This document shows, in pieces, positions 1-43,786 of a DNA stretch of 43,786 bases. The stretch spans positions 1-43,786 of the forward strand of contig CAZDJS010000002.1 in NCBI GenBank assembly GCA_964505795.1, written 5' to 3'. Numbering within the stretch: the first letter of the stretch is position 1; the number at the start of each line of letters is the position of its first letter. The notes beneath the pieces are model-generated. The model saw nothing but the letters and a program-made list of their open reading frames with translations. It was not told the origin of the DNA and ran no database searches. A program made the translations under genes and the position numbers. Origin of the DNA: an uncultured Methanosarcinales archaeon (GTDB lineage: Archaea > Nanobdellota > Nanobdellia > Woesearchaeales > UBA525).

Positions 1-1
1 A

Positions 2-409
2 ATTGCGAATGGCTCTGAAGAACTGCGAACTCTGCCTGTAAAAATGAAAAAAATTCTTGAAGAAGAACAAGACAAAAAAGTCGATTTTGTTCTTGGAAAA
101 GGAATGTATTACCCTATAGCGATGGAAATTGCTCTTAAAATAAAAGAAGTTGCTTATATTCACTGCGAAGCTTTAATGACTGCCGAGCTTAAACATGGAA
201 GTCTTGCGCTCGTTGATGAAAACACCTCTGTTGTTTGTTTGGGAACGTGTTCAAAAGAAGCAGAGTCGAGGGGCGCAAAAGTAGTCGTCTATGATGAGCA
301 CCCTCTACTCTGTCTTTTGAGAGGGCAACTAATAAGCTACCATCTCGCTCATGAAAAAGGTTTAGCAATTGATAAACCAAGAAACCTCGCAAAAAGCGTG
401 ACTGTTTAA
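2..409 (+). CDS. glmS: Glutamine--fructose-6-phosphate aminotransferase, C-terminal SIS/isomerase domain (5' end outside window)
   Basis: The frame is open from the window edge, with no stop before the Met at 44. The C-terminus ...IDKPRNLAKSVTV matches the hallmark GlmS C-terminal motif (D-x-PRNLAKSVTVE). Confidence 0.8.
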   Translation: MANGSEELRTLPVKMKKILEEEQDKKVDFVLGKGMYYPIAMEIALKIKEVAYIHCEALMTAELKHGSLALVDENTSVVCLGTCSKEAESRGAKVVVYDEHPLLCLLRGQLISYHLAHEKGLAIDKPRNLAKSVTV

Positions 410-440
410 TGAGTGTGGGATATTTTCTACATAACAACAT

Positions 441-896
441 CTAACAAAATTCTATTGTAAAACGTAATTGTCCTGCGTTTGTTTGTAGTAGTTGACTCGG
501 AGCAGCAAATCTGTTTGGACCTTCGCAAGTTCCTGGGTCATAAGAAAAACCATCTATTTTTTGATTGTTAAGTTCAACGTAAGCAACAGCTGGTCTTTGC
601 AAACTTGCTTCGAGCATCTCTTCCCACACCTCTTGAGCAGCGTCACAAACACTTTCGAAGCCACAAGTCAAAAAACTTTGTGTAACGCAACGATCAAGTG
701 CGGTTGCGAGATCATAACCACAACTCGGAATTGTTGTTTCGAGCATCGCTGCTTCGAGTGACTTCCCATAATTATCTGCGTCTTGAATGTTTCTTGGTGT
801 CGTATCAGTTCCTGAGAATCCTAGAAAAATAGCGACCGCAAGTACCATGATAAAAACAATGAAGACCAATCCTATAATTTCCATTTGTGCCCTCAT
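441..896 (-). CDS. Type IV pilin-like protein with class III signal peptide (151 aa)
   Basis: The N-terminus is MRA|QMEIIGLVFIVFIMVLAVAIFLGF: a short basic n-region, [KR][GA]-Q, then about 20 hydrophobic residues. It has a 4-nt overlap with the upstream gene (893-896). Confidence 0.6.
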   Translation of the reverse strand: MRAQMEIIGLVFIVFIMVLAVAIFLGFSGTDTTPRNIQDADNYGKSLEAAMLETTIPSCGYDLATALDRCVTQSFLTCGFESVCDAAQEVWEEMLEASLQRPAVAYVELNNQKIDGFSYDPGTCEGPNRFAAPSQLLQTNAGQLRFTIEFC

Positions 897-1384
897 CCGC
901 GCACCTCCAATTCACCAAGCACATAAATATTTTCTCGAGGATCATAAATAACCACAGGAATAAATTGTGTCAAATAATTTTCTGAGTTCAGTCCGTCAAA
1001 AAGAACTGTTTCTGTGTTTGAATTTGGATAGAGTTCTCGAAGAATAATATCTCTATTTCCAAAAAGATCGGCATATTGAAGTCGTATCCTCTCATCATAA
1101 TTTGGATTGCTAATATTTGTTAACCATTCTCCAAGTATTTCTGCTTTAAGCAAATCAATGCAAACGCTGTTTTCTCTTCCTGCTTGCGAGCAAGAAAGCT
1201 CTTCTATATTACTCAATCGAACTCCAAGTGCAAGTATTTCTTGTGAGATTTCTTGACGCGTATTTTGTTCATTGCTCTCTTCACTTCCCACTACAAAAAT
1301 GAAAAGTCCAAGAAGTACTAATAATATAAGAACTATTGCTACAATTATTGTTTCTAATGCCTGGAGTTGTGCTCGTTTCATCAT
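893..1384 (-). CDS. Type IV pilin-like protein with class III signal peptide (163 aa)
   Basis: The N-terminus is MMKRA|QLQALETIIVAIVLILLVLLGLFIFVV, and the rest is a soluble domain. Confidence 0.6.
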   Translation of the reverse strand: MMKRAQLQALETIIVAIVLILLVLLGLFIFVVGSEESNEQNTRQEISQEILALGVRLSNIEELSCSQAGRENSVCIDLLKAEILGEWLTNISNPNYDERIRLQYADLFGNRDIILRELYPNSNTETVLFDGLNSENYLTQFIPVVIYDPRENIYVLGELEVRG

Positions 1385-1419
1385 TGTACCTACTTAATAA
1401 TTGACGACATCACTTAGTT

Positions 1420-1545
1420 ATAATATGTTGCCTTGGAGTAAAGACAGAAATCACACCGATTCATGCAGGTGTGATTTCGTAATCTCTGCGAGGGACTCGC
1501 AGTAAATCTCCGCAACATATTATTTGATTCTTTTGTCGCCAACTC
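1420..1545 (+). repeat. Structured repeat element, copy A (MITE-like or small RNA)
   Basis: It has 12-bp perfect terminal inverted repeats, ataatatgttgc (1420-1431) and gcaacatattat (1512-1523). Internal hairpins are gaaatcacacc/ggtgtgatttc and ctgcgag/ctcgcag. It shares conserved blocks with copies at 11184-11290 and 16027-16140. Confidence 0.7.
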
Positions 1546-2434
1546 ATATTGTTGGGCAACTGTTTGCCAAGAGTATGCTGTTTGCCCTGTTGAGTCTTTG
1601 AGTAATTGAATTAATTTCATTTATTTGAGTAAGACTTGTTGTTTCTAATTCTGTAAGTGCGTTTCGAGCATCATTGTATGCGCGCTCACAATTCTCATTT
1701 TGAGTTCCTAATAATTGATTTATTCGTTCTTTGTTAAAATTTGCAAGAAAGTGCATTTTTTGTTCTGCAACACCAAGTCCGCATTCGTAACGCTCTTTTG
1801 TTGTGCTCACAATTGCGGCGAGTAAGAGTTCTTTATTCACGTAAGTGCTTTCATCATCTGAATAAATTATTCTTCCTTGCTCTGCATTATCAGGGATTTT
1901 GATTACTATTCTCCCACCTATTTGTGATGGATCAGGCTCTTGGTCTGTGACAAAAATTGCATCTTGCGGACTGTCAGATATGTCATTAACTGTTTCACCA
2001 CCAATGAATTCTCGTACATTAACATCTACTGTGTTTTGCACATATAATGGCTTATTATTTGGCATCATATAGGTTATTGCTGTTATTGGCATGCCGATGT
2101 AGAGTTCTTCTGAACGTATTGTTGTAAGACCATCGAGTAAAGGCGGCGAGAAGAGCATGTGCTCAGGAATATTTCGTATTTGTCCTGACAATTGAACAGC
2201 ATAAGAGTTTTCACATGTTGTTTGTAAATTTGAAAAGCTTGTTCTCACAATGCTCCCAAGAGATCCTTTTGCGTTTTCTATTGTTCGCATCACTTGTTGA
2301 AAAGATTGCGTTTCTTGTCGTTCTTCTCCAGTGTCTGTAAGGTTTCTTGCTATTGCAATGAATAATAGTAAAAAGAACGTTCCTGCAACTGCTACAAGTA
2401 TCCAATTGAATGAAAATTGTATTTGTCCTCTCAT
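1544..2434 (-). CDS. Type IV pilin-like protein with class III signal peptide (296 aa)
   Basis: The N-terminus is MRG|QIQFSFNWILVAVAGTFFLLLFIAI. It has a 4-nt overlap with the upstream gene (2431-2434). Confidence 0.6.
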   Translation of the reverse strand: MRGQIQFSFNWILVAVAGTFFLLLFIAIARNLTDTGEERQETQSFQQVMRTIENAKGSLGSIVRTSFSNLQTTCENSYAVQLSGQIRNIPEHMLFSPPLLDGLTTIRSEELYIGMPITAITYMMPNNKPLYVQNTVDVNVREFIGGETVNDISDSPQDAIFVTDQEPDPSQIGGRIVIKIPDNAEQGRIIYSDDESTYVNKELLLAAIVSTTKERYECGLGVAEQKMHFLANFNKERINQLLGTQNENCERAYNDARNALTELETTSLTQINEINSITQRLNRANSILLANSCPTI

Positions 2435-2916
2435 GAGACCTTGACGCTAAATCCTGTTCCTTCAAAAAGAATTTTCGCCCCACCTCTGTTTTGTTTGCAA
2501 ACAATATTATTTGTTGTTATTTTTTCAAAGTTTCCTAATGGTTCTAAAATGCCGTCTTGAACAAGAAAGATGTTGTTTTTTGTTTCTGAGTCAAGCTCTG
2601 CTACTTGTTGTAACAGTACTTTTGTGTTTTCAGCGACTGAAAGACTAGATGTTATATAACCACCATTCGGCTCTTCTCCTATAAAACATATTGCTTGTGC
2701 TCCACATGGAATATTGAGTGTTTCTTCTTGGCGAACTCCTCTTGTGTCATAGGTTTCTTGTATTTCACTTAAAGCTCGTATGAATTGTGATTTCTCTGCC
2801 TCACATGAAGTATCAGAAAGATTTGTGATTAACTTCACACTGAGAAGAACAGTGGCTATAATAACTATTGAAACAAGGATAAATCCGAATACGTGTTGTA
2901 TTTGGGCACGAATCAT
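2431..2916 (-). CDS. Type IV pilin-like protein with class III signal peptide (161 aa)
   Basis: The N-terminus is MIRA|QIQHVFGFILVSIVIIATVLLSV. It has a 4-nt overlap with the giant gene upstream (2913-2916). Confidence 0.6.
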   Translation of the reverse strand: MIRAQIQHVFGFILVSIVIIATVLLSVKLITNLSDTSCEAEKSQFIRALSEIQETYDTRGVRQEETLNIPCGAQAICFIGEEPNGGYITSSLSVAENTKVLLQQVAELDSETKNNIFLVQDGILEPLGNFEKITTNNIVCKQNRGGAKILFEGTGFSVKVS

Positions 2917-5900
2917 TTTCCACCTTTCGTTTCATCAACAAACTCGTCTAATTCTGAAAAAGCATCTTTTTTCTTTTTTGCTTGTTCAGAGCTTTCTTTT
3001 GTAATAGTTTTAGACTCAGCATTATTTTGTTTAGACTCATTTTCTTGATTATTTTCTACTTGATCACTGTCTTCCTTATCTTGTTTTTGTGTTCCGTCAT
3101 CAAACGAGGACATGATCTTTGCTCTTTTTGCTTCTCGCTCTTGTTCTCGTTGTCTATAATTTTCAAGTTTCTCTTGCTCAAGTCGCTGTTGCTCTTGTAT
3201 TTGTTCTTGAGTTAATTGAGGAGGTCGTTGAGGAAAATCTTGTCTTTGTACATTCTGCTCTTGCCTTGAACGAATATCATAGGCAGTGTAAAGATAATAT
3301 CCTGAGCCCCCCATCAATACCACTCCGAGAATCATGAGAATGAGTGCAAGCCAAGAAAATCCTTCTTCAATTTCTGTAGGTGGATTATTTTGATTTCTTT
3401 CTTCACGATTAAAGCCACCATCTGAATCACTACCTGAACCACCATCTGAACCGCCACCTGAACCCTCATTACCTGGTCCTCCGAGCACGGTATTACACGT
3501 CGAAGTATCATAAGTACAATCAGCATTGCAAGAACTTATTGTTCCTGAGAATTCTGGATTATAAAATTGACAAGAACTAAGAGGAAGGTCCGTTCCGTCG
3601 CATTCTTCTCCTGTTTCAACTATATTATTTCCACAAACTGAGGAAGTTGGAGGAACGCTAATTGGTGGCCCGCAAGTAGAAACATCTAACTTACAAATTG
3701 ATGTACAAGAAGAAGCTGAACCTTCTCTTCCATAGATAGAACAAGCTACTGCGAACTCAGAATCGTCACATTCTTCACCTTCATTAAGCTCGCCGTTACC
3801 ACAAAGTGTAGGATCTGCTACTGGAGGAAGCGAACAAGAAGAAAGAACAGGAGTACAAAATGGAGTACACTCATCAAAAGTTCCTGAAAGTCCGACCTCA
3901 GAACAAGAAGCAGAACCTAAGAGAACTCCATCACAAAACTCTCCATTATCAAGAACACCATTACCACAAAGAGCAGGATCTGGAAGATCAGAACAAGTTG
4001 ATAAATCAGGAGTACAATCATTATTACACGAAGTTGGCGTTCCTTCTAAGCCGAAAAATGAGCAGCTTGCTGCAAACTCATCACCATCGCATAACTCACC
4101 AGTCTCTGCAACTCCATTACCACAAACCGGGTTTGATTGCTCTATCGTACAAGTATCAGAACAACCATCCCCTGATATAAGATTTCCATCGTCACATGCT
4201 TCGTCTTCATGCTGTGTTCCATCGCCACATATTGCTCTGTTCGTACATTCAAGAGCTCCATTTTCGTAAACTGTTATTATCTTTGTTTCTGAGGTTCCTG
4301 TGTTTCCTGCAGCATCAATTGGAGTAAATTGAACTGAAACTGAATCATTATAGAGGGTTGAGTCAAGCTCATAACGATCTGCTGTTGTGTTTGTTGTGTT
4401 TGTATCGATTGTTATCTGAGTTGTTACTGGAGAATTGTCTGTGATGTTAAACTCTATTGTTGTTGTCGCGTCTTTACAAACAAAATCATTTGCAACAGGG
4501 TTAATAATCGGTGCTATTGTATCAACACTAAAAGATATTGTTTTGAAAGACTGTTCTGCCAAAGAATTAGTACAGCGAACAAGAATAGAGTGCGCCCCTT
4601 CATCAAGCGTTACTAAAAGACCTGCTGCATGAACCCCTTGGTCATCTGCTGTCATTGAATTGTATGCTCCTGCAATTCCTGAATCAGGATCTCGATATTC
4701 ACAAATGCTTGTTGCTGATGGTCTCACAATAACGTCTGGTTGTGGATTGTTCGTGTATTGTTGTGGTGAGAGAACTTCAATTTCAGTGTTTGAAAAATCT
4801 ATTGTGATAGGGAGTGCTTTTGATATTATTTGTCCTGCCTTATCTGTACAAACAACTCTATAATCTAAGACTTGTGCTTGCTGTGAAGTTATTTCACTCA
4901 AATCAAGTTCGTGCTCGTGATCTGTTGTGTAGGTGTTTGCATCACTAAGGTCTTCACCATCAAAGGTAACTGTCGTGTCTTTGAGTAATTGACAAACTGT
5001 TTCTGTGTTTGTTGTTGCTGTAATTGTTGTTTTTCTACTTGTAAAATCATTCACAGGATTAGGGTCTGCACGTAGTTCCGTAATTGATGGTCTCTGAGTG
5101 GTTATTCCGAAATCAAGCACTTGGGTATGGATTGTTTCATCGTCTTCAACACAACGAATATGAACTGAACGATCAGTATTCACATTTTTAAATAGTTCGT
5201 GAATAAACCCATCTGTGCTTTGGGCTTGTTGATGACCTTCGTTCGGGTCGATTCCTGGCAAATCAAGTCGGAAGCCGCAAATCGCTTCTCGTTTTGTTTG
5301 AATGGTTATATCAAATGGGTCTGTATCAAAACCAAGCGGTGGTTCATAATATTGTATAAATGGTCCGGGATTACAAGCATCACTGTTTAGCTCTTGAAGT
5401 GTTGTTGTTACTGGGTTTGCTTGTGCAATATTCCCTGCCCTGTCATGAACATCAACTTCCCAAGTTAGTTCTTGGCTTGTAAAACTTGGAGTGGTCACTT
5501 CAACGAATCCACTTGTTGAATAACCCTGTTCCAATACTGTTGAGCCGTCTTTGAGAGTCCAATTAAATCCATGGACTTGGTCATTATCTTCTGCCTCAAA
5601 AAATGCTGTGGCTGTGTTTCCACAAACCGCCTCAGAAGCATTAATAAGGATGTTATTTGGGGGGATTCTATCTGTCGTAAAATTATATTCTATCGTTGTC
5701 TCTTTATTTTGTTGAGTGCAAGTTATTGTTGTTGTATAATCTTGTGAGGGATTGGTCGATACTTGTCTTGAATGAATTGTTCCCTCTTGGTTCATGAATT
5801 CTCCATCAAGTTCACAATCAGCAAATATGTTTGTTTGTGCTCGTATAACCACAGGGTCTGCATTCGTTAAGGGCTCTGGTTCAATAATACTAATTTCAAT

Positions 5901-6950
5901 TATTGCGTCATAATCAATTGTAACGAGAATGTCTTCTTGTGTTGAGCGTCCTGCAAGATTCGTACATTGTATTGTGTATTCTTTCTCTTGTCTTTCTGTA
6001 CTCGTTATTATTTCATTAATTCCTTCATCTGAACTATAATCCAAAATTTCAAGATGTTCTTGTTTGTAAGTGTCAAAATCTCCTTGTATCACATCGTCAA
6101 GGAAAAATTCTTCACTACTGCCTCTTTTTCGTATCGTACAAATAGTATCTTGATTAGTTTCAACAAGTAAACTTAGTGTAGGATCTTGCTCATTAAATAC
6201 TGTTGGTGGTGTGAGAGTAACAACTATTGTTGGTCCTTCTTCAAGAACTCCGATTGAAAATTGTTCAGTAAGAAGACGAGGAACTACAGCCCTGCTGAGT
6301 TTGTATCTTTGACAAAGTACACTTAAAGTGCTGCTTGTCGTTTCTAATCCGCTAATTTTGTGTCTCGTGCCTAAATTTGGCGCGGTGTGTTGATTCGGAT
6401 CACCACTCGGAGTGCTTGCACTCATTCTTGTGAGTGAAACGTGATTAAAATCGTTTGGGGGGTTTTGTCCAAGAAAATATTTACATTCTGCATTAAAAGG
6501 AAGTATTTCATCATCATTTCCGTACACGAAAGTTAATATGTTTACACTATATGGTGTGCTTTGTGCAAAGCCAGATGCAGGTGAGAGCATCATTGCGTTG
6601 AGTCCTGTTACGCTAAACTCGACTGTGTCTGGAATACTATTTGTGAGCCCGAGCGTGCTTCTCGCAACAACTTCAAAAGAGTATCTTCCTTCACCAAGTT
6701 CACCAGCAGAAGGACGTATTTCATATTCATTAGCAAAACCATCGTCTGCTGAAGGGTCATAAGCAAGGCCTATTCCTGTATTGGTTTCGAGAAAAATAAG
6801 ATTTGTTTGTGCATCAAGAATTTGTACTGGCTCATTATATGTTACTTTAATGACAGGGTCGGGAAAATTAACTAAGCCAAGGTCGAAGTCCGCCGCTAAA
6901 ACAGGGGTTGTAAAGAAAAGAATCAGAAGAAAAAAAGAAAAAATCTTCAT
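2913..6950 (-). CDS. Giant type I membrane surface protein (1345 aa) with Ig-like modules, Cys-rich repeats, a TM anchor and a charged tail
   Basis: It begins with a Sec-type signal peptide, MKIFSFFLLILFFTTPVLA|A. About 7 modules of roughly 100 aa each carry a conserved Cys pair. Five tandem CGNG-x-E-x-GE-x-CD six-Cys repeats follow, then a G/S/D linker. The TM helix FSWLALILMILGVVLMGGSGYYLY lies at about nt 3283-3365. The tail is about 120 aa and Q/E/K-rich. Confidence 0.85.
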   Translation of the reverse strand: MKIFSFFLLILFFTTPVLAADFDLGLVNFPDPVIKVTYNEPVQILDAQTNLIFLETNTGIGLAYDPSADDGFANEYEIRPSAGELGEGRYSFEVVARSTLGLTNSIPDTVEFSVTGLNAMMLSPASGFAQSTPYSVNILTFVYGNDDEILPFNAECKYFLGQNPPNDFNHVSLTRMSASTPSGDPNQHTAPNLGTRHKISGLETTSSTLSVLCQRYKLSRAVVPRLLTEQFSIGVLEEGPTIVVTLTPPTVFNEQDPTLSLLVETNQDTICTIRKRGSSEEFFLDDVIQGDFDTYKQEHLEILDYSSDEGINEIITSTERQEKEYTIQCTNLAGRSTQEDILVTIDYDAIIEISIIEPEPLTNADPVVIRAQTNIFADCELDGEFMNQEGTIHSRQVSTNPSQDYTTTITCTQQNKETTIEYNFTTDRIPPNNILINASEAVCGNTATAFFEAEDNDQVHGFNWTLKDGSTVLEQGYSTSGFVEVTTPSFTSQELTWEVDVHDRAGNIAQANPVTTTLQELNSDACNPGPFIQYYEPPLGFDTDPFDITIQTKREAICGFRLDLPGIDPNEGHQQAQSTDGFIHELFKNVNTDRSVHIRCVEDDETIHTQVLDFGITTQRPSITELRADPNPVNDFTSRKTTITATTNTETVCQLLKDTTVTFDGEDLSDANTYTTDHEHELDLSEITSQQAQVLDYRVVCTDKAGQIISKALPITIDFSNTEIEVLSPQQYTNNPQPDVIVRPSATSICEYRDPDSGIAGAYNSMTADDQGVHAAGLLVTLDEGAHSILVRCTNSLAEQSFKTISFSVDTIAPIINPVANDFVCKDATTTIEFNITDNSPVTTQITIDTNTTNTTADRYELDSTLYNDSVSVQFTPIDAAGNTGTSETKIITVYENGALECTNRAICGDGTQHEDEACDDGNLISGDGCSDTCTIEQSNPVCGNGVAETGELCDGDEFAASCSFFGLEGTPTSCNNDCTPDLSTCSDLPDPALCGNGVLDNGEFCDGVLLGSASCSEVGLSGTFDECTPFCTPVLSSCSLPPVADPTLCGNGELNEGEECDDSEFAVACSIYGREGSASSCTSICKLDVSTCGPPISVPPTSSVCGNNIVETGEECDGTDLPLSSCQFYNPEFSGTISSCNADCTYDTSTCNTVLGGPGNEGSGGGSDGGSGSDSDGGFNREERNQNNPPTEIEEGFSWLALILMILGVVLMGGSGYYLYTAYDIRSRQEQNVQRQDFPQRPPQLTQEQIQEQQRLEQEKLENYRQREQEREAKRAKIMSSFDDGTQKQDKEDSDQVENNQENESKQNNAESKTITKESSEQAKKKKDAFSELDEFVDETKGGK
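3495..4235 (-). repeat. In-frame tandem Cys-rich repeat modules (1 short + 4 full, about 50-56 aa each) inside the giant gene
   Basis: The units start at approximately nt 4235, 4127, 3972, 3804 and 3639 on the minus strand. They read ICGDG..., VCGNGVAETGELCDG..., LCGNGVLDNGEFCDG..., LCGNGELNEGEECDD... and VCGNNIVETGEECDG.... Each has 6 Cys with similar spacing. Confidence 0.8.
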
Positions 6951-9106
6951 TATTCTCCCTCAAGTATTTCTGCCTGTGTAATTCTTGGAATGCCCATTTC
7001 AATAATAGGAACTTCTTGTGTTTGTACTTCTTCTAAGTTTTCACTCAAGTCTTGCGAATAATATCTAATTGAAATTATTGTTTGTTCTCCAATCTCCATG
7101 TCTGGGATAGTAGTTGTCGCTTCTGAGAGTGTTTTTGTTGGGTAGCATGTTCCTGTTTCATCTATGCAAAACCTTGTTGTGATATCTCCTGCCAAATAAT
7201 AATTATCGCTTGTAACATAACCAAGTCCTGCAACTTCGTGCGCACCGACAAGACCAGAAGGAATGATTAACTCTGTGCTCGGTGCTTGTGCGTCTTGAAG
7301 ACAACCTACTCCTTCTGATGCAAAGACACCGTTTTCTATACAATCATCTTCTGGGTCAGGGCCTGCACGCGCATCTGCATTCTTATAACACCTGTTACTT
7401 TGTTCATTCCAAGCGCACAAGCCAATTCCGAACTCATCATTACTTGCTCTTTGTACTTCGTGAGTTCCTCCTGTTCTTTCATTACCTGAGTAACTAGCAT
7501 CTACTTGAGCGTTTGAACCAGCAGCAATACAATCTTCTTGAGTGTCGTAGAATCGGCAAGCCATGTCATCTTTATGAACACAGCTACTTGGAAGAACATC
7601 TGCTTGCAATCCGTTTTGTTCTTCATCAAAATAACAATCATTACTTATTGCTGAACAAAGTGTTTGTGTGCATCCTCCAAATGTGTCTTCGCAGCTACTA
7701 CAGGCAGGGCTTTGTCCTTGGCAAATTCCTGTTCCTGTTTCTTCAAAAATATCTGTCCATGAACAATCATCAGGTACTTGGCAATTATTTTGTGAGCAGG
7801 CTCCTTGGCTTAGGTAGTCTTCGCAAGTGACTATGTTAGCACAGGAATTATAAGCATCATTTACTGTTAATGTAGTATCCTCATAACAAAAGTTTTGTAT
7901 TGCTGGCGAGTTGCAAGCACGCTCAACCCCTCCTTGCCAAATACTCATAACAAGGTTACTGAGCTTTCCAAAGAGTCCACTGCATCGATCACAAGGTGGT
8001 TGTTGAACACAGGCAACACCATTTCCAACAGTTGTGCAAGTCATTCCCTCTCCGCATTCTGTTTCTTCAAGAACATTATTTTCATCACAGCTAACTATTG
8101 CTGATGGGTTGTTCTGGCACCATTCAAGACCTTCTTCAGGATTAGTCATACACTCTTCATCTCCTGTTGTAATGCATGATTCATCTCGTTCTTCAAGCGC
8201 TGGGTAAAGTCCTGAAGGATATTTTGCGGCAACTTCATAACAATATTCTGTATTTGGTTGCAATCCTGAGTCGATGTATTCTTCATCCATTATTTCAGTA
8301 AATATAACGCTTGAACCAGGTTCTCCTTCAACCATTTCTGTTCTAATAACGTGATAATACTCTCTGTTTCCACAAGTATCATCTGAAGTAAATGCGAGCC
8401 TGACTTCGTCTGTTCCTCGAAGAATGTCTGCTGTGATTGTTGGATTTGTTGAGGGTTCACAAGCTTCTTGATTACAATTGAGTTCAATGTCTATTTGTTG
8501 GTTAGCGTCAACAATTATTGCTTCGCTATAAGGAAGGCAACCTTCATGCCCTGCAATAATAAATCCTTCGAGTTCAGGAATGTCTTGAATTTCATACTCC
8601 CCTTGTTCGTTCGTGCTATCTTGAAAGCTACTTCCTGTTGTTGGAATGTACACTGTCGCGAGTTCAAGTGCTGTTCCATTTTGGTCTGTGACTGTTCCTT
8701 CTACAGTATAAGTGTCTGATGGTGTTGTTCCTCCTGAAGATCCTGAACAGACTTCAACACAGCTTGAGCCCGAAGGGAGTATTTCCCAACCATATGAATC
8801 ACCTAGTGCACCACATTGTCCTGCATTCATTTGCATGCCTTCTTCGTTCAAATTCCAATCACCTGAATTAGGTGCGCTAGCTCCTGCACAACAACAACCA
8901 GTCTGACACTGAAAAACGCCACTGTCTTGCACTGCAGCACAGACGCTAGAATGTTCAACTTCAGAAGGATTACAAGTATCTCCTGAATCTTCGCGACACT
9001 CAAAAGTGTCTGAATCGATACAACACACCACTCCTAGAGCGTGTGTAGGAAGAAAGAATAAGAGAAAACAAAGACTAGATATTATTACGAATGTTTTTTT
9101 CACCAA
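6950..9106 (-). CDS. Secreted Cys-rich protein (718 aa) with carboxypeptidase-regulatory-like and FN3-like beta-sandwich segments
   Basis: The signal peptide is MVKKTFVIISSLCFLLFFLPTHALG. The segment YTVEGTVTDQNGTALELATVYIPTTG...NEQGEYEIQDIP is CarboxypepD_reg-like. There are many Cys and no TM anchor. The start is TTG/GTG, preceded by a GGTGG SD-like motif. Its stop overlaps the ATG of the giant gene (TAATG at 6948-6952). Confidence 0.8.
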   Translation of the reverse strand: MVKKTFVIISSLCFLLFFLPTHALGVVCCIDSDTFECREDSGDTCNPSEVEHSSVCAAVQDSGVFQCQTGCCCAGASAPNSGDWNLNEEGMQMNAGQCGALGDSYGWEILPSGSSCVEVCSGSSGGTTPSDTYTVEGTVTDQNGTALELATVYIPTTGSSFQDSTNEQGEYEIQDIPELEGFIIAGHEGCLPYSEAIIVDANQQIDIELNCNQEACEPSTNPTITADILRGTDEVRLAFTSDDTCGNREYYHVIRTEMVEGEPGSSVIFTEIMDEEYIDSGLQPNTEYCYEVAAKYPSGLYPALEERDESCITTGDEECMTNPEEGLEWCQNNPSAIVSCDENNVLEETECGEGMTCTTVGNGVACVQQPPCDRCSGLFGKLSNLVMSIWQGGVERACNSPAIQNFCYEDTTLTVNDAYNSCANIVTCEDYLSQGACSQNNCQVPDDCSWTDIFEETGTGICQGQSPACSSCEDTFGGCTQTLCSAISNDCYFDEEQNGLQADVLPSSCVHKDDMACRFYDTQEDCIAAGSNAQVDASYSGNERTGGTHEVQRASNDEFGIGLCAWNEQSNRCYKNADARAGPDPEDDCIENGVFASEGVGCLQDAQAPSTELIIPSGLVGAHEVAGLGYVTSDNYYLAGDITTRFCIDETGTCYPTKTLSEATTTIPDMEIGEQTIISIRYYSQDLSENLEEVQTQEVPIIEMGIPRITQAEILEGE

Positions 9107-9332
9107 ACCACCACTTTTTCTCGTCGAAACGTATATTTTTCTGCGAAAAAGACATTTATAAAACTTGTTGTAGGAGGTGTTTTCATATACCCTCCTGCTA
9201 AGCGAGTTTGTGCTTACACATTGTTTCGATCAAACAACGTCACTCTCGTTCCTGTGTTTGACTTCGTCAAACAGTGGATGAACGCCTATACTATTACTGA
9301 TTGTTGCGAGCGTAGATTTAGTTTTTCGACGG

Positions 9333-10268
9333 TCATTCTTGCACCATTCCAGTATCTGGATCGTATTTTGGAGGATTTTCCCCCTCAACGTTTGTATCTT
9401 CATAGGCTGGTCTATCTTCTCCAAGAAAGCTAATCGTGAGTTGTGTTCCTCGATATTTGCTGTTCAGATCGGTAAATGAGTATTTCCAATCATTTCCTGA
9501 TTGTGTCATCGAAAAAATAAATCCTTCACGATAAAATGTGCTTTGTTGAGCGTGATTTTCGTCAGTTACTGTAATTCTTGGATCTTTTGTCGTCATAATT
9601 AGTCTCTCTTCAATAAAACTATAGAGTTGTAAAAGCCGTGAAGTATAGGCTAAGTCGAGAGTGTGTGTTTCTTGCTCGTTTTCATACTCTGCATCTACAA
9701 TGACTGCACTTTTTCCAAAAGTAACGCTTACTTCTGGGTTTGTCCACTGAGATATTCTTGTTCCAAGTTCTTCATCAACAGCAGAATTTTGACAAGTGAT
9801 CAGATCTTCTTCTATTTTTTGTGTGAGCTGTTCTTGATGAGAATTTGACCCGTAACTATCTCGAAAGCAGTGTTGATTTTCTGTTTGTAATCGGCTGTTA
9901 GGTCCTTGTGGGTCACAGAGTGGTGTAAGGTTTCGTGTGCCAAAGAGCGTGCTTCTTGTGGTGTCGTCGTAGCGCGAAAGTGGTGTTCCAAAGACGTCAT
10001 CAAGAGGTTCTGTTAAGCCAATATCTTCTGGTTTTTGATTACTAGGACCTAGTAATGCATAATACTCTCCTTCTGCTAGACTATCAAAATAATCGTAGAC
10101 TGCATTCTCCACACAAGAGCTCAAGTAATTTCTTGCCTCTGGGGTGACTCCTGAAGTTGTTTCAATCGAACTAAATCCGACATAAGCAAGCAGTCCAAAA
10201 ACAATAACGAGCACAAGTCCGACAATAAAGAAAATTGTGAGTTGTCCTTTTTTTGTTCCTGTGTTCAT
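9333..10268 (-). CDS. Type IV pilin-like protein with class III signal peptide (311 aa)
   Basis: The N-terminus is MNTGTKKG|QLTIFFIVGLVLVIVFGLLAYVGF. It has an ATGA overlap with the Memo-like gene (10265-10268). Confidence 0.6.
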   Translation of the reverse strand: MNTGTKKGQLTIFFIVGLVLVIVFGLLAYVGFSSIETTSGVTPEARNYLSSCVENAVYDYFDSLAEGEYYALLGPSNQKPEDIGLTEPLDDVFGTPLSRYDDTTRSTLFGTRNLTPLCDPQGPNSRLQTENQHCFRDSYGSNSHQEQLTQKIEEDLITCQNSAVDEELGTRISQWTNPEVSVTFGKSAVIVDAEYENEQETHTLDLAYTSRLLQLYSFIEERLIMTTKDPRITVTDENHAQQSTFYREGFIFSMTQSGNDWKYSFTDLNSKYRGTQLTISFLGEDRPAYEDTNVEGENPPKYDPDTGMVQE

Positions 10269-11119
10269 TTTTCCTCAAAAACTATTGATGCGTAACTCAC
10301 AGTGTTTTTTTGTTCTTGGAGAATTTCTGCACTCGTATAATATTGCTCAAGCAAAACTTTGCAGGGTTTGAGCAATTCAAGCAAAAGGGTTATTGCTAAA
10401 GTCCCATCTATTGGTGCAAAATTTTGGTCAATGTAGTGTTGCCATGCTTTTGCGTTTTGTGCTTTGATAAGATCTATTCCTTTTGCATCAAACTCGTAAA
10501 CATTTTTTTGCACGTCTTCAAAGAACTGAACATAATGAAACATCGGCCCGTGTCGTAAGAAATCTGAACTCACGATAAAAATAGCTTTTTTGTTTTGCTC
10601 CATGAGCGTTTCTTGCAAATCAAGAGCGAACTTTTTCAAATCTAAATCGGAACTTACAATAACTGGAAGAATTTTTATTGCTTCGTTTTGTTTTTTTGCA
10701 AACTGCAAGTAAGGGAGTTGCACCTCAATTCCATGATCTCGATTGTGAATTTCCTCGTCGTAACTAATTGTTCCTTTTTCTACAATTCCTCGTGCAAGGT
10801 CTTGATCAACACGAACCATTCCAAGCGGTGTTTCAAAAGTTTCTGTGGTTATTCCTGATTCTCTACTGTGGTGATTTGCGCTTAGTATAATGTAGACTTC
10901 AGGCATTGGTGTTTCTGCGAGTGCTTTATACGACCATGCAGCGCATGGTGAACAGTGAGAGTAGGGACTGTTTGGTGCAATGATTGCCTTTACTTTTCTT
11001 CCTTCTCCGCTAGGAAGTGCTCCTGGTCCTCTTTCGTTATGATAACTCGCATCTATTTGTTCTGAGAGTAATGTTTCTGCTCGTTCGTAATAAATTCCTG
11101 AACATGTTGGACTTCGCAT
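10265..11119 (-). CDS. Memo-family protein (MEMO1 / AmmeMemoRadiSam system protein B-like)
   Basis: AIIAPNSPYSHCSPCAAWSYKA, DHGIEVQLPYLQ, IVSSDFLRHGPMFHY and TVSYASI align with the MEMO1 blocks [43 protein letters not shown] and SVSYAAG. Confidence 0.8.
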   Translation of the reverse strand: MRSPTCSGIYYERAETLLSEQIDASYHNERGPGALPSGEGRKVKAIIAPNSPYSHCSPCAAWSYKALAETPMPEVYIILSANHHSRESGITTETFETPLGMVRVDQDLARGIVEKGTISYDEEIHNRDHGIEVQLPYLQFAKKQNEAIKILPVIVSSDLDLKKFALDLQETLMEQNKKAIFIVSSDFLRHGPMFHYVQFFEDVQKNVYEFDAKGIDLIKAQNAKAWQHYIDQNFAPIDGTLAITLLLELLKPCKVLLEQYYTSAEILQEQKNTVSYASIVFEEK

Positions 11120-11183
11120 AAGGTTTTCTTTTTTTAGTTCTTTAAATGTCTTGCGAGAATTTAGATAGCAACATTATTTAATT

Positions 11184-11290
11184 ATAATATGTTGCGCAAA
11201 GACAGAAATCACACCGAGCAGAGGGGATTTCGCAATCTCTGCACTCACAGCAAATCTCCGCAACCATGTGATTCTTTTGTCGCTAACTAA
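11184..11290 (+). repeat. Structured repeat element, copy B (partly decayed)
   Basis: It shares these blocks with copy A: ataatatgttgc, aaagacagaaatcacaccga, gatttcgcaatctctgc, cagcaaatctccgcaac and attcttttgtcgctaac. A right-end-like fragment, gcaacattattt, lies immediately 5' at 11168-11179. Confidence 0.65.
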
Positions 11291-11310
11291 TTTATGAGAA
11301 TGAGTAATCA

Positions 11311-11805
11311 CTATAACACATCCCACACTGCGTCGAGTGCTTTTTGGTCTCTCATATCAAGTGGTTTTTTTGCTCCTGAAACAACTTGTCCTTTGAGTCC
11401 TTTTTTCTTGAGTATTTTTTTGTCCTGCATCCATCGTCCAAGAACAATTTCAGTTTCAATATCTGAAAGAACGTAGAATAACTGCAAATTATTCTTTTTT
11501 GCAAGCTCGGCTTCTACTTGTGTAATACTTTTTCTGTAGTGGGTATGGTCTTTTCTCGGGTCAAGACCAAATCCTATGATTCCGTCTATTCGTTTGTCTT
11601 CAAAAAATTGTCTTTCTGGTGGTGCAAGGAGCAAATCGGATTTTTTACGATTTTTTGCAATGTCTTTTTTATCAGTAATAAGAATTGCAGTTGTTCCTTG
11701 TTTTTTTGCTGGTACTTGCTTATAACATAAGATTATTTCAACACCGAGCTTTTCAGCTTCTTTAAGAAGTTCTTCTTCGTTTCCTTGAGGAAATACGAGT
11801 TCCAT
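11311..11805 (-). CDS. RNase P protein component 3 (Rpp30-like)
   Basis: IDGIIGFGLDPRKDHTHY...AKKNNLQLFYVLSDI...VVSGAKKPLDMRDQKALDAV resembles the archaeal Rpp30 pattern (VDAIISP..RKD.GIDHVLAK....NVAL.FSL ... TSSA....DVR.PRDL). At 164 aa it is shorter than typical. Confidence 0.55.
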   Translation of the reverse strand: MELVFPQGNEEELLKEAEKLGVEIILCYKQVPAKKQGTTAILITDKKDIAKNRKKSDLLLAPPERQFFEDKRIDGIIGFGLDPRKDHTHYRKSITQVEAELAKKNNLQLFYVLSDIETEIVLGRWMQDKKILKKKGLKGQVVSGAKKPLDMRDQKALDAVWDVL

Positions 11806-11820
11806 AAAAAAATAGAATTC

Positions 11821-12009
11821 CTATGAAGTTAAATGTGTTACGCCAAGAATCTTCTCTGTTCGTATTCGCATCGTGTGTTCAGCGCCTCTTAAGGTTAAAA
11901 CATCACTTGTACAATTTGTTATTGTTCCACGTATCCACTCGCCACAAAAAATATCTACTTCTTGGTTTTGTAGTGTTGTGAGGAATTCTGTTGTCGTCAT
12001 CTCTACCAC
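11821..12009 (-). CDS. Small hypothetical protein (62 aa)
   Basis: This is an ORF only. It is compactly spaced between the flanking minus-strand genes and has no recognisable motif. Confidence 0.35.
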   Translation of the reverse strand: MVEMTTTEFLTTLQNQEVDIFCGEWIRGTITNCTSDVLTLRGAEHTMRIRTEKILGVTHLTS

Positions 12010-12036
12010 CTATACCCTTCTCGGTGATTTTTGTTT

Positions 12037-12945
12037 TTAAATATTGTTGGTCATTGAACTCGTGTTCTCAACATGTTGTTTCGAGGTATGGAAAGAAATG
12101 AGTCTGCACGCTGCACACTGATCTCCTGCGCTTGGAGAACCACATACAGCACAAAATTTTGGTATGGTTGTCACGGGTACTCTTGCTCGTATCGAGAGGT
12201 AATTTTTGAGAATGTTCTGTTTGGTTTGAGGGTGTTTGAGAGTGTATTCGTTCAGTGCGTCTCGTACTTTTGCTCTGTAGCTTGCGTGAGCGTAAGGGCA
12301 CTCGGTCCATTCACCTGCGAAGCCTTCGAGGAGCGCGTAAGTAAGTATTTCTTTTTCTGTGCAAAAATAAAGTGGTTTTATTCGTTGTGTAAGGCCTTGG
12401 TGTGACCCTGTTTTTGGTCCTGCTCGTGTGAGCATTTGTGTCTGTGCTCGTAATATGTTCATGAGTATCGCTTGCGCTTCGTCGTCAGCATTATGTCCTG
12501 TCGCAATGACTTCGTAGTCTTTTGCGTATTTATTCATGAGATGCCGGCGTAGTGTTCCGCAAGTCGTGCATGCGGAGGTGTTTTTTCCTTTCATGATGGT
12601 GTCGAGTTCTTTTCCCACAAGGCTTGTAAAAGGAACTATTTTGAGCGGGATGTTTCTTTTTGTGCAAAATTCTTTTAGTTCAATGAGCGTGTCGCTTCGG
12701 TAGCCTGCGATTCCTTCGTCAATTGCAAGAGCATCAACAGAGTAACCGAATTTATTGAGTAAATGCAACGTTGTGAGGCTGTCTTTTCCTCCGCTTGCAG
12801 CTACAAGAATAGTCTTATTATTTGGAATAAGTGCGTGGTCTTGTATTGTTTTTTTGACTTTCTTCTCGAACTGTTCCACAAAGTGTTCTTGACACAGTGC
12901 TGGCTTAGTCCATATTGCTTTTTTTTCGCAATGTTCACATTTCAT
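12037..12945 (-). CDS. PP-loop tRNA 2-thiolation enzyme (TtuA/Ncs6/NcsA family)
   Basis: It carries the SGGKDS PP-loop, an N-terminal CEHC...C Zn finger and a C-terminal CAVCG...CAAC Zn finger. The Cys triad (SACTTCG ... ECPYA) is as in Fe-S dependent TtuA/Ncs6. Confidence 0.8.
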   Translation of the reverse strand: MKCEHCEKKAIWTKPALCQEHFVEQFEKKVKKTIQDHALIPNNKTILVAASGGKDSLTTLHLLNKFGYSVDALAIDEGIAGYRSDTLIELKEFCTKRNIPLKIVPFTSLVGKELDTIMKGKNTSACTTCGTLRRHLMNKYAKDYEVIATGHNADDEAQAILMNILRAQTQMLTRAGPKTGSHQGLTQRIKPLYFCTEKEILTYALLEGFAGEWTECPYAHASYRAKVRDALNEYTLKHPQTKQNILKNYLSIRARVPVTTIPKFCAVCGSPSAGDQCAACRLISFHTSKQHVENTSSMTNNI

Positions 12946-12996
12946 AGAAAAGAAGATTGTGTGAGTATTTATAGAAGTATGCTTAAGAATAAATAG

Positions 12997-15984
12997 TTAA
13001 GGACATTGATAGATTATGTTTGGATCGAAAGGATTATTGTTTTGTTCTGGAGGGCATTCGGAATCAATAAAATCGAATACTTGGCACGTTCTTATTTGTG
13101 GACTCGGGGATATACAAAAATTATTTTGGCCTGGACAATCAAATTGGTTTTCACAATTTGAAAAACTACAACTCACGTGATTGTAAGGGTTTAAAAGAGG
13201 TCCTAAGTCTTCGTTTGCTGTTTTATCTGACGCATCCCAACATCCTTTGCTGTTACCTGAACCTTGTGATTCATAATGAATTTGGTATCCTCCTTGTCGA
13301 GGTTCGAGAGTAACAATAGCCCAGTTTGAGCTTCCTCCAGGATTATTATATAGTTCAATAGCTTCTTGAGTGTAAGGATCGTAAGGAATTATTTTAGTTA
13401 AGTCCCCGTCAATTGTTCCATCATCACCATCCCAGTCACAAAGATGTCCTCCATTTCCTGATTGTTCACCGCTGGCTTCGACAATTATTTCTGCATCTCC
13501 AAACTCACCAATTCTTGCTGAGAAGGTGTACTTTCCTTGAACGTGCATAACATTTGTTGTTGATGGACAAGCGTTCTGACAGTCTGCACAGGTGTTAATA
13601 TCTTCTGTATCTGGGCTGCAAAAACCATCGAAATTGCATGCTTCTCCTGTACTTCCACCATCATCAACACAGGTGTTATCTTGATTGTCAATAAGTCCGT
13701 TGCAATTATTATCAATTCCATCGCCACAGATTTCTTGCTCTCCGGGATTAATTGTTTCATTGTTATCATCACAATCGAATGCTTGAGGACTGTCTGTACA
13801 TTCTGTGACGCTCAGGTCTTGTAAGAAGCAGGACCAATCATCAACGAGGTATTGGAAGGTTCCTGCAGGAAGGTCATCAATTTCTTTGTCACTCTCAACA
13901 ATTCCTTCTTGTGTGACATCATTAAGTGTTCCTTCGCAGCTTGAGTAGTCGAAGTCTTGACTCAGACCCGGTGTGTCTTGTGTTATGTAGACTATATCTT
14001 CACCTTCTGTATTGATAATGATGTTTGTTGCTGCGCCTTCATCAAGTCTGCTCTTGTAGGTTTCTTCAAGGCTTTCAATAACTTCAATACTTCCTTCTGA
14101 ACGCTCAGCATCAATGTGATACAACGCATTTGCTTCTATACTCTCGAGAATATTGCTGTTGATTGTGATGAGTTGTGCGTTGTTTTGTAAGAGTGCTTCT
14201 TTGTGGGTTATTTCCGTTCCCGAAACAAGCTCTGCTTTGCTGTACTTTTCTGGTGTTGTCGTTGCAACTCCATCAAGAAGACCTGGAGCAATAATTCCTT
14301 CGTGAAGGTCTTGAGCGTAATAGAGTTTTGCGCCGACACTGTTCATTCCTGCGCGGCACGCTTGATAACCGCGATCATATTGTGCTCTTGGTTGTCCTTT
14401 ATCATGATAGACAAAGGTGTTTGTTTGTGTGATTGTTGCAAGACCTGCGCAAGTAAAGGCGAGCTCGAGACGTGCTTCATAGTTTTGATTTGTCGGTGGT
14501 GCTCCAAAGTCTGCTTCTGCGAGTTCGCCAGCATCGAGTAAGAAGATGGGTTGTCCACCATCATTTCTAATTTCTTGCATTACTTCTCTGTATGTTGTTG
14601 CTTGTGTGCTAAAGGCGTGTGCACTGAGATTGCAGTCATCGCCATACGAGCAAGCGTCTCCTGAAAGAGCAGTATCTAGCCCCTCTGCAAGATCAGTTAA
14701 ATGCGGGCTCACAACTATTTCTTGATAGCAATCATACTCTGTTTTATCTTGAGCGAGACAAACTTCAAATGTTGATTCGTAATTTCTTCCAGCCTGGGTA
14801 ATTTCCGCAGTGTCAAAGTCGCTTGTAACTAATGGTTGAAAAAATGCACTAATATTTTCTGTTAATCCATCCATAATTGTGTACCGAAGAGTGTTACTCA
14901 ATGTTTGCAATTCGCTAGGCAATCCTTCTCCTGTAAAGTAACCATCACCATCTGCGTCTTCGCAATTAAAACAGCCTGAAGTGTCAGCCTCGCAAGTATC
15001 TGTGTTACAACTTATTTCTCCAAAAGAAAAACCAAGGTCTTCACAACTAACACCACTCTCAAATCCGTCTTGGTCTGCTTCACAAGCTTCGCCAAACTCC
15101 AATATTTCGTTTCCACATACCGCTCCGGGTAAAGGCGTTTCGCCGTTTGGTTCTATTCTGAGTCGTGCAGTAATTTTCTTCCACTCGTTCGGTGCAAGAT
15201 TATCAAAGCGAATGACTTGTGTATTATCAGGTCCAAGTTCGTAGCTTCCTTGTACAAGTTCTCGAATATCAAAAGCAAAGTTTTTGAAAAGAATAATTCC
15301 TTGTCCGTTAGCTTGTGCGTTTTCTGCGTGATAGAAGCCTTGTATTTCTCGTGAGCCGTCTCCTGTTGCTTTTGCAAAGTATCCTCTTGTGAACGCTTCT
15401 ACATCTTGAATTTGTTCCGGTTCAAAACCAAAAAGGTTTCTGAAGAAGTCAAGAAGTCCATCCCATATTGTTGTGTCAAAGTTTGGTGTGAATGAATACG
15501 TAACTAAATAGGTTACTGGATTGCCAAGACGATAATAGAGTTGAACTCCAAACCCATTATCGACTGCTCCTTCACAATGCCACCAGTTATTATCAAGTTC
15601 TGTAGCATCATCACAAGCAGCTAAATTAAGGTCTTCTTCTCTAATATGATTTGTATTATCAATGTCTGGTTGGTAGTAGTCTTTGAGATGATTTATGACT
15701 TCGCTCGCTCCTTCAAATGAAAATATTGTTGCTTTTGCATCACTATCTATAAGGCTCATCGAACATACTGCAGGATCTGTTGGATACCCAGGAATGTTAG
15801 GGAGAAGTTTTGGATTTGTGAGAACATCAGCAGGCCCGCATTCTATCGTGTAATCTTGGTTTTCTGCAAGTTCCATGAGTGTGACAGCGTAGTGTGCTTT
15901 GAGTTCGTTTGCTTCTATTGCTTGCCCGGAGCTTACAGAGAGGAGAAGAAAGAGCATAATAAGTATTTGTTTAGCACCTACCAC
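12997..15984 (-). CDS. Secreted Cys-rich protein (995 aa)
   Basis: The start is GTG and the signal peptide is ...ILIMLFLLLSVSSGQA. It has one CGNEILEFGEACE... six-Cys module (about nt 15105-15122) like those in the giant gene. It also has a CDDNNETINPGEQEICGDGIDNNCNGLID motif (about nt 13675-13775). There is no TM anchor. Confidence 0.8.
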   Translation of the reverse strand: MVGAKQILIMLFLLLSVSSGQAIEANELKAHYAVTLMELAENQDYTIECGPADVLTNPKLLPNIPGYPTDPAVCSMSLIDSDAKATIFSFEGASEVINHLKDYYQPDIDNTNHIREEDLNLAACDDATELDNNWWHCEGAVDNGFGVQLYYRLGNPVTYLVTYSFTPNFDTTIWDGLLDFFRNLFGFEPEQIQDVEAFTRGYFAKATGDGSREIQGFYHAENAQANGQGIILFKNFAFDIRELVQGSYELGPDNTQVIRFDNLAPNEWKKITARLRIEPNGETPLPGAVCGNEILEFGEACEADQDGFESGVSCEDLGFSFGEISCNTDTCEADTSGCFNCEDADGDGYFTGEGLPSELQTLSNTLRYTIMDGLTENISAFFQPLVTSDFDTAEITQAGRNYESTFEVCLAQDKTEYDCYQEIVVSPHLTDLAEGLDTALSGDACSYGDDCNLSAHAFSTQATTYREVMQEIRNDGGQPIFLLDAGELAEADFGAPPTNQNYEARLELAFTCAGLATITQTNTFVYHDKGQPRAQYDRGYQACRAGMNSVGAKLYYAQDLHEGIIAPGLLDGVATTTPEKYSKAELVSGTEITHKEALLQNNAQLITINSNILESIEANALYHIDAERSEGSIEVIESLEETYKSRLDEGAATNIIINTEGEDIVYITQDTPGLSQDFDYSSCEGTLNDVTQEGIVESDKEIDDLPAGTFQYLVDDWSCFLQDLSVTECTDSPQAFDCDDNNETINPGEQEICGDGIDNNCNGLIDNQDNTCVDDGGSTGEACNFDGFCSPDTEDINTCADCQNACPSTTNVMHVQGKYTFSARIGEFGDAEIIVEASGEQSGNGGHLCDWDGDDGTIDGDLTKIIPYDPYTQEAIELYNNPGGSSNWAIVTLEPRQGGYQIHYESQGSGNSKGCWDASDKTANEDLGPLLNPYNHVSCSFSNCENQFDCPGQNNFCISPSPQIRTCQVFDFIDSECPPEQNNNPFDPNIIYQCP

Positions 15985-16026
15985 AACTTATTTTCACGTC
16001 TTGTGATTTATAACCTTTTTTGTCAA

Positions 16027-16140
16027 GTTGACTAGCGAGAAAAGAAATATATAATATGCTGCGGAGAGTTGCTGCGAGCGCAGAGATTACGAAATCCCAC
16101 CTGCTCGGTGTGATTTCTGTCTTTGCGGCAGCATATCGTG
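16027..16140 (-). repeat. Structured repeat element, copy C (inverted relative to A and B)
   Basis: The reverse complement reads gatatgctgccgcaaagacagaaatcacaccgagcaggtgggatttcgtaatctctgcgctcgcagcaactctccgcagcatattat.... The terminal repeat atatgCtgc/gcaGcatat carries a compensatory change relative to copy A. Confidence 0.7.
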
Positions 16141-16169
16141 CGTATATCACGAACTAAGTTTTGAAGAAC

Positions 16170-16382
16170 TCAACCACCACTTACCACACTGAGTAACTTT
16201 ATCTCATCATCATTACTAACTTCATCATCTTGTGTAATGATTGTTGAGTTTTTCGTAACAACAACTGTTTCGGGATTAATGTCAAGTTGTTTGAGAAGTT
16301 CGCCTGCGGTTCCTGTAAATTCTAATTCTGTTGTTTCTCGTGTCTTATCATAGTAGACTTTCATAAAAAAAGTAATTTCCAA
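16170..16382 (-). CDS. Ubiquitin-like beta-grasp protein (ThiS/MoaD/SAMP/TtuB-like) ending in Gly-Gly
   Basis: It is 70 aa with the C-terminus ...KLLSVVSGG followed by a stop. Its size and diglycine end are typical of sulfur-carrier or SAMP proteins. An alternative start is Met7 (16364). Confidence 0.6.
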   Translation of the reverse strand: MEITFFMKVYYDKTRETTELEFTGTAGELLKQLDINPETVVVTKNSTIITQDDEVSNDDEIKLLSVVSGG

Positions 16383-16540
16383 TAATTATTTAAAGTTCTG
16401 CATCAAATAATTTTTTTAGATGATAGCAAATACGTATATGGAATCTGTCTATGTGCTAGTTGCTATTATCAAAAAGACTTGCTAATGCTCCTGTATTCTT
16501 GGGGTGTTGCAAGGTCGGTTTCTTATCTTGCTAACACCTC

Positions 16541-16879
16541 ATGCGCAGTAGTATGGCATTTCGAGGTGGAAACATGCATTGTGTAGAATGTGAACATAAC
16601 ATTGTCAACCCAATCTGTCCAGATTGCCTCTCTGAGGGGATTGCTTGTTGGGTTGGAGAGCGAATCGGGCCAGCGGCTGCTAGTGCTGTCTTTGATATTA
16701 GTGCATCGCTGAAGTATCCAGGCGGAACGACAAAGTGCATTAAATGTCATGCAGCTATGAATATTTGTGGTTATTGCTTTAGCGATGAGCTTTTGAGCAT
16801 TCTTCAAAACCACCCTGTTGTTATGGCACAGTTCATGTATTATATGAATTTCGAGGATCGTGTTTCTCAACAACATTAA
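16541..16879 (+). CDS. Small zinc-finger protein with four CxxC pairs (hypothetical)
   Basis: The motifs CVEC-x10-CPDC ... CIKC-x6-CGYC occur in the plus frame. The likely start is MHCVEC at 16574. Competing minus-strand ORFs lack motifs. Confidence 0.5.
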   Translation: MRSSMAFRGGNMHCVECEHNIVNPICPDCLSEGIACWVGERIGPAAASAVFDISASLKYPGGTTKCIKCHAAMNICGYCFSDELLSILQNHPVVMAQFMYYMNFEDRVSQQH

Positions 16880-17004
16880 TTTCTTTTTTTTGAAAATTCA
16901 TTTATAAAAAAACAAAAAATAACCATATAGAAAATAAATAAGTATTTAAAAACATTTATAAAAGAAGTTTTGCTTCTGGAGAATAGAAGTAAGGGGGTCA
17001 TACA

Positions 17005-17565
17005 ATGAGTGAAGTTAAACTAAGACCAGAAGATAAAAGCATTCGCGTAGTAAATATTGTTGTTAGTACTAGTTTGGAACATGATATTCCACTCGAAAAA
17101 ATGGCAGCAGTTCTTCCAAACACAGAATATAATCCTGAGCAATTTCCCGGACTTGTTATTCGTATTAAGGACCCGAAAACAAGCGCACTCGTTTTTAGCA
17201 GTGGAAAAGTCGTCTGTACAGGGGCAAAAAGCCTTGATAAAGTCGATGAAAGTATTGCACAAATCATTGAAAACCTTAAGAAAATCAATGTTAATATCAC
17301 CGTCAAACCAATAATTACTGTACAAAACATTGTTGCAAGCGGTCAAATCGGAATGGATTTGAACCTCAACAAACTTGCTATGAAGCTGGATAATACAGAA
17401 TACGAGCCAGAACAATTCCCAGGACTCGTCTACAAGCTCATGGAAGCAAAAGCAACGTTTCTCTTATTTAGTAACGGAAAAATTGTTTGTACAGGAACAA
17501 AGAGCGAAGCTGCAGTACACGCGGCAGTAGACAAACTCATCGAAGTTCTCAAGAACGTCGACTAA
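17005..17565 (+). CDS. tbp: TATA-box binding protein
   Basis: It has two direct repeats with EQFPGLVIRIKDPKTSALVFSSGKVVCTGAKS and EQFPGLVYKLMEAKATFLLFSNGKIVCTGTKS. A TATA-like tttataaaag sits about 40 nt upstream. Confidence 0.95.
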   Translation: MSEVKLRPEDKSIRVVNIVVSTSLEHDIPLEKMAAVLPNTEYNPEQFPGLVIRIKDPKTSALVFSSGKVVCTGAKSLDKVDESIAQIIENLKKINVNITVKPIITVQNIVASGQIGMDLNLNKLAMKLDNTEYEPEQFPGLVYKLMEAKATFLLFSNGKIVCTGTKSEAAVHAAVDKLIEVLKNVD

Positions 17566-17582
17566 ACAGATTCACGACAAAA

Positions 17583-17990
17583 ATGTCTCTTGATGAAATG
17601 ATATTTGGAAAGCTCGACGGTCTAAGCATTGAAGAGATGGCTGAGTTTGATTGGGAAACTCAAATGAACTACAGCAGGCGAATAGAAGATATTCATCAAA
17701 CTACTGCACTTCGCAGCATGAGAAACGCATTCCAATTCGCATACGGCACCCTTCTCGCTGGACTGGTTCTTGGAGGATATTTAGCTGATCAAACAATACA
17801 AAAACAAATGGAAGAATGCAAAACACAACAAGTGTGTGAAATTGATATCTCTACTAGCTACAATTTTGCGCTCACCGCAGGTGCGCTGGGAGTCAGTATA
17901 GGTCTTGGCGGAGCTTTCGCCGGTATACGAAAAAGACGTCAACTCTGCAACCAGACAGCAAACGAGTACAGGGAGCTTCTAGACCAATAA
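17583..17990 (+). CDS. Hypothetical membrane protein (135 aa, 2 predicted TM)
   Basis: It starts at an internal ATG (MSLDEMIF...) just after the tbp stop. The hydrophobic segments are FAYGTLLAGLVLGGYL and FALTAGALGVSIGLGGAFAGI. Confidence 0.5.
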   Translation: MSLDEMIFGKLDGLSIEEMAEFDWETQMNYSRRIEDIHQTTALRSMRNAFQFAYGTLLAGLVLGGYLADQTIQKQMEECKTQQVCEIDISTSYNFALTAGALGVSIGLGGAFAGIRKRRQLCNQTANEYRELLDQ

Positions 17991-18065
17991 TCTCCACTCG
18001 AAACCTAGGAGGTCTACTGGACACAGACGCGAATTCAATATAAAGGAAGTAGTTCTCCAAGTAGT

Positions 18066-20093
18066 ATGGCCGAGCTCGAACTTGCTGATCAAATACAAAA
18101 ATTCAAAGAATTCTTTGAAGAATTTTATCTCGACCAACTGCTCGAAAGGCTCCGAAAAGGAGAATTGTGGCTCACGGTTCCATTCTCGGATCTTGCAATC
18201 TTTAGTCCTGAACTTGCAAACTCCGTTCTTGAAAGCCCTGAAGATAGCGTAAAAGCAGCTCAGATGAGCCTGCAAAACATTGACTTGCAAGGCGATGTTA
18301 AGGGTTTTGAAATCCGTTTTAGCACTTTACCAGCAAGCCAACACTTGATGCTTCGTGAAGTTCGTGCGAGTCATATCGGAAGATTTTTACAAATCGAAGG
18401 AGTAGTACGACAAAAAAGCGATGTTCGTCCTCAAGTGACCAGTGCTCGTTTTGAGTGTCCGAGCTGTGGAAACATCATTCCTGTGTTACAGCTTGATCAA
18501 AAATTTCGTGAACCTAGTCGTTGTGGCTGTGGACGAAAAGGAAAGTTTCGTTTACTCAGTAAACAACTTGTTGACGCACAAAATCTTGTTCTTGAGGAAG
18601 CTCCTGAAGACTTGGAAGGTGGTGAGCAACCAAAAAGAATGAATGTCATCTTACAAAAAGACCTTGTAAGTCCTATGAGTGATAAAAAAACCAATCCTGG
18701 AAGCAAGATTGTCGTTACAGGGGTTGTTAAAGAAGTTCCTATCACTCTTGCAACAGGTGGTCAAAGCACCAGATTCGACTTGATGATTGATGCTAATTTT
18801 GTTGATGCCCTTCAAGAAGACTTTACACAAATCAAAATTTCTTCGAAGGAGGAAGAAGAGATTCTTACCTTTGCAAAGAGCGAAAATCCTTTTCAATCCC
18901 TTGTCACAAGCCTTGCTCCTACTGTGTACGGACACGATAAAATCAAAGAAGCGCTCATTTTGCAATTGCTTGGTGGCTGTCGAAAGTCAGAAAACGAAGG
19001 AGCGAATAGTCGTGGAGACATTCATATTTTACTTATTGGTGATCCTGGTTCTGGAAAAAGTACTTTGCTCAAACGGGTAACGAATGTTGCTCCAAAATCT
19101 CGTTTTGTTTCAGGAAAAGGAGCGAGTGGTGCGGGACTTACTGCTAGTGTGGTGAAAGATGAGTTTTTGCGTGGTTGGGCTCTTGAAGCAGGTGCTCTTG
19201 TACTTGCAAATCGTGGTATTTGTTGTATTGACGAGCTTGATAAGATGTCTGATGATGATAGGAGTGCGATGCACGAAGCGCTCGAGCAACAAACAGTCAC
19301 TATTAGTAAAGCAAACATTCAAGCAACATTGCGATCTGAAACCACTGTTCTTGCTGCCGCAAACCCGAAGTTCGGTCGTTTCGATCCTTATGAACTCATT
19401 GCAAAACAAATTGATTTGCCAAGCACTTTGATTAATCGTTTCGATCTAATTTTTGCTGTTCGTGATATGCCTGACACTGAAAATGATGGAAGACTTGCAG
19501 ACTTTATTTTGAAGCTTCATCAGAACGAAAAAGCTGAAACGACTGAGTTAAGTAAGGATTTCGTTCGTAAATTTATTTCCTATGCAAAAACAAGAGTTCG
19601 CCCTGCACTCACAGATGAAGCCTTAACTGAGATTCGTAATTATTATGTCAAGATGCGTGGTTCTGGTGGTGATGATGCTATTAAGGCCATTCCTATTAGT
19701 GCTCGGCAACTTGAAGCGCTGGTTCGTCTTGCAGAGGCTTCTGCAAAAACTCGCCTTTCAAAAATTGTTTCTCGTGATGATGCACAAGTAAGTATTGATT
19801 TGGTTCATTATTGTTTGAGTCAAATCGGGCTTGATCCTGAAACAGGAATCATGGATATTGATCGTATCACTTCGGGAGTTACTGCAAAGCAAAGAAGTCA
19901 CATACACCTTGTGAAAGATATTATTAACGAGCTTGTTGATAGCTTTGGCGATAAACCAATTCCTATTGAAGATTTAATTCGTGAGTGTGAAATTAAAGGC
20001 GTTTCTGAGAAAAATGTTGAAGAGACGCTTGAAAAACTTAAACGCTCTGGTGATTTGTATAGTCCGAAGCAAGGATTTATTAGTAAGATTTGA
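18066..20093 (+). CDS. mcm: MCM replicative helicase
   Basis: It has a Zn finger CPSCGN...CGCG, Walker A IGDPGSGKST, Walker B CCIDELDKM, the arginine-finger region SARQLEALVRLAEA and a C-terminal winged-helix-like tail. Confidence 0.95.
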   Translation: MAELELADQIQKFKEFFEEFYLDQLLERLRKGELWLTVPFSDLAIFSPELANSVLESPEDSVKAAQMSLQNIDLQGDVKGFEIRFSTLPASQHLMLREVRASHIGRFLQIEGVVRQKSDVRPQVTSARFECPSCGNIIPVLQLDQKFREPSRCGCGRKGKFRLLSKQLVDAQNLVLEEAPEDLEGGEQPKRMNVILQKDLVSPMSDKKTNPGSKIVVTGVVKEVPITLATGGQSTRFDLMIDANFVDALQEDFTQIKISSKEEEEILTFAKSENPFQSLVTSLAPTVYGHDKIKEALILQLLGGCRKSENEGANSRGDIHILLIGDPGSGKSTLLKRVTNVAPKSRFVSGKGASGAGLTASVVKDEFLRGWALEAGALVLANRGICCIDELDKMSDDDRSAMHEALEQQTVTISKANIQATLRSETTVLAAANPKFGRFDPYELIAKQIDLPSTLINRFDLIFAVRDMPDTENDGRLADFILKLHQNEKAETTELSKDFVRKFISYAKTRVRPALTDEALTEIRNYYVKMRGSGGDDAIKAIPISARQLEALVRLAEASAKTRLSKIVSRDDAQVSIDLVHYCLSQIGLDPETGIMDIDRITSGVTAKQRSHIHLVKDIINELVDSFGDKPIPIEDLIRECEIKGVSEKNVEETLEKLKRSGDLYSPKQGFISKI

Positions 20094-20104
20094 GTTCTGA
20101 AATT

Positions 20105-20722
20105 ATGGTCGAGCGACAAACCGCAATCAAAGTGTCAATTAAGAGCCTGATTGAAGGAGAGTATGTGCAACGAGAAGGCTGGAATCCTAATTTTATACGA
20201 ACAATATATGGCGAGGTTTCGCGAGCAAATATTATGGGTGTGATTACACAAGAGCTTGATGATGGTTACTTGCTTGATGACGGTTCTGGACAAATTAAGA
20301 TGAAAACCTTCGAGGAAAAGGTTGTTTTGGATGTTGGGACTCCTGTCCAAGTTATAGGTCGCCCTCGTGTGTATGCCGGTGAATTATTCTTAAATTATGA
20401 GCTGGTAAAAGAAATACGTCCTTCTTGGTTTGAGTTTCGTAAAGAAGAGCTAAAGAACGTCGAACCAATAATTGAAACTTCTCAAAATCGTATTATCGAA
20501 GCAGAAGGAGAAGAAGTTCACGTAAAAACCACAGAGAACGTTTTTAGCAAAGTAATAGATGCTATTCGTAAGTTCGATAAAGAAAATAATAACCAAGGTG
20601 CTGATGTTGATGCTGTTCTTGCTGAAATCAAAAATTCTGAGGCAGAACATGTCGTGAATAATCTTCTTGAAGAAGGGGAGATTTTCGAGATTAAGCCTGG
20701 TCGAGTAAAAGTTCTTGAGTGA
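20105..20722 (+). CDS. RPA32/Stn1-like OB-fold protein with C-terminal winged helix
   Basis: The OB pattern ANIMGVI...YLLDDGSGQIKMKTF...GTPVQVIGRPRVYAGELFLNYELVKEI is present. The wH-like tail is DAVLAEIK...LLEEGEIFEIKPGRVKVL. The frame opens at TTG 20090, overlapping the mcm stop. Confidence 0.5.
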   Translation: MVERQTAIKVSIKSLIEGEYVQREGWNPNFIRTIYGEVSRANIMGVITQELDDGYLLDDGSGQIKMKTFEEKVVLDVGTPVQVIGRPRVYAGELFLNYELVKEIRPSWFEFRKEELKNVEPIIETSQNRIIEAEGEEVHVKTTENVFSKVIDAIRKFDKENNNQGADVDAVLAEIKNSEAEHVVNNLLEEGEIFEIKPGRVKVLE

Positions 20723-20914
20723 TTATTTTTTTGCCAGATAATTTCCTACCATACCTAGAATTGAACAGTTGCTTCGTATAGTTTCTGCTTTATCTGGGTG
20801 TTCTTCAATGCATTGTCTTTCAAGAGCACTCAAAAGTATTTCGCCAGTTGTTGGTTCTTGTTGAGTTTTTTTGTAGTTTTTTGGTTGGTTGTATGAACCA
20901 TCTACTATTCCCAT
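20723..20914 (-). CDS. Hypothetical small protein (63 aa)
   Basis: This is an ORF only. Confidence 0.25.
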   Translation of the reverse strand: MGIVDGSYNQPKNYKKTQQEPTTGEILLSALERQCIEEHPDKAETIRSNCSILGMVGNYLAKK

Positions 20915-20948
20915 AATAAAAGAAAGTCTGAATTGTTTAAGTAATTTT

Positions 20949-21857
20949 CTAGAATATCATCGGCGTTACCCAGACTTCAAGCACTCCCGCAATGAATGTG
21001 ATGACGAGCGCGAGAAGTAAAAGGTCTGCTGAATCAAGGAGGATGTGTTCAAACTTCTTTGTTCCAAAGTCGTGTCTAATTGCTGCTATACTAATTATCC
21101 CCCCTGCAAGTCCTGCCATGAAGTATGCAAGTATCTCAGGAATGCCATGTATTGAGTATCGTAAAAGTCCATACGCTCCAATGCTTAAGTAATGGCTCAT
21201 TCCCACTGCTCCTGTTGTTGCTGCCACTTCTGCGAGTCCTGATCGTATCGTGTTTCCTATTGCTGCTCCGATAACGCTTGCGTTCCATGAGAGTATAAAT
21301 ATCGCACCACTTCCGTAGAGGAATGAGAATAAAACACAAAACACCATCACACGAACGTTGTTGAGAAATATCATGCTAAACCTGTTGAATTCTCCTGATA
21401 CTTGTCCCGTTATTGAGCCTGGTCCGTTGATTGTGTTGATTGTTTCTGCTTGGCTTTGAAAAAGCACACTTGTGGTTTCAGGAGCGAGAGCAACATACCA
21501 AAGGGAAAAAGCAAGCACCATTCCGATAAAGAGGTACATAAAGACTTTGAGTGCTTTTGTGTGTTCTTTGAGTAGCCAGTGTTCTGAGCGTCCCTGTAGG
21601 TCTTTTTCTTCCTCCATCATAATAATTTGGTAAATAAGAGGTATTGCTGCCATTGCACTAAGAAAGACCATTATCATGCTCGAGTAGGTTTTGAAAACGA
21701 GCAGACTCAGAAATATTGCAAGTGTGGTGTAGACAAAACCCAATACTATCATTTTCGTCGGTCGTTGTTCTGCAGCCAAAGGCGATGTGAAAGATTCGAA
21801 GACCATATTTCTTTTTTCTTTGTTCGTTTTATTATCTTTTTGGAAAAAACAAGCCAA
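20949..21857 (-). CDS. SpoIIM-like (DUF95) integral membrane protein
   Basis: It is multi-TM with FLNNVRVMVFCVLFSFLYGSGAIFILSWNASVIG and HGIPEILAYFMAGLAGG, typical of the SpoIIM family. The likely start is Met18 at 21806. Confidence 0.55.
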   Translation of the reverse strand: MACFFQKDNKTNKEKRNMVFESFTSPLAAEQRPTKMIVLGFVYTTLAIFLSLLVFKTYSSMIMVFLSAMAAIPLIYQIIMMEEEKDLQGRSEHWLLKEHTKALKVFMYLFIGMVLAFSLWYVALAPETTSVLFQSQAETINTINGPGSITGQVSGEFNRFSMIFLNNVRVMVFCVLFSFLYGSGAIFILSWNASVIGAAIGNTIRSGLAEVAATTGAVGMSHYLSIGAYGLLRYSIHGIPEILAYFMAGLAGGIISIAAIRHDFGTKKFEHILLDSADLLLLALVITFIAGVLEVWVTPMIF

Positions 21858-21865
21858 AAAGTTTG

Positions 21866-21877
21866 TTTTCTATATAG
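21866..21877 (+). promoter_or_regulatory. TTTTCTATATAG palindrome-core TATA-like promoter motif
   Basis: This exact 12-mer recurs at 30244, 32322 and 43182. Here it lies 46 nt upstream of the aIF2-beta ATG in a divergent intergenic region. Confidence 0.45.
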
Positions 21878-21922
21878 TTGTTTATCCATAGTTTTAAAAA
21901 CAAAACCTTGTTGCTAAATAAC

Positions 21923-22330
21923 ATGGATTATGAAATGTTGCTCGAAAGAGGAAAAAGCCAACTTCCTGATGAAGTGGCTGAAGGGAGTCGTTTTGAAATT
22001 CCAAAAGTTCGCGGTCACTTACAAGGAAGTAAGACTGTGGTGAATAATTGGATGGAGATTGCAAAGGCACTTGACAGACCTCCGCAACATCTTCTTAAGT
22101 ACGTCCAAAAAGCGCTAGCAACACCTGGGGAGATAATCAAACAATCCGTTCTTTTTGGTAGTAAAGTTCCTTCATCTAAACTTAATGAAAAAATCGAGCA
22201 GTACGCTGATGAGCTCGTGTTCTGTAAGGAGTGTGGCAAGCCAGAAACAAAAATCACTAAAGACGATGGCGTATTACATCTTACTTGTCAAGCTTGTGGC
22301 GCAAAGTACCCAGCAAAAACGAGAGTTTAG
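21923..22330 (+). CDS. Translation initiation factor aIF2 beta subunit
   Basis: MDYEMLLERGKSQLP...RFEIPKV...LLKYVQKALATPG matches the family, as does the C-terminal Zn ribbon CKECGKPET...CQACGA. Confidence 0.9.
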   Translation: MDYEMLLERGKSQLPDEVAEGSRFEIPKVRGHLQGSKTVVNNWMEIAKALDRPPQHLLKYVQKALATPGEIIKQSVLFGSKVPSSKLNEKIEQYADELVFCKECGKPETKITKDDGVLHLTCQACGAKYPAKTRV

Positions 22331-22331
22331 A

Positions 22332-22338
22332 TTTTTTT
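22332..22338 (+). terminator. Oligo-T tract between convergent genes
   Basis: A T7 run follows the aIF2-beta stop directly. Archaeal termination commonly occurs at oligo-T. Confidence 0.35.
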
Positions 22339-22348
22339 CTTAACTAAG

Positions 22349-25300
22349 TTACATAAAACTCCCTAAGCCTTCTTGTCGTTCTGCATCTTTACCGAAGTTT
22401 CCTTCTACACGTCGCTTTGTAAGCTCGAGGTCTTGTTGCAAGTATGCTGAAACATTGAATTCTTTTGCTATGCGCAAGCTCGGTTCTAAGTATTTGATAA
22501 CACTTCCTTCTGAAATAGTAAAAATTATTTTTCCATTGCACGTTTTACAATTTCCTTTGAGTGGTGGCCTGCGGTATTTTGCGTTGCATTTTACGCAGCG
22601 AAACTGTTGTCGCGAAAATTTTCCTAAGTTTCCTTTTGTGTCTCGAATAAAATGTTTTGTGATAATAAGTGTGGCAACATCACTCTCATCAACCGCAACT
22701 ATTTTTCTTGCAAGAGCGAGTTGCGAGTCCATTTTTTCTTCCATGCTCGGTAGTGTTTTGTACGAGCTACATAAGACTCCGTCGTTGATGTTTGTAAAAT
22801 CGTGTGTGAAACCCATCCCTTCAAACTGTGCTGGTGTGCCAAGGTCTTCTTCAAGACGTTTAATTTGTATTTCCCAAGGTTTCTTATATTGCTCACACGC
22901 TTCATAAAACTCGAGCGGATAGCTCCATACAGTATCAACATTAAAAGCCATATCGTCAACTTCTGCCGGATTCAACCAATAGGTTAATACTAATGGTGCG
23001 TCCATTGTTCCTCCTCGTGATTCTGGCAAGTATTTTTGACTAAAGTTCAAGAAGGCATCCATGAGAAGAAGAAAACAACTCTCATCACCGTCACAATCTC
23101 GTCGCATCGCTGCGTGAAAAAGTGGATGTGCGAGAAAACCTTGTGTTTTGCTAAATCCTATGATTCGTCCGACTATTCCTGCTGAGGTGTGTGGTGCGAG
23201 CCCAATGATATAATGGCCGACAAGATCTTGTTTTGATTCGAGATTATAATATTCTTTCAATCCATAAAACTTTGTGAGTAATTCATCAACGAATTTTGTT
23301 GTGTGAAAAAGAACATCGTCACAAGCCTCATCAGGATAGCCTGGCGTTTCACAACAAGGTAAGACAACATCTTGCGGAAACAATTCAAGAACTTGATTCT
23401 CGTCCTCAAGTTCTTTTCCGTAGCAATCTTTATCATATCCTAATTCTTTAAGTCTGTGAACACTCACTCCAACTTCAACAGGTTTAAAATGAGTGAGTGT
23501 GACTTCACTCGCGTCATAGCGTACAGTTCCATCTTTGTTCACGTGAACGTTGTGTTTTGCTCTGAGTATTCCTTTTGCTATGTGTTCAGGAATGTGACTT
23601 TTGTTGCTGGTTCCTCGCACTCCTTTAATAAGGTCAGGATAGGTTTTTATTCCTAATCGTTTAATAGTTTCATGAAAAATTCTTTTTATGGGAACATCCC
23701 AAATTTCGTAATCTGTTTCTGTGGTTTCTCCTTTGTAGTTTGTCATTTGGGTTTTTACTTTGTCTGTTTTTTCATCGCAAACTTCGCAACGAAAGAACGG
23801 AGTGAGTATATCGCATTTTTTGCAATGGTTTTTTGGAAAAGAAGCGTTCACGTATCCTTCTTCGAGCGCTGCTTGAAAACATCTGAGTCTCCCTCCTTGT
23901 TCTCCAACAGGAAAAAGTGTGTGTGGACTCCCTGTCATTTTTCTCATCTTTGCTTTTTCAGGACGTCCCATCCTGCTTCCGATAAATATCCCTGACTTAT
24001 CTCTTATCTTGAGTGTTGAGAATTCTTGTATTGTTTCGAGCGTGTTTTTTTGCGAGTCAGGGATTGTTTTTGTTGTCCCAAACATTGTTTTTATGATGAG
24101 CTTCCATTCCTCGCTCAGAAGTATTTCTTTCTTGTCGTTAACAGTGTATGGTATGCCAAAACGATCAAAGTCTTCATCTGAATCAATATTTTTTGTGTTG
24201 TTCGTTGCGAGGATGAGTTTTTGTAAGGATGTGACAGTCCCTTCTTTCCAAAACGGAGTCCATTTCGGGTGTAATGGTGTGTTTGTTTCTTGTGCTATTG
24301 TTATTGCTTCTTGTGCTGAGGGTTTTATTGTTAATGGGTTGTCGATGAACTTTTGAACATCGATACTTGTTGTTGCTCCATCGTCAATTGCTTTTTTGAG
24401 TTCTTGCACCCACCATTCTTCACAATACCCTGCAGGAATAAGTGTGTGTGCCCTGTCAAAGAAGTCGCCGTAGTTTACAAGAACATCCCCAAAATAATGA
24501 ATTTTTTCTATTTTGTTTGCTATTTCTCTTGCTTGTTTTTCAGTTTCTACTTGTACAAGAGAGCCGTCTTTGAGTTTGACTATTGGTCCTTCTATTGTGT
24601 CGCAAGGTGTAAATGCTGCTGCTTTTCCTGGTCGTTCTACTTTAAGTTGTGTTCCTGTTGCGATAAAACCATCACTCACCACCATTGTCGCTGGGTGTAT
24701 TGCTTGTCCACTGTAGCCTGATGCTCTGCTTCTTCCGTACCTGAGTCTGAATGCTCCTGGTCTGAGCGGATGACCAAAGACCGGCCTTCCCGCGACTATA
24801 TCTTTGATGTAGGTGTAGTCAGGACTTATCTTTGCTCCGTCTTCTTCGCCTCCTTTTGCTTTCATTTTCTTTTGTAAGTTCAAGAAGTCTTCAAGAAAGT
24901 TCCAGTCTTGCATTTCCATCTCATCCCCCCATTCACTCAGGCGCTTCCAGAGTTTTGGTCCTTTGAGTGGAATACAACTACTATGAATAAGACAATACCC
25001 ACTTCTCAAGTTGTTTGTTTCGACTCGTGGGAGGTCTTTGAGGTTAACATTACTTACTTCCCATTTTTCGCTCGGGTCTCCTGCTATTTCTACTGGGATG
25101 TTTTCCATGAGGAATTTGCTTTCTTCTTCGCTCGGAAAGTATTGGAGGTTTGCAACGAAGCGATGGTAGTCTTCAAGTTCTGCTGCGCAACGTAATGCTT
25201 CTTTTTCTGTCGGGTCATACTTTGCAAAACCCATTTTTTTTCGTACATAATCTGCAATAAGAACACTCACTGACGCTGCTGTTCCTCCTGCGTTTCTAAT

Positions 25301-25765
25301 CGGTCCTGCATAATTTATTCTGAAGAATTGTCCTTTCTTGTCGCGTCTCTCTTTAATTTCGATGCTGGTCAGTCCTTCTATCGGACTACTCACTACTCCA
25401 AGCGTTACGTAAGCGAATCCGACACGAACTCCTACTTCAATTGCTTCGAGTGCTGTTTTGAAGCCACAATATTTTTGTTCTGCTATTTCGTGTGCAATAA
25501 CCATTCCTACTCGCCAATCAAGAATAGAGTATTGTTCTTCGAGCTCAATGATTCTCTCGGCAACTCCGCTTCCTTTGATTTGTGGTGCTATTACTGAAAT
25601 GAGCCCTTCTACTCTTTCAGCAAGTGTTTCAGCAAGTGTGATTTCAACATCAGTATGAGGGTCATATCCTTTTTTTCTTGCTTCTTGTGCTTGTTTAAGC
25701 GCTGTGAAGCAGTCTTCTTTGAAGGTGTTGAAATATTTGTTAATTTTTGGACTGCAGACTATCAT
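22349..25765 (-). CDS. DNA polymerase D (Pol II) large subunit DP2
   Basis: It is 1138 aa with the characteristic Zn motif CVKCNAKYRRPPLKGNCKTCNGKIIFTISEGSVIKYL. It has a 4-nt overlap with the DP1 gene. No intein-like insertion is evident. Confidence 0.9.
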   Translation of the reverse strand: MIVCSPKINKYFNTFKEDCFTALKQAQEARKKGYDPHTDVEITLAETLAERVEGLISVIAPQIKGSGVAERIIELEEQYSILDWRVGMVIAHEIAEQKYCGFKTALEAIEVGVRVGFAYVTLGVVSSPIEGLTSIEIKERRDKKGQFFRINYAGPIRNAGGTAASVSVLIADYVRKKMGFAKYDPTEKEALRCAAELEDYHRFVANLQYFPSEEESKFLMENIPVEIAGDPSEKWEVSNVNLKDLPRVETNNLRSGYCLIHSSCIPLKGPKLWKRLSEWGDEMEMQDWNFLEDFLNLQKKMKAKGGEEDGAKISPDYTYIKDIVAGRPVFGHPLRPGAFRLRYGRSRASGYSGQAIHPATMVVSDGFIATGTQLKVERPGKAAAFTPCDTIEGPIVKLKDGSLVQVETEKQAREIANKIEKIHYFGDVLVNYGDFFDRAHTLIPAGYCEEWWVQELKKAIDDGATTSIDVQKFIDNPLTIKPSAQEAITIAQETNTPLHPKWTPFWKEGTVTSLQKLILATNNTKNIDSDEDFDRFGIPYTVNDKKEILLSEEWKLIIKTMFGTTKTIPDSQKNTLETIQEFSTLKIRDKSGIFIGSRMGRPEKAKMRKMTGSPHTLFPVGEQGGRLRCFQAALEEGYVNASFPKNHCKKCDILTPFFRCEVCDEKTDKVKTQMTNYKGETTETDYEIWDVPIKRIFHETIKRLGIKTYPDLIKGVRGTSNKSHIPEHIAKGILRAKHNVHVNKDGTVRYDASEVTLTHFKPVEVGVSVHRLKELGYDKDCYGKELEDENQVLELFPQDVVLPCCETPGYPDEACDDVLFHTTKFVDELLTKFYGLKEYYNLESKQDLVGHYIIGLAPHTSAGIVGRIIGFSKTQGFLAHPLFHAAMRRDCDGDESCFLLLMDAFLNFSQKYLPESRGGTMDAPLVLTYWLNPAEVDDMAFNVDTVWSYPLEFYEACEQYKKPWEIQIKRLEEDLGTPAQFEGMGFTHDFTNINDGVLCSSYKTLPSMEEKMDSQLALARKIVAVDESDVATLIITKHFIRDTKGNLGKFSRQQFRCVKCNAKYRRPPLKGNCKTCNGKIIFTISEGSVIKYLEPSLRIAKEFNVSAYLQQDLELTKRRVEGNFGKDAERQEGLGSFM

Positions 25766-27180
25766 TGTTCACCTAAATAAAAATTCATCATCGTCATTTG
25801 TCGTGTTTGTAAATTAATTATTGGGAGTCGTGCTGGTTCTGGTTCGAGTCCTCTTTTGAGTTGGTCTTCTGTGATTCCTGTCCATGCTCCTGCGTTAACC
25901 ATAGTGATGTTACGATAATTTCCGTAGCTAACCGCGTGGATGTGTCCTGTGAAATAAAAGTCAGGTATTTTGTCAATAACAAGTGGGTCTTCTTCATCGT
26001 CAGGAATATATCTGTTGCTTCCATGTGTTACTGCAAGGTGTCTTCTTTGGAGTTGGAATTTCATTATTCTATCTACTTTTTTGAGTCCTCCTGCATTTCT
26101 AATTGCAGGAATATTGTCTGCATAGTAAGGAAGACTGTAGCCGTGATATATGAGAATATCAAACCCGGAAAAGGTGTTTTTTTTCCCTATATTAACAAGC
26201 GATGGACTACTCACAAGCGTCATGTTTGGTATTTCGTAGACTGCTTTTGCGAAGTCTTCATAGAGTCTTCCTTGTGGTTCAGCGATTCTTCCTGCATCGT
26301 GATTTCCTGGACAAGCAACTATTTCTATGTGCTCAGGTAATAGTTTGATTAATTTTGCAAATTCTTCGTATTGTTCAGTCACGTCAGAAATTGAAAGGTC
26401 GTTTTCTTGTCCTGGGTAGACACCCGCTCCTTCGATAAGGTCTCCTACAACAACTGCATACTTAACTTTTCTTGCGATGTTTTTTTGTTTTTCATCTCCT
26501 ACTTCTCCTCTGAGCCAAGAAGCCATGTTTTTCCATTCTTCATACAAAAAATGTTTGTTTCCTACTTGAGGATCTCCAATAACTATCATATATTCTTCGT
26601 CTTTTTGTTTCTTGAGTTCTTTACCAATAGGAATATCTGGATGTATTATTTTGTCTGCAAAAACTGTTCCTTCTTTTGCTGACCCTGTTATTCCTATAAC
26701 TTCGTCGAGAACTAAATTTTTTGCTTGCTCAAGAAGTTTTGCGTCTCTTCCTGTAATTATTATTGTTGCTGTTGCTGTTCTGTCTTCGAGTTTGAGAATA
26801 ATATTGCCATTTTTTGTAAGATTTTTTTCTTCCACCATTCCTATGAGTGCGACGTTTCCGTTTTGAAGTCGGGCTATACTTGTTACTCCTTGAAGTTCTT
26901 GTCGTGCTCGTAACATTTTTGCGAGTGCTTCGAAGCGGTGTCGCCAATACTTGACAAAATGATCATAGGTTCGTTTTTTTGGTTTTTTGTCGTAGGATTG
27001 TATGATGTGAATATTGTTAGTTTTTTCAACGAAAGCCTTGTTTTGCTTTGTTTGGAATTGTTCGAGAATGTGTTCTGGAATCTCTTCTTCTGTTTCTTCT
27101 CCGTTTTGTAATTTATTAAGAAGTTCTGGCGTGACAAGAACGCCTGCGCTCATTAGTTCGCTTACTATTTTTTGCTCCAT
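25762..27180 (-). CDS. DNA polymerase D small subunit DP1 (calcineurin-like phosphoesterase/exonuclease)
   Basis: The motifs are IGDPQVGNKHF, VVGDLIEGAGVYPGQ, CPGNHDA and GHIH. The N-terminal OB region is IGMVEEK.... Confidence 0.9.
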   Translation of the reverse strand: MEQKIVSELMSAGVLVTPELLNKLQNGEETEEEIPEHILEQFQTKQNKAFVEKTNNIHIIQSYDKKPKKRTYDHFVKYWRHRFEALAKMLRARQELQGVTSIARLQNGNVALIGMVEEKNLTKNGNIILKLEDRTATATIIITGRDAKLLEQAKNLVLDEVIGITGSAKEGTVFADKIIHPDIPIGKELKKQKDEEYMIVIGDPQVGNKHFLYEEWKNMASWLRGEVGDEKQKNIARKVKYAVVVGDLIEGAGVYPGQENDLSISDVTEQYEEFAKLIKLLPEHIEIVACPGNHDAGRIAEPQGRLYEDFAKAVYEIPNMTLVSSPSLVNIGKKNTFSGFDILIYHGYSLPYYADNIPAIRNAGGLKKVDRIMKFQLQRRHLAVTHGSNRYIPDDEEDPLVIDKIPDFYFTGHIHAVSYGNYRNITMVNAGAWTGITEDQLKRGLEPEPARLPIINLQTRQMTMMNFYLGEQ

Positions 27181-27206
27181 GATATCCCTGATGGTCGTTA
27201 GAGGGC

Positions 27207-28406
27207 TTATATGCCGAGCTCGGTTGTGAGTATGTTTTTAATTTCTGGTATAATATTTTCTGGTAATGAAAGTGATATTTCTCTTGTTCTTCCAAAGCGT
27301 CCTTTGCTGATGACTTTCGCGTTGATGAGTCCTTGCATGTCAAGGTCTGCAATAATATCTGAAACTCGTCGTTGCGTTAATGGTCTGAGCGAGCTTGCAT
27401 TGCACACTTTCCAATACGTATCATAAATGTCTCCTGTGTTTGTTTCTTTTTCGTGATTCATGACGCTGTAGAGTGTTGCTTGATATTGTTTTGGTTGTGT
27501 TTTTACAACATCAATAAATCGTTCGTACTCAATTTTTTCTTCTGCTCTATCAATATGTTTTATCGAGATGACTTTATTTTGTTCTCTCTCGGCAAGTTCT
27601 CCTGCTACGCGTAAAAGTTCGAGTGCTCTTCTTGCATCTCCGTGTTCTCTTGCTGCATAAGCAGCGCATTTTTGTATTGTTCCTTCTTCAAGCACTCCTT
27701 TTTCAAAAGCTTTTTCTGCTCGTTCTCTGAGTATTTCTTGGAGTTGTGGTGCGTTGTAGGGTGGAAAAATAAGCTCTTCTTCTGAAAGGCTGCTTTTTAC
27801 ACGCGGATCAAGATTATTTGCAAAGCCTAAGTCATTACTTATTCCTATGATGCTCACTTGTGCGTTTTTGAGTTCTGTGTTAATTCTTGTAAGATTATAG
27901 ATGAGTTCGTCTCCTGTTTTTCTGATAAGATGATCTATTTCGTCAAGAACAAAAACGACGAGTTGTTTTTCCTCGTCTATTGTGTCAAAGAGTATTTTAT
28001 AGACTTCGTCTGTTGGTAAGCCTGTTACTGGTATTGCTTTGTTAAAGAATCGTGCGAGTGCCGCTATTAATCGGTATTCTGTGTCTGCGACTTTTTTGAG
28101 CTTGCAATTGAGATAGAATATTTTTATTGGGATGTTTTGTTTTTGAGATACTTTCACTATTTGTTCGCTGATTGCTTTTACAGTTGCTGTTTTTCCTGTT
28201 CCTGTTTTTCCGTAGACAAAGAGGTTGCTTGGTCTTTCGAGGCGTAGTGATGGTGCGAGTATGCTTGATATTTGGTTTATTTGTTCGTCTCTGTGTAGTA
28301 TTTTTGATGGTATGTAATTGCATTGAAGTACTTGTTTGTTAAGAAAGAGATTTTCGCTATCTAGGTATTGTTCGAAGTATTGTGCTATGTTATTTGTTTG
28401 ATCCAT
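27207..28406 (-). CDS. cdc6: Orc1/Cdc6 replication initiator
   Basis: It has Walker A YGKTGTGKTA, Walker B VFVLDEIDHL, sensor regions and a C-terminal winged helix (...RRVSDIIADLDMQGLINAKV). Confidence 0.95.
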   Translation of the reverse strand: MDQTNNIAQYFEQYLDSENLFLNKQVLQCNYIPSKILHRDEQINQISSILAPSLRLERPSNLFVYGKTGTGKTATVKAISEQIVKVSQKQNIPIKIFYLNCKLKKVADTEYRLIAALARFFNKAIPVTGLPTDEVYKILFDTIDEEKQLVVFVLDEIDHLIRKTGDELIYNLTRINTELKNAQVSIIGISNDLGFANNLDPRVKSSLSEEELIFPPYNAPQLQEILRERAEKAFEKGVLEEGTIQKCAAYAAREHGDARRALELLRVAGELAEREQNKVISIKHIDRAEEKIEYERFIDVVKTQPKQYQATLYSVMNHEKETNTGDIYDTYWKVCNASSLRPLTQRRVSDIIADLDMQGLINAKVISKGRFGRTREISLSLPENIIPEIKNILTTELGI

Positions 28407-28630
28407 TTCCGCCCCCTAAAGTCCATGAGAAGCAAGGGTTATATAAACGTTTTTCTTGTTTGGTTTCACACATCAAAATATCTGTTTTCGAGTCTATGAG
28501 AAAATAATTCATAGTTGGGCTGTTTTTTCTTCAAATAGTAATATTTTGTTGTTTGAGCCTTTGTGCTTTGGTTTTCTCTGTATTTTGAATCAGAAATTTT
28601 GTGTTGTTTCTGTTTGTATTTGTGGTGCCA

Positions 28631-28652
28631 CACTCCTTTGTTTCGTGTGGAG
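28631..28652 (-). promoter_or_regulatory. ORB-like box (inverted orientation)
   Basis: The reverse complement ctccacacgaaacaaaggagtg matches ttccacacgaaatcaaggaggt at 29263-29284 in 17 of 22 positions. It contains the TCCA-N-GAAA core typical of archaeal origin recognition boxes. Confidence 0.55.
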
Positions 28653-28777
28653 ATTATTGAGAGAAATTTTTTTGTTCTCGGATTTTTTGTGGTTTTTCTA
28701 ATATTTGTTACTGTTTCATCTTTATAGTGTGTATCACAAAGTATCTAATTCCAAATTAAGATTATTTAGTCCTTGCT

Positions 28778-28794
28778 TTCCACTTGAAATTTCC
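28778..28794 (+). promoter_or_regulatory. Mini-ORB-like box
   Basis: ttccacttgaaatttcc shares ttccac..gaaat with the box at 29263. Confidence 0.4.
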
Positions 28795-28834
28795 TTCTTG
28801 TCTTTTTTTCATATATAATATAATAAATTTCTAT

Positions 28835-28948
28835 ATAGTAATATAATAATATAGTAATAATAATATGTTAATATAGTAATATAATAATATAGTAATAATA
28901 ATATGTTAATATAATAATATAATAATATAGTAATAATAATATGTTAAT
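28835..28948. repeat. Three tandem 38-bp A/T-rich repeats (candidate DNA unwinding element)
   Basis: The unit is atagtaatataataatatagtaataataatatgttaat. It occurs at 28835-28872, 28873-28910 and 28911-28948 (one substitution), followed by a degenerate partial copy. Confidence 0.85.
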
Positions 28949-29183
28949 ATAATAATATAGTAATATGATAAAAAAAAATAATATGATAAAAAACAGCGCC
29001 TCTAAACGAAATCAGAAAAAACGAATGAAAAAACAGAATTGAAAATGTAGGATGAAACAAAATCAAAAATCAAGATCTGAAAAATAATGAATAAATAATC
29101 AATAAATAATATGAATAATAATATGAATAAAATTCAAAATAAAATATTAAGATCTGAAAAAATCTAAATAAAAAATTCAAAAT

Positions 29184-29260
29184 AACCCAAAACTAACCCA
29201 AAACTAACCCAAAACTAACCCAAAACTAGCCCAAAACTAAATCAAAAATAAACCAAAACC
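29184..29260. repeat. 11-bp tandem repeat array aacccaaaact (4 exact + 1 near-exact + 2 degenerate copies)
   Basis: The exact units begin at 29184, 29195, 29206 and 29217. After them come agcccaaaact, aaatcaaaaat and aaaccaaaacc. The period is about one helical turn, and the array abuts the ORB-like box. Confidence 0.85.
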
Positions 29261-29261
29261 A

Positions 29262-29285
29262 CTTCCACACGAAATCAAGGAGGTG
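29262..29285 (+). promoter_or_regulatory. ORB-like box (direct orientation)
   Basis: cttccacacgaaatcaaggaggtg is the inverted partner of 28631-28652. Confidence 0.55.
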
Positions 29286-29420
29286 CTGTCAAAAAAATTC
29301 TCGAGCAAATAAATCACATTCAAGCACAGAAACTCACGAAAAAAGAAAAACAAATTGTAATCACTCAACAATGATAAAAAAAGAAAGCTTTATATATTCT
29401 CAGTCATTTCTCCTTATACA

Positions 29421-30224
29421 ATGATTATCGGAGAAGAATTCCTCAAAGAACTTAAAGAGTTTGGTCTTAACAGCTATGAAGCAAAGATTTGGGCCGCATT
29501 ACTGAGCCGCGGCGTAAGTACAGCTGGCGAGCTCTCTGACATCGCAAACGTTCCTCGGAGCAGATCCTATGATATTCTTGAAAGCCTTGAAAAAAAAGGA
29601 TTTATTATTATGAAGATTGGAAAACCAATCAAATATCTCGCAGTTTCTCCAGAAGAAGTTGTGGATAGAGTGAAAAAAAATGTTCTTGATGATGCAGACA
29701 ACAAAATTGCAGCATTAAAAAAACTCGAAGACAGCGATGTTCTCTCAGAATTGAACCTTTTACACAATAAAGGAGTTGATCTTGTTGATCCAAGCGATAT
29801 TACTGGTGCTGTTAAAGGTCAAGATAATATTCACGACCAACTCAGTCTCATGCTCAAAACCGCAGAAGAAAATCTTATTATTGTTACGACAGAAACAGGT
29901 ATAGTTCGCAAATTTACTATTCTTGAGCGTGGCTTTAAGAAAGCAGCCGAGCGTGGAGTTACTATTGAAGTTGCAGCACCAATCACGGACAAAAACAAAG
30001 AAATTGTTGAAAAGATCCGAGAATACGCGACAGTAAAGGATTTGCAACATATTAATTCACGATTTTGCATTGCAGACGGTAAAGAAATATTATTCATGCT
30101 CATGGATGACAATGAAGTGCACCCAATGTATGATGTTGGTGTTTGGATTAACACACCATTCTTTGCAGCAGCACTCACACAACTCTTCCAAATGGTATGG
30201 AAAGAATTGAAAGTGAAAGCATAA
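29421..30224 (+). CDS. TrmB-family transcriptional regulator
   Basis: The N-terminal wHTH is LKEFGLNSYEAKIWAALLSRGVSTAGELSDIANVPRSRSYDILESLEKKGFI, followed by a C-terminal effector-like domain. Confidence 0.85.
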   Translation: MIIGEEFLKELKEFGLNSYEAKIWAALLSRGVSTAGELSDIANVPRSRSYDILESLEKKGFIIMKIGKPIKYLAVSPEEVVDRVKKNVLDDADNKIAALKKLEDSDVLSELNLLHNKGVDLVDPSDITGAVKGQDNIHDQLSLMLKTAEENLIIVTTETGIVRKFTILERGFKKAAERGVTIEVAAPITDKNKEIVEKIREYATVKDLQHINSRFCIADGKEILFMLMDDNEVHPMYDVGVWINTPFFAAALTQLFQMVWKELKVKA

Positions 30225-30233
30225 TTTTTTTTT
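30225..30233 (+). terminator. Oligo-T tract after the trmB-like gene
   Basis: A T9 run follows the stop codon immediately. Confidence 0.4.
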
Positions 30234-30243
30234 GGAAAACTTA

Positions 30244-30255
30244 TTTTCTATATAG
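30244..30255 (+). promoter_or_regulatory. TTTTCTATATAG motif
   Basis: This is an exact copy, 87 nt upstream of the TraB-like ATG. A second TATA-like element, ttttataag, lies nearer the ATG. Confidence 0.35.
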
Positions 30256-30341
30256 TATTTTTTTTAAACTGTTTTTTATGGTTATTTGTGAAAAAATAAT
30301 TCTTAATTAGTTTTATAAGAAAGACCTTGTTAAGAAAGAAT

Positions 30342-31007
30342 ATGGAGAACGTTCGTCTCGTCGGCACGAGTCATATTTCGAAGCAAAGCCAGCACGATAT
30401 CAAAAAAGCTTTTGACGAGCTTGAGCCTGATATTGTTGCTATCGAGCTTGACAAAGCGCGCCTTCACGGACTTCTCACGAACCAAAAACCCAAAGTCACA
30501 CTTGCAATAATTCCTAAAGTTGGTGTTGTTGGGTATCTTTTTCTCAAGATCGGCTCAAAACTCCAACAAAAACTTGGCAATATCGTCAAGGTCGAGCCGG
30601 GTTCTGAGATGAAGTATGCTTATGCGCTCGCGGCAAAAAATAAGAAACAAGTCTTGCTTGCTGACAGGCCCATTCAAGTTACGATGGCACGACTCTCAAA
30701 ATATTGGACGAGAAAAGAAAAATTTAAGATGGTTTGGGATGTTATTACGAGTCCTTTTAGGAAAGAAAAAATGCTTATTGATTTGAATAAAGTTCCTGAA
30801 GATGAGTTCTTAGCAAAACTCCTTGAGTTATTCAAGAAACAATACCCGAAATTATTCAACATTCTCGTTTCTGAGCGCGATCATCATATGGCAGGCATGA
30901 TAAAAAAAGTGCTTGAAGAACATCCTGAAAAGAAAATTCTTGTTGTGGTCGGTGCTGGTCACGTTCCAGGTATGAAAAAAATAATGGCTCTGTCCCAAAT
31001 AACATAA
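30342..31007 (+). CDS. TraB/PrgY-family protein
   Basis: VRLVGTSHISKQS...LEPDIVAIELDKARL and VVGAGHVPG are TraB-family signatures. The ATG at 30342 is preferred over the TTG at 30327. Confidence 0.7.
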   Translation: MENVRLVGTSHISKQSQHDIKKAFDELEPDIVAIELDKARLHGLLTNQKPKVTLAIIPKVGVVGYLFLKIGSKLQQKLGNIVKVEPGSEMKYAYALAAKNKKQVLLADRPIQVTMARLSKYWTRKEKFKMVWDVITSPFRKEKMLIDLNKVPEDEFLAKLLELFKKQYPKLFNILVSERDHHMAGMIKKVLEEHPEKKILVVVGAGHVPGMKKIMALSQIT

Positions 31008-31161
31008 ATACCTATACTGGCGACCAGCGACGTGAAAGCACCTACCTTGCGACTTCGCATAGAAACAAGCACTATAAGCTTGTTTCACTCGTCATGGCAA
31101 AGGCAGTACTTTCTATGCGGAGCGTCCCAGTATAGAAAAAGACTCTATTTGGGACAGAGCC
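30986..31161. other. 176-nt nested-helix element (candidate ncRNA or MITE) overlapping the traB-like 3' end
   Basis: A perfect 16-bp helix pairs 30986-31001 with 31146-31161. A 9-bp helix pairs 31012-31020 with 31127-31135. A 10-bp helix pairs 31056-31065 with 31110-31119. The apical 6-bp hairpin is 31065-31083. The interior is asymmetric and visibly more G+C-rich than the flanks. Confidence 0.55.
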
Positions 31162-31207
31162 AAAATACTGCAATAAGTATAAAAGGACAAAGCCCAAGAA
31201 AAAGGAT

Positions 31208-32008
31208 ATGAATGCGTTCACTCAAAAATATCATAAGCACGCAAAGCTTGGACGAGGAGAACTTATTAGTTTACTTAGCACTGCAATTATCGCGGGTTTT
31301 TATCTTTCTTTTAATGATTGGGGAGAAGGTGCTGCAAAGCTCGAAGTGGGTTTGCAAAACCTTGCCTTTGCCATATTTGCAGTATTACTTATTTTAGGAA
31401 CGGTTGTTTTTTTACAAAAAGCACTTGGAATATTTTATGGTTATAAAATAACATATATTCATTCATGGCCTGGGTTTGTCTTAGGTTTTTTTATCACTGT
31501 TTTTTCAAGTGGCCTATTTCCTTTTTTTCTTCCAGGAATAATAAATTATCAACTCATCACAACAGCAAGGTTGGGCAAGTATTTGCCAAGACATAAATTT
31601 TCTGAAATGTGGGTTGTGTCGTCAATTGCAGTTGTGGTTCCTTTGCTTTTCGCTTCTGTTTTTGGTAGTTTTTACATTGCGTCTGAGATAGAGTTATTTA
31701 GAAACATTACTGTAGCTGCACTTTTAATCGCGTTGTTTTCTCTTATTCCTGCTCCTAGTTTGAAAAATCCTCTTTCAGAAAATAAAGGAATGACCGATGT
31801 TCGTTTATACCATAATCTTAATCAAGCAACTTTTGGTTATGATCTTATCACCTTTAGTTTTTCTGCTTATGTTGTTCTTGCAGTCACAACGCTTATTTTT
31901 TCCGCCTTGGTTCTTCTTTTTCAAGTGCTGAGTATTATTCTTAGTTTTGTGTTAGCAATAGTTGTTCTTCTTGTGTACCACATCGCAATTAACTATTTGA
32001 AAAAATGA
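31208..32008 (+). CDS. Hypothetical polytopic membrane protein (266 aa)
   Basis: It has multiple hydrophobic helices and no catalytic motif that I recognise. Confidence 0.55.
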   Translation: MNAFTQKYHKHAKLGRGELISLLSTAIIAGFYLSFNDWGEGAAKLEVGLQNLAFAIFAVLLILGTVVFLQKALGIFYGYKITYIHSWPGFVLGFFITVFSSGLFPFFLPGIINYQLITTARLGKYLPRHKFSEMWVVSSIAVVVPLLFASVFGSFYIASEIELFRNITVAALLIALFSLIPAPSLKNPLSENKGMTDVRLYHNLNQATFGYDLITFSFSAYVVLAVTTLIFSALVLLFQVLSIILSFVLAIVVLLVYHIAINYLKK

Positions 32009-32009
32009 T

Positions 32010-32276
32010 TCACACTAAAGAATATACTCCTTTGTAGAGAAGAAAACCAACTACAAAAACAGTAATTATTGTGTTATTCCAAAATGGTGCAATAAGAGTA
32101 TAAGCAACAATCATGAGATCAACAACACTCAAAAAATTTCTGATAAAAATCAAGGCTTTTACCGCGTGTGCTAGTGTGAAAAAAAAATAAAGCTGTCCAG
32201 GTGTTACTCCAAAAACAGTGAGTAAGAGCATTATCGCGACGCCAATGTCTATGAGCCCGAGGAGTAACAAAATCAT
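32010..32276 (-). CDS. Hypothetical small membrane protein (88 aa, about 3 TM)
   Basis: The ORF is hydrophobic throughout. Confidence 0.45.
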   Translation of the reverse strand: MILLLLGLIDIGVAIMLLLTVFGVTPGQLYFFFTLAHAVKALIFIRNFLSVVDLMIVAYTLIAPFWNNTIITVFVVGFLLYKGVYSLV

Positions 32277-32321
32277 GTACTTGGTGTTTGTTGTTGCTTT
32301 TTAAAAAGTAAGGAAAAATTA

Positions 32322-32333
32322 TTTTCTATATAG
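32322..32333 (+). promoter_or_regulatory. TTTTCTATATAG motif
   Basis: This is an exact copy, 70 nt upstream of the ATG at 32403. That gene also has a GAGGTG SD-like motif. Confidence 0.4.
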
Positions 32334-32402
32334 TTAACAGTTATTTCTCGTCGAGCGAAAAGTTTAAATGTCCTTATCACAAAACAAAAACGAGGTGGTT
32401 AT

Positions 32403-32630
32403 ATGGCAACCAAAATAGCTCAAGCAGGAGTAACGAAAGAAAAAGGATATTTGTATTTCGTCGATAAAGACGGCGATGTTAGTCGCGCAAAAATGGCTCG
32501 TGGCGGAGAAAAAAAAGCAGGCACAGAAAAAGTTGCTCGCGTAGGAATAACAAAAGAATCAGGAATGCTCTACTTTGTTGATAAAGACGGCGATATCAGC
32601 GGTGCTAAGATGGCACGCGGAAGAAAGTAA
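32403..32630 (+). CDS. Small basic protein made of two tandem ~35-aa repeats (75 aa)
   Basis: The repeats are GVTKEKGYLYFVDKDGDVSRAKMARGG and GITKESGMLYFVDKDGDISGAKMARGRK. A strong SD (gaggtgg) precedes the ATG. Confidence 0.7.
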   Translation: MATKIAQAGVTKEKGYLYFVDKDGDVSRAKMARGGEKKAGTEKVARVGITKESGMLYFVDKDGDISGAKMARGRK

Positions 32631-32631
32631 C

Positions 32632-32871
32632 TTATTTTTGATATGTAATGGTGTTAAGTCCTTGATATATTTCGGGTTGTTCGTATAAAGGCTTTGAATT
32701 ACCAAAAAAAGTATTTCTTGCAACATCTCGTCCAAAATAATCAAGATTCTCATACGCATTAAGAATTATTTTGAGAACACGCTGTTCTCTCTTAACATTA
32801 TTTCCTTTTGATTTTTCAAAAATTCTTCTCGCTTGTCGTGATTTTTCAACGATTATAGTTGTTTGATACAT
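32632..32871 (-). CDS. Hypothetical protein (79 aa)
   Basis: This is an ORF only. A TATA-like ggatataaatt lies about 30 nt upstream on the minus strand. Confidence 0.3.
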   Translation of the reverse strand: MYQTTIIVEKSRQARRIFEKSKGNNVKREQRVLKIILNAYENLDYFGRDVARNTFFGNSKPLYEQPEIYQGLNTITYQK

Positions 32872-32929
32872 ACTTTTTAGTAAATATTGCTTAATTTATA
32901 TCCTTTCGCACTGGACACTCACAGAAAGA

Positions 32930-35170
32930 ATGATTATAAAGAACACGATCTTTTTCTCTATTATGTTTAGTAAAGATGTCGAGCCTCGCAGGTATCAAGA
33001 GACTATTTTTCACACAGCAAGCCAAAATAACACTTTGGTTGTCTTGCCGACTGGGCTGGGAAAAACAATGATTTCGGCAATGTTAGCCGCGCATCGTCTC
33101 CAACAATATCCAAAAAGTAAAATCATCATTCTTGCCCCGACAAAGCCACTCGTGCAACAACATTTCATATCTTTTCAAAAAGTTATTGACCTTTCTGAAG
33201 AACATTTTGCTTTTTTTACAGGAACAGTTTCTCCAGAAAAAAGAAAAGTCCAATTCGAACAAGCAACAATTATCTTCTCAACACCACAAGGACTCGAAAA
33301 TGATGTTTTGAGTAACAGAATAAAACTCGATGAAGTCTCACTTATGGTTTTTGACGAGGCGCATCGTGCAACCGGCGAGTACAGTTATGTCTATCTTGCT
33401 GAACAATACCAAAAAACTCAACATTCACGAATTCTTGGTCTTACAGCAAGCCCCGGAACCGACACAGAAAAAATTACTGAACTTTGTCAGAACCTTCGCA
33501 TTGAGGAAATTGAGGTTCGTCAAGAAACTGATCTTGATGTTGAGCCCTACGTGCAAGAAGTTGAGGTAAAATGGCTTGAAGTCCCCTTTCCTGAAGAACT
33601 ACGAAAAGTGCAACAAGTCTTGCACAAAACGTACTTGGAAAAACTAGCTCAAGTACAAAAATGGGGTTATCTTAACACCCCCCCCTCGCAAGTAAATAAG
33701 GCAACATTGTTGCGTACGCAAGGAGAGCTTCATGGCGAGATTGCAAAAGGAAATAAAGAGTTTGAATTGCTCAAATCAATTAGTTTGCTCGCTGAGGCGA
33801 TGAAAGTACAACACGCAATAGAACTTATTGAAACACAAGGTGTTTATGCGTTTCAACAATATACTCAACAACTCCTCAAGCAAGCACGAACGGCAAAGAG
33901 TAAAGCGACAAAAAACCTCGTGCAAGACCCGAAGTTCAAAGAAGCATTAGTTCTTGCTGAACAACTCTTTGATTCACAAACCGAACATCCAAAAATGAGA
34001 GAAATAAAAAAACTCATTTTACAAAATACTCACAAACAACCTGACGCAAGAATTATTTTGTTCACACAATACCGCGATCAAGCAAGTTCGATAAAAAAAG
34101 CACTCACTGAGATTCGTGTAGGGAGCGAAGTCTTTGTTGGTCAAGCAAAAAAGTCAGGTTCTGGACTTTCACAAAAGAAACAAAAAGAGATGCTCGAGCG
34201 TTTCGAAGCAGGAGAGTTTCCTGTGCTTATCGCAACGAGCGTTGCTGAAGAAGGGCTTGACATTCCTAAAGTTGATATGGTGGTTTTTTATGAGCCAGTA
34301 CCAAGCGCTATTCGTACTGTTCAGCGTCGTGGACGAACCGGTCGTCTTGAGAAAGGAAAAGTTGTTGTTCTCGTGACAAAAGGAACACGTGACGTTGGTT
34401 ATCGTTGGGTTGCACATCATAAAGAACAGCGCATGTATCGCGCAATTAAAGAAGTGAAGAAGAACTTGAATTTTTCTGATAAGAAAGAGCAAAAAAATAA
34501 TTCTACGCTCGATGCCTTTACGAAGTCCGAAAAACAATTTTCTGTCGTTGCTGATCATCGCGAGAAAGGAAGCGCAGTCCTTAAGGCAATTGTTGATTTT
34601 GGTGCAAGACTTGATTTGCAACAACTTGCTGTTGGTGATTTTCTCTTGAGTGAACGATGTGTTGTTGAGTACAAGACAGTTTCTGATTTTGTTGACAGTC
34701 TCATCGATGGTCGTTTGTTAACACAACTCAAAGCGCTTAAACAATATTCGCGACCACTCATTATTATTGAAGGAATTGAGGATTTGTATTCTCAACGTAA
34801 AATTCATCCGAATAGTATTCGTGGTATGCTCGCAACAATAACAATTAGTTATGGTATTCCTATTATTTCGACAAAGTCTTCTCGTGAAACTGCAGGTTTA
34901 TTGTATTCGATTGCTCGTCGTGAACAACAAGCAACGCAAGAATTCCAATATCATACGGGCAAACCACAAAGTGACGCTGAGCAACTTGAGTATATTGTTG
35001 CGGGAATTCCTGGTCTTGGCTCAAGTCTTGCAAAACCATTACTCGAGCATTTTAGAACGATTCAAAACATTGCAAACGCCGAAGTGAAGGAATTGCAAGA
35101 AGTCCCAGGCATAGGAAAGAAGAAAGCAGAAGATATTGTTGCGATTATGAGGAAGAAGTATGAACATTAA
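32930..35170 (+). CDS. hef: Hef-like helicase/nuclease (SF2 DEAH helicase + ERCC4/XPF nuclease + HhH2)
   Basis: The motifs are PTGLGKT, DEAH, TASPG and QRRGRTGR. The nuclease domain has VVADHREKGS and GDFLLSERCVVEYK. The C-terminal HhH is GIPGLGSSLAKPLL...VPGIGKKKAEDI. An alternative start is 32963 (MFSKDVEPRRYQ). Confidence 0.9.
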   Translation: MIIKNTIFFSIMFSKDVEPRRYQETIFHTASQNNTLVVLPTGLGKTMISAMLAAHRLQQYPKSKIIILAPTKPLVQQHFISFQKVIDLSEEHFAFFTGTVSPEKRKVQFEQATIIFSTPQGLENDVLSNRIKLDEVSLMVFDEAHRATGEYSYVYLAEQYQKTQHSRILGLTASPGTDTEKITELCQNLRIEEIEVRQETDLDVEPYVQEVEVKWLEVPFPEELRKVQQVLHKTYLEKLAQVQKWGYLNTPPSQVNKATLLRTQGELHGEIAKGNKEFELLKSISLLAEAMKVQHAIELIETQGVYAFQQYTQQLLKQARTAKSKATKNLVQDPKFKEALVLAEQLFDSQTEHPKMREIKKLILQNTHKQPDARIILFTQYRDQASSIKKALTEIRVGSEVFVGQAKKSGSGLSQKKQKEMLERFEAGEFPVLIATSVAEEGLDIPKVDMVVFYEPVPSAIRTVQRRGRTGRLEKGKVVVLVTKGTRDVGYRWVAHHKEQRMYRAIKEVKKNLNFSDKKEQKNNSTLDAFTKSEKQFSVVADHREKGSAVLKAIVDFGARLDLQQLAVGDFLLSERCVVEYKTVSDFVDSLIDGRLLTQLKALKQYSRPLIIIEGIEDLYSQRKIHPNSIRGMLATITISYGIPIISTKSSRETAGLLYSIARREQQATQEFQYHTGKPQSDAEQLEYIVAGIPGLGSSLAKPLLEHFRTIQNIANAEVKELQEVPGIGKKKAEDIVAIMRKKYEH

Positions 35171-35780
35171 AGCAGTTTTATTTGATAGAGACGGAACACT
35201 TGTTGATTCTGAACCAGCGCACCTCGGTGCTATTTCTTATAGTTTAGGAAAATTTGGTTTTCAACTAAAAGAAAGCCAACACTCTTTAGTTATTGGTAAA
35301 TTTTCAACTCAATATCTGCCTGAACTTCACAAAACATATGCTTTTGATGATTCTGTTTTTTTAGAAGCGTATCTTAAAAAATATTCTGAACTTATGAAAA
35401 AAGTTGTTTTTCCAGAGGATTCAAAAAACATCATAAGAGAGATTCGTAAAACGCACCGTGTTGGTTTAGTAACGAATTCTGGGATGAAAAGTACTCTTGA
35501 ACTTCTTGCCGATTTGAAAAAAGAATTCTCCACTATTATTACAAGTGATTATGCAAAAACAGCAAAGCCCGATCCTAAAATTTATTTGCTCGCAGCACAA
35601 GAAATAGGAGTCAAGCCAGAAGAATGTCTTGTTGTTGAAGATTCACAAACAGGTCTTGATGCTGCAAAAGGAGCAGGGATGTTTTGTGTAATTATTCGAA
35701 ACGAGTTTAATAAATCCCAAGAATTTTTAGACGCTGACGCAATTATTGAAAAATTATCTGAAGTAAAAAAATTTCTTTAA
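35160..35780 (+). CDS. HAD-superfamily hydrolase (subfamily IA, beta-phosphoglucomutase-like)
   Basis: The motifs are LFDRDGTLVDSE, GLVTNS, K...P and VEDSQTGLDAAKGAGM. Confidence 0.8.
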   Translation: MNIKAVLFDRDGTLVDSEPAHLGAISYSLGKFGFQLKESQHSLVIGKFSTQYLPELHKTYAFDDSVFLEAYLKKYSELMKKVVFPEDSKNIIREIRKTHRVGLVTNSGMKSTLELLADLKKEFSTIITSDYAKTAKPDPKIYLLAAQEIGVKPEECLVVEDSQTGLDAAKGAGMFCVIIRNEFNKSQEFLDADAIIEKLSEVKKFL

Positions 35781-35863
35781 ACAAACCTTTTATGACGAAT
35801 GTTGAAACAACACCCAAGCACTATAACCATGTAATCTTGAAGATGTGAGAAAAAAGCACGAAC

Positions 35864-36361
35864 TTATTTGAGCATGCTTGCAAGATGTTTCTCATCAGAA
35901 ACGATTTGTTTTAATTCCTTTTCTGTGTGAAGAACTGCTTCGAACTCTTTTTTTAACTCGCCTCTTTCACCACCAAACTTTTGATCTATAAGATGAACTA
36001 TTGCATCATAGGTTTTTTTCCAACGAGCGGCGTGATCAGAACTAAAATCATATTCTTTTAGAAAACCTTTTGCTTGCTCTAATGATAAACCAATATAATT
36101 GGTAGTGTATCTGATGTCGTTTATGAGTTTTTCAATTTCTTGTTCTTGAAGCTGCACGTCTTTAACAGAAGAGTTTTTTAGTCGATAAAGTGTTTTTTTA
36201 AAATCTGGTCTGTTCACTAATTCTAATAAGGTCTTCAAATACTCTTCTGTTTTATTAATTGCCCATAAGGCTCTTTTTTTTTCTTCCGGAGTATCAATAT
36301 TTCCAGATGATCCAATCATAGTTATTTGTATTTGTTCCAAACACCAACCAATATGTTTCAT
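35864..36361 (-). CDS. Hypothetical helical protein (165 aa)
   Basis: This is an ORF only, with no motif recognised. Confidence 0.45.
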   Translation of the reverse strand: MKHIGWCLEQIQITMIGSSGNIDTPEEKKRALWAINKTEEYLKTLLELVNRPDFKKTLYRLKNSSVKDVQLQEQEIEKLINDIRYTTNYIGLSLEQAKGFLKEYDFSSDHAARWKKTYDAIVHLIDQKFGGERGELKKEFEAVLHTEKELKQIVSDEKHLASMLK

Positions 36362-36463
36362 AAGAATATGTTTTATCTAATTAATATAAAAACATTTGTT
36401 TAACACTAAATCAGAATAAATCATGACACAATAATAAATCACTACGACAAAGAAGAATAAGAT

Positions 36464-37378
36464 TTATTCCTCAGAAAAATGTTTTCTTAACACTCCTTCT
36501 AATTTTTTAGAATCTTTTTTTCCCATTCTAACTAAGGGCAGTCGTACATTAGGAGTGAATGTTGGTATTCCTAATTCGTGTCTTAAAAGATACATGGATT
36601 CTTTAATAGTTACAGGATTTCCGTAAGCCATATTTGCACTTAACAAAGGACGTAAGTGTTTAAATCTGTTTAATGATTCCCAACTATGATCAAAGTTGCT
36701 AATATATTTGTGTATCTCTTGAGGAACCATATTTGAAGAAACAGATACGAGACCTTGAGCGCCTGATGAGAGCATTGCGTGAGATAATACATCATCACCA
36801 CATAACACACTTACGTGATTTGGTTTATTTGCTAGAACTTCAAGCAATTCTTCATCATAACCAGCAGCAGCCTTTAAACTAACAATCTTAGGATGTTCAA
36901 AAGCACGTAAAATAGTATCAGCAGTCATTCCAGAAGCGCTTCTTCCAGGAATATTATACATCATAATAGGAAGACCCACATCAGCAATTGCAACTTGATG
37001 AGCAAGGTGACCTTTTTGAGAAGGCTTATTATAATATGGAGTAACAGACATTCCTGCGTCAGCATCTAAAGATAACGCTTGCTCAGCATACTCAATTGCT
37101 TCTCGTGTTGAATTACTGCCAACACCAGCCACCATTAAGACTGGTGAGTAAGGAGTGGAGCCATTAACATCTCCTACGACATTAACACCGATTTTGATTA
37201 AATTAACATGTTCTTCAGGTGTAAGAGTTGGGCTCTCTGTTGTAGTTCCAGGACTTACGATATGATTTCCTGCAGCTGCTTGCCTATAACACAACTCTTG
37301 ATATAAATCATAATCAATTGTCAAATCTTCTTTAAAGGGCACAACCATCGCAGTACAAGTTCCATTAATGTTTACCAT
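36464..37378 (-). CDS. dapA: 4-hydroxy-tetrahydrodipicolinate synthase family (DapA/DHDPS-like aldolase)
   Basis: The motifs are GTTTESPTLT, TPYYNKPSQKG, MYNIPGRS and the Schiff-base Lys context SLKAAAG. Confidence 0.75.
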   Translation of the reverse strand: MVNINGTCTAMVVPFKEDLTIDYDLYQELCYRQAAAGNHIVSPGTTTESPTLTPEEHVNLIKIGVNVVGDVNGSTPYSPVLMVAGVGSNSTREAIEYAEQALSLDADAGMSVTPYYNKPSQKGHLAHQVAIADVGLPIMMYNIPGRSASGMTADTILRAFEHPKIVSLKAAAGYDEELLEVLANKPNHVSVLCGDDVLSHAMLSSGAQGLVSVSSNMVPQEIHKYISNFDHSWESLNRFKHLRPLLSANMAYGNPVTIKESMYLLRHELGIPTFTPNVRLPLVRMGKKDSKKLEGVLRKHFSEE

Positions 37379-37526
37379 AAAACAGTAGTAATTGTCATTT
37401 TTTTATAAATCTTTATTTAACAGAATTGCTGAAATATTATCAAAACACCAACATACTTCATAAGGAATTAATATTATTCAATAATGTAAAATTTAAGTTT
37501 TCTGAGAAATCAACCAAAGCTAGTAA

Positions 37527-37917
37527 TCACAAACTCTCATCCAAGAATTCTTTGAGCGCTTCCAAATCTTTTTTCTCCGGATCATAATGGTGTGTTATTA
37601 TTCCAACTGATTCTGCGGATTTACAAGCTTCTAAGTTGTGTTCGAAATACACAACCGTATCGGTGTTCAGGTTTTTTTCTTTGAGTAACTCTTTAAAGTA
37701 TTCGGGGTTTGTTTTCGGAGGGTCTTTACTGAGTGTGAATACTTCGTAAGGAACGTCGTAGAGTCCATATTTCTCGAACTTTTCTAAAGGCGAGTTTGTA
37801 ACGATAATTATGAGGATATTGTTCCAATAGTTTGTGTAGATTCTCATCAATATTCCCTTCTTCATTCACAAAAGTAAATACTGCGTCAACAAGAATTGTT
37901 TTCATAATTGTGCACAA
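37527..37917 (-). pseudogene. HAD-like small hydrolase-fold gene split by a frameshift
   Basis: ORF 37726-37917 (MKTILVDAVFTFVNEEGNIDENLHKLLEQYPHN...) continues logically in the other frame as ...ILIIIVTNSPLEKFEKYG... (ORF 37527-37865). The frames overlap around 37815-37865. Confidence 0.45.
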
Positions 37918-38037
37918 ACAACAACGTATTTAATGATTGTTGTAGAGATTTTGTGCGTGATATAAAATGATGTTTGTTTAACGAAACATTTAAATAAACC
38001 AAAATATTGGTTTATATAAACCAAAAAAGTGGTTATT

Positions 38038-38670
38038 ATGCTTACTCAAAAACAACTGAAAATATTTACAACATTTGCAAACTTTCCTTTTAGGGAATTA
38101 TCAAGACAAGAAGTTAAAGGTTTATCTAAAGAAAAATCTAACAACGCATTAAGTCTAGCATTCATTCAATTTAAAAAAGAAAATTTGTTGATAGAGAAAA
38201 AAGTCGGAAAATCATCATTATTCTCTCTGAATCTAAAAAATGACGCAACATATTATTACCTTGCTTTATCCAATGAGAAAAAACTAAAAATAACAATTAA
38301 ACCAATAATTGAAGATATTAAGAACGAAGTGAGAAAAACAACCCCTTTTTTTAGCATAGCATTGTTTGGTTCTTACGTTACTGGGAAAATAAAAGACAAC
38401 TCTGATCTAGATATTGTCATATGTATAGAAAATAATGACCAGCTAAAAGAAATACAAAGAAATATTAAAACAGCAGAATTAAAATCAATTATTGAACTAG
38501 ACACACACATCATCACAAGAGATGATTTCGTCGAGATGCTCTCTAACGATGAAGAAAACCTTGGTAAACAAATAGCAAAAAAACATTTAGTAATTCACAA
38601 TCATCAACTATTTTATGATTTAATACGAGAAGGGGTACAAAATGGATTCAACATACAAGATTTACCTTAA
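38038..38670 (+). CDS. Nucleotidyltransferase-domain protein (MNT-type) with N-terminal wHTH-like region
   Basis: The signature is ALFGSYVTGKIKDNSDLDIVI (GS-x9-10-DxD). The ATG at 38038 is preferred over the GTG at 38029. Confidence 0.75.
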   Translation: MLTQKQLKIFTTFANFPFRELSRQEVKGLSKEKSNNALSLAFIQFKKENLLIEKKVGKSSLFSLNLKNDATYYYLALSNEKKLKITIKPIIEDIKNEVRKTTPFFSIALFGSYVTGKIKDNSDLDIVICIENNDQLKEIQRNIKTAELKSIIELDTHIITRDDFVEMLSNDEENLGKQIAKKHLVIHNHQLFYDLIREGVQNGFNIQDLP

Positions 38671-39115
38671 AAGATCACAAAATGAAATCAATCTATCAAA
38701 AATAATATTAGAAATCAGCAAAAATAGTAAAATCCAAACAGAGATTTTTGAAATGCCAGAAGACACATATTATAGCGCAGCAATATCTCATGCTTATTAT
38801 TCAATATTTTACATCACAAAAGCTTATCTTCTCACTAAAAAAATAAAGACCGAAGCTCCAGAAGAGCACAAAAAGACATTTGAAGAATTTAAAAAACTCG
38901 TTGAGCAAGGATTAGTAGATGTTGAACTACTAACAATATATCAACAACTCCTCACCAGAGCCGAAACCCTGCTTAAAATTTTTCAGATAGAAAAAGGAAA
39001 AAGAGCCAAGTTTACTTACAAAACACTACCACAGGCAAATTTAGAACCTGCAAAAGAGAGCGCACAAAACGCAGAAACCTTCTTCAAACACATAAACAAA
39101 CTGTGCAGACAATAA
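38642..39115 (+). CDS. HEPN-domain-like protein, partner of the NTase
   Basis: It is all-helical, with the segment SAAISHAYYSIFYITKAYLL typical of HEPN partners. It overlaps the NTase gene by 29 nt. Confidence 0.5.
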   Translation: MDSTYKIYLKRSQNEINLSKIILEISKNSKIQTEIFEMPEDTYYSAAISHAYYSIFYITKAYLLTKKIKTEAPEEHKKTFEEFKKLVEQGLVDVELLTIYQQLLTRAETLLKIFQIEKGKRAKFTYKTLPQANLEPAKESAQNAETFFKHINKLCRQ

Positions 39116-39153
39116 AATTTTATTTAGAGAATTTTTCTAATTGACTGTTTTTG

Positions 39154-40782
39154 ATGACTAGATATTTAAGCAAGCCCAACCTTCCTTTTAGCATGTCAAA
39201 CATGTTTTTTGCAACGGCACTCAAATACTATAAACGTCCCGAGGTTCAAGAGGCTATTTTACGTCACGCTGAAGACCGCGAAGTAAGCCCTCGCTTTGGC
39301 GAAGGCTTTGGTCGACGGCCAGACACCTTAACCTATCCTGCTGACGTTCTTGCTTTTGCAACAAAGAAAGCGACGAGTTTTCACTGCAGCGAAGAGCGAT
39401 GGACGGACCCGCTCAGTATTCAGACTGGCATGACGAGAAATCAGCTTGACGAATTACGCTGCGGTTGGGATTTGGTGCTTGATATTGATTGTCCTAATTG
39501 GAAATTTAGTAAGTTAACCACTATTCTTCTTATTCGCGCTCTCGAAGCTCATAATATTTCAAGCATTACTGTCAAGTTTTCTGGGAGTAAAGGATTTCAT
39601 ATTGGTGTTCCTTTCGAAGCATTCCCTGAAGAATTTAACAATAATCAAACTAAAGACTTGTTTCCTGACGCTCCACGAGCAATTGCGGAATATCTTATTC
39701 GTTACATCGAAAACCCGAAGAACAAACTTATTACTGTGCAGGAGTCTGCAGTGACTTTTCTTCCACAAAAAGAAAATATTTCTTATTCTTTCAAAGAGCT
39801 TGAATTGCTTTGTCCGAACGAACAATTACTCATCGATGTTTGTTCAAGTTGTTCTGCGCCGTGGGAGAAGAAAAAGGCAGATAGTTATTGTCCGAGTTGT
39901 CAAGCAAAAATCAGTCCAGGAGCGCTTCGTTGTGATAATTGCGGGCATATTCTTGATCAAAATCCTACTTTGTTTTCTTGCGCTTCGTGTAATGATTCTT
40001 CGTACCCTGTTAAAAAAATTAATTTCGCTGCACTTATTGAAATTGACACTGTTTTGCTTGCAAGTAGGCACTTGTTTCGCATGCCCTATAGTTTGCACGA
40101 AAAAACCGGTTATGTAAGTTGTCCTGTTTCTATAAGTGAGGTTCTTGGTTATGAGAAGGAGATGGCAAGTCCTGAAAAAATAACGTACGATGAAACTTTT
40201 CTTAATCGCGATGCGAACCCTGGCGAGGCTGCTGATTTGTTAGGTCGCTCTCTCAAGTTATTACAAGAGGAAGAACAAGAAAAATTACAGAACAGAAAAA
40301 ACTATGACGTTCCCGAAGAAGCAATTCCTGAAGAGATGTTTCCTCCTTGCATGAAACTCATTCTCGCAGGACTTAAGGATGGGAAAAAACGCGCGCTTTT
40401 CCTCTTAACGAATTTTCTCTCGACTTGCGGTTGGACTGATGAGATGATTAAAGATAGGATTTATGATTGGAACAAAGTCAATCCCGAACCACTACGAGAA
40501 GTCATCATTAAAGGTCATCTTCAATTAAAGGAGAAGAAGAAAGAAGTTATTCCTCCGCCCAATTGTACGTCTGATTATTATTCTGGCCTTGGTATTTGTC
40601 AACCCGACGATTTTTGTAAAACGATTAAGAATCCTGCGCAGTACGCGACGAAGAAATATCGTTTGCAAAATCCTAAGAAGAAAGAACGACCGAAACTCAC
40701 TGAAGAACAAAAAGAGATGCGCCGTAAGTTCAGGGAACAAAAGAAAGAAAAGGAGAAATCTCTTGATGAAAAACAAACATAA
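39154..40782 (+). CDS. Single-chain DNA primase: PriS catalytic domain fused to a PriL C-terminal (Fe-S) domain
   Basis: The AEP motifs are WDLVLDIDCP, KFSGSKGFHIGVPF and LFRMPYSLHEKTG. A double Zn-ribbon insert reads CSSC..CPSC..CDNC..CASC. The C-terminal FPPCMKLILAGLKDGKKRALFLLTNFL... and PPNCTSDYYSGLGICQPDDFCKTIKNPAQY match the PriL-CTD pattern with 4 Cys. Confidence 0.8.
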   Translation: MTRYLSKPNLPFSMSNMFFATALKYYKRPEVQEAILRHAEDREVSPRFGEGFGRRPDTLTYPADVLAFATKKATSFHCSEERWTDPLSIQTGMTRNQLDELRCGWDLVLDIDCPNWKFSKLTTILLIRALEAHNISSITVKFSGSKGFHIGVPFEAFPEEFNNNQTKDLFPDAPRAIAEYLIRYIENPKNKLITVQESAVTFLPQKENISYSFKELELLCPNEQLLIDVCSSCSAPWEKKKADSYCPSCQAKISPGALRCDNCGHILDQNPTLFSCASCNDSSYPVKKINFAALIEIDTVLLASRHLFRMPYSLHEKTGYVSCPVSISEVLGYEKEMASPEKITYDETFLNRDANPGEAADLLGRSLKLLQEEEQEKLQNRKNYDVPEEAIPEEMFPPCMKLILAGLKDGKKRALFLLTNFLSTCGWTDEMIKDRIYDWNKVNPEPLREVIIKGHLQLKEKKKEVIPPPNCTSDYYSGLGICQPDDFCKTIKNPAQYATKKYRLQNPKKKERPKLTEEQKEMRRKFREQKKEKEKSLDEKQT

Positions 40783-41512
40783 CGAAAACCTCGCTGGAGC
40801 TTTAACTGGCGAACTCAAAGACAAACTTATCATTATTTGTCATGGTCTTGCGGACACGAAAGACAATCCGACATTTGTGACTCTTGCTGAAGAACTCGAT
40901 GAGTTCGCACCAGTTTTTCGTTTTGATTTTTCTGGTAATGGAGAATCCGAAGGAACGTTCGAAGAAGCAACGTACCACAAGGAAGTTGAGGATCTCGAAG
41001 CTGTTATCGATCACTTCAAAGAACAAGGAGTGAAAAAGTTCTGCCTTATTGGTCACAGCATGGGTGGTGGTGTTGTTCAGGTTGTTGCGGGAAAACGAGA
41101 GGAAGTCGCAACAATCATCAGTCTTGCTGGTGTTGGTCGTGCCGAAGCGTTCAAAGACAAATTCCCACAAGTAATAGAAGCCTTGGAAAATGATGAGCCA
41201 GCGTATTTTTTTAGAAGCAAAAAATATCCTGTGAGTAAAAAATATGTTGAGTCCACACAAACAATCAATATTATGAGTTACGCAAAAACCTGTCGTTGCC
41301 CTGTGCTTGCCGTGCAAGGGTCAAACGATCTTCTCATTCGTAAAGATCATACGCAAGAATGGCTTGATAATCTCCCTCACAATAATTGGAAGTTTGAAAT
41401 TATCGAAGGAGCAGATCATGCGTTTAACAGAAAAGTTTCTGAGGAAGCCTACGAAGAAACAATGCAAAAACTTCTCAAAATTCTTAAGGAATGGCTCACA
41501 AAAAAATTTTAG
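40766..41512 (+). CDS. Alpha/beta-fold hydrolase
   Basis: It has the nucleophile elbow GHSMGG and a C-terminal ...GADHAF His motif. The start MKNKHNE overlaps the primase gene end by 17 nt. Confidence 0.75.
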   Translation: MKNKHNENLAGALTGELKDKLIIICHGLADTKDNPTFVTLAEELDEFAPVFRFDFSGNGESEGTFEEATYHKEVEDLEAVIDHFKEQGVKKFCLIGHSMGGGVVQVVAGKREEVATIISLAGVGRAEAFKDKFPQVIEALENDEPAYFFRSKKYPVSKKYVESTQTINIMSYAKTCRCPVLAVQGSNDLLIRKDHTQEWLDNLPHNNWKFEIIEGADHAFNRKVSEEAYEETMQKLLKILKEWLTKKF

Positions 41513-43137
41513 TTGTTAGACCAGCCAATAAGGCTGTTTTGTTGTTCGCGAAAACGCTGAGGATATTCAAGAGTGAATTGTCCTTCTTTTTCAACGATTC
41601 TTGGAAAAACAATAATGCGTCCTCGCGGAATCTTTTCGAATCTTTTTTCAAACTCTTTCTTGCGATCAGTCTTGATGTATTCTTTGAGCTTTGTAAATTC
41701 TCCAACATCCCCCTCTGAACGAATATCAGCGATTCGTTTGAGCAATTCAGCCGATGATTCTCGCATGTTCTCAACAATAACTTCGAACTTCCCATTTTTT
41801 TCAACAAGCGCTCCACTCTCAAGAAAATAATGAAACATGAGGTTGCGCGATCCTGAATGTTCTTTTGGCGGGTGAATCAACGCACCAAGGAAGCTTTTGA
41901 GCATGTTATAATACCCGGTTTTTTCTTCTTTCTCATCAACAATGTTTTTTGTTCGTAAGTAATTAATCGCCCAGAGCGCGAAGGTTTCTGCGCGTGCTTC
42001 TTCAAGAATGGTATAGTCTTCGCTGCCAAAAACACTCGCAGGGTTTTCTGTAAAGTTGAGTCTGCTCGTTGCGTGGCCGAGTTCATGAACTGCAGTCATA
42101 AGATTTGCAATGTAGCCTACATTCACAAAATCGTCTTCGGCAAAAAATTCTTGCACAATAAGAGGTTGTGTTTGTTCGCTTGTGAGTTCAGTAATGTTTG
42201 CGTACATAATACTGATGCAACCAATATTGTCTTTGCGATCCTGCTCGTTAGGAAGGTTTTGTGCGAGAACACAAATTGGCGGGTGGGCGAAATCACCTGC
42301 CCATGTGACAACATCAACGAAACGTACTGTTGGTAATTCCATGTTTTTTGCTTTGTAAGTCCAAGGTGCTTGTTTGTCAAGCTCTGCCATAATGCCTTGA
42401 AGCGTCTCTGTAAGATCAGCGTATTTTTCATTTATTCGAAAAACTGCCGCACCTGCCTGTCCGCGTACACCGAGGATGTCATCGCCGCCTTCTTCTCGCG
42501 AAGTGTCAAAAATGATGTCGAACTTTGTGTCGTTTGCAATCCAGGTCTTGAGCTGGGCGTCTTGGTTTTCTTGTGTTTCGTCAAGAATTAGTTTTCGCGT
42601 TGTTTTGATATGTTCTTTGAATGCTCCTTGTGCAAGTTCTTGAGCTTCAGCGAGTTTCTTATCTGCGCGTTCAAGATGTTCTTTGAAGTACTCGCTGTTC
42701 GCAACTACTTTGTATTCATTGTTTTTTTCAATTACAATCGAGTGTTTTTTTTGTTCGAGAGCCATTGCTTCTTCTTTTGTGATTTTTTTTGGATATATTC
42801 CTTCACTCATGCCCATAGTGTCCATTTCTAAGATTTCTGCGTGTTTTGGTCTTTCGCCGAAGTAGTCTTCGATAGTAAGTGCTGTTGAGAACAAGTCCAT
42901 GACGTGTTTAAGCTCAGGATGAGTTTTTTCGAGCTCGATTCCTTCTTGAAATTTTTGTATGGAGTCGGGATGGCGTTGTCGCGCACATATTGGTATGAAT
43001 TCTTGCGCCGCTTCAGAAAGTGTTTGTAATAGTTTGCACTCTTGCGAACTGAGCCCCGTCAAGTCTACTGCTACTTTGAGCACAGGCATCTTTATTGTGC
43101 TGCCGTCTTGCTTTTCGAAAAGAAAATGCGATTCCAT
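41509..43137 (-). CDS. Zinc metallopeptidase, M49 (DPP III)-like
   Basis: It has VHELGHA (HExxH-type) and a downstream EEARAETFA, resembling the second M49 motif EECRAE. Confidence 0.55.
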   Translation of the reverse strand: MESHFLFEKQDGSTIKMPVLKVAVDLTGLSSQECKLLQTLSEAAQEFIPICARQRHPDSIQKFQEGIELEKTHPELKHVMDLFSTALTIEDYFGERPKHAEILEMDTMGMSEGIYPKKITKEEAMALEQKKHSIVIEKNNEYKVVANSEYFKEHLERADKKLAEAQELAQGAFKEHIKTTRKLILDETQENQDAQLKTWIANDTKFDIIFDTSREEGGDDILGVRGQAGAAVFRINEKYADLTETLQGIMAELDKQAPWTYKAKNMELPTVRFVDVVTWAGDFAHPPICVLAQNLPNEQDRKDNIGCISIMYANITELTSEQTQPLIVQEFFAEDDFVNVGYIANLMTAVHELGHATSRLNFTENPASVFGSEDYTILEEARAETFALWAINYLRTKNIVDEKEEKTGYYNMLKSFLGALIHPPKEHSGSRNLMFHYFLESGALVEKNGKFEVIVENMRESSAELLKRIADIRSEGDVGEFTKLKEYIKTDRKKEFEKRFEKIPRGRIIVFPRIVEKEGQFTLEYPQRFREQQNSLIGWSNN

Positions 43138-43181
43138 TAGTTTTGCTATGGGGTTTTTGTTTTTAAGAACTTTGTTTTTTA

Positions 43182-43193
43182 TTTTCTATATAG
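43182..43193 (+). promoter_or_regulatory. TTTTCTATATAG motif, with a near-copy at 43235-43246
   Basis: An exact copy and a one-mismatch copy (ttttctatattg) lie upstream of the structured non-coding region that starts at about 43279. Confidence 0.4.
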
Positions 43194-43278
43194 CTAAAAT
43201 ATGTGGAGCTAATTTTTTCCAAAAACATTATTTATTTTCTATATTGTATTAAACCATTTTTTTCTTTTCTTTTTTACT

Positions 43279-43730
43279 CCTGAGAAGAAAAATAAAACTA
43301 GTTGTGTTGAAACTCTTCTACCGCCTTGAACACCACACTACGTGTGGCAACCAAGGACACTTCCGTCGGACCAAGACCTAGATTGCTTTGAGCAATCCGG
43401 TCTCAATCTAGGTGCCGACGAAGATTTTCCACACAACAAAAAACCTATATCTTTTTAAAGCCCCGATTGTTTCACTCGTTTTCCGACACACGAATGTGTC
43501 AAAAACCCATAGCCTGAGGAGACATACTCAGTACGAAGGGAGGCAGATAGCCGATTCTTCTCAGGCCTACGTAAAAAATGAAGGCAACAAACCCAAGACA
43601 CGGAACAATGCAGACCTGGCCGCGAAAGCGCTCGAAAAGAACGAGTGCTCGAGTACGAAGCTGGGGAAAAGATGAAGGTCTCTTAGGATTTTCAGGATTC
43701 AAAGCAGGAATGACTCGGGTCGTTGCGACA
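43279..43730 (+). ncRNA. G+C-enriched highly structured non-coding region (one or more unidentified ncRNAs)
   Basis: A long interrupted helix pairs 43301-43318 with 43420-43437 and encloses two hairpins, including the 9-bp helix 43376-43384/43405-43413. A 6-bp/CGAA hairpin lies at 43485-43500. An 11-bp helix pairs 43512-43522 with 43556-43566. A 7-bp hairpin lies at 43628-43648. The ORFs in this region look non-protein-like. Strand and identity are uncertain. Confidence 0.4.
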
Positions 43731-43734
43731 CCCT

Positions 43735-43786
43735 GCGCCCGTAGCTCAACCGGATAGAGCAGCGGACTTCTAATCCGCAGGTTGCA
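43735..43786 (+). tRNA. tRNA-Arg (anticodon TCT), 5' portion; 3' end beyond window
   Basis: The arms are acceptor GCGCCCG, TA, D-arm GCTC-AACCGGATA-GAGC, and anticodon arm GCGGA-CTTCTAA-TCCGC with TCT at 43769-43771. The variable loop and T-arm start are cut by the window edge. Confidence 0.85.

Follow-up and report, generated by a model that had tools for sequence, protein, structure and literature searches.

A minus-strand archaeal locus of five pilin-like genes and two giant cysteine-rich surface proteins: a candidate accessory module of a type IV filament system

What a DPANN archaeon gains from a run of eight minus-strand genes, in which five pilin-like products accompany two giant cysteine-rich proteins, is the question raised by the window, the 43.8-kb stretch of DNA analysed here. 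All eight open reading frames (ORFs) lie where the first-pass annotation placed them, in the order Memo-like, pil311, big718, big1345, pil161, pil296, pil163 and pil151. Most likely, the locus serves in cell attachment and follows a plan that has been sketched before in other archaea, although its protein families lack a database description. We lean towards reading it as an accessory module, standing alone, of a pilus-like type IV filament system.

The eight genes had been described as joined throughout by short overlaps. Five of the seven junctions are of this kind, comprising 4-nt ATGA overlaps at 10265-10268, 2913-2916, 2431-2434 and 893-896, and a TAATG at position 6950 where big718 meets big1345; the remaining two are spacers, of 226 nt (9107-9332) and 159 nt (1385-1543). 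Enrichment of overlaps within the locus is only modest (five of seven junctions vs four of 17 other same-strand junctions; one-sided hypergeometric p ~0.04). Overlaps are common in this compact genome, being found also between the functionally unrelated neighbours Hef and HAD hydrolase, and coupling alone is therefore weak evidence for shared function. On the minus strand of the longer spacer, the TTG start codon of big718 is preceded by a TATA-like box (TTTATAAA) and by GGTGGT, which resembles a ribosome-binding site; the spacer probably contains an internal promoter; its RNA fold is ordinary (z=-1.4), and the pil311-big718 junction likewise carries a spacer, of ~70-200 nt, in three related loci (L002, L003 and L004). 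The shorter spacer is a repeated, strongly structured, MITE-like intergenic element on the minus strand, which splits the pil296-pil163 junction, bears a ATATTATAA box at its downstream end and folds with a minimum free energy of -56.7 kcal/mol (z=-7.9; none of 200 shuffles was as good). Two further copies lie at ~11160-11300 and ~16030-16150. In the related locus L001, the pil296-pil163 junction spans only 4 nt (genes at 271-1176 and 1181-1669).

The five N-termini on which the pilin-like assignment was based match the sequence exactly as first quoted, with class III signal-like residues around a predicted cleavage site (marked ↓). They belong to pil311 (9333-10268; 311 aa; MNTGTKKG↓QLTIFF), pil161 (2431-2916; MIRA↓QIQHVF), pil296 (1544-2434; MRG↓QIQFSF), pil163 (893-1384; M(M)KRA↓QLQALE) and pil151 (441-896; MRA↓QMEII), all on the minus strand, the last being the final gene of the cluster; in pil311 this takes the form of a type IV pilin-like class III signal peptide. 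Each has [KR][G/A/S] after a short basic leader and directly before a hydrophobic segment, a helix of ~20 residues which starts at +1 to +5 (best 16- or 19-residue hydropathy windows 1.8-3.6), and none of the five has a second transmembrane (TM) segment. A FlaFind-like scan of both strands, using all start codons and ORFs of at least 80 aa, returned these five proteins and no others. Repeating the scan with ORFs of at least 35 aa added only short ORFs (93 aa at most), which are taken to be spurious; the stricter hydrophobicity cut-off of this second scan loses pil296. Five matches among ~33 genes, all within one eight-gene run, would by rough estimate arise by chance with a probability below 1%. 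The exported part of every pilin-like protein contains an even number of cysteines (4, 4, 4, 2 and 6, in the order given above).

Likeness among the five proteins is confined to the first ~43 aa, over which pil161 and pil296 are alike (E=4e-5), and the N-terminus of pil151 resembles that of pil311 (E=2e-4). The N-terminus of pil296 is 85% identical in relatives vs 67% for the remaining protein, and in three relatives of 62-65% identity the N-terminal string MRGQ.QFS.NWILV is invariant. A helix conserved above the ectodomain, together with paralogues that are alike only at the N-terminus, is the usual pattern among pilins. In L001, pil163 is 75% identical and begins MKRAQ, pil151 is 74% identical with G instead of A at -1 (MRG↓QMELIG), and the C-terminal part of pil161 is kept at 66%.

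Beyond the window, pil311 belongs to an unannotated superfamily of at least 197 cluster representatives (E<=1e-3), the named members of which come only from Woesearchaeota or Nanoarchaeia. The best 150 representatives were aligned for N-terminal statistics, and in the 128 that bear the motif the -1 position is occupied only by G, A or S (91, 25 and 12 members, respectively) and the -2 position by K or R in 113. Across the best 150, where overall identity is ~25%, conservation reaches 90% or more at Q+1, T+3, F+5 and G+9, and Q+1 is invariant in two sub-alignments. Leaders differ in length and are always short (median 6 aa), and conservation of the N-terminal segment stands at 45% vs 23-29% for the ectodomain. 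A pattern that extends across the superfamily in this way indicates that the motif is not due to chance, and makes the class III signal-peptide reading much stronger than it appears from the window alone. Some members are long (600-1340 aa); 34 of the 40 long members examined combine the same N-terminal module with a fused extension of 4-12% cysteine, and a second TM helix is absent from all 40.

Profile and structure searches recovered little that would place these proteins in a described family. Pilin, class III signal and archaellin HMMs from Pfam and NCBIfam gave no above-threshold match in the five proteins or in 75 superfamily members, and PF04021, PF07790 and TIGR02537 matched none of the five at E<=1. 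The TadE/TadG models (PF13400 and PF07811) did not match the window proteins; PF13400, a TadE/G-like pseudopilin N-terminal model, matched two of 35 short superfamily members weakly (best E=0.0016). AF2 models were of low confidence (pLDDT 47.8 for pil296 and 57.8 for pil311), that of pil311 showing an N-terminal helix followed by a low-confidence break, and not a helix continuous into a globular domain; Foldseek searches of the PDB with these poor models returned nothing below E=0.02, with TM <0.2. The likeness to EppA substrates that had been drawn from Q at +1 holds only in part. Leaders of EppA substrates comprise 5-13 aa and end in G, followed by Q+1, and a Glu at +5 (QxSxExxxL, DUF361/PF04021) is defining (PMC3875500). 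All five window proteins have Gln at +1, but the +5 Glu is missing, as is the PF04021/DUF361 match: position +5 is F in pil311, V in pil161, S in pil296, L in pil163 and I in pil151, and Glu occurs near the site only at +6 in pil163 and +3 in pil151. As first reported, no assembly ATPase, platform protein or prepilin peptidase is encoded in the window, judging by Pfam scans of the named ORFs of at least 110 aa, and no pilus ATPase, TadC-like platform or A24 peptidase gene was found within 10 kb of six related loci.

Of the two giants, big718 (6950-9106, minus strand, TTG start) has a Sec-type signal, 49 cysteines and, over residues 134-215, a carboxypeptidase-regulatory-like beta-sandwich domain; it contains no TM segment besides the N-terminal signal, and is predicted to be secreted with no membrane anchor. 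The other, big1345 (2913-6950, minus strand), is a predicted type I membrane protein with 44 cysteines, in which a Sec-type signal is followed by Ig-like domains (Big_13, PKD-like), cysteine-rich acidic repeats (CGNG..E.CD) visible at residues 900-1180, a Gly/Ser linker, a TM helix (1197-1215) and a charged, predicted cytoplasmic tail of ~130 aa. Three stretches of big1345 match TIGR02232 (myxo_disulf_rpt; 63.2 bits, cut-off 20.8), and its DUF4215 and Big_13 matches fall below the Pfam cut-off. No PDB sequence relatives were found for either giant, and neither has a Pfam match at E<=1 to a PilY1-type beta-propeller or to DUF2341. Just upstream of the cluster lies a gene for a third Sec-signal, cysteine-rich secreted protein, big995 (12997-15984, minus strand; 38 cysteines), which contains the MopE motif (PF11617, E=5e-10), is similar to big1345 by BLASTP (E=3e-6) and has CGNG-type repeats in common with it; big995 may be part of the same surface-protein island. 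A copy of the repeated element sits upstream of big995.

Conservation of gene order, which had been put forward as a check on the locus, is evident in the close relatives L001 to L004 and L006, whereas distant relatives retain only a pilin-like gene followed by a giant protein. L001 has the order pil161-pil296-pil163-pil151, L002 the order Memo-pil311-big718-big1345, and L003, L004 and L006 hold parts of the same arrangement; relatives of pil161, pil296, pil163 and pil151 were seen only among these close relatives. The surface genes diverge fast. In L002, big718 is 73% identical over its full length and big1345 72% identical over the 430 aa present, and while the Memo-like protein is 90% identical in L002 and L003, the surface genes there reach only 68-73%. 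At six distant loci a pil311-type gene precedes a gene for a Sec-signal protein, of at least 402 to 2061 aa and mostly cysteine-rich, either directly or after a toxin-antitoxin-like insertion. The giant proteins beside different family members have no detectable homology to one another or to the fused extensions, and the cysteine-rich extensions none to big718 or big1345; the pairing is one of protein type and not of a conserved partner.

The same comparison makes the Memo-like gene (10265-11119, minus strand), which overlaps the next gene by 4 nt, a doubtful member of the surface locus to which it had been assigned. Its full-length match to the AmmeMemoRadiSam protein B family is clear (PF01875, E=6e-43, 147 bits, cut-off 27; TIGR04336, E=8.5e-42, 143 bits, cut-off 26). 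Its linkage is retained in L002, L003, L004 and L006, and the gene is absent beside all distant pil311-family members examined; as linkage is limited to this narrow clade, the Memo-like gene is probably a co-transcribed neighbour, a bystander and not part of the functional module.

The first-pass annotation did not recognise the arrangement as a described system, and here it was mistaken. Type IV pilus loci that encode five or more class III minor pilins alongside a pair of large proteins, of which one is secreted and the other has a TM segment at its C-terminus, and many with conserved cysteines, have been published for archaea (Makarova et al., 2016; PMC4858521), and the same theme of minor pilins with large proteins is taken up by Sivabalasarma and Albers (2026). 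Pilus loci of Thermoproteales/Pyrobaculum (subsystem 4G in a 2026 preprint) encode an S-layer-like large protein with a C-terminal TM domain, a secreted adhesin-like one and a number of small proteins, putatively minor pilins, almost all of which have more than one conserved cysteine (PMC4858521), a layout that equals the architecture of big1345, big718 and the five small proteins. Those loci differ in also holding an ATPase, TadC and a MinD-like ATPase, in comprising different protein families, none of whose models matches here, and in belonging to Thermoproteota and not DPANN. Archaeal TFF system 1 (Epd-like) is reported in DPANN. The Epd system of Methanococcus maripaludis (EpdA-E, EppA; TFF system 1/clade 1) resembles the window locus in having several pilin-like genes in one operon, leaders with a final Gly and Gln at +1, and large adhesin-like proteins in the locus; in M. 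maripaludis the ATPase and platform genes occupy a different locus from the pilin operons (PMC3875500, PMC4858521). Unlike Epd, the window locus lacks the +5 Glu, a PF04021/DUF361 match, an EppA gene in cis, a DUF2341/PilY-like domain in the giants and a short Flp-like major pilin.

Bacterial parallels are looser. The minor-pilin/PilY1 tip complex (FimU-PilVWXE-PilY1 of Pseudomonas and Myxococcus) and the T2SS pseudopilins GspG-K also comprise about five different pilin-like proteins encoded with a large adhesin, and a role in priming assembly and presenting the adhesin at the tip has been proposed for them (PMC7541494, PMC5979040). The bacterial motif is G↓F/M-x-x-x-E with N-methylation, and PilY1 has a beta-propeller, neither of which is present in the window locus; as no homology was detected, the likeness is one of analogy only. 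Modular pilins, such as PilB of Streptococcus sanguinis (PMC8179133), and TadG-like giant pseudopilins resemble the long pil311 relatives in fusing a pilin module to a large adhesive extension, whereas the window encodes its pilin module and its cysteine-rich proteins in separate genes.

As an accessory module of a type IV filament system, the locus would depend on a prepilin peptidase of PibD/EppA type, with its gene elsewhere in the genome, for cleavage of the five precursors between [G/A] and Q. Once mature, the proteins would pack together through the hydrophobic helices at their N-termini and build either a short pilus of mixed subunits or a complex of the pilus-tip or minor-pilin kind, which would carry or position the two large disulfide-rich surface proteins. 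Both giants would be Sec-exported, big718 being secreted and soluble and big1345 held by its C-terminal TM helix, and the assembly would serve to attach the cell to a host or to some other surface. We counted in favour of such a module the confinement of all FlaFind-type matches to the locus, the recurrent Q-site motif, the weak PF13400 matches among short superfamily members, the N-terminal conservation, the even cysteine numbers, the synteny, the pairing with or fusion to giants, and the published precedent; and against it the lack of an HMM match, of a +5 Glu and of machinery nearby, the poor models, the non-homologous giants and the commonness of overlaps.

Several of the latter points would also fit uncleaved signal-anchors, ordinary type II (N-in) single-pass proteins whose basic N-terminus reflects only the positive-inside rule, and which form, or simply accompany, a membrane-tethered surface layer with the giants that uses no filament machinery. 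The five proteins match no pilin HMM and are alike in the N-terminus only, machinery genes are absent from every context examined, and the low-confidence pil311 model breaks after the TM helix. Uncleaved anchors would, however, leave unexplained a -1 position that is G, A or S in all 128 motif-bearing members, the near invariance of Q+1, T+3 and F+5 despite the low overall identity, a leader of variable length that is always short, and a helix conserved above the ectodomain. To our knowledge, an uncleaved anchor has no need for such constraints, and we regard this explanation as unlikely. The cleavage-motif evidence would serve just as well for a bindosome-like complex, processed by the peptidase and forming no extended pilus, in which a short membrane-proximal assembly keeps large binding proteins near the envelope, as with the class III sugar-binding proteins of Sulfolobus. 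The Sulfolobus bindosome likewise consists of non-filament class III signal-peptide proteins that rely on TFF machinery encoded elsewhere, and proteins that bear SPIII but build no filament are found widely among archaea (Sivabalasarma and Albers, 2026). For structural pilins, two of the five proteins (296 and 311 aa) would be of unusual size, the longest superfamily members measure 1340 aa, and the only small major-pilin candidates in the window are three proteins of 151-163 aa. A complex of this kind is nonetheless distinctly improbable here, given that no substrate-binding-protein (solute-binding) domain or ABC transporter gene is present in or near the locus, and that the giant partners resemble adhesins or S-layer-like proteins and not solute binders.

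It is also conceivable that fast-evolving surface genes have merely gathered in a variable island, as the genome is compact, and that no physical or functional interaction links the pilin-like proteins to the giants. Unrelated genes of the window are joined by overlaps too, the region holds three insertions of a repeat that looks mobile, toxin-antitoxin-like pairs split related loci, and the giant neighbours are non-homologous across lineages. Such a coincidence is very improbable: pilin-like and giant genes are neighbours in every close relative and at six distant loci that are independent of one another, fused versions exist, and this one locus holds every class III-like gene of the window, five in all.

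Beyond the reading of the locus as a type IV filament module, we tentatively offer a broader proposal, which we consider possible and on balance doubtful: that pil311-type proteins constitute a large, unnamed, DPANN-centred superfamily of modular pilins ([KR][G/A/S]↓Q-x-T-x-F), either fused to hypervariable cysteine-rich giants or encoded directly before them. Together with lineage-specific minor pilins, these proteins might form the host-recognition and attachment organelle of episymbiotic Woesearchaeota and Nanoarchaeia, in which the giant would be swapped between lineages to match different hosts.

The eight minus-strand ORFs of the locus at 441-11119, their lengths and the five N-termini quoted in the first-pass annotation were all confirmed from the sequence. 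They comprise a Memo-like gene (10265-11119), five genes for class III signal-like (type IV pilin-like) proteins, named here by length in amino acids as pil311 (9333-10268), pil161 (2431-2916), pil296 (1544-2434), pil163 (893-1384) and pil151 (441-896), and two for giant cysteine-rich proteins, big718 (6950-9106) and big1345 (2913-6950). The proposed translational coupling of all eight genes is only partly upheld: overlaps occur at five junctions (ATGA at 10265-10268, 2913-2916, 2431-2434 and 893-896; TAATG at 6950), but spacers separate the genes at 9107-9332 and 1385-1543. In the former (226 nt), a TTTATAAA box precedes the TTG start codon of big718 by ~50 nt and a GGTGGT site is also present; the latter (159 nt) is occupied by a strongly structured element. 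Given these two non-overlapping junctions, the cluster probably represents up to three transcription units, predicted as Memo-pil311, big718-big1345-pil161-pil296 and pil163-pil151, rather than a single run in which every gene is coupled. The locus is modestly richer in overlaps (5/7 junctions) than the rest of the window (4/17), but as unrelated gene pairs in the window are also joined in this way, coupling by itself is weakly informative. Scanning for sigma-70 promoters and intrinsic terminators was uninformative for an archaeon.

The structured element is one of three copies in the window (1385-1543, ~11160-11300 and ~16030-16150), each a nested hairpin of 125-145 nt, which lie upstream of pil163, Memo and a further giant gene, big995, respectively, the last in inverted orientation. 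Mean column identity among the copies is 76%, their nested stems are conserved, and each terminates in a ATATTATAA TATA-like box; the copy in the pil296-pil163 spacer (1400-1543) has a minimum free energy of -56.7 kcal/mol (z=-7.9). There was no match to the element in Rfam. Relatives have short spacers at two of the three element sites, including a junction of only 4 nt between pil296 and pil163 in the related locus L001 (genes at 271-1176 and 1181-1669), compared with 159 nt here, such that the element looks like a MITE-type insertion.

The interpretation of the five N-termini as class III signal peptides is substantially strengthened, both within the window and in the wider superfamily of pil311. 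A FlaFind-type test, in which [KR][G/A/S] must be accompanied by an allowed +1/+2 pair and a hydrophobic window, was applied to ORFs on both strands from all start codons; it recovered the five locus proteins, and no other credible gene in the window at either ≥80 aa or ≥35 aa. A profile of pil311 and three close relatives, searched against 1.84 billion cluster representatives, retrieved 197 proteins (E≤1e-3) of 300-1340 aa, with ~25% identity to pil311. Among the best 150 of these, 128 carry Q-x-T-x-F within their first 80 residues, preceded exclusively by G (91), A (25) or S (12), and with R or K at -2 in 113; the median leader is six residues, and the other 22 are mostly near variants, such as G-QFTIL or G-QISLF. 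In the superfamily alignment, Q+1, T+3, F+5 and G+9 are each conserved at ≥90%, and mean identity is 45% over the N-terminal 23 residues versus 23-29% over the remainder. Prepilin-peptidase substrates, unlike ordinary signal anchors, are marked by a leader that is short but varies in length, with a basic residue at -2 and a small one at -1, and by an N-terminal helix better conserved than the ectodomain. We consider this evidence from outside the window decisive for the predicted class III character of these N-termini.

The remaining pilin-like proteins show similar, if more local, constraint. MRGQ[IL]QFS is invariant in pil296 and its close relatives, the pil163 homologue in L001 begins MKRAQLQALE, and the N-terminus of pil151 reads MRA-Q in the window and MRG-Q in L001. 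Similarity among the five is confined to their first ~43 residues, profile-profile alignment of pil296 with the pil311 superfamily recovered the RGQ motif only, and each exported part contains an even number of cysteines. Pfam and NCBIfam scans returned no pilin family for any of the eight locus products, and no pilin, archaellin or class III signal model for the five pilin-like proteins at E≤1. Pfam likewise returned essentially nothing for 40 long and 35 short superfamily members, other than two weak matches to PF13400 (TadE/G-like pseudopilin N-terminal) and one Ig domain. A very weak match of pil163 to a conjugative pilin-like NCBIfam model (E=0.018) probably reflects TM-helix similarity only. 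Substrates of EppA in Methanococcus combine Q at +1 with a conserved E at +5 (PMC3875500), which the five window proteins lack; they are thus putative class III substrates by motif, but fall outside DUF361. Structural prediction added little, as the AF2 model of pil296 (four sequences; pLDDT 47.8) was too poor to use, and that of pil311 (20 sequences; pLDDT 57.8, pTM 0.51) returned only noise from a Foldseek search of the PDB. PDB sequence searches with the pil296 and pil311 profiles returned no match.

Both giant proteins begin with a Sec-type signal. In big718 this signal (…THALG-VVCC…) accompanies 49 cysteines and a carboxypeptidase-regulatory-like beta-sandwich, with no anchor. In big1345 it precedes Ig-like domains and then cysteine-rich acidic repeats (TIGR02232, 63 bits), at least three in number; a Gly/Ser linker leads from these to a single TM helix, and the protein ends in a cytoplasmic tail that is charged and ~130 aa long. 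PDB sequence searches with both proteins returned no match. Some 2 kb upstream of the locus, big995 (12997-15984, minus strand) encodes another giant secreted protein of 995 aa, with 38 cysteines, a MopE-type motif, and CGNG-type repeats in common with big1345, so the surface-protein island may extend past the coordinates first reported.

Conservation of gene order is borne out by four independent metagenome contigs from close relatives: Memo and pil311 are followed by big718 and the beginning of big1345 in L002, and by the beginning of big718 in L003 and L004; L001 runs from the last part of pil161 through pil296 and pil163 to pil151. In a fifth such locus, L006, a Rpp30-like gene and Memo (66% identity) accompany a pil311 homologue starting MRKG-QVTIFF. 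Profile searches of genome contigs with pil296 and Memo returned no match; of two metagenome profile scans, one was empty, and the other recovered only L002 again, plus L006. Between the window and L002 or L003, Memo is 90% identical, compared with 68-73% for pil311, big718 and big1345. The surface genes thus diverge much faster than their housekeeping neighbor, as expected under diversifying selection. A functional part for Memo in the module is rejected, being unsupported outside the close clade, and it is most simply considered a co-transcribed housekeeping neighbor in a compact genome.

At greater distance only part of this arrangement persists. Six distant loci with a pil311-superfamily member (L007 and L009-L013) lack Memo and the four further pilin-like genes, and none has a pilus ATPase, platform protein or peptidase within 10 kb. 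In five of these, the pil311-family gene is followed directly by one for a Sec-signal protein (1161 aa in L007, 402+ in L009, 2061 in L010, 671+ in L011 and 1884 in L013), with a 4-nt overlap in L010 and L013; in L012, a nucleotidyltransferase/HEPN-like pair is inserted between the family gene and one for a 950-aa protein. These large neighbors are mostly cysteine-rich. Of 40 long superfamily members examined, moreover, 34 have the N-terminal module joined in one polypeptide to an extension that is 4-12% cysteine and lacks a second TM helix. Such fusions are gene-fusion-type support for a functional link between the pilin-like module and large disulfide-rich proteins. The giant neighbors have no detectable homology to each other, and neither they nor the fused extensions are detectably homologous to big718, big1345 or big995.

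Several accompanying genes in these loci merit mention. The 2061-aa protein of L010 (11965-18150) carries an SLT lytic-transglycosylase domain, and in L009 (779-9956) a Peptidase_C25 protein of 981 aa is encoded next to one of 1562 aa with 118 cysteines; these enzyme domains suggest that envelope-degrading or processing activities may be linked to the pilin-like module. Nucleotidyltransferase (NTP_transf_2/Polbeta) genes recur in or beside the pilin-giant loci of different lineages (L007, 15868-16817; L010, 18352-19119; L012, 1179-2190), and are paired with a small second gene in L007, L012 and the window (38029-39115, with a HEPN-like partner). In L013 (Nanoarchaeia), a 111-aa protein with weak TrbC/T4SS_pilin matches is encoded 8 kb downstream of the family member (20522-20857). 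A 70-aa ThiS/MoaD-like protein with a SAMP-like GG C-terminus (window 16170-16382, minus strand) is encoded near a Ncs6-like PP-loop ATPase (12037-12945, minus strand), and the same pair adjoins the pilin-like gene in the Woesearchaeota contig L011 (2513-4488), probably a trace of retained gene order for a pair acting in tRNA thiolation or sampylation.

The window as a whole is archaeal in content, encoding MCM, both PolD subunits, Cdc6/Orc1, TBP, aIF2-beta, Hef and a fused PriS-PriL primase (39151-40782, plus strand), and ends within a truncated tRNA gene (43735-43786, plus strand). GC content is ~38-41% throughout, locus included. Where relatives of the locus proteins have a named source, it is "Candidatus Woesearchaeota archaeon", "Candidatus Nanoarchaeia archaeon" or simply "archaeon", and a DPANN source is accordingly well supported; an episymbiotic lifestyle is presumed from general knowledge of that group.

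The first-pass annotation did not recognize the locus as a described system, yet comparable arrangements are on record. In the clade 1 loci described by Makarova et al. (2016), EppA and a pair of large PilY-like proteins accompany five or more class III minor pilins. The same study describes loci of Pyrobaculum and Thermoproteus in which a large S-layer-like protein with a C-terminal TM is encoded with a large, secreted, adhesin-like one and with several small minor pilins, nearly all bearing conserved cysteines (PMC4858521). The census of Sivabalasarma and Albers (2026) reports system 1 from DPANN, and finds large proteins of adhesin-like type in several subsystems. The architecture is therefore of a known type. 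What is new is the protein families, which are invisible to current libraries; the Q-x-T-x-F signature; a two-gene core (pilin-like plus giant secreted) that recurs across the examined loci, with named sources only in Woesearchaeota and Nanoarchaeia; and the existence of both fused and split forms. Nor is the absence of machinery genes in cis unusual, as M. maripaludis disperses a pilin/EppA operon, an ATPase/platform locus and further pilin genes at four places (PMC3875500). A 266-aa orphan with five TM-like segments (31208-32008, plus strand) was considered as a hidden prepilin peptidase, and is probably not one, having no GxGD-type motif and no Pfam or NCBIfam match.

In the best-supported model, towards which we lean with caution, the giant proteins would be exported via Sec, a prepilin peptidase would cleave the five pilin-like proteins, and type IV filament machinery encoded elsewhere would build from these a short pilus or tip complex, which would display or organize the giants for attachment. 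Cleavage, taken alone, is likely. Adhesin presentation, as first proposed, remains plausible, with precedent in described archaeal pilus loci. The contrary view, that the pilin-like proteins are uncleaved anchors, draws on their failure to match any class III model, and is unlikely in light of the substrate-like positional constraints across the pil311 superfamily. Still more doubtful is a bindosome-like, non-filament assembly. Mere coincidence of pilin-like and giant genes might be entertained given the overlaps between unrelated genes and the non-homologous neighbors, and is very improbable alongside recurrent adjacency and fusion. A T2SS-like secretion role for the pilin set is also unlikely, by inference, because each giant carries a Sec signal of its own and such archaea, to our knowledge, have no outer membrane.

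Little is known of how DPANN cells recognize and hold their hosts, and annotation is lacking for most of their surface proteins. The present findings extend archaeal type IV filament accessory modules to a lineage, and to protein families, missed by current HMM libraries, and provide a signature for searches, shared by no fewer than 197 protein clusters: Q-x-T-x-F after a leader with [KR][G/A/S] at its end, beside or fused to a giant cysteine-rich protein. Should processing and assembly take place as proposed, these proteins would be testable candidates for a DPANN attachment apparatus, which would also explain their fast divergence relative to housekeeping neighbors; their significance would be all the greater if the superfamily as a whole constitutes the apparatus by which DPANN archaea attach to their hosts.

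Follow-up and report, generated by a model that had tools for sequence, protein, structure and literature searches.

The question raised by this locus was why the same short, palindromic piece of DNA should stand three times between the genes of a single stretch of 43,786 nucleotides, the whole of which is called the window here. The initial annotation had offered three answers, namely a MITE, a family of small RNA genes, or an RNA processing or regulatory element. The first of these was favored by our analysis. With a chance somewhat above even, the three copies (A, B and C) belong to a lineage-specific family of small, non-coding, palindromic and MITE-like mobile repeats that are non-autonomous, whereas the options that involve a functional RNA went unsupported, with no Rfam match and with covariation at the level of shuffled alignments.

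The copies had been placed at 1420-1545, 11184-11290 and, inverted, 16027-16140, and were said to share long conserved blocks. Alignment bore this out. The 20-mer TCGGTGTGATTTCTGTCTTT had three exact occurrences in the window and no others at up to three mismatches (about 0.01 expected by chance), and GCAGAGATTRCGAAATC was likewise present three times. Further blocks common to the copies were GYTGCGGAGA and GCGAsAAAAGAA. The limits of the unit had to be redrawn, however, since homology continued beyond both termini: GCGAsAAAAGAA sat outside one terminus in all three copies, and outside the other terminus copies A and B had about 15 nt more in common. Therefore, the units were asymmetric and about 110-140 nt long, rather than the earlier estimate of about 105-125 nt. 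In the following list, ori1 denotes the "sense" orientation, which is the minus strand for copies A and B and the plus strand for copy C.

Positions 1405..1544, minus strand (ori1): copy A, homologous with copy B from about 1405; covariance-model score of 90.5 bits.
Positions 11169..11290, minus strand (ori1): copy B, with a degraded far terminus and a degraded TATA-like site; 92.6 bits.
Positions 16030..16140, plus strand (ori1): copy C, inverted relative to A and B; 109.7 bits.
Positions 1440..1459, minus strand: the invariant 20-mer TCGGTGTGATTTCTGTCTTT in copy A, containing the main hairpin's 3' arm as well as a U-rich tail.
Positions 11198..11217, minus strand: the invariant 20-mer TCGGTGTGATTTCTGTCTTT in copy B, identical in all three copies.
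Positions 1528-1539, minus strand: the conserved outer block GCGACAAAAGAA of copy A, overlapped by a BRE/TATA-like site.
Positions 11272..11283, minus strand: the outer block GCGACAAAAGAA of copy B, which reads TTCTTTTGTCGC on the plus strand.
Positions 16035..16055, plus strand: the outer block GCGAGAAAAGAA of copy C followed by AATATATAAT, together the BRE/TATA-like site of this copy.

A covariance model made from the three copies gave its members 90-110 bits, while the next-best unrelated position of the window stayed below 11 bits; with the filters off, the model found no fourth copy in the window. Identity among the copies was 78-85% over the unit and reached 91% between B and C over a 68-nt core. 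The copies had a GC content of 41-47% compared with 32% for intergenic DNA. They were also non-coding. Every reading frame was shifted between copies because of 5-nt indels, and the intact 33-aa ORF of copy C had no relative among 1.84 billion representative proteins; a small protein was therefore rejected. A, B and C form a genuine repeat family whose sequence, as far as we can tell, is undescribed so far, and most likely it is a known kind of thing and not a new RNA class.

Inverted repeats were found at the ends and inside of the units as follows.

Positions 1420..1431, no strand assigned: terminal arm ATAATATGTTGC of copy A, 12 nt, 100% complementary to 1512-1523.
Positions 1512..1523, no strand assigned: terminal arm GCAACATATTAT of copy A, the partner of 1420-1431.
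Positions 1447-1457/1468-1478, no strand assigned: 11-bp hairpin GAAATCACACC/GGTGTGATTTC of copy A with a 10-nt loop, 100% complementary.
Positions 1486-1492/1496-1502, no strand assigned: 7-bp hairpin CTGCGAG/CTCGCAG of copy A with a 3-nt loop, 100% complementary.
Positions 16054-16062/16128-16136, no strand assigned: terminal arms ATATGCTGC/GCAGCATAT of copy C, 9 bp, with a single compensated change of a U-A to a C-G pair.
Positions 16079..16127, plus strand: in copy C, the long imperfect hairpin that all copies had in ori1, with the pairings GCAGAGAU/GUCUUUGC, GAAAUC/GAUUUC and CACC/GGUG.

Thus, the perfect 12-bp termini and the 11- and 7-bp hairpins that had been described for copy A were all present, and so was the compensatory change said to keep the terminal pairing of copy C. 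The accompanying statement that stems were kept while loops varied was only partly right. Compared with B and C, copy A had an insertion of 5 nt that lengthened its 7-bp hairpin. In the other two copies this hairpin was shrunk to a palindrome of 4-5 bp, the 5-nt indel having removed bases of both the stem and the loop. One mismatch was present in the 11-bp hairpin of copy C, and two mismatches and one G·U pair in that of copy B. The far terminus of copy B was reduced to GCAAC (5 bp), and this copy had an extra palindrome (11168-11181/11182-11195) that came from an inverted copy of the terminal motif lying outside, as a 14-nt partner. The consensus structure in ori1 was a terminal stem around the long imperfect hairpin, whose GCAGAGAU/GUCUUUGC stem held two invariant G·U pairs. 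The core could also be described as an imperfect inverted doublet, GCAGAGATTACGAAATCCCACC/GGTGTGATTTCTGTCTTTGC, with units of about 20 nt.

The genes of the window set the frame in which these structures have to be read. They included TBP, MCM, Orc1/Cdc6, primase and a Hef-type helicase/nuclease, all archaeal, and two ORFs of 1138 aa (22349-25765) and 472 aa (25762-27180) that shared 90% clusters with the PolD subunits DP2 and DP1 (Metallophos) of L063. The best relatives of the MCM protein bore the names Woesearchaeota archaeon or Nanoarchaeota archaeon. Judged by this gene content, the host is an archaeon of a Woesearchaeota-like DPANN lineage. Since TBP, MCM, Orc1/Cdc6 and PolD made the window archaeal, bacterial promoter and terminator logic was inapplicable to it, and a reading of the copies in terms of sigma-70 -35/-10 boxes and an intrinsic terminator was dropped. 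The same correction applied to the implicitly bacterial "pilin operon" of the initial annotation: the four pilin-like proteins had archaeal class III signal peptides (MRAQ/MRGQ, then a hydrophobic helix).

Copy A did fill the only gap in the cluster of four pilin-like genes, as had been reported, lying between pilin-like genes 3 and 2, right next to the stop codon (1544-1546) of the pilin-like gene of 296 aa. Copy B lay between the gene of a 164-aa protein of unknown function and the gene of a Memo-like enzyme. Copy C was bordered by the start of the gene for a 995-aa surface protein and, on its other side, by the 3' end of a ThiS-like gene. All three copies were therefore intergenic, but a position beside genes for exported surface proteins, which had been attributed to the whole family, was found only for copy A and on one side of copy C. 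Each copy began 0-30 nt past a stop codon and lay upstream of the next promoter. All six flanking genes were on the minus strand and copy C was inverted beside them, which excluded a function as leader or riboswitch that depends on the direction of the gene, and a 5'-UTR element was rejected accordingly.

If the copies were mobile, then filled and empty sites might be expected among close relatives, and one such case was found at copy B; on the sides of copies A and C, the contigs of relatives stopped short of the orthologous sites. The Memo-like enzyme, through proteins that matched it at 90% identity or more, led to contigs of three congeners (L149, L150 and L151). The spacer at site B, measured from the stop codon of the 164-aa gene to the Memo promoter TTCTCGCAAGACATTTAAA, was 153 nt in the window, including copy B, and only 37 nt and 1 nt in L150 and L151, respectively; the comparison covered these two contigs, as L149 started about 10 nt upstream of the Memo promoter. 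The flanks were conserved, both at the end of the 164-aa gene and in the promoter TTCTCGCAAGACATTTAAA, which was identical in all four sequences. Thus, the occupancy of site B was polymorphic. Nucleotide identity of the Memo gene was 78-82% between the window and the congeners and 82.5-84% among the congeners. The window was thus an outgroup to the three congeners, and the empty site B alone could not separate gain from loss. The age of the copies was more informative. At four-fold degenerate sites the window and the congeners were only 44-59% identical, while the copies were 78-91% alike; hence the copies were younger than the species split, at least for some of the insertions. Unless selection or gene conversion keeps them alike, the copies probably diverged well after that split, and with the same proviso an insertion in the lineage of the window would be the simpler account of site B.

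The search for further copies, which the initial annotation had expected to be informative, yielded none. The covariance model, run with filters off, found no copy in 64 kb of DNA from the relatives, a biased sample of short-read contigs, which tend to break at repeats. The word GGTGTGATTTCTGTCTTT retrieved 62 + 80 loci from public genome and metagenome contigs, none of which was a copy, although an exact 18-mer misses diverged copies; these loci were chance matches or, in the case of the JAAUXV01 metagenome contigs, members of an unrelated family of repeats. Two exact-word scans of a viral collection with other words gave chance matches only, and BLAST against plasmids and phages gave no match. 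Thus, the family appeared to be confined to this lineage, with the caveat that diverged copies could escape the 18-mer. Target-site duplications and orientation had also been named as diagnostic. The orientation was mixed, but no duplication was found at any copy for any plausible pair of boundaries, these being approximate, and the left junctions (ATATG|AGTTG, AAATT|AGTTA and GTTGA|CTAGC) shared no target.

Taken together, the empty site B, the greater similarity of the copies than of neutral sites, the mixed orientation and the exclusively intergenic location favored MITE-like repeats. The same reading drew on a repetition far beyond chance, on the terminal inverted repeats and hairpins of a unit without coding capacity, on the nearly equal folding of copy A on its two strands, on the lack of copies in the 64 kb from relatives, on the like behavior of element X described below, and on a published census with MITE-dense Woesearchaeal genomes (PMC11602168). 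This reading was based on three copies in one 43.8-kb window. The missing duplication, the asymmetry of the unit, the lack of a transposase gene in the window and of any known autonomous partner counted against it, as did the one compensated change in the terminal stem and the better folding of copies B and C in ori1 by 8-9 kcal/mol, which would fit an RNA too.

For a MITE-like family we infer the mobilizing enzyme and the insertion chemistry as follows. The repeats would have spread by insertion into the short intergenic spacers of this Woesearchaeota-like DPANN archaeon. A transposase or recombinase, presumably encoded elsewhere in the genome, would recognize the terminal motif ATAATATGYTGC/GCARCATATTAT or their hairpins, and would transfer the unit, in one orientation or the other, to spacers that lie right behind a stop codon and ahead of the next promoter. 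Once inserted, the copies may decay, with transitions giving rise to G·U pairs, mismatches in the stems, and 5-nt indels at the hairpin tips; in copy A, the indels at the hairpin tips would have lengthened the palindromes. Effects on neighboring genes would be a by-product and might come from the BRE/TATA promoter-like end or from the hairpin and U-rich tracts, which could pause or end transcription in the pilin-like cluster. The missing duplication would be consistent with a mechanism of the IS200/IS605 or REP type, which depends on hairpins and leaves no duplication, but no positive support for it was found here.

Archaeal MITEs are exemplified by the SM1-SM4 elements of Sulfolobus. The present family was like prokaryotic MITEs in its size (about 100-140 nt), lack of coding capacity, terminal inverted repeats, intergenic location in either orientation, several diverged copies, and presence or absence between close relatives. 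In a census of 183,232 genomes, the median MITE length was 104 bp and a Woesearchaea genome was among the densest archaeal ones, with 105 elements per Mb (PMC11602168). Three copies in a single window of 43.8 kb corresponded to a comparable figure of about 70 per Mb. The family differed from MITEs in that no target-site duplication was found, conserved sequence lay outside both terminal repeats, and no cognate insertion sequence was identified.

Several other families of repeats were similar in part. Bacterial intergenic palindromic repeats, such as the Correia elements of Neisseria, ERIC, RUP/BOX and REP/REPIN, are transcribed and affect their neighbors. Like these, the copies were structured intergenic repeats of 100-150 nt at gene ends, possibly with promoter- or terminator-like sequences, but they had an archaeal host and no sequence similarity to any of them. 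Correia elements have a TA duplication and 26-bp terminal repeats, neither of which was present here. REP/REPIN sequences consist of an inverted doublet of about 20-25 nt with a GTAG-type head and are accompanied by a RAYT gene in the genome; the core of our family likewise consisted of two units, each about 20 nt long and inverted relative to each other, but it had no GTAG head, and no RAYT gene was seen in the window. The PATEs of haloarchaea, derived from IS200/IS605, have subterminal hairpins, no duplication, a conserved tetra- or pentanucleotide target at the left junction, and a TnpA/TnpB partner. An archaeal host, hairpins near asymmetric ends and the missing duplication were common to both, while the window had no TnpA/TnpB, the left junctions had no conserved target, and the two internal hairpins were dissimilar.

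Among the alternatives, the one that survived best was that the copies were paralogous genes for a small RNA, although we considered it unlikely. Each copy would then form its own, self-contained unit of archaeal transcription in ori1. The block GCGAsAAAAGAA and the A/T-rich motif would serve as BRE/TATA, transcription would start about 23 nt downstream near GCGAG, and the product would be a hairpin RNA of about 50 nt, from GCAGAGAU to GUCUUUGC, with the invariant U-rich tract at its end; it could work through antisense pairing or through the binding of a protein. The putative promoter was assessed with a BRE/TATA weight matrix derived from 17 promoters, chosen by eye in the gene-upstream regions of the window.

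Positions 1521..1536, minus strand (ori1): BRE/TATA-like site ACAAAAGAATCAAATA of copy A; matrix score of 8.7, within the top 0.05% of positions.

The homologous ori1 sites, composed of GCGAsAAAAGA and an A/T-rich motif, scored 8.7 in A, 6.8 in C (top 0.15%) and 4.6 in B, which covered a range from the top 0.05% to the top 0.5%, while the same matrix gave no consistent promoter-like site in the other orientation. Moreover, outside the three copies GCGAnAAAAG was present in the window only at another promoter-like site and once within coding sequence, and the similar boxes GCGAAAAG/GCGAAAGG were found upstream of the TATA boxes of real genes. The signal was suggestive of a promoter but weak, and the three sites were homologous and not independent. 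On the other hand, the TATA-like site of copy B was degraded, and the predicted start fell inside the region of terminal stem plus hairpin, past the 5' arm of the terminal stem. Therefore, an RNA made from the ori1 promoter would not contain the conserved terminal stem. A canonical T6-9 terminator, as used elsewhere in this genome, was missing behind the element.

Folding and conservation were similarly divided with respect to a small RNA. Copies B and C folded better in ori1 (-32.3 and -40.9 kcal/mol) than in ori2 (-24.3 and -31.9 kcal/mol, respectively), as did the consensus (-26.1 versus -21.6 kcal/mol). The two invariant G·U pairs, the elevated GC content and the invariance of the 20-mer were in line with an RNA as well. 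However, the covariation that the compensatory change had seemed to promise came down to one compensated pair among three sequences, and 284 of 500 column shuffles did as well; there was thus no statistical support for selection on pairing. The stem mismatches of B and C were uncompensated. Rfam 15 had no family for the copies at the gathering threshold, nor in permissive scans of all three, in which snoRNA models matched at 12-14 bits against gathering scores of 39-75 and the best H/ACA model at 16 bits against 55. Neither TGATGA nor CTGA boxes of the C/D type occurred on either strand of any copy. An H/ACA pocket was absent, the internal loops of the consensus hairpin being only 1-3 nt, with AUA following the terminal stem, and no tRNA-like fold was found in the copies. 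The known RNA families were therefore rejected. In addition, no complementary target existed in the window at up to three mismatches, and the element was lacking at the orthologous site of the congeners and in the 64 kb of DNA searched from them.

A somewhat less probable variant combined mobility with function. The unit could be a mobile, self-contained cassette for archaeal transcription, with a promoter of the BRE/TATA type, about 50 nt of hairpin RNA and a stop rich in U, that inserted copies of itself past the stop codons of a streamlined DPANN genome and rewired the expression of neighboring genes. The readings as a MITE-like repeat, as a small RNA and as an element with effects in cis are not mutually exclusive.

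Slightly more doubtful again was the proposal that the copies were cis-acting RNA elements kept for their effect on neighbors, either as an attenuator or terminator composed of a hairpin and a U-tract, or as a site of RNA processing or stability. They might act, for example, at the junction of pilin-like genes 3 and 2 (copy A) or behind the 164-aa gene and the ThiS-like gene, at their 3' ends, and their palindromic form could let them work in either orientation. Their place 0-30 nt behind stop codons and ahead of the next promoter suited such a role, and so did the occupation of the sole gap in the pilin-like cluster by copy A. A stable hairpin was followed by a T-rich run in both orientations (TTTCTGTCTTT in ori1 and TTCTTTTSTCGC in ori2). 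The usual terminators of this genome were plain T6-9 runs behind most stop codons, and the genes with a copy behind them were without such a run. However, archaeal termination is not known to need hairpins, and plain T-runs were what the genome otherwise used. The T-rich runs of the copies were interrupted and gave no sign of terminating transcription, the congeners kept the same gene junction without the element, and a role in cis would leave the origin of the copies unexplained.

We regarded it as very improbable that the copies were sites at the DNA level, double-stranded or cruciform, for a host protein such as a regulator of surface genes or a site-specific recombinase. Copy A was a perfect Watson-Crick palindrome, and its folding energy was nearly the same on the two strands (-45.1 and -44.1 kcal/mol, z of about -5.7), as would be expected of a palindrome at the DNA level; the invariant 20-bp block and the location of two of the three copies next to surface-protein genes could be explained in the same way. 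Nevertheless, no recombinase or dedicated regulator adjoined the copies, copy B had no surface-protein neighbor, and the element was missing in congeners that retained the same genes. The copies also lay 10 and 5 kb apart and were unlike the AT-rich origin repeats beside Orc1/Cdc6. Three further candidates were rejected outright: origin recognition boxes by this same spacing and dissimilarity (copies 5-10 kb apart), an integron attC site by a GTT/AAC core order that was the reverse of attC, and retron or DGR repeats by the lack of a reverse transcriptase and by differences between copies that included indels.

The A/B/C family was not the only structured DNA behind stop codons in the window.

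Positions 30985-31162: element X, a single long foldback of 178 nt with a 17-bp outer stem and a z of about -10 on both strands.

Element X had no Rfam match and started at the stop codon of a TraB-like gene. The orthologous spacer in L155 was 46 nt compared with 200 nt in the window, and the downstream promoter TGCAATAAGTATAAAAGGA was conserved. Like A, B and C, element X and its relative in L064 were palindromic, GC-rich, intergenic and begun at a stop codon, and X was absent from the orthologous site of a congener; X differed from the family in its length and in forming one long foldback, closed by an outer stem of 17 bp. At the very start of L064, beside a ThiS-like gene, stood a sequence that matched an end of X over 25 nt with 2 mismatches. 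It occupied the spot where the window has copy C. The stretch L064:1-45 had been considered as a diverged orthologue of copy C, and this was rejected since its BLAST match was to element X. The 3' portion of the L064 sequence, TTTCTGTGCGGAGCGTCCCAGCATA, resembled both X and copy C (TTTCTGTCTTTGCGGCAGCATA). In BLAST, X did not significantly match any of the three copies, and a common origin of X and the family was only a possibility. Another insertion, at about 9177-9332, made the spacer from a stop codon to a conserved promoter about 156 nt longer than in L149; it had only local hairpins and was left unclassified. Thus, spacers behind stop codons in this genome have repeatedly gained GC-rich structured DNA. 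The contigs of two relatives ended at or beside the sites of such elements.

DPANN genomes are very small and gene-dense, and the forces that shape their scant intergenic DNA are poorly described. No new class of system is opened by this family. What it does offer is a case in which the recent activity of mobile elements in Woesearchaeota can be studied, in a window where at least two palindromic families (A/B/C and X) and the unclassified insertion at 9177-9332 lay between a stop codon and the next promoter and were absent from the corresponding spots of sister species. For annotation, such repeats break short-read assemblies, and software that predicts genes or RNAs may take them for RNA genes. 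Should the promoter-like end be active, the repeats might supply new promoters or attenuators beside genes for surface structures. If the copies were mobile cassettes with a promoter and an RNA of their own, then copy A would split the pilin-like cluster and give the downstream gene a promoter and a structured leader. The scarce intergenic DNA of this lineage would then be made up in large part of recently acquired structured elements, element X and the insertion at 9177-9332 among them.

Apart from the probably MITE-like repeat family, the window contained a second palindromic element (element X), and one spacer carried extra DNA relative to its orthologue in a related species.

30985-31162: element X, a GC-rich foldback of 178 nt
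9107-9332: spacer with extra DNA at about 9177-9332, as compared with the orthologous spacer of contig L149

Element X started at the stop codon of the TraB-like gene, and the orthologous spacer of another relative (L155) was without it. Its 36-nt arms were imperfect, with an outer stem that was perfect over 17 bp, and its folding z-score was about -10, alike on both strands. Rfam gave no match for this element. An X-like end was found next to the ThiS-like gene in another related contig (L064:9-34).

The 9107-9332 spacer, which separated a conserved promoter from the stop codon of the 311-aa gene, was longer than its L149 orthologue by about 156 nt. Several local hairpins were present in this spacer, as was a strong BRE/TATA-like site, GCGAAAAAGACATTTATAAA, at 9143 that was directed rightwards. 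The spacer also contained ATTGTTGCGAGCGTAGATTTAG, which bore a faint likeness to the repeat-family end GTTGCGGAGATTT.

An exact 14-nt match to the terminal motif of the repeat family (GCAACATATTATTT, 38244-38257) was located within the first gene of a toxin-antitoxin-like module, in which nucleotidyltransferase and HEPN-domain genes lay side by side (38029-39115). With an E-value of 0.04, this match was probably due to chance.

The region 27207-29281 was a probable replication origin, where a 1-kb spacer with a GC content of 25% came after the Orc1/Cdc6 gene and held two arrays of tandem repeats.

27207-28406, minus strand: Orc1/Cdc6 gene
28833-28966: 38-nt repeat, 3.5 copies, in the spacer beside Orc1/Cdc6
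29178-29259: 11-nt unit CAAAACTAACC, 7.5 copies, in the same spacer

The MCM gene of several close relatives (P0006, P0007, P0017) harbored an intein with a LAGLIDADG domain, and the MCM of the window had no intein.

The pilin-like cluster adjoined the genes for two very large proteins, both of which had Cys-rich DUF4215/MopE-like motifs with a period of about 165 nt.

2913-6950: 1345-aa protein, secreted or anchored, with repeats at 3595-4126
12997-15984: 995-aa protein, secreted or anchored

The 75-aa ORF at 32403-32630, for which Pfam gave no match, encoded a small, internally duplicated protein: two direct repeats of 92 nt (32412-32620) were 72% identical and 117 nt apart. At the contig end, a truncated tRNA gene (43735-43786) retained its 5' two-thirds and was probably tRNA-Arg UCU because its anticodon loop was CUUCUAA.

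The promoter region of the Memo-like gene (TTCTCGCAAGACATTTAAA, 11120-11145) was the same in four species (the window, L149, L150 and L151), between which four-fold degenerate sites were 44-59% identical. Its TTCTCGC part resembled the reverse complement of the outer block of the repeat family, GCGAsAAAAGAA.

Another motif, CTATATAGAAAAYAA, with the palindromic core CTATATAG, recurred in promoter-bearing spacers in either orientation.

16914-16937: CTATATAGAAAAYAA site
21856-21878: CTATATAGAAAAYAA site
30234-30256: CTATATAGAAAAYAA site
32312-32334: CTATATAGAAAAYAA site
about 43160: CTATATAGAAAAYAA site

The contigs of two relatives (L153 and L154) started exactly at this motif, and therefore it was also repeated in those genomes. 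One possibility is that the motif is a site for a shared regulator; another is that it serves as a bidirectional TATA element. Finally, the spacer between the ThiS-like and zinc-ribbon genes (16383-16575 versus L064:281-485) showed about 87% identity between the window and the L064 species, which exceeded the 78-80% of their coding DNA. Rfam gave no match for this spacer. Candidate explanations for its conservation are an unannotated RNA and a regulated leader.

Follow-up and report, generated by a model that had tools for sequence, protein, structure and literature searches.

Woesearchaeota are abundant, uncultivated archaea with small genomes; they are presumed to rely on partner cells, and we know of no account of how they attach to these partners. 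The 43.8-kb stretch of DNA analyzed here (hereafter the window) encodes a 1345-aa type I membrane protein (2913-6950, minus strand) and raises the question of what so large an anchored protein does at the cell surface. Archaeal replication genes are present in the window, and the best named relatives of its MCM protein (62-68% identical) belong to Ca. Woesearchaeota or Nanoarchaeota; the source is a tiny woesearchaeon (DPANN) that is probably symbiotic.

The reading frame, its length and the peptides quoted from it in an earlier, sequence-only reading were all recovered from the ORF list and translation, and the frame has full-length homologs. The gene starts with ATG and ends with TGA at 2913-2915. 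The coding strand is the minus strand; the earlier reading gave neither the strand nor the taxon. The plus-strand translation of the same coordinates contains stops throughout. Because a 4-kb open frame at a genome GC content of 38%, a match of 63.2 bits to TIGR02232 and dozens of full-length homologs are together beyond chance, the gene is real. Its GC content is that of the flanking DNA, and the protein contains 44 Cys in total.

The N-terminus (aa 1-19, MKIFSFFLLILFFTTPVLA|AD; 6894-6950, minus strand) is a predicted Sec-type signal peptide, as the sequence-only reading described, with hydropathy above 2.0 and a V-L-A cleavage-type c-region, and homolog N-termini are equivalent. It is followed by nine Ig-like beta-sandwich modules (aa 20-901; 4248-6893, minus strand) identified from AlphaFold2, Foldseek and Cys conservation. 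AlphaFold2/DSSP placed modules 1 to 5 at aa 20-117, 118-232, 233-345, 346-427 and 428-520, and modules 6 to 9 at aa 521-616, 617-717, 718-811 and 812-901. The model of the array was all-beta (mean pLDDT 91.3); the proposed beta-sandwich modules were thus recovered, but they number nine and not about seven. A conserved Cys pair per module was likewise found in eight modules but not in the first, which lacks Cys altogether. Modules 2 to 9 contribute 16 Cys, a count that includes C902 although this is the first residue of the Myxococcus-type repeat described below. The proposed pairs, 156/213, 271/329, 379/411, 443/526, 558/600, 653/701, 750/793 and 825/902, would form disulfides. In a 19-member family alignment (A1), 15 of these Cys were invariant and C902 was at least 90% conserved, and among 45 sequences the loss of a single array Cys was almost never seen. 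The array also shows an internal duplication, with aa ~228-460 resembling aa ~609-842 (self-BLAST E = 5e-14).

A Foldseek search with the structure model, one of the checks proposed earlier, returned multi-Ig arrays as best matches (probability 1.00, E down to 1e-20): GhpA, MyBP-C/titin, contactin, DSCAM and the MG domains of alpha-2-macroglobulin. HMM searches for Ig-like folds gave Big_13, Ig_J and Y_Y_Y matches (Pfam) in 5 to 9 of 19 family members. Big_13 matched 9 of the 19 and was significant in relatives (e.g., 39.9 bits in P0028); in the window protein it scored 22.5 bits, under the gathering threshold of 27. A sequence search of the PDB with the whole protein yielded nothing (best E = 0.6). 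GhpA, the Aureispira grappling hook protein (PDB 9fly/9flp), DSCAM, contactin and titin/MyBP-C resemble the giant protein in being long linear Ig/FN3-like arrays. Because these matches (E = 1e-20 to 1e-16) have ~10% identity and global TM-scores of 0.12-0.15, only domain type is shared; the modeled likeness is one of fold class and is not evidence of homology or shared function. A fusexin-like fusogen was considered and rejected, Foldseek giving generic Ig arrays only.

Five Cys-rich units form a membrane-proximal stalk. The first (aa 902-942, CTNRAICGDGTQHEDEACDDGNLISGDGCSDTC...; 4125-4247, minus strand) is a canonical Myxococcus-type cysteine-rich acidic repeat with Cys at 902, 908, 919, 930 and 934. 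TIGR02232, for which the whole-protein score given above compares with a cutoff of 20.8, matched in three stretches, the best being aa 907-939, and bore out the repeat type named in the sequence-only reading. Pfam DUF4215 scored 24.2 bits, under its gathering threshold of 27; since DUF4215 is related to TIGR02232, we regard this miss as a matter of sensitivity and not as a contradiction. The next four units (3492-4124, minus strand; motif scan and MAFFT alignment) are tandem extended six-Cys units with the pattern CGNGxxExGExCD...C...G...C...C..D.S.C, at aa 943-994, 995-1049, 1050-1105 and 1106-1153. Five tandem repeats had been proposed, and five units there are, but they are not identical: one is canonical and short, and four are extended. 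Compared with TIGR02232/DUF4215, the unit at aa 902-942 is the standard CGDG..E.CDDGN...GDGCS..C repeat, whereas the four extended units swap its DGN..GDGC half for a ~30-aa C...G...C...C..D.S.C module, and the host is archaeal. The extended type also occurs in three relatives (P0002, P0003 and P0014). AlphaFold2 confidence for the stalk was low (pLDDT 35-79; model of aa 895-1345). The G/S/D-rich, flexible linker GGPGNEGSGGGSDGGSGSDSDGG was found as described earlier; together with an acidic juxtamembrane segment it spans aa 1154-1197 (3360-3491, minus strand; from sequence), with pLDDT <50 and a net charge of -4 over the last 15 residues ahead of the membrane.

A single TM helix follows (aa 1198-1221, FSWLALILMILGVVLMGGSGYYLY; 3288-3359, minus strand), supported by hydropathy and by an AlphaFold2 helix of pLDDT 77-93. 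Apart from the signal peptide it is the only hydrophobic segment. This agrees with the topology proposed earlier, in which a lone C-terminal TM helix leaves the tail on the inner side. The helix carries a family-conserved small-residue motif, MGG[AS]GY.LY; G1209, M1213, G1214, G1215, G1217, Y1218 and L1220 were invariant or nearly so in family alignments, and 15 of its 24 residues were identical in P0004/P0005, compared with ~40% for the Ig array. The cytoplasmic tail (aa 1222-1345; 2916-3287, minus strand) was expected to be ~120 aa long and Q/E/K-rich, and its composition agrees (124 aa; Q 20, D+E 29, K+R 23). Tails in the family range from 83 to 346 aa (median 169), and a C-terminal TM helix with a tail of 80-400 aa was found in 77 of 136 family representatives.

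The tail contains two conserved motifs. A charged helix (aa 1248-1287; 3090-3209, minus strand; pLDDT ~89-95) ends in motif 1, R1276-x6-F1283 (RAKIMSSF). Its R and F were invariant in alignments A2, A6 (trimmed C-terminal sequences) and A10; in A1, F1283 was invariant and R1276 at least 90% conserved. The tail had been called coiled-coil-like, a description that gained no support: despite the confident helix the heptad pattern is weak, with hydrophobic residues at 5 of 12 a/d positions in the best register. Motif 2, KDAFSELDEF (family consensus D[VA]F[DS]EL[ED]K[LI]GK; short form D[VA]F.[ED]L), lies in a C-terminal amphipathic helix (aa 1320-1342; 2925-2993, minus strand) that AlphaFold2 predicted with low confidence (~57). 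Residues F1331 and L1334 were at least 90% conserved or invariant in the alignments, and a scan of every ORF from the loci covered by the ORF set matched motif 2 only in giant orthologs (six loci and the window). The comparison of tails among orthologs that the sequence-only reading had suggested placed the TM helix and these two short motifs as the best-conserved parts of the family, above the ectodomain; this conservation lends real support to the idea that the tail may link to a partner inside the cell. The extended tails of one subfamily (P0028, P0034 and others) contained no known Pfam domain. Three other candidates for this region were set aside: a marginal match of the tail profile to the TM/juxtamembrane part of butyrophilin 3A1 in the PDB (E ~1e-3) was judged compositional; an archaeosortase/exosortase-type sorting signal was rejected, there being no PGF-like motif and 124 aa beyond the TM helix (83-346 in the family); and a GspL-like identity was rejected, TIGR01709 matching the TM segment only (E = 0.057).

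The architecture had been described as an unusual composite, and this did not hold: it is not unique but the standard layout of a whole Woesearchaeota family. An exhaustive search of representatives (clusters defined at 50% identity) found 135 clusters at E < 1e-3 and 22 at E < 1e-30. All named members were from Woesearchaeota or Nanoarchaeota, and each was labeled a hypothetical protein. A word-indexed search returned only the protein itself and two 2.2-kaa relatives; it performed poorly because low-complexity and Cys-rich words probably flooded its candidate list. The number of Ig super-repeats differs approximately two-fold among orthologs (1345 vs 2241-2247 aa). We found no description of the family in the literature, and no Pfam or NCBIfam models for the family or for its motifs. 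Of the four conserved families of small proteins encoded next to it, no fewer than the first two likewise have no such model. In its layout the protein resembles large proteins noted in archaeal type IV pilus loci (PMC4858521), which contain Cys and have a C-terminal anchor.

The most informative fact about the gene, also absent from the sequence-only reading, is its place in a conserved operon that also contains prepilin-like genes. On the minus strand, the cluster begins with a 311-aa protein with a class III N-terminus (9333-10268; MNTGTKKGQ|LTIFFIVGLVLVIVF...), and a homologous N-terminus (KGQxT[IL]F) occurs at this position in loci L001, L005, L007 and L008. Next comes a Cys-rich secreted protein (6950-9106; 718 aa, 49 Cys) that contains a CarboxypepD_reg-like beta-sandwich and whose orthologs have 698-1270 aa, start with SP...CC[IV]P and take the same position in L001, L003, L005, L006, L007 and L008. 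Downstream of the giant gene are four genes for class III-signal proteins of 161 aa (2431-2916; MIRAQ|IQHVFGFILVSIVII...), 296 aa (1544-2434; MRGQ|IQFSFNWILVAVAG..., supported by an ortholog alignment), 163 aa (893-1384; MMKRAQ|LQALETIIVAIVL...) and 151 aa (441-896; MRAQ|MEIIGLVFIVFIM...). Four Cys of the 161-aa protein were invariant in the ortholog alignment. The TAA stop of the Cys-rich partner overlaps the ATG of the giant gene (TAATG), and the ATG of the 161-aa gene overlaps its TGA (ATGA); Shine-Dalgarno-like GGAG/GGTGG sequences precede the overlapping starts. Because stop and start codons overlap on both sides, the sequence points to translational coupling of the giant gene with its neighbors in the window and thus to a single operon.

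Related loci were found with a 12-sequence alignment. The same cluster, consisting of a class III protein, a Cys-rich secreted protein, the giant protein and further class III proteins, was present in nine loci (the window and eight others), and gene order was kept in all nine despite ~25% identity. In the six loci with a readable downstream flank, the four conserved class III genes follow the giant gene, with up to approximately ten more. In archaeal prepilins the canonical signature is [KR][GA]Q followed by a hydrophobic N-terminus. The broader pattern [KR][GA]x with a hydrophobic N-terminus was found in 6 of the 41 window ORFs, 5 of them in the giant's cluster; by pattern, the class III motif occurs in five proteins of this cluster and in up to approximately fourteen per related locus. 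The class III signals of the small neighbors would be cleaved. None of 33 cluster proteins matched a pilin HMM (Pfam, NCBIfam), and two ortholog profiles of small neighbors had no matches in the PDB, so that the term pilin-like refers here to the N-terminal motif alone. A Pfam scan of the ORFs found no secretion ATPase (FlaI/PilB/VirB11 family), TadC/FlaJ-type platform protein or prepilin peptidase (PibD/FlaK/EpdA) in the window, and none of the three was evident in the 10-kb flanks of the related loci (precomputed Pfam for L001-L003; ORF map only for L004-L009). These genes may be located in other parts of the genome.

Archaeal type IV filament loci repeatedly include large accessory proteins that are Ig-rich or that combine Cys with a C-terminal anchor; those compared here are the Thermoproteales 4B/4D/4G accessories arCOG05471 ('S-layer-like') and arCOG05616 (Ig-rich, 'adhesin-like') (Makarova et al. 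2016, PMC4858521; bioRxiv 10.64898/2026.04.22.720090). Such loci, like the present one, encode a pair of large proteins, one of which has just a signal peptide and the other a TM helix at its C-terminus, together with numerous small proteins that carry class III signals and, in almost every case, conserved cysteines; their large Ig-rich ectodomains also structurally resemble Aureispira hook proteins. The giant protein differs from these arCOGs in coming from Woesearchaeota/DPANN and in having no adjacent ATPase or platform gene, and it is likened to them by locus logic and not by sequence. Its long motif-bearing tail, conserved TM helix and Myxococcus-type stalk are not described for them. A bacterial analogy is provided by PilY1/PilC, a large adhesin whose gene shares an operon with a conserved set of four genes for small proteins of the prepilin type. 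These are the core minor pilins FimU-PilVWX, corresponding to GspH-I-J-K in the T2SS. Unlike the giant protein, PilY1 has no TM anchor and contains a beta-propeller; the two are not homologous and belong to different domains of life, and a priming role for the four small neighbors, as in PilY1 systems, is purely hypothetical.

In our preferred reading, to which we give about an even chance, the giant protein serves a surface apparatus related to type IV filaments as its adhesin or receptor arm, anchored in the membrane. After Sec export and signal cleavage, the nine Ig-like domains and the five-unit stalk would project outward as a very acidic, disulfide-stabilized arm held in the membrane by the single conserved TM helix. 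On the inner side, the 124-aa tail would display R-x6-F where the charged helix ends and D[VA]F.[ED]L near its own C-terminal end, and together with the small-residue TM motif it would dock the protein to membrane or cytoplasmic partners, possibly including its operon neighbors. The apparatus would be used for contact with other cells (a host) or with surfaces. As a TM-anchored protein, the giant cannot be a filament subunit itself, and its function as an adhesin or receptor, like any signaling or anchoring role of the tail, is a proposal drawn from architecture and locus.

The main alternative, which we consider rather unlikely, is that the protein is a structural glycoprotein of the S-layer or cell envelope, or the SlaB/tetrabrachion-like subunit that anchors such a layer as a stalk; the Ig array would then build the wall, and the pilin-like neighbors would call only for local adaptation of the wall to filament passage. 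The Sec signal, the size of the multi-Ig ectodomain and the lone TM anchor near the C-terminus suit this role, as does a gene that is widespread and syntenic in Woesearchaeota. The upstream neighbor gave a weak match, well under the cutoff, to a model for anammox S-layer proteins (E = 1.3e-4), and in Thermoproteales T4P loci the analogous proteins, which contain Cys and are anchored C-terminally, were called 'S-layer-like' (Makarova et al., PMC4858521). SlaB of Sulfolobales, tetrabrachion of Staphylothermus and the Haloferax S-layer glycoprotein before ArtA processing share the order of Sec signal, large ectodomain and C-terminal TM helix, but they have short cytoplasmic ends, and the Haloferax protein uses a PGF-CTERM sorting signal, which the giant protein does not have (see also PMC5744192). 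No sequence similarity connects them with the giant protein, whose N-glycosylation sequons are not enriched but depleted (7 observed vs ~14 expected). No S-layer family HMM (Pfam, NCBIfam) matched it, and two-fold variation in Ig super-repeats fits a fixed lattice awkwardly. The tail of 83-346 aa with its conserved linear motifs and the conserved TM helix also argue against a wall protein, as such features are, to our knowledge, not typical of S-layer anchors.

Less probable still is a stand-alone adhesin or receptor, for which the class III genes would be mere neighbors encoding bitopic membrane or secreted proteins of unrelated function. This would agree with small proteins that match no pilin model or solved pilin and with the ATPase or platform gene not found nearby, but gene order conserved across nine loci at ~25% identity, overlapping stop and start codons that argue for co-expression and the concentration of the canonical prepilin signature in the cluster (five of the six such window ORFs) count against it. 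Nothing beyond an empty precomputed Pfam field and the lack of a protein name in the source would suggest a spurious or degenerate ORF, or a recently acquired viral or mobile-element gene, and there is next to no likelihood of either: full-length homologs, dozens of which keep the Cys and motifs, the alignment, a confidently predicted structure (AlphaFold2), a GC content equal to the surroundings and a chromosomal neighborhood conserved with housekeeping genes (e.g., Memo, PP-loop ATPase) have effectively refuted it already.

A further reading, improbable to the same degree as a stand-alone adhesin, is that the giant protein, its Cys-rich partner and the class III proteins form an undescribed, Woesearchaeota-specific host-contact organelle in which the giant is an integrin-like transmembrane link. 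The Ig/Cys-stalk arm would bind the partner cell, and the GG.GY of the TM helix with the two tail motifs would couple contact to a machine inside the cell, which might be a filament ATPase, part of the cytoskeleton or the apparatus for division. If true, this DPANN symbiont would possess a prokaryotic adhesion receptor of the outside-in/inside-out kind.

If the protein merely belonged to the S-layer, a wall protein of this group would have been identified. As an adhesin or receptor arm, the family offers a concrete candidate for attachment, conserved across the sampled lineages and consisting of an Ig arm with a defined prepilin-like set, and its short invariant cytoplasmic motifs are directly testable. 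Defining the giant family, its motifs and the small-protein families would improve the annotation of DPANN genomes.

On the minus strand, 2913..6950 held an ATG-initiated ORF of 1345 aa, the giant, whose translation contained all peptides quoted in an earlier sequence-only reading; the plus-strand frame over the same interval was interrupted by stop codons throughout. The observation was therefore real, with corrections to the strand, the module count, the description of the repeats, and the coiled-coil assignment. GC content was approximately 38% across the window, the giant gene included. A spurious or foreign ORF was effectively excluded by the GC match, the homologues, the conserved Cys, the synteny, and the confident structure prediction. 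A composition and hydropathy script found two hydrophobic segments. The first (aa 1-19, MKIFSFFLLILFFTTPVLA, followed by AD) has a V-L-A c-region and is predicted to be a Sec-type signal, as had been claimed; the second (aa ~1198-1221, FSWLALILMILGVVLMGGSGYYLY) is the TM helix. The composition script also counted 44 cysteines, recovered the linker already described (GGPGNEGSGGGSDGGSGSDSDGG), and returned a tail of 124 aa that was Q/E/K-rich, again as first read. A signal peptide, a disulfide-rich ectodomain, and one TM helix together define the topology, which agrees with the single C-terminal TM helix and internal tail proposed from the sequence. The net charge over the 15 residues preceding this helix was -4. 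The giant is genuine and conserved, a type I membrane protein in which a Sec signal precedes nine Ig-like domains, a Cys-rich stalk, a TM helix conserved in the family, and a cytoplasmic tail bearing two short invariant motifs.

Pfam gave only subthreshold matches to the giant (DUF4215, 24.2 bits; Big_13, 22.5 bits; and PKD_6), and no match was found in a sequence search of the PDB. The AlphaFold2 model of aa 20-900, made with a 45-sequence alignment of relatives, was entirely beta (mean pLDDT 91.3). Nine beta-sandwich modules were delimited from strand blocks and sequence (aa 20-117, 118-232, 233-345, 346-427, 428-520, 521-616, 617-717, 718-811, and 812-901). Modules of approximately 100 aa with Cys pairs were thus present as first described, but they numbered nine rather than approximately seven; the first had no Cys, and the other eight held 16. 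Foldseek searches of the PDB with the array returned multi-Ig/FN3 arrays exclusively, the best matches being the Aureispira grappling-hook protein GhpA (E = 1e-20), MyBP-C/titin, contactin, DSCAM, and the MG domains of alpha-2-macroglobulin. Sequence identity in these matches was approximately 10% and global TM-scores were low, as expected of flexible domain strings. Across 19 family members, Pfam matched Big_13 in nine (best E = 9e-10), Ig_J in seven, and Y_Y_Y in five. The all-beta model, the Foldseek matches, and the Pfam matches in relatives agree with the beta-sandwich fold expected earlier, and the modules are predicted to be Ig-like.

In the 19-sequence family alignment, 15 of the 16 array Cys were invariant and C902 was at least 90% conserved; among 45 sequences, array Cys were practically never missing one at a time. 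Conservation and the near-absence of single losses support the putative disulfide pairs 156/213, 271/329, 379/411, 443/526, 558/600, 653/701, 750/793, and 825/902. The region at aa ~228-460 resembled aa ~609-842 (BLAST, E = 5e-14), which points to an old internal duplication within the Ig array, and the relatives P0002 and P0003 (2241 and 2247 aa) had extra super-repeat copies. The ectodomain was strongly acidic (D+E 186 vs. K+R 51) and contained seven N-x-S/T sequons, against approximately 14 expected from composition.

The Myxococcus cysteine-rich acidic repeat proposed for the stalk was recovered well above threshold (NCBIfam TIGR02232, 63.2 bits vs. a cutoff of 20.8). The five equal six-Cys repeats first read from the sequence resolved differently, into one canonical short repeat (aa 902-942, CGDG..E.CDDGN...GDGCS..C) and four extended six-Cys units, the first residues of which are aa 943, 995, 1050, and 1106; the consensus of these units is CGNGxxExGExCD(x6-8)C(x3)G(x6-9)C(x3)C(x2)D(x)S(x)C. 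Extended units also occurred in P0002, P0003, and a third homologue, P0014. Other members had a different stalk module (C.NG..D..E...DCGG.C; nine of 19 members matched Pfam DUF7107), and module copy number differed widely across the family. Because both the type and the number of modules vary, the stalk is the evolutionarily plastic part of the giant. AlphaFold2 confidence for the stalk was low (pLDDT 35-79). One extended unit (CGNEILEFGEACE... at aa 290) was also found in a 995-aa secreted protein encoded at 12997-15984 (minus strand), which has 38 Cys and a MopE-type metal-binding motif (PF11617, E = 5e-10). Cys-rich ORFs upstream of a PP-loop ATPase gene in two related loci (L007 and L008) are candidate counterparts, and the 995-aa protein may share a surface-protein neighborhood with the giant.

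For aa 895-1345, AlphaFold2 with a trimmed 13-sequence alignment predicted three helices. The first was the TM helix (pLDDT 77-93), the second was a 40-residue helix in the tail (aa 1248-1287, pLDDT ~89-95), and the third was a low-confidence C-terminal helix (aa 1320-1342) beyond a disordered acidic/polar stretch. The coiled-coil-like character once ascribed to the tail was not borne out: the best heptad register of aa 1248-1287 placed hydrophobic residues at just 5 of 12 core positions, and this segment resembles a charged single helix more than a coiled coil. In the family alignments, invariant or at least 90% conserved positions comprised G1209, M1213, G1214, G1215, G1217, Y1218, and L1220 in the TM helix, R1276 and F1283 in the tail (motif 1, R-x6-F; RAKIMSSF in the window giant and R..LF..F in most members), and F1331 and L1334 near the C-terminus (motif 2; KDAFSELDEF in the window giant, consensus D[VA]F[DS]EL[ED]K[LI]GK). 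Identity to the closest relatives was 62% in the TM helix, approximately 50% in the C-terminal motif region, approximately 40% in the Ig array, and approximately 19% in the charged helix.

Among 136 family representatives, 77 had both the C-terminal TM helix and, after it, 80-400 aa of tail (median 169); with permissive patterns, motif 1 was found in 65 representatives and motif 2 in 50. When the ORFs called in the related loci were scanned for motif 2, matches were confined to the window giant and its orthologues in six loci; L001 and L003 were missed, their giants keeping DVFDEL/DVFKEL farther from the C-terminus. One subfamily (P0028, P0034, P0035, P0046, P0050, P0052, and P0056) had a longer tail of approximately 280-320 aa, terminating in a conserved helical module of approximately 70 aa (..[ND]VFKAILSQLLGQGKL....LLTKKEV..L..LK) without a Pfam match. 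A third motif, [DE][GE][YF][VI]D[LI], occurred in some tails and was absent from that of the window giant.

Relatives were sought by exhaustive phmmer with aa 20-900 as query against 1.84 billion cluster representatives. There were 135 matches at E < 1e-3, 60 at E < 1e-10, and 22 at E < 1e-30; approximately 25 were co-linear with the entire ectodomain, P0004 being the closest (41% identity). As far as names go, the family is confined to Woesearchaeota/Nanoarchaeota; neither Pfam nor NCBIfam has a model for it, and members are called "hypothetical protein" wherever they are named. The window itself has archaeal gene content (MCM, both PolD subunits, Orc1/Cdc6, Hef, TrmB, and TBP), and the best named relatives of its MCM, 62-68% identical, were Candidatus Woesearchaeota or "Nanoarchaeota" MAG proteins; the window therefore derives from a DPANN archaeon of the Woesearchaeota group.

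Several other features of the window were recorded. The MCM gene (18066-20093, plus strand) had no intein; several close relatives of approximately 1100 aa, 80-83% identical over the aligned part of the query, had intein/LAGLIDADG domains (PF14528 and PF14890). An AT-rich intergenic region of approximately 1 kb (28407-29420, GC ~31%) separates orc1/cdc6 (27207-28406, minus strand) from a TrmB-family gene. It contains an AT-rich tandem array (28795-28993, period ~38 nt), approximately seven copies of the 11-nt unit AAAACTAACCC (29179-29250), and an inverted pair, CTCCTTTGTTTCGTGTGGA and TCCACACGAAATCAAGGAG (28633-28651 and 29264-29282, 89% complementary), that looks like ORB elements. This region, adjoining the PolD and cdc6 genes, is probably a replication origin. 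A 543-aa ORF at 39151-40782 (plus strand) matched both DNA_primase_S and DNA_primase_lrg, the small- and large-subunit primase domains, which suggests a fused PriS-PriL primase. Overlapping genes at 38029-39115 (plus strand) form a typical NTase/HEPN toxin-antitoxin-like pair, with products of 213 aa (nucleotidyltransferase) and 157 aa (HEPN).

The giant is embedded in a conserved cluster with a Cys-rich secreted protein and prepilin-type proteins, translationally coupled in the window. All of its genes are on the minus strand: a class III protein of 311 aa (9333-10268, starting MNTGTKKGQ/LTIFFIVGLVLVIVF), the secreted protein (6950-9106; 718 aa, 49 Cys, and a CarboxypepD_reg-like domain), the giant (2913-6950), and four small class III genes encoding 161 aa (2431-2916, MIRAQ/IQHVFGFILV), 296 aa (1544-2434, MRGQ/IQFSFNWILV), 163 aa (893-1384, MMKRAQ/LQALETIIV), and 151 aa (441-896, MRAQ/MEIIGLVFIV). 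The TAA stop of the 718-aa gene overlaps the ATG of the giant (TAATG, with GAGGGAG upstream), and the TGA of the giant overlaps the ATG of the next gene (ATGA, with AAGGTGG upstream). In archaea, the canonical class III (prepilin/archaellin) signal is [KR][GA]Q followed by approximately 20 hydrophobic residues, a FlaFind-type pattern, and Haloferax archaellins and pilins have this signal with RGQ. It was present in 6 of 41 nonoverlapping window ORFs, five of them inside the cluster.

Eight other loci shared the gene order class III, Cys-rich secreted (CC[IV]P N-terminus), giant, and downstream class III genes (two Woesearchaeota MAGs with P0002, a Logan contig with P0003, and five GTDB Woesearchaeota genomes, plus the partial L009), and their giants were only approximately 24-29% identical to that of the window. 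The four small orthologues were traceable in the six loci with a readable downstream flank (L001/L002, L003, L005, L008, and L009); L006 stops at the giant, orthologue group 1 was uncalled in L007, and L004 was clear for group 3 only. Two small class III proteins had invariant Cys pairs in the orthologue alignments. None of the small proteins matched a pilin model in Pfam or NCBIfam, and orthologue profiles of two of them matched no PDB sequence. The window yielded no gene for a secretion ATPase, a platform protein, or a prepilin peptidase, nor was one evident within the 10-kb flanks of the related loci, part of which were HMM-scanned.

The window cluster stops at the four core genes; other loci had up to approximately ten further class III-signal genes beyond them. 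Past the four, the window has an unrelated plus-strand gene (44-409). The extended clusters (L001, 16726-26537; L003, 12553-20497; L005, 9151-19185; L007, 14921-24358; L008, 14626-24325; L009, 2099-11957) comprise approximately 8-14 further such genes in other Woesearchaeota. Their products include small proteins of 80-95 aa that are rich in Cys and larger ones of 450-680 aa, one with a TPM_phosphatase domain. At the other end of the window cluster, a Memo-like gene (10265-11119, minus strand; PF01875, E = 6e-43) has a 4-nt overlap with the start of the first class III gene. It adjoins the cluster in L001, L006, and L008, with orientation reversed in the latter two. Eukaryotic Memo binds a receptor cytoplasmic tail.

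We propose, with about even confidence, that a surface apparatus related to type IV filaments, which would serve cell-cell (host) or surface contact, has the giant as its membrane-anchored adhesin or receptor arm. The ectodomain would form a disulfide-stabilized arm tens of nanometers long, an estimate derived from nine Ig domains at approximately 4 nm each plus the stalk. The GG.GY motif of the TM helix would pack helix-to-helix with a membrane partner, for which a platform protein or the N-terminal helices that the class III proteins embed in the membrane are the obvious candidates; a further partner, in the cytoplasm, would dock on the tail motifs. An S-layer or envelope structural protein would equally have a signal peptide, a large ectodomain, and a C-terminal anchor, but this reading fits poorly with a tail that is long and conserved, with the depletion of sequons, and with an ectodomain that varies two-fold in length, and we consider it unlikely. 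Gene order conserved over deep divergence and overlapping stop and start codons speak against a stand-alone adhesin with coincidental neighbors; despite the lack of pilin HMM matches in the small neighbors and of an ATPase nearby, that explanation seems to us quite improbable.

The closest published description concerns two large proteins of Thermoproteales type IV pilus loci, in which numerous small minor pilins with Cys are encoded around them. One, with a C-terminal TM helix and conserved cysteines, is termed "S-layer-like," and the other, with a signal peptide only, is termed "adhesin or minor pilin" (PMC4858521). [quoted passage not shown] The components themselves are of known kinds: Ig arrays, the Myxococcus repeat, C-terminal anchoring, and large accessory proteins encoded next to archaeal pilin genes. 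The giant family, the extended six-Cys variant, the TM motif, the two cytoplasmic motifs, and the fixed Woesearchaeota cluster appear to be new; our literature search found no paper on the family, the six-Cys variant, the TM or tail motifs, or the cluster. Although we infer its function entirely, the giant offers a good candidate, open to testing, for the machinery by which an uncultivated DPANN lineage attaches.

Follow-up and report, generated by a model that had tools for sequence, protein, structure and literature searches.

Sulfolobus oriC1 depends for its activity on inverted origin recognition boxes (ORBs) flanking a duplex-unwinding element (DUE) (PMC12141716), and this inverted arrangement has been predicted to set the initiators face to face for MCM loading (PMC6742236). 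Within the initiator Orc1-1, residues G120/L121 of the ISM, R341 of the HTH and R365 of the wing are important for ORB binding (PMC3089459). The gene order oriC–cdc6–DP1–DP2 is known from Pyrococcus and other Euryarchaeota (PMC2643942), and P. furiosus ORB1 and ORB2 oligos are bound by Cdc6 in vitro (PMC1904270). Thermococcus kodakarensis keeps a conserved oriC and Cdc6 and yet replicates without them, both being dispensable (PMC5663688); conservation therefore does not prove that an origin is used. For the Nanobdellota, 208 complete genomes have been rotated to ORC1/Cdc6 as a stand-in for the origin (preprint 10.64898/2026.05.13.725050). A literature search returned no ORB analysis of DPANN origins. 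To our knowledge, no replication origin has been mapped for any DPANN archaeon.

Here, we analyzed a 43.8-kb stretch of DNA (38% GC; hereafter the window) on a contig whose source is a Woesearchaeota (DPANN) archaeon. An earlier note on this DNA had proposed a candidate replication origin in the gap next to the orc1/cdc6 gene. Our analysis supports this proposal, and we consider it very probable that the gap (28407-29420) is the chromosomal oriC of this archaeon and belongs to the widespread Orc1-1/oriC1 type.

Gene context and anatomy of the gap

The candidate oriC is followed by orc1/cdc6, PolD DP1 and DP2, and a divergent gene lies on its other side:

22349-25765, minus strand: PolD DP2, on the same strand, after DP1
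25762-27180, minus strand: PolD DP1, on the same strand as cdc6 and next in order
27207-28406, minus strand: orc1/cdc6 initiator gene, 399 aa (Pfam Cdc6_lid, Cdc6_C and AAA; NCBIfam ORC1-type equivalog)
28407-29420: gap of ~1 kb with the candidate origin, abutting the orc1/cdc6 gene
29388-29397: TATA box of the TrmBL2-like gene
29421-30224, plus strand: divergent TrmBL2-like wHTH gene (Pfam TrmB; PDB TrmBL2 5BOX, E = 1.7e-18, full length)

The TrmBL2-like gene is a neighbour of the candidate origin, which does not imply membership in it; a divergent gene of this kind is also found at 16/57 related loci (~30% of lineages). Searches for hidden genes in the gap returned no Rfam matches, even at E <= 1, and ORFs that were all of low complexity.

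That an initiator gene adjoins the boxes, as had been noted, was confirmed by both Pfam and NCBIfam for the ORF at 27207-28406, with Cdc6_lid and Cdc6_C matches of ~1e-24 and 518 bits for the ORC1-type equivalog (cutoff 501). In the PDB, its closest match is S. solfataricus Orc1-1 (2QBY_A, E = 8e-103), followed by A. pernix ORC1 (2V1U, E = 1.6e-95); these are the two initiators solved on ORB DNA. Residues G129/L130, R346 and R370 of the window Cdc6 correspond to the Orc1-1 residues G120/L121, R341 and R365 and do not vary within the Woesearchaeota Cdc6 alignment. By these comparisons, the initiator is of the Orc1-1 type, with the DNA-contact residues of the ISM and the winged helix kept.

The gap contains the following elements:

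28422-28447, plus strand: promoter-proximal ORB fused to the cdc6 TATA box, TCCATGAGAAGCAAGG-GTTATATAAA (identity in the close relative L081; related loci)
28631-28652, minus strand: proximal full ORB, CTCCACACGAAACAAAGGAGTG, TCCA end toward the A/T block and G-run toward cdc6
28768-28794, both strands: inner mini-ORB with a dyad core, TTCCACTTGAAA on the plus and TCAAGTGGAAAGCAAGG on the minus strand
28795-28995: predicted A/T-rich duplex-unwinding element, 93% A+T, least stable duplex
28828-28841: central palindrome, TTTCTATATAGTAA, at the edge of the A/T block that faces cdc6, 1 mismatch from TTTCTATATAGAAA
28833-28966: 38-bp x 3.5 tandem repeat inside the A/T block (TRF score 247)
29000-29015, plus strand: weak ORB-like box of degenerate sequence, CTCTAAACGAAATCAG, matching the pattern with 2 mismatches
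29178-29259, plus strand: 11-bp tandem repeat, CAAAACTAACC x 7.5, adjoining the distal ORB on its A/T-block side
29263-29284, plus strand: distal full ORB, TTCCACACGAAATCAAGGAGGT, TCCA end toward the A/T block and G-run toward the TrmBL2-like gene

The earlier note described a pair of inverted boxes about 610 nt apart, and this pair can be read directly from the sequence: the reverse complement of 28631-28652 (ctccacacgaaacaaaggagtg) and 29263-29284 (ttccacacgaaatcaaggaggt) are identical at 17/22 positions, and a repeat search recovers the same inverted pair (19 nt, 89% complementary). With up to 3 mismatches allowed, the 19-nt consensus of the boxes has 3 matches in the window vs 0.04 expected, a number that 0/100 shuffles reached, and the pattern TCCACNNGAAA has 5 matches vs 0.56 expected. 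The likeness of the TCCAC..GAAA core to known ORBs also held: the TTCCA-N3-GAAAT core is identical to that of the P. furiosus ORB1/ORB2 oligos. Both full boxes carry GGAG as their G-run, where the usual forms are GGGG or GGTG; an A at this position is found in only 14/152 related boxes. The copy of TCCACTCGAAA at 17088 falls within the TBP gene, and we took it for a chance match.

Two lesser boxes had been pointed out between the full ones. The short box ttccacttgaaatttcc does begin at 28778, and we could refine its description: it is dyad-symmetric, and its minus strand gives the fuller ORB TCAAGTGGAAAGCAAGG. The weak box at 29000 (ctctaaacgaaatcag) is present with TCTA instead of TCCA and without the G-run; a search of L081 gave no clear homologue, and its standing as an ORB is uncertain.

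The near-pure A/T stretch described between the boxes is equally real (28805-28995: A 104, T 73, G 11, C 3), and of all 200-bp stretches in the window, the A/T block has the lowest stability (z = 6.5). The block includes the 38-bp repeat, which is missing in L081, where only a ~55-bp A/T core is found. Tandem repeats of unrelated sequence are common in the origins of relatives (9.4% of cdc6-upstream DNA vs 0.7% elsewhere). We therefore rejected the 38-bp repeat as a conserved element and regard it as a fast-evolving, lineage-specific expansion. With A-runs spaced at about one helical turn, the 11-bp repeat forms a tract rich in A and C. Upstream of cdc6 in relatives, A/C-rich tracts can likewise be seen next to the ORBs, on the side of the A/T block, and TRF consensus units are A/C-rich in several relatives; the regular 11-bp form was not found among the relatives examined. 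From left to right, the gap changes from T/G-rich to A/C-rich. This strand asymmetry is pronounced in the window and in close relatives and was rejected as a general origin trait, given the weak trend in 35 distant loci (p = 0.005-0.02).

Recurrence of the boxes at related cdc6 loci

As comparison set, we used 84 related cdc6 loci, taking the 1.2 kb before cdc6 as upstream DNA and TCCA-N3-GAAA-N4-GG as the pattern. We counted 132 full boxes in the 80 kb upstream of cdc6 and 7 in the other 565 kb, so that the upstream density is 133-fold higher. The boxes lie inverted around an A/T-rich spacer; the comparison with regions next to cdc6 in relatives, suggested by the earlier note as a check, was thus positive. 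The ORB consensus of the relatives is TTCCAyArGAAAyAAAGG(G/T)GT. Its G-run lies outside the search seed, yet is strongly conserved at fixed spacing, and judged by this consensus the Woesearchaeota ORB is a compact classical ORB.

The orientation of the boxes is fixed as well. In relatives, the box nearer to cdc6 (median position -90) shares the strand of that gene, and the farther one, at -200 to -1000 (L083 and L084 included), lies on the other strand. The spacer between the ORBs measures 293 bp in the median and has 18% GC; the 612-bp spacing of the full ORBs in the window is ~2x this median. Three relatives (L039, L048, L063) have compact origins with ~95-106 bp between the ORBs. Boxes on both strands are retained in 39/40 loci with a different neighbour gene, which shows that they track cdc6 and not the neighbouring gene. 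Strong conservation of the ORBs, of their orientation and of the central palindrome extends across lineages whose Cdc6 proteins share only 55-66% identity. L076 and L078 also have ORB-like boxes farther out, 2.2-2.7 kb upstream of cdc6; in L076, the copy lies within an ORF.

For a conservation footprint, we used L081, a close relative with a 95% identical Cdc6. The islands kept within diverged DNA are the promoter box with its TATA box, the proximal ORB (together with a 25-nt flank), the A/T core with the palindrome, and the mini-ORB, whose core reads TTCAAATGGAAA in L081. The promoter box is flanked by the TATA box on one side and by the start codon of cdc6 (28406) on the other, and the identity to L081 here is 41/41 nt although the surrounding DNA has diverged. 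A core box in minus orientation within 90 nt of the cdc6 start was found at 41/85 loci, and in 31 of those 41 a TATA-like element follows directly, giving the consensus TCCAnAAGAAAyAnAGGTTTATAAA. Given its fusion to the cdc6 TATA box, in the window as at these 31 related loci, the simplest reading of the promoter box is that of a transcriptional operator. Through this predicted site, Orc1 probably regulates its own gene.

A 14-bp palindrome, TTTCwATATwGAAA, also recurs in the relatives. With up to 1 mismatch, it has 22 matches in 81 kb of cdc6-upstream DNA vs 0 in 607 kb elsewhere, and it is found at 21/68 loci vs 0.3 ± 0.7 for composition-matched palindromic controls. Inverted ORBs bracket it in 20/22 occurrences, and in the compact origins its position is central. 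By these counts, the palindrome is origin-specific in relatives, being essentially confined to cdc6-upstream regions. In the window, its centre lies 48 nt from the mini-ORB, matching the spacing of 46-50 nt in the three compact origins. Four further partial copies, TTTCTATATAG, are present in other intergenic regions of the window. A link between the palindrome and a TrmB-like neighbour gene was rejected, the association being weak (p = 0.02 with <=2 mismatches, p = 0.13 with <=1) and confounded by phylogeny. We found no paper mentioning this palindrome in a literature search.

A further box, TCCACTCGAAACCTAGGAGGT, lies at 17993-18013 of the window, 53 nt upstream of MCM. Among 80 related MCM loci, only L129 has an ORB there, at the same position and in the same orientation, and relaxed scans upstream of MCM gave no enrichment (0.195 vs 0.138 per kb). 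This box is therefore not lineage-wide, and we rejected it as a conserved Orc1 site.

Proposed origin function and its alternatives

The locus combines an adjoining initiator gene, at least two ORBs with a G-run, inverted ORBs flanking an A/T-rich element, conservation of the boxes in relatives and a cognate initiator of the Orc1-1 type, which together comprise all sequence-level features of an archaeal ORB/Orc1 origin. The uncommon GGAG of the window boxes and the wide spacing of the full ORBs speak against the assignment. From the overall layout, we infer a mechanism in which Orc1/Cdc6 monomers would bind the full ORBs at 28631-28652 (minus) and 29263-29284 (plus), the winged-helix domain touching the TTCCA..GAAA core and the AAA+ ISM the G-run; Orc1 would probably bind the inner mini-ORB too. 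Since the two inverted boxes turn their TCCA ends toward each other, initiators bound to them would face one another across the 93% A+T block. Such a polarity would allow two MCM hexamers to be loaded between them, where the duplex would open and the origin would fire in vivo. The TATA-fused ORB (28422-28447) would let Orc1 repress cdc6, and the central palindrome (28828-28841) may act as a conserved extra element, bound by Orc1 or else by some dimeric factor.

More specifically, the palindrome could recruit a second origin factor, a dimer that differs from the Orc1 monomers on the ORBs, and would thus be a DPANN counterpart of the Sulfolobus ucm/UBP system; we put this forward tentatively and regard it as rather doubtful. 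The palindrome might be bound by the TrmBL2-like wHTH protein, whose gene lies divergently next to the origin. Because of the four partial copies in other intergenic regions, the same factor would then also work at promoters in the window genome, and the A/T tandem repeats would represent slippage copies of a half palindrome site.

A regulatory spacer offers another reading of the gap, in which the boxes are mere operators of the divergent cdc6 and TrmBL2-like promoters and no replication starts there. The box fused to the cdc6 TATA box, here and at 31 related loci, speaks for it, as does the isolated ORB-like box upstream of MCM, and regulation of transcription by Orc1 paralogues has a precedent (Orc1-2 in Sulfolobus; PMC9738581). 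The full boxes, however, lie off the promoters (225 and 137 nt from the nearest start codons) and are inverted around the least stable DNA of the window, their geometry and the central palindrome recur in relatives whichever gene is the neighbour, and motif and initiator type match proven origins, so that we judge this reading to be very improbable. Nor do we expect the gap to be an origin by descent that is little used or unused while recombination-dependent or other origin-independent initiation dominates, which we consider very improbable. The dispensable oriC and Cdc6 of T. kodakarensis (PMC5663688) give this idea a precedent, and the window shows no skew signal, as this idea would predict: cumulative GC skew climbs across the locus with no extremum or switch there, in a 43.8-kb window too short to decide the matter. 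AT skew flips but tracks gene strand over the same 43.8 kb. Against the idea, complete Nanobdellota genomes are reported to have ORC1/Cdc6 as one of their single-copy core genes (preprint 10.64898/2026.05.13.725050), and the conservation of ORBs, orientation and palindrome across lineages with such diverged Cdc6 argues for ongoing selection.

The remaining two readings hardly need to be reckoned with. Low-complexity, strand-asymmetric DNA might yield similar boxes by chance, and the gap does hold 30 inverted pairs, mostly weak 70-80% matches from mirror-image composition; a chance origin of the box pair is refuted by the shuffles and by the enrichment of motif and fixed-spacing G-run at the same place in the 84 other loci. 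Equally remote is a replicator–initiator module of an integrated plasmid or virus in place of a chromosomal origin. Archaeal cdc6–origin pairs have sometimes been gained from extrachromosomal elements (PMC4010727), but the window Cdc6 is the orthologue found throughout Woesearchaeota, with conserved synteny with PolD DP1 and DP2, the contig holds the core genes TBP, MCM, eIF-2 beta and Hef, and neither an integrase nor a tRNA-flanked boundary was apparent close to the locus. A chromosomal oriC remains our preferred reading.

Comparison with known origins

The layout is that of a standard archaeal origin, largely ordinary, and does not overturn current understanding. What the analysis supplies is an origin model for Woesearchaeota (ORB consensus, box polarity and a minimal unit of ~100-130 bp), to which it adds a predicted Orc1 autoregulatory site at the cdc6 promoter and a previously unremarked central palindrome. 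The origin structure also offers an explanation of the frequent breaks of short-read assemblies just upstream of cdc6, where 17/80 contigs end. The oriC1/Orc1-1 replicator–initiator pair would thereby extend, little changed, into DPANN, which fits the view of this pair as ancestral in archaea (PMC4010727).

The bacterial oriC–dnaA locus, with its DnaA autoregulation, resembles the candidate origin by analogy, in that the initiator gene stands beside the origin and an initiator box overlaps the promoter of that gene (PMC4010727), whereas initiator and box sequences are unrelated, and the window system would use one monomer per box and an MCM helicase. The oriC of Pyrococcus and other Thermococcales, where ORB1 and ORB2 form an inverted repeat, shares the order oriC–cdc6–DP1–DP2, the mixture of full ORBs with mini-ORBs and the two A/T-rich parts; the TTCCA-N3-GAAAT core is also that of Pyrococcus (reverse complement of P. 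furiosus ORB1: TTCCAGTGGAAATGAAACTCTGGGGGG; PMC1904270). The G-run, however, follows GAAA after 4 nt in the window and its relatives vs 9 nt in Pyrococcus, no TCCA-N3-GAAA match that could mark a second ORB cluster inside dp1 was found in 25762-27180, and the window organism, at 38% GC, is probably mesophilic. An assignment to the Thermococcales type (34-bp ORB, dp1 cluster) was rejected on account of the 4-nt spacing and the lack of a dp1 box. The ORB of Aeropyrum pernix probably has the spacing TCCA-N3-GAAA-N4-GGGG, and its identity with the window spacing can serve as a lead. At 22 bp, the A. pernix oriC1 ORB is similar in length to that of the window (PMC1904270), and A. pernix ORC1 (2V1U) ranks second among the structural relatives of the initiator encoded here.

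Another counterpart is oriC1 of Sulfolobus/Saccharolobus, which likewise has an adjacent initiator gene and inverted ORBs around an A/T-rich DUE. In both, a short conserved motif lies within the DUE between the ORBs, namely the ucm in Sulfolobus and the palindrome here. The ucm, in contrast, is an 11-bp, UBP-bound motif with >300 genomic copies, whereas the Woesearchaeota motif is palindromic, 14 bp long and, in relatives, nearly restricted to cdc6-upstream DNA. The Woesearchaeota ORB is also compact (about 21-26 bp), and the full ORBs of the window are ~610 bp apart, the DUE being enlarged by tandem repeats. The compact relatives, with the motif midway between ORBs ~95-106 bp apart, compare with the 130-bp ORB3–DUE–ORB2 unit of Sulfolobus (PMC12141716), and it is Orc1-1 (2QBY_A), the initiator of Sulfolobus oriC1, that is most similar to the initiator encoded in the window.

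Layout of the gap beside cdc6

The initiator gene that the earlier note had placed next to its candidate origin does border the intergenic gap, and its product passes the NCBIfam equivalog cutoff of the ORC1 type. The nearest public Cdc6 proteins come from metagenome-assembled genomes of Woesearchaeota / Nanobdellota (DPANN). The order oriC–cdc6–DP1–DP2 is known from Pyrococcus as well as from several further orders of Euryarchaeota (PMC2643942).

Features of the gap and its surroundings (ORB, origin recognition box)
17005-17565, TBP gene, farther left
18066-20093, MCM gene, farther left
22349-25765, PolD DP2 gene, cdc6 strand, after cdc6
25762-27180, PolD DP1 gene, cdc6 strand, after cdc6
27207-28406, leftward, orc1/cdc6 gene
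28407-29420, intergenic gap, flanked by leftward orc1/cdc6 and a rightward TrmB-family gene
28422-28447, promoter ORB TCCATGAGAAGCAAGG, between the cdc6 TATA box and start codon, fused to TATA
28631-28652, minus strand, proximal full ORB, reverse complement ctccacacgaaacaaaggagtg
28828-28841, palindrome copy TTTCTATATAGTAA, inside the A/T block, 48 nt from the mini-ORB
28833-28966, tandem repeat, 38 bp x 3.5, inside the A/T block, TRF score 247
29178-29259, tandem repeat CAAAACTAACC, 11 bp x 7.5, adjoining the distal box
29263-29284, plus strand, distal full ORB, ttccacacgaaatcaaggaggt
29421-30224, plus strand, TrmB-family gene, 267 aa, facing the predicted origin

As first read from the sequence, the full ORBs agree at 17 of 22 positions (ctccacacgaaacaaaggagtg versus ttccacacgaaatcaaggaggt) and stand in inverted orientation, 610 nt apart; a repeat search recovered the same pair (inverted pair I4, 19 nt, 89%). 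With up to three mismatches allowed, their 19-nt consensus has 3 matches in the window versus 0.04 expected from shuffles, and therefore the pair is no chance product of the surrounding low-complexity DNA. The short box (mini-ORB, ttccacttgaaatttcc) and the weak box (ctctaaacgaaatcag) likewise start at 28778 and 29000, where the earlier note had seen them, and the near-pure A/T stretch described between them is 93% A+T at 28805-28995. The mini-ORB is a dyad whose minus strand reads TCAAGTGGAAAGCAAGG, one mismatch from the full pattern. Based on nearest-neighbour parameters, the least stable 200-bp duplex of the whole window is 28794-28993 (z = 6.5), which fits a duplex-unwinding element (DUE).

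No gene-based alternative explanation for the gap is apparent: its ORFs are low-complexity artefacts, and an Rfam search of 28407-29420 returned nothing even at E <= 1. No extremum of GC skew marks the locus, 43.8 kb being too short for judging. At the contig end, 43735-43786 (+) is the 5' portion of a truncated tRNA gene (Rfam RF00005, 34 bits).

Conservation upstream of cdc6 in related loci

Relatives of the window Cdc6 were sampled at 80 loci from species-representative genomes, and four contigs of closer relatives (L081, L082, L083 and L084; Cdc6 95, 81, 75 and 76% identical) were added. The 1.2-kb stretches upstream of cdc6, 80 kb in all, contain TCCA-N3-GAAA-N4-GG 132 times, versus 7 times for the remaining 565 kb. 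This 133-fold higher density bears out the boxes in the comparison beside cdc6 that had been proposed as a check. A count matrix seeded with TCCA-N3-GAAA only gave the consensus TTCCAyArGAAAyAAAGG(G/T)GT, and the G-run, although outside the seed, ranks among its most informative positions. The G-run variant of the window boxes, GGAG, is uncommon, which counts against reading the gap as an origin.

In the relatives, a box on the cdc6 strand stands at median -90 and an opposite-strand box 200-1000 nt upstream; given these strands and positions, the TCCA ends of both face inward, like those of the window. The spacer between the boxes has a median of 293 bp and 18% GC and ranges from 94 to 919 bp, with the window (612 bp) at the long end. 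A TrmB-like gene is the divergent neighbour of cdc6 in 16/57 related loci, or about 30% of lineages, and 39 of the 40 loci with another divergent neighbour keep boxes on both strands. Two distant loci, L076 (~1730-1751, minus strand) and L078 (~1245-1266, minus strand), also carry, 2.2-2.7 kb upstream of cdc6, an ORB-like box whose flank GGGGTTCCAACAGACA is conserved between them; in L076 the box sits within an ORF, beside a GTCT repeat.

Aligned with L081, the gap is mostly diverged and rich in indels, with five conserved islands.

Islands kept between the window and L081
Island 1, cdc6 TATA box and adjacent box, 41 nt, 41/41 identical
Island 2, proximal ORB and ~25 nt of flank
Island 3, ~55-nt core inside the A/T block
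Island 4, mini-ORB core TTCAArTGGAAA
Island 5, stretch immediately upstream of the promoter

The 38-bp repeat array is absent from L081 and is thus a recent expansion of the A/T core. Across the relatives, tandem repeats of unrelated sequence make up 9.4% of the cdc6-upstream DNA versus 0.7% elsewhere. Moreover, 17/80 species-representative contigs have their end in the 400 nt upstream of cdc6 (among them L002, L004, L007, L009, L011, L013, L018, L020, L022, L029, L031, L038, L051 and L052), and not one has it in the 400 nt downstream (p = 1.5e-5); repeat-rich, A/T-rich origins evidently break short-read assemblies.

The cdc6 TATA box that follows the promoter ORB reads GTTATATAAA on the plus strand and TTTATATAAC on the cdc6 strand. 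A like-oriented box lies within 90 nt of the cdc6 start in 41/85 loci, 31 of which have a TATA-like element directly after it, and the consensus of the fusion is TCCAnAAGAAAyAnAGG-TTTATAAA. The simplest reading of this arrangement is a predicted negative autoregulation of cdc6 by Orc1.

A central palindrome and dispersed motif copies

The core CTATATAG was found in 16/85 cdc6-upstream regions versus 0-5 for twelve comparable palindromic 8-mers, and its flanks lengthen it to the 14-bp palindrome TTTCwATATwGAAA. With at most one mismatch, the latter is present in 21/68 loci versus 0.3 ± 0.7 (maximum 3) for composition-matched palindromic controls, and with at most two in 39/68 versus 4.8 ± 3.2. 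At the stricter setting, all 22 matches fall upstream of cdc6 (81 kb), the remaining 607 kb being free of them; 20 of the 22 lie between the distal and proximal ORB (L003, L005, L006, L015, L016, L026, L039, L048, L063 and others). L039, L048 and L063 have compact origins with the palindrome at the exact centre, 46-56 nt away from either ORB. The units of the A/T tandem repeat in the window (ATATAGTAATA...) resemble copies of the right half of the palindrome.

Palindrome and ORB core have TTTC/GAAA half-sites in common, with a spacer of 6 nt versus 4 nt in the ORB core. Orc1 itself may bind the palindrome. A tie of the palindrome to the TrmB-family neighbour protein is weakly suggested; over its full length, this protein is most similar to chromatin-associated TrmBL2 (PDB 5BOX, E = 1.7e-18), and it scores far under the NCBIfam equivalog cutoff. 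In its position, the palindrome is like the ucm, a motif to which the abundant protein UBP binds in Sulfolobales origins (PMC12141716).

The window contains five copies of the 11-mer TTTCTATATAG (21867, 28828, 30245, 32323 and 43183), always intergenic and on the plus strand, with a variant at 43235 (+); in the related loci, ~0.92 Mb beyond the cdc6-upstream regions has it at only two places. In three non-origin copies, 50-54 nt separate the CTATATAG core from a start codon, and a distinct TATA-like box stands between them. A third full-length ORB-like box, TCCACTCGAAACCTAGGAGGT, is located at 17993-18013 (+), within 17991-18013; it precedes the MCM start codon by 53 nt and a TATA-like element by ~25 nt. 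The 80 related MCM loci showed no general enrichment of ORB-like boxes, and L129 alone has one, in the same position and orientation (1072-1092). Through the MCM-upstream box, Orc1 may act on MCM expression in a lineage-specific way, or the box may be chance.

Initiator and comparison with known origins

Among solved structures, the best relatives of the window Cdc6 are those of S. solfataricus Orc1-1 (2QBY_A, E = 8e-103) and A. pernix ORC1 (2V1U, E = 1.6e-95), which are the two initiators with crystal structures that include origin DNA. Mutating G120/L121 in the ISM, R341 in the HTH or R365 in the wing weakens ORB binding of Orc1-1 (PMC3089459). The window residues G129/L130, R346 and R370 align to these positions, with an offset of 11 that fits all three sites, and are invariant in a 19-sequence Woesearchaeota alignment. 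On an ORB, the winged helix touches the dyad on the TCCA side, and the ISM, part of the AAA+ domain, touches the side of the G-run. If these sides apply, the inward TCCA ends agree with a model of MCM loading by facing initiators. Inverted ORBs are thought to point initiators at each other for the loading of MCM in the space between (PMC6742236), and the function of Sulfolobus oriC1 requires inverted ORBs around the DUE (PMC12141716).

Taken together, the gap is supported as a predicted origin of the Orc1-1/oriC1 type in a DPANN archaeon, although conserved origins may be dispensable, as in T. kodakarensis (PMC5663688), which counts against this reading. Such an origin is of a well-known kind; the literature searched contains no ORB analysis of DPANN origins, and some interest is added by an origin model that covers the lineage, by the fusion of ORB and TATA box and by the central palindrome.

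The likeness to archaeal ORBs that the earlier note had seen in the TCCAC..GAAA core extends to a bound site: the distal box TTCCACACGAAATCAAGGAGGT has TTCCA-N3-GAAAT in common with P. furiosus ORB1, whose oligonucleotide is bound by Cdc6 in vitro and reads TTCCAGTGGAAATGAAACTCTGGGGGG on its other strand (PMC1904270). Between GAAA and the G-run lie 4 nt in the window and 9 nt in Pyrococcus, so that the Woesearchaeota box is a compact ORB, about as long as the 22-bp box of A. pernix (PMC1904270).
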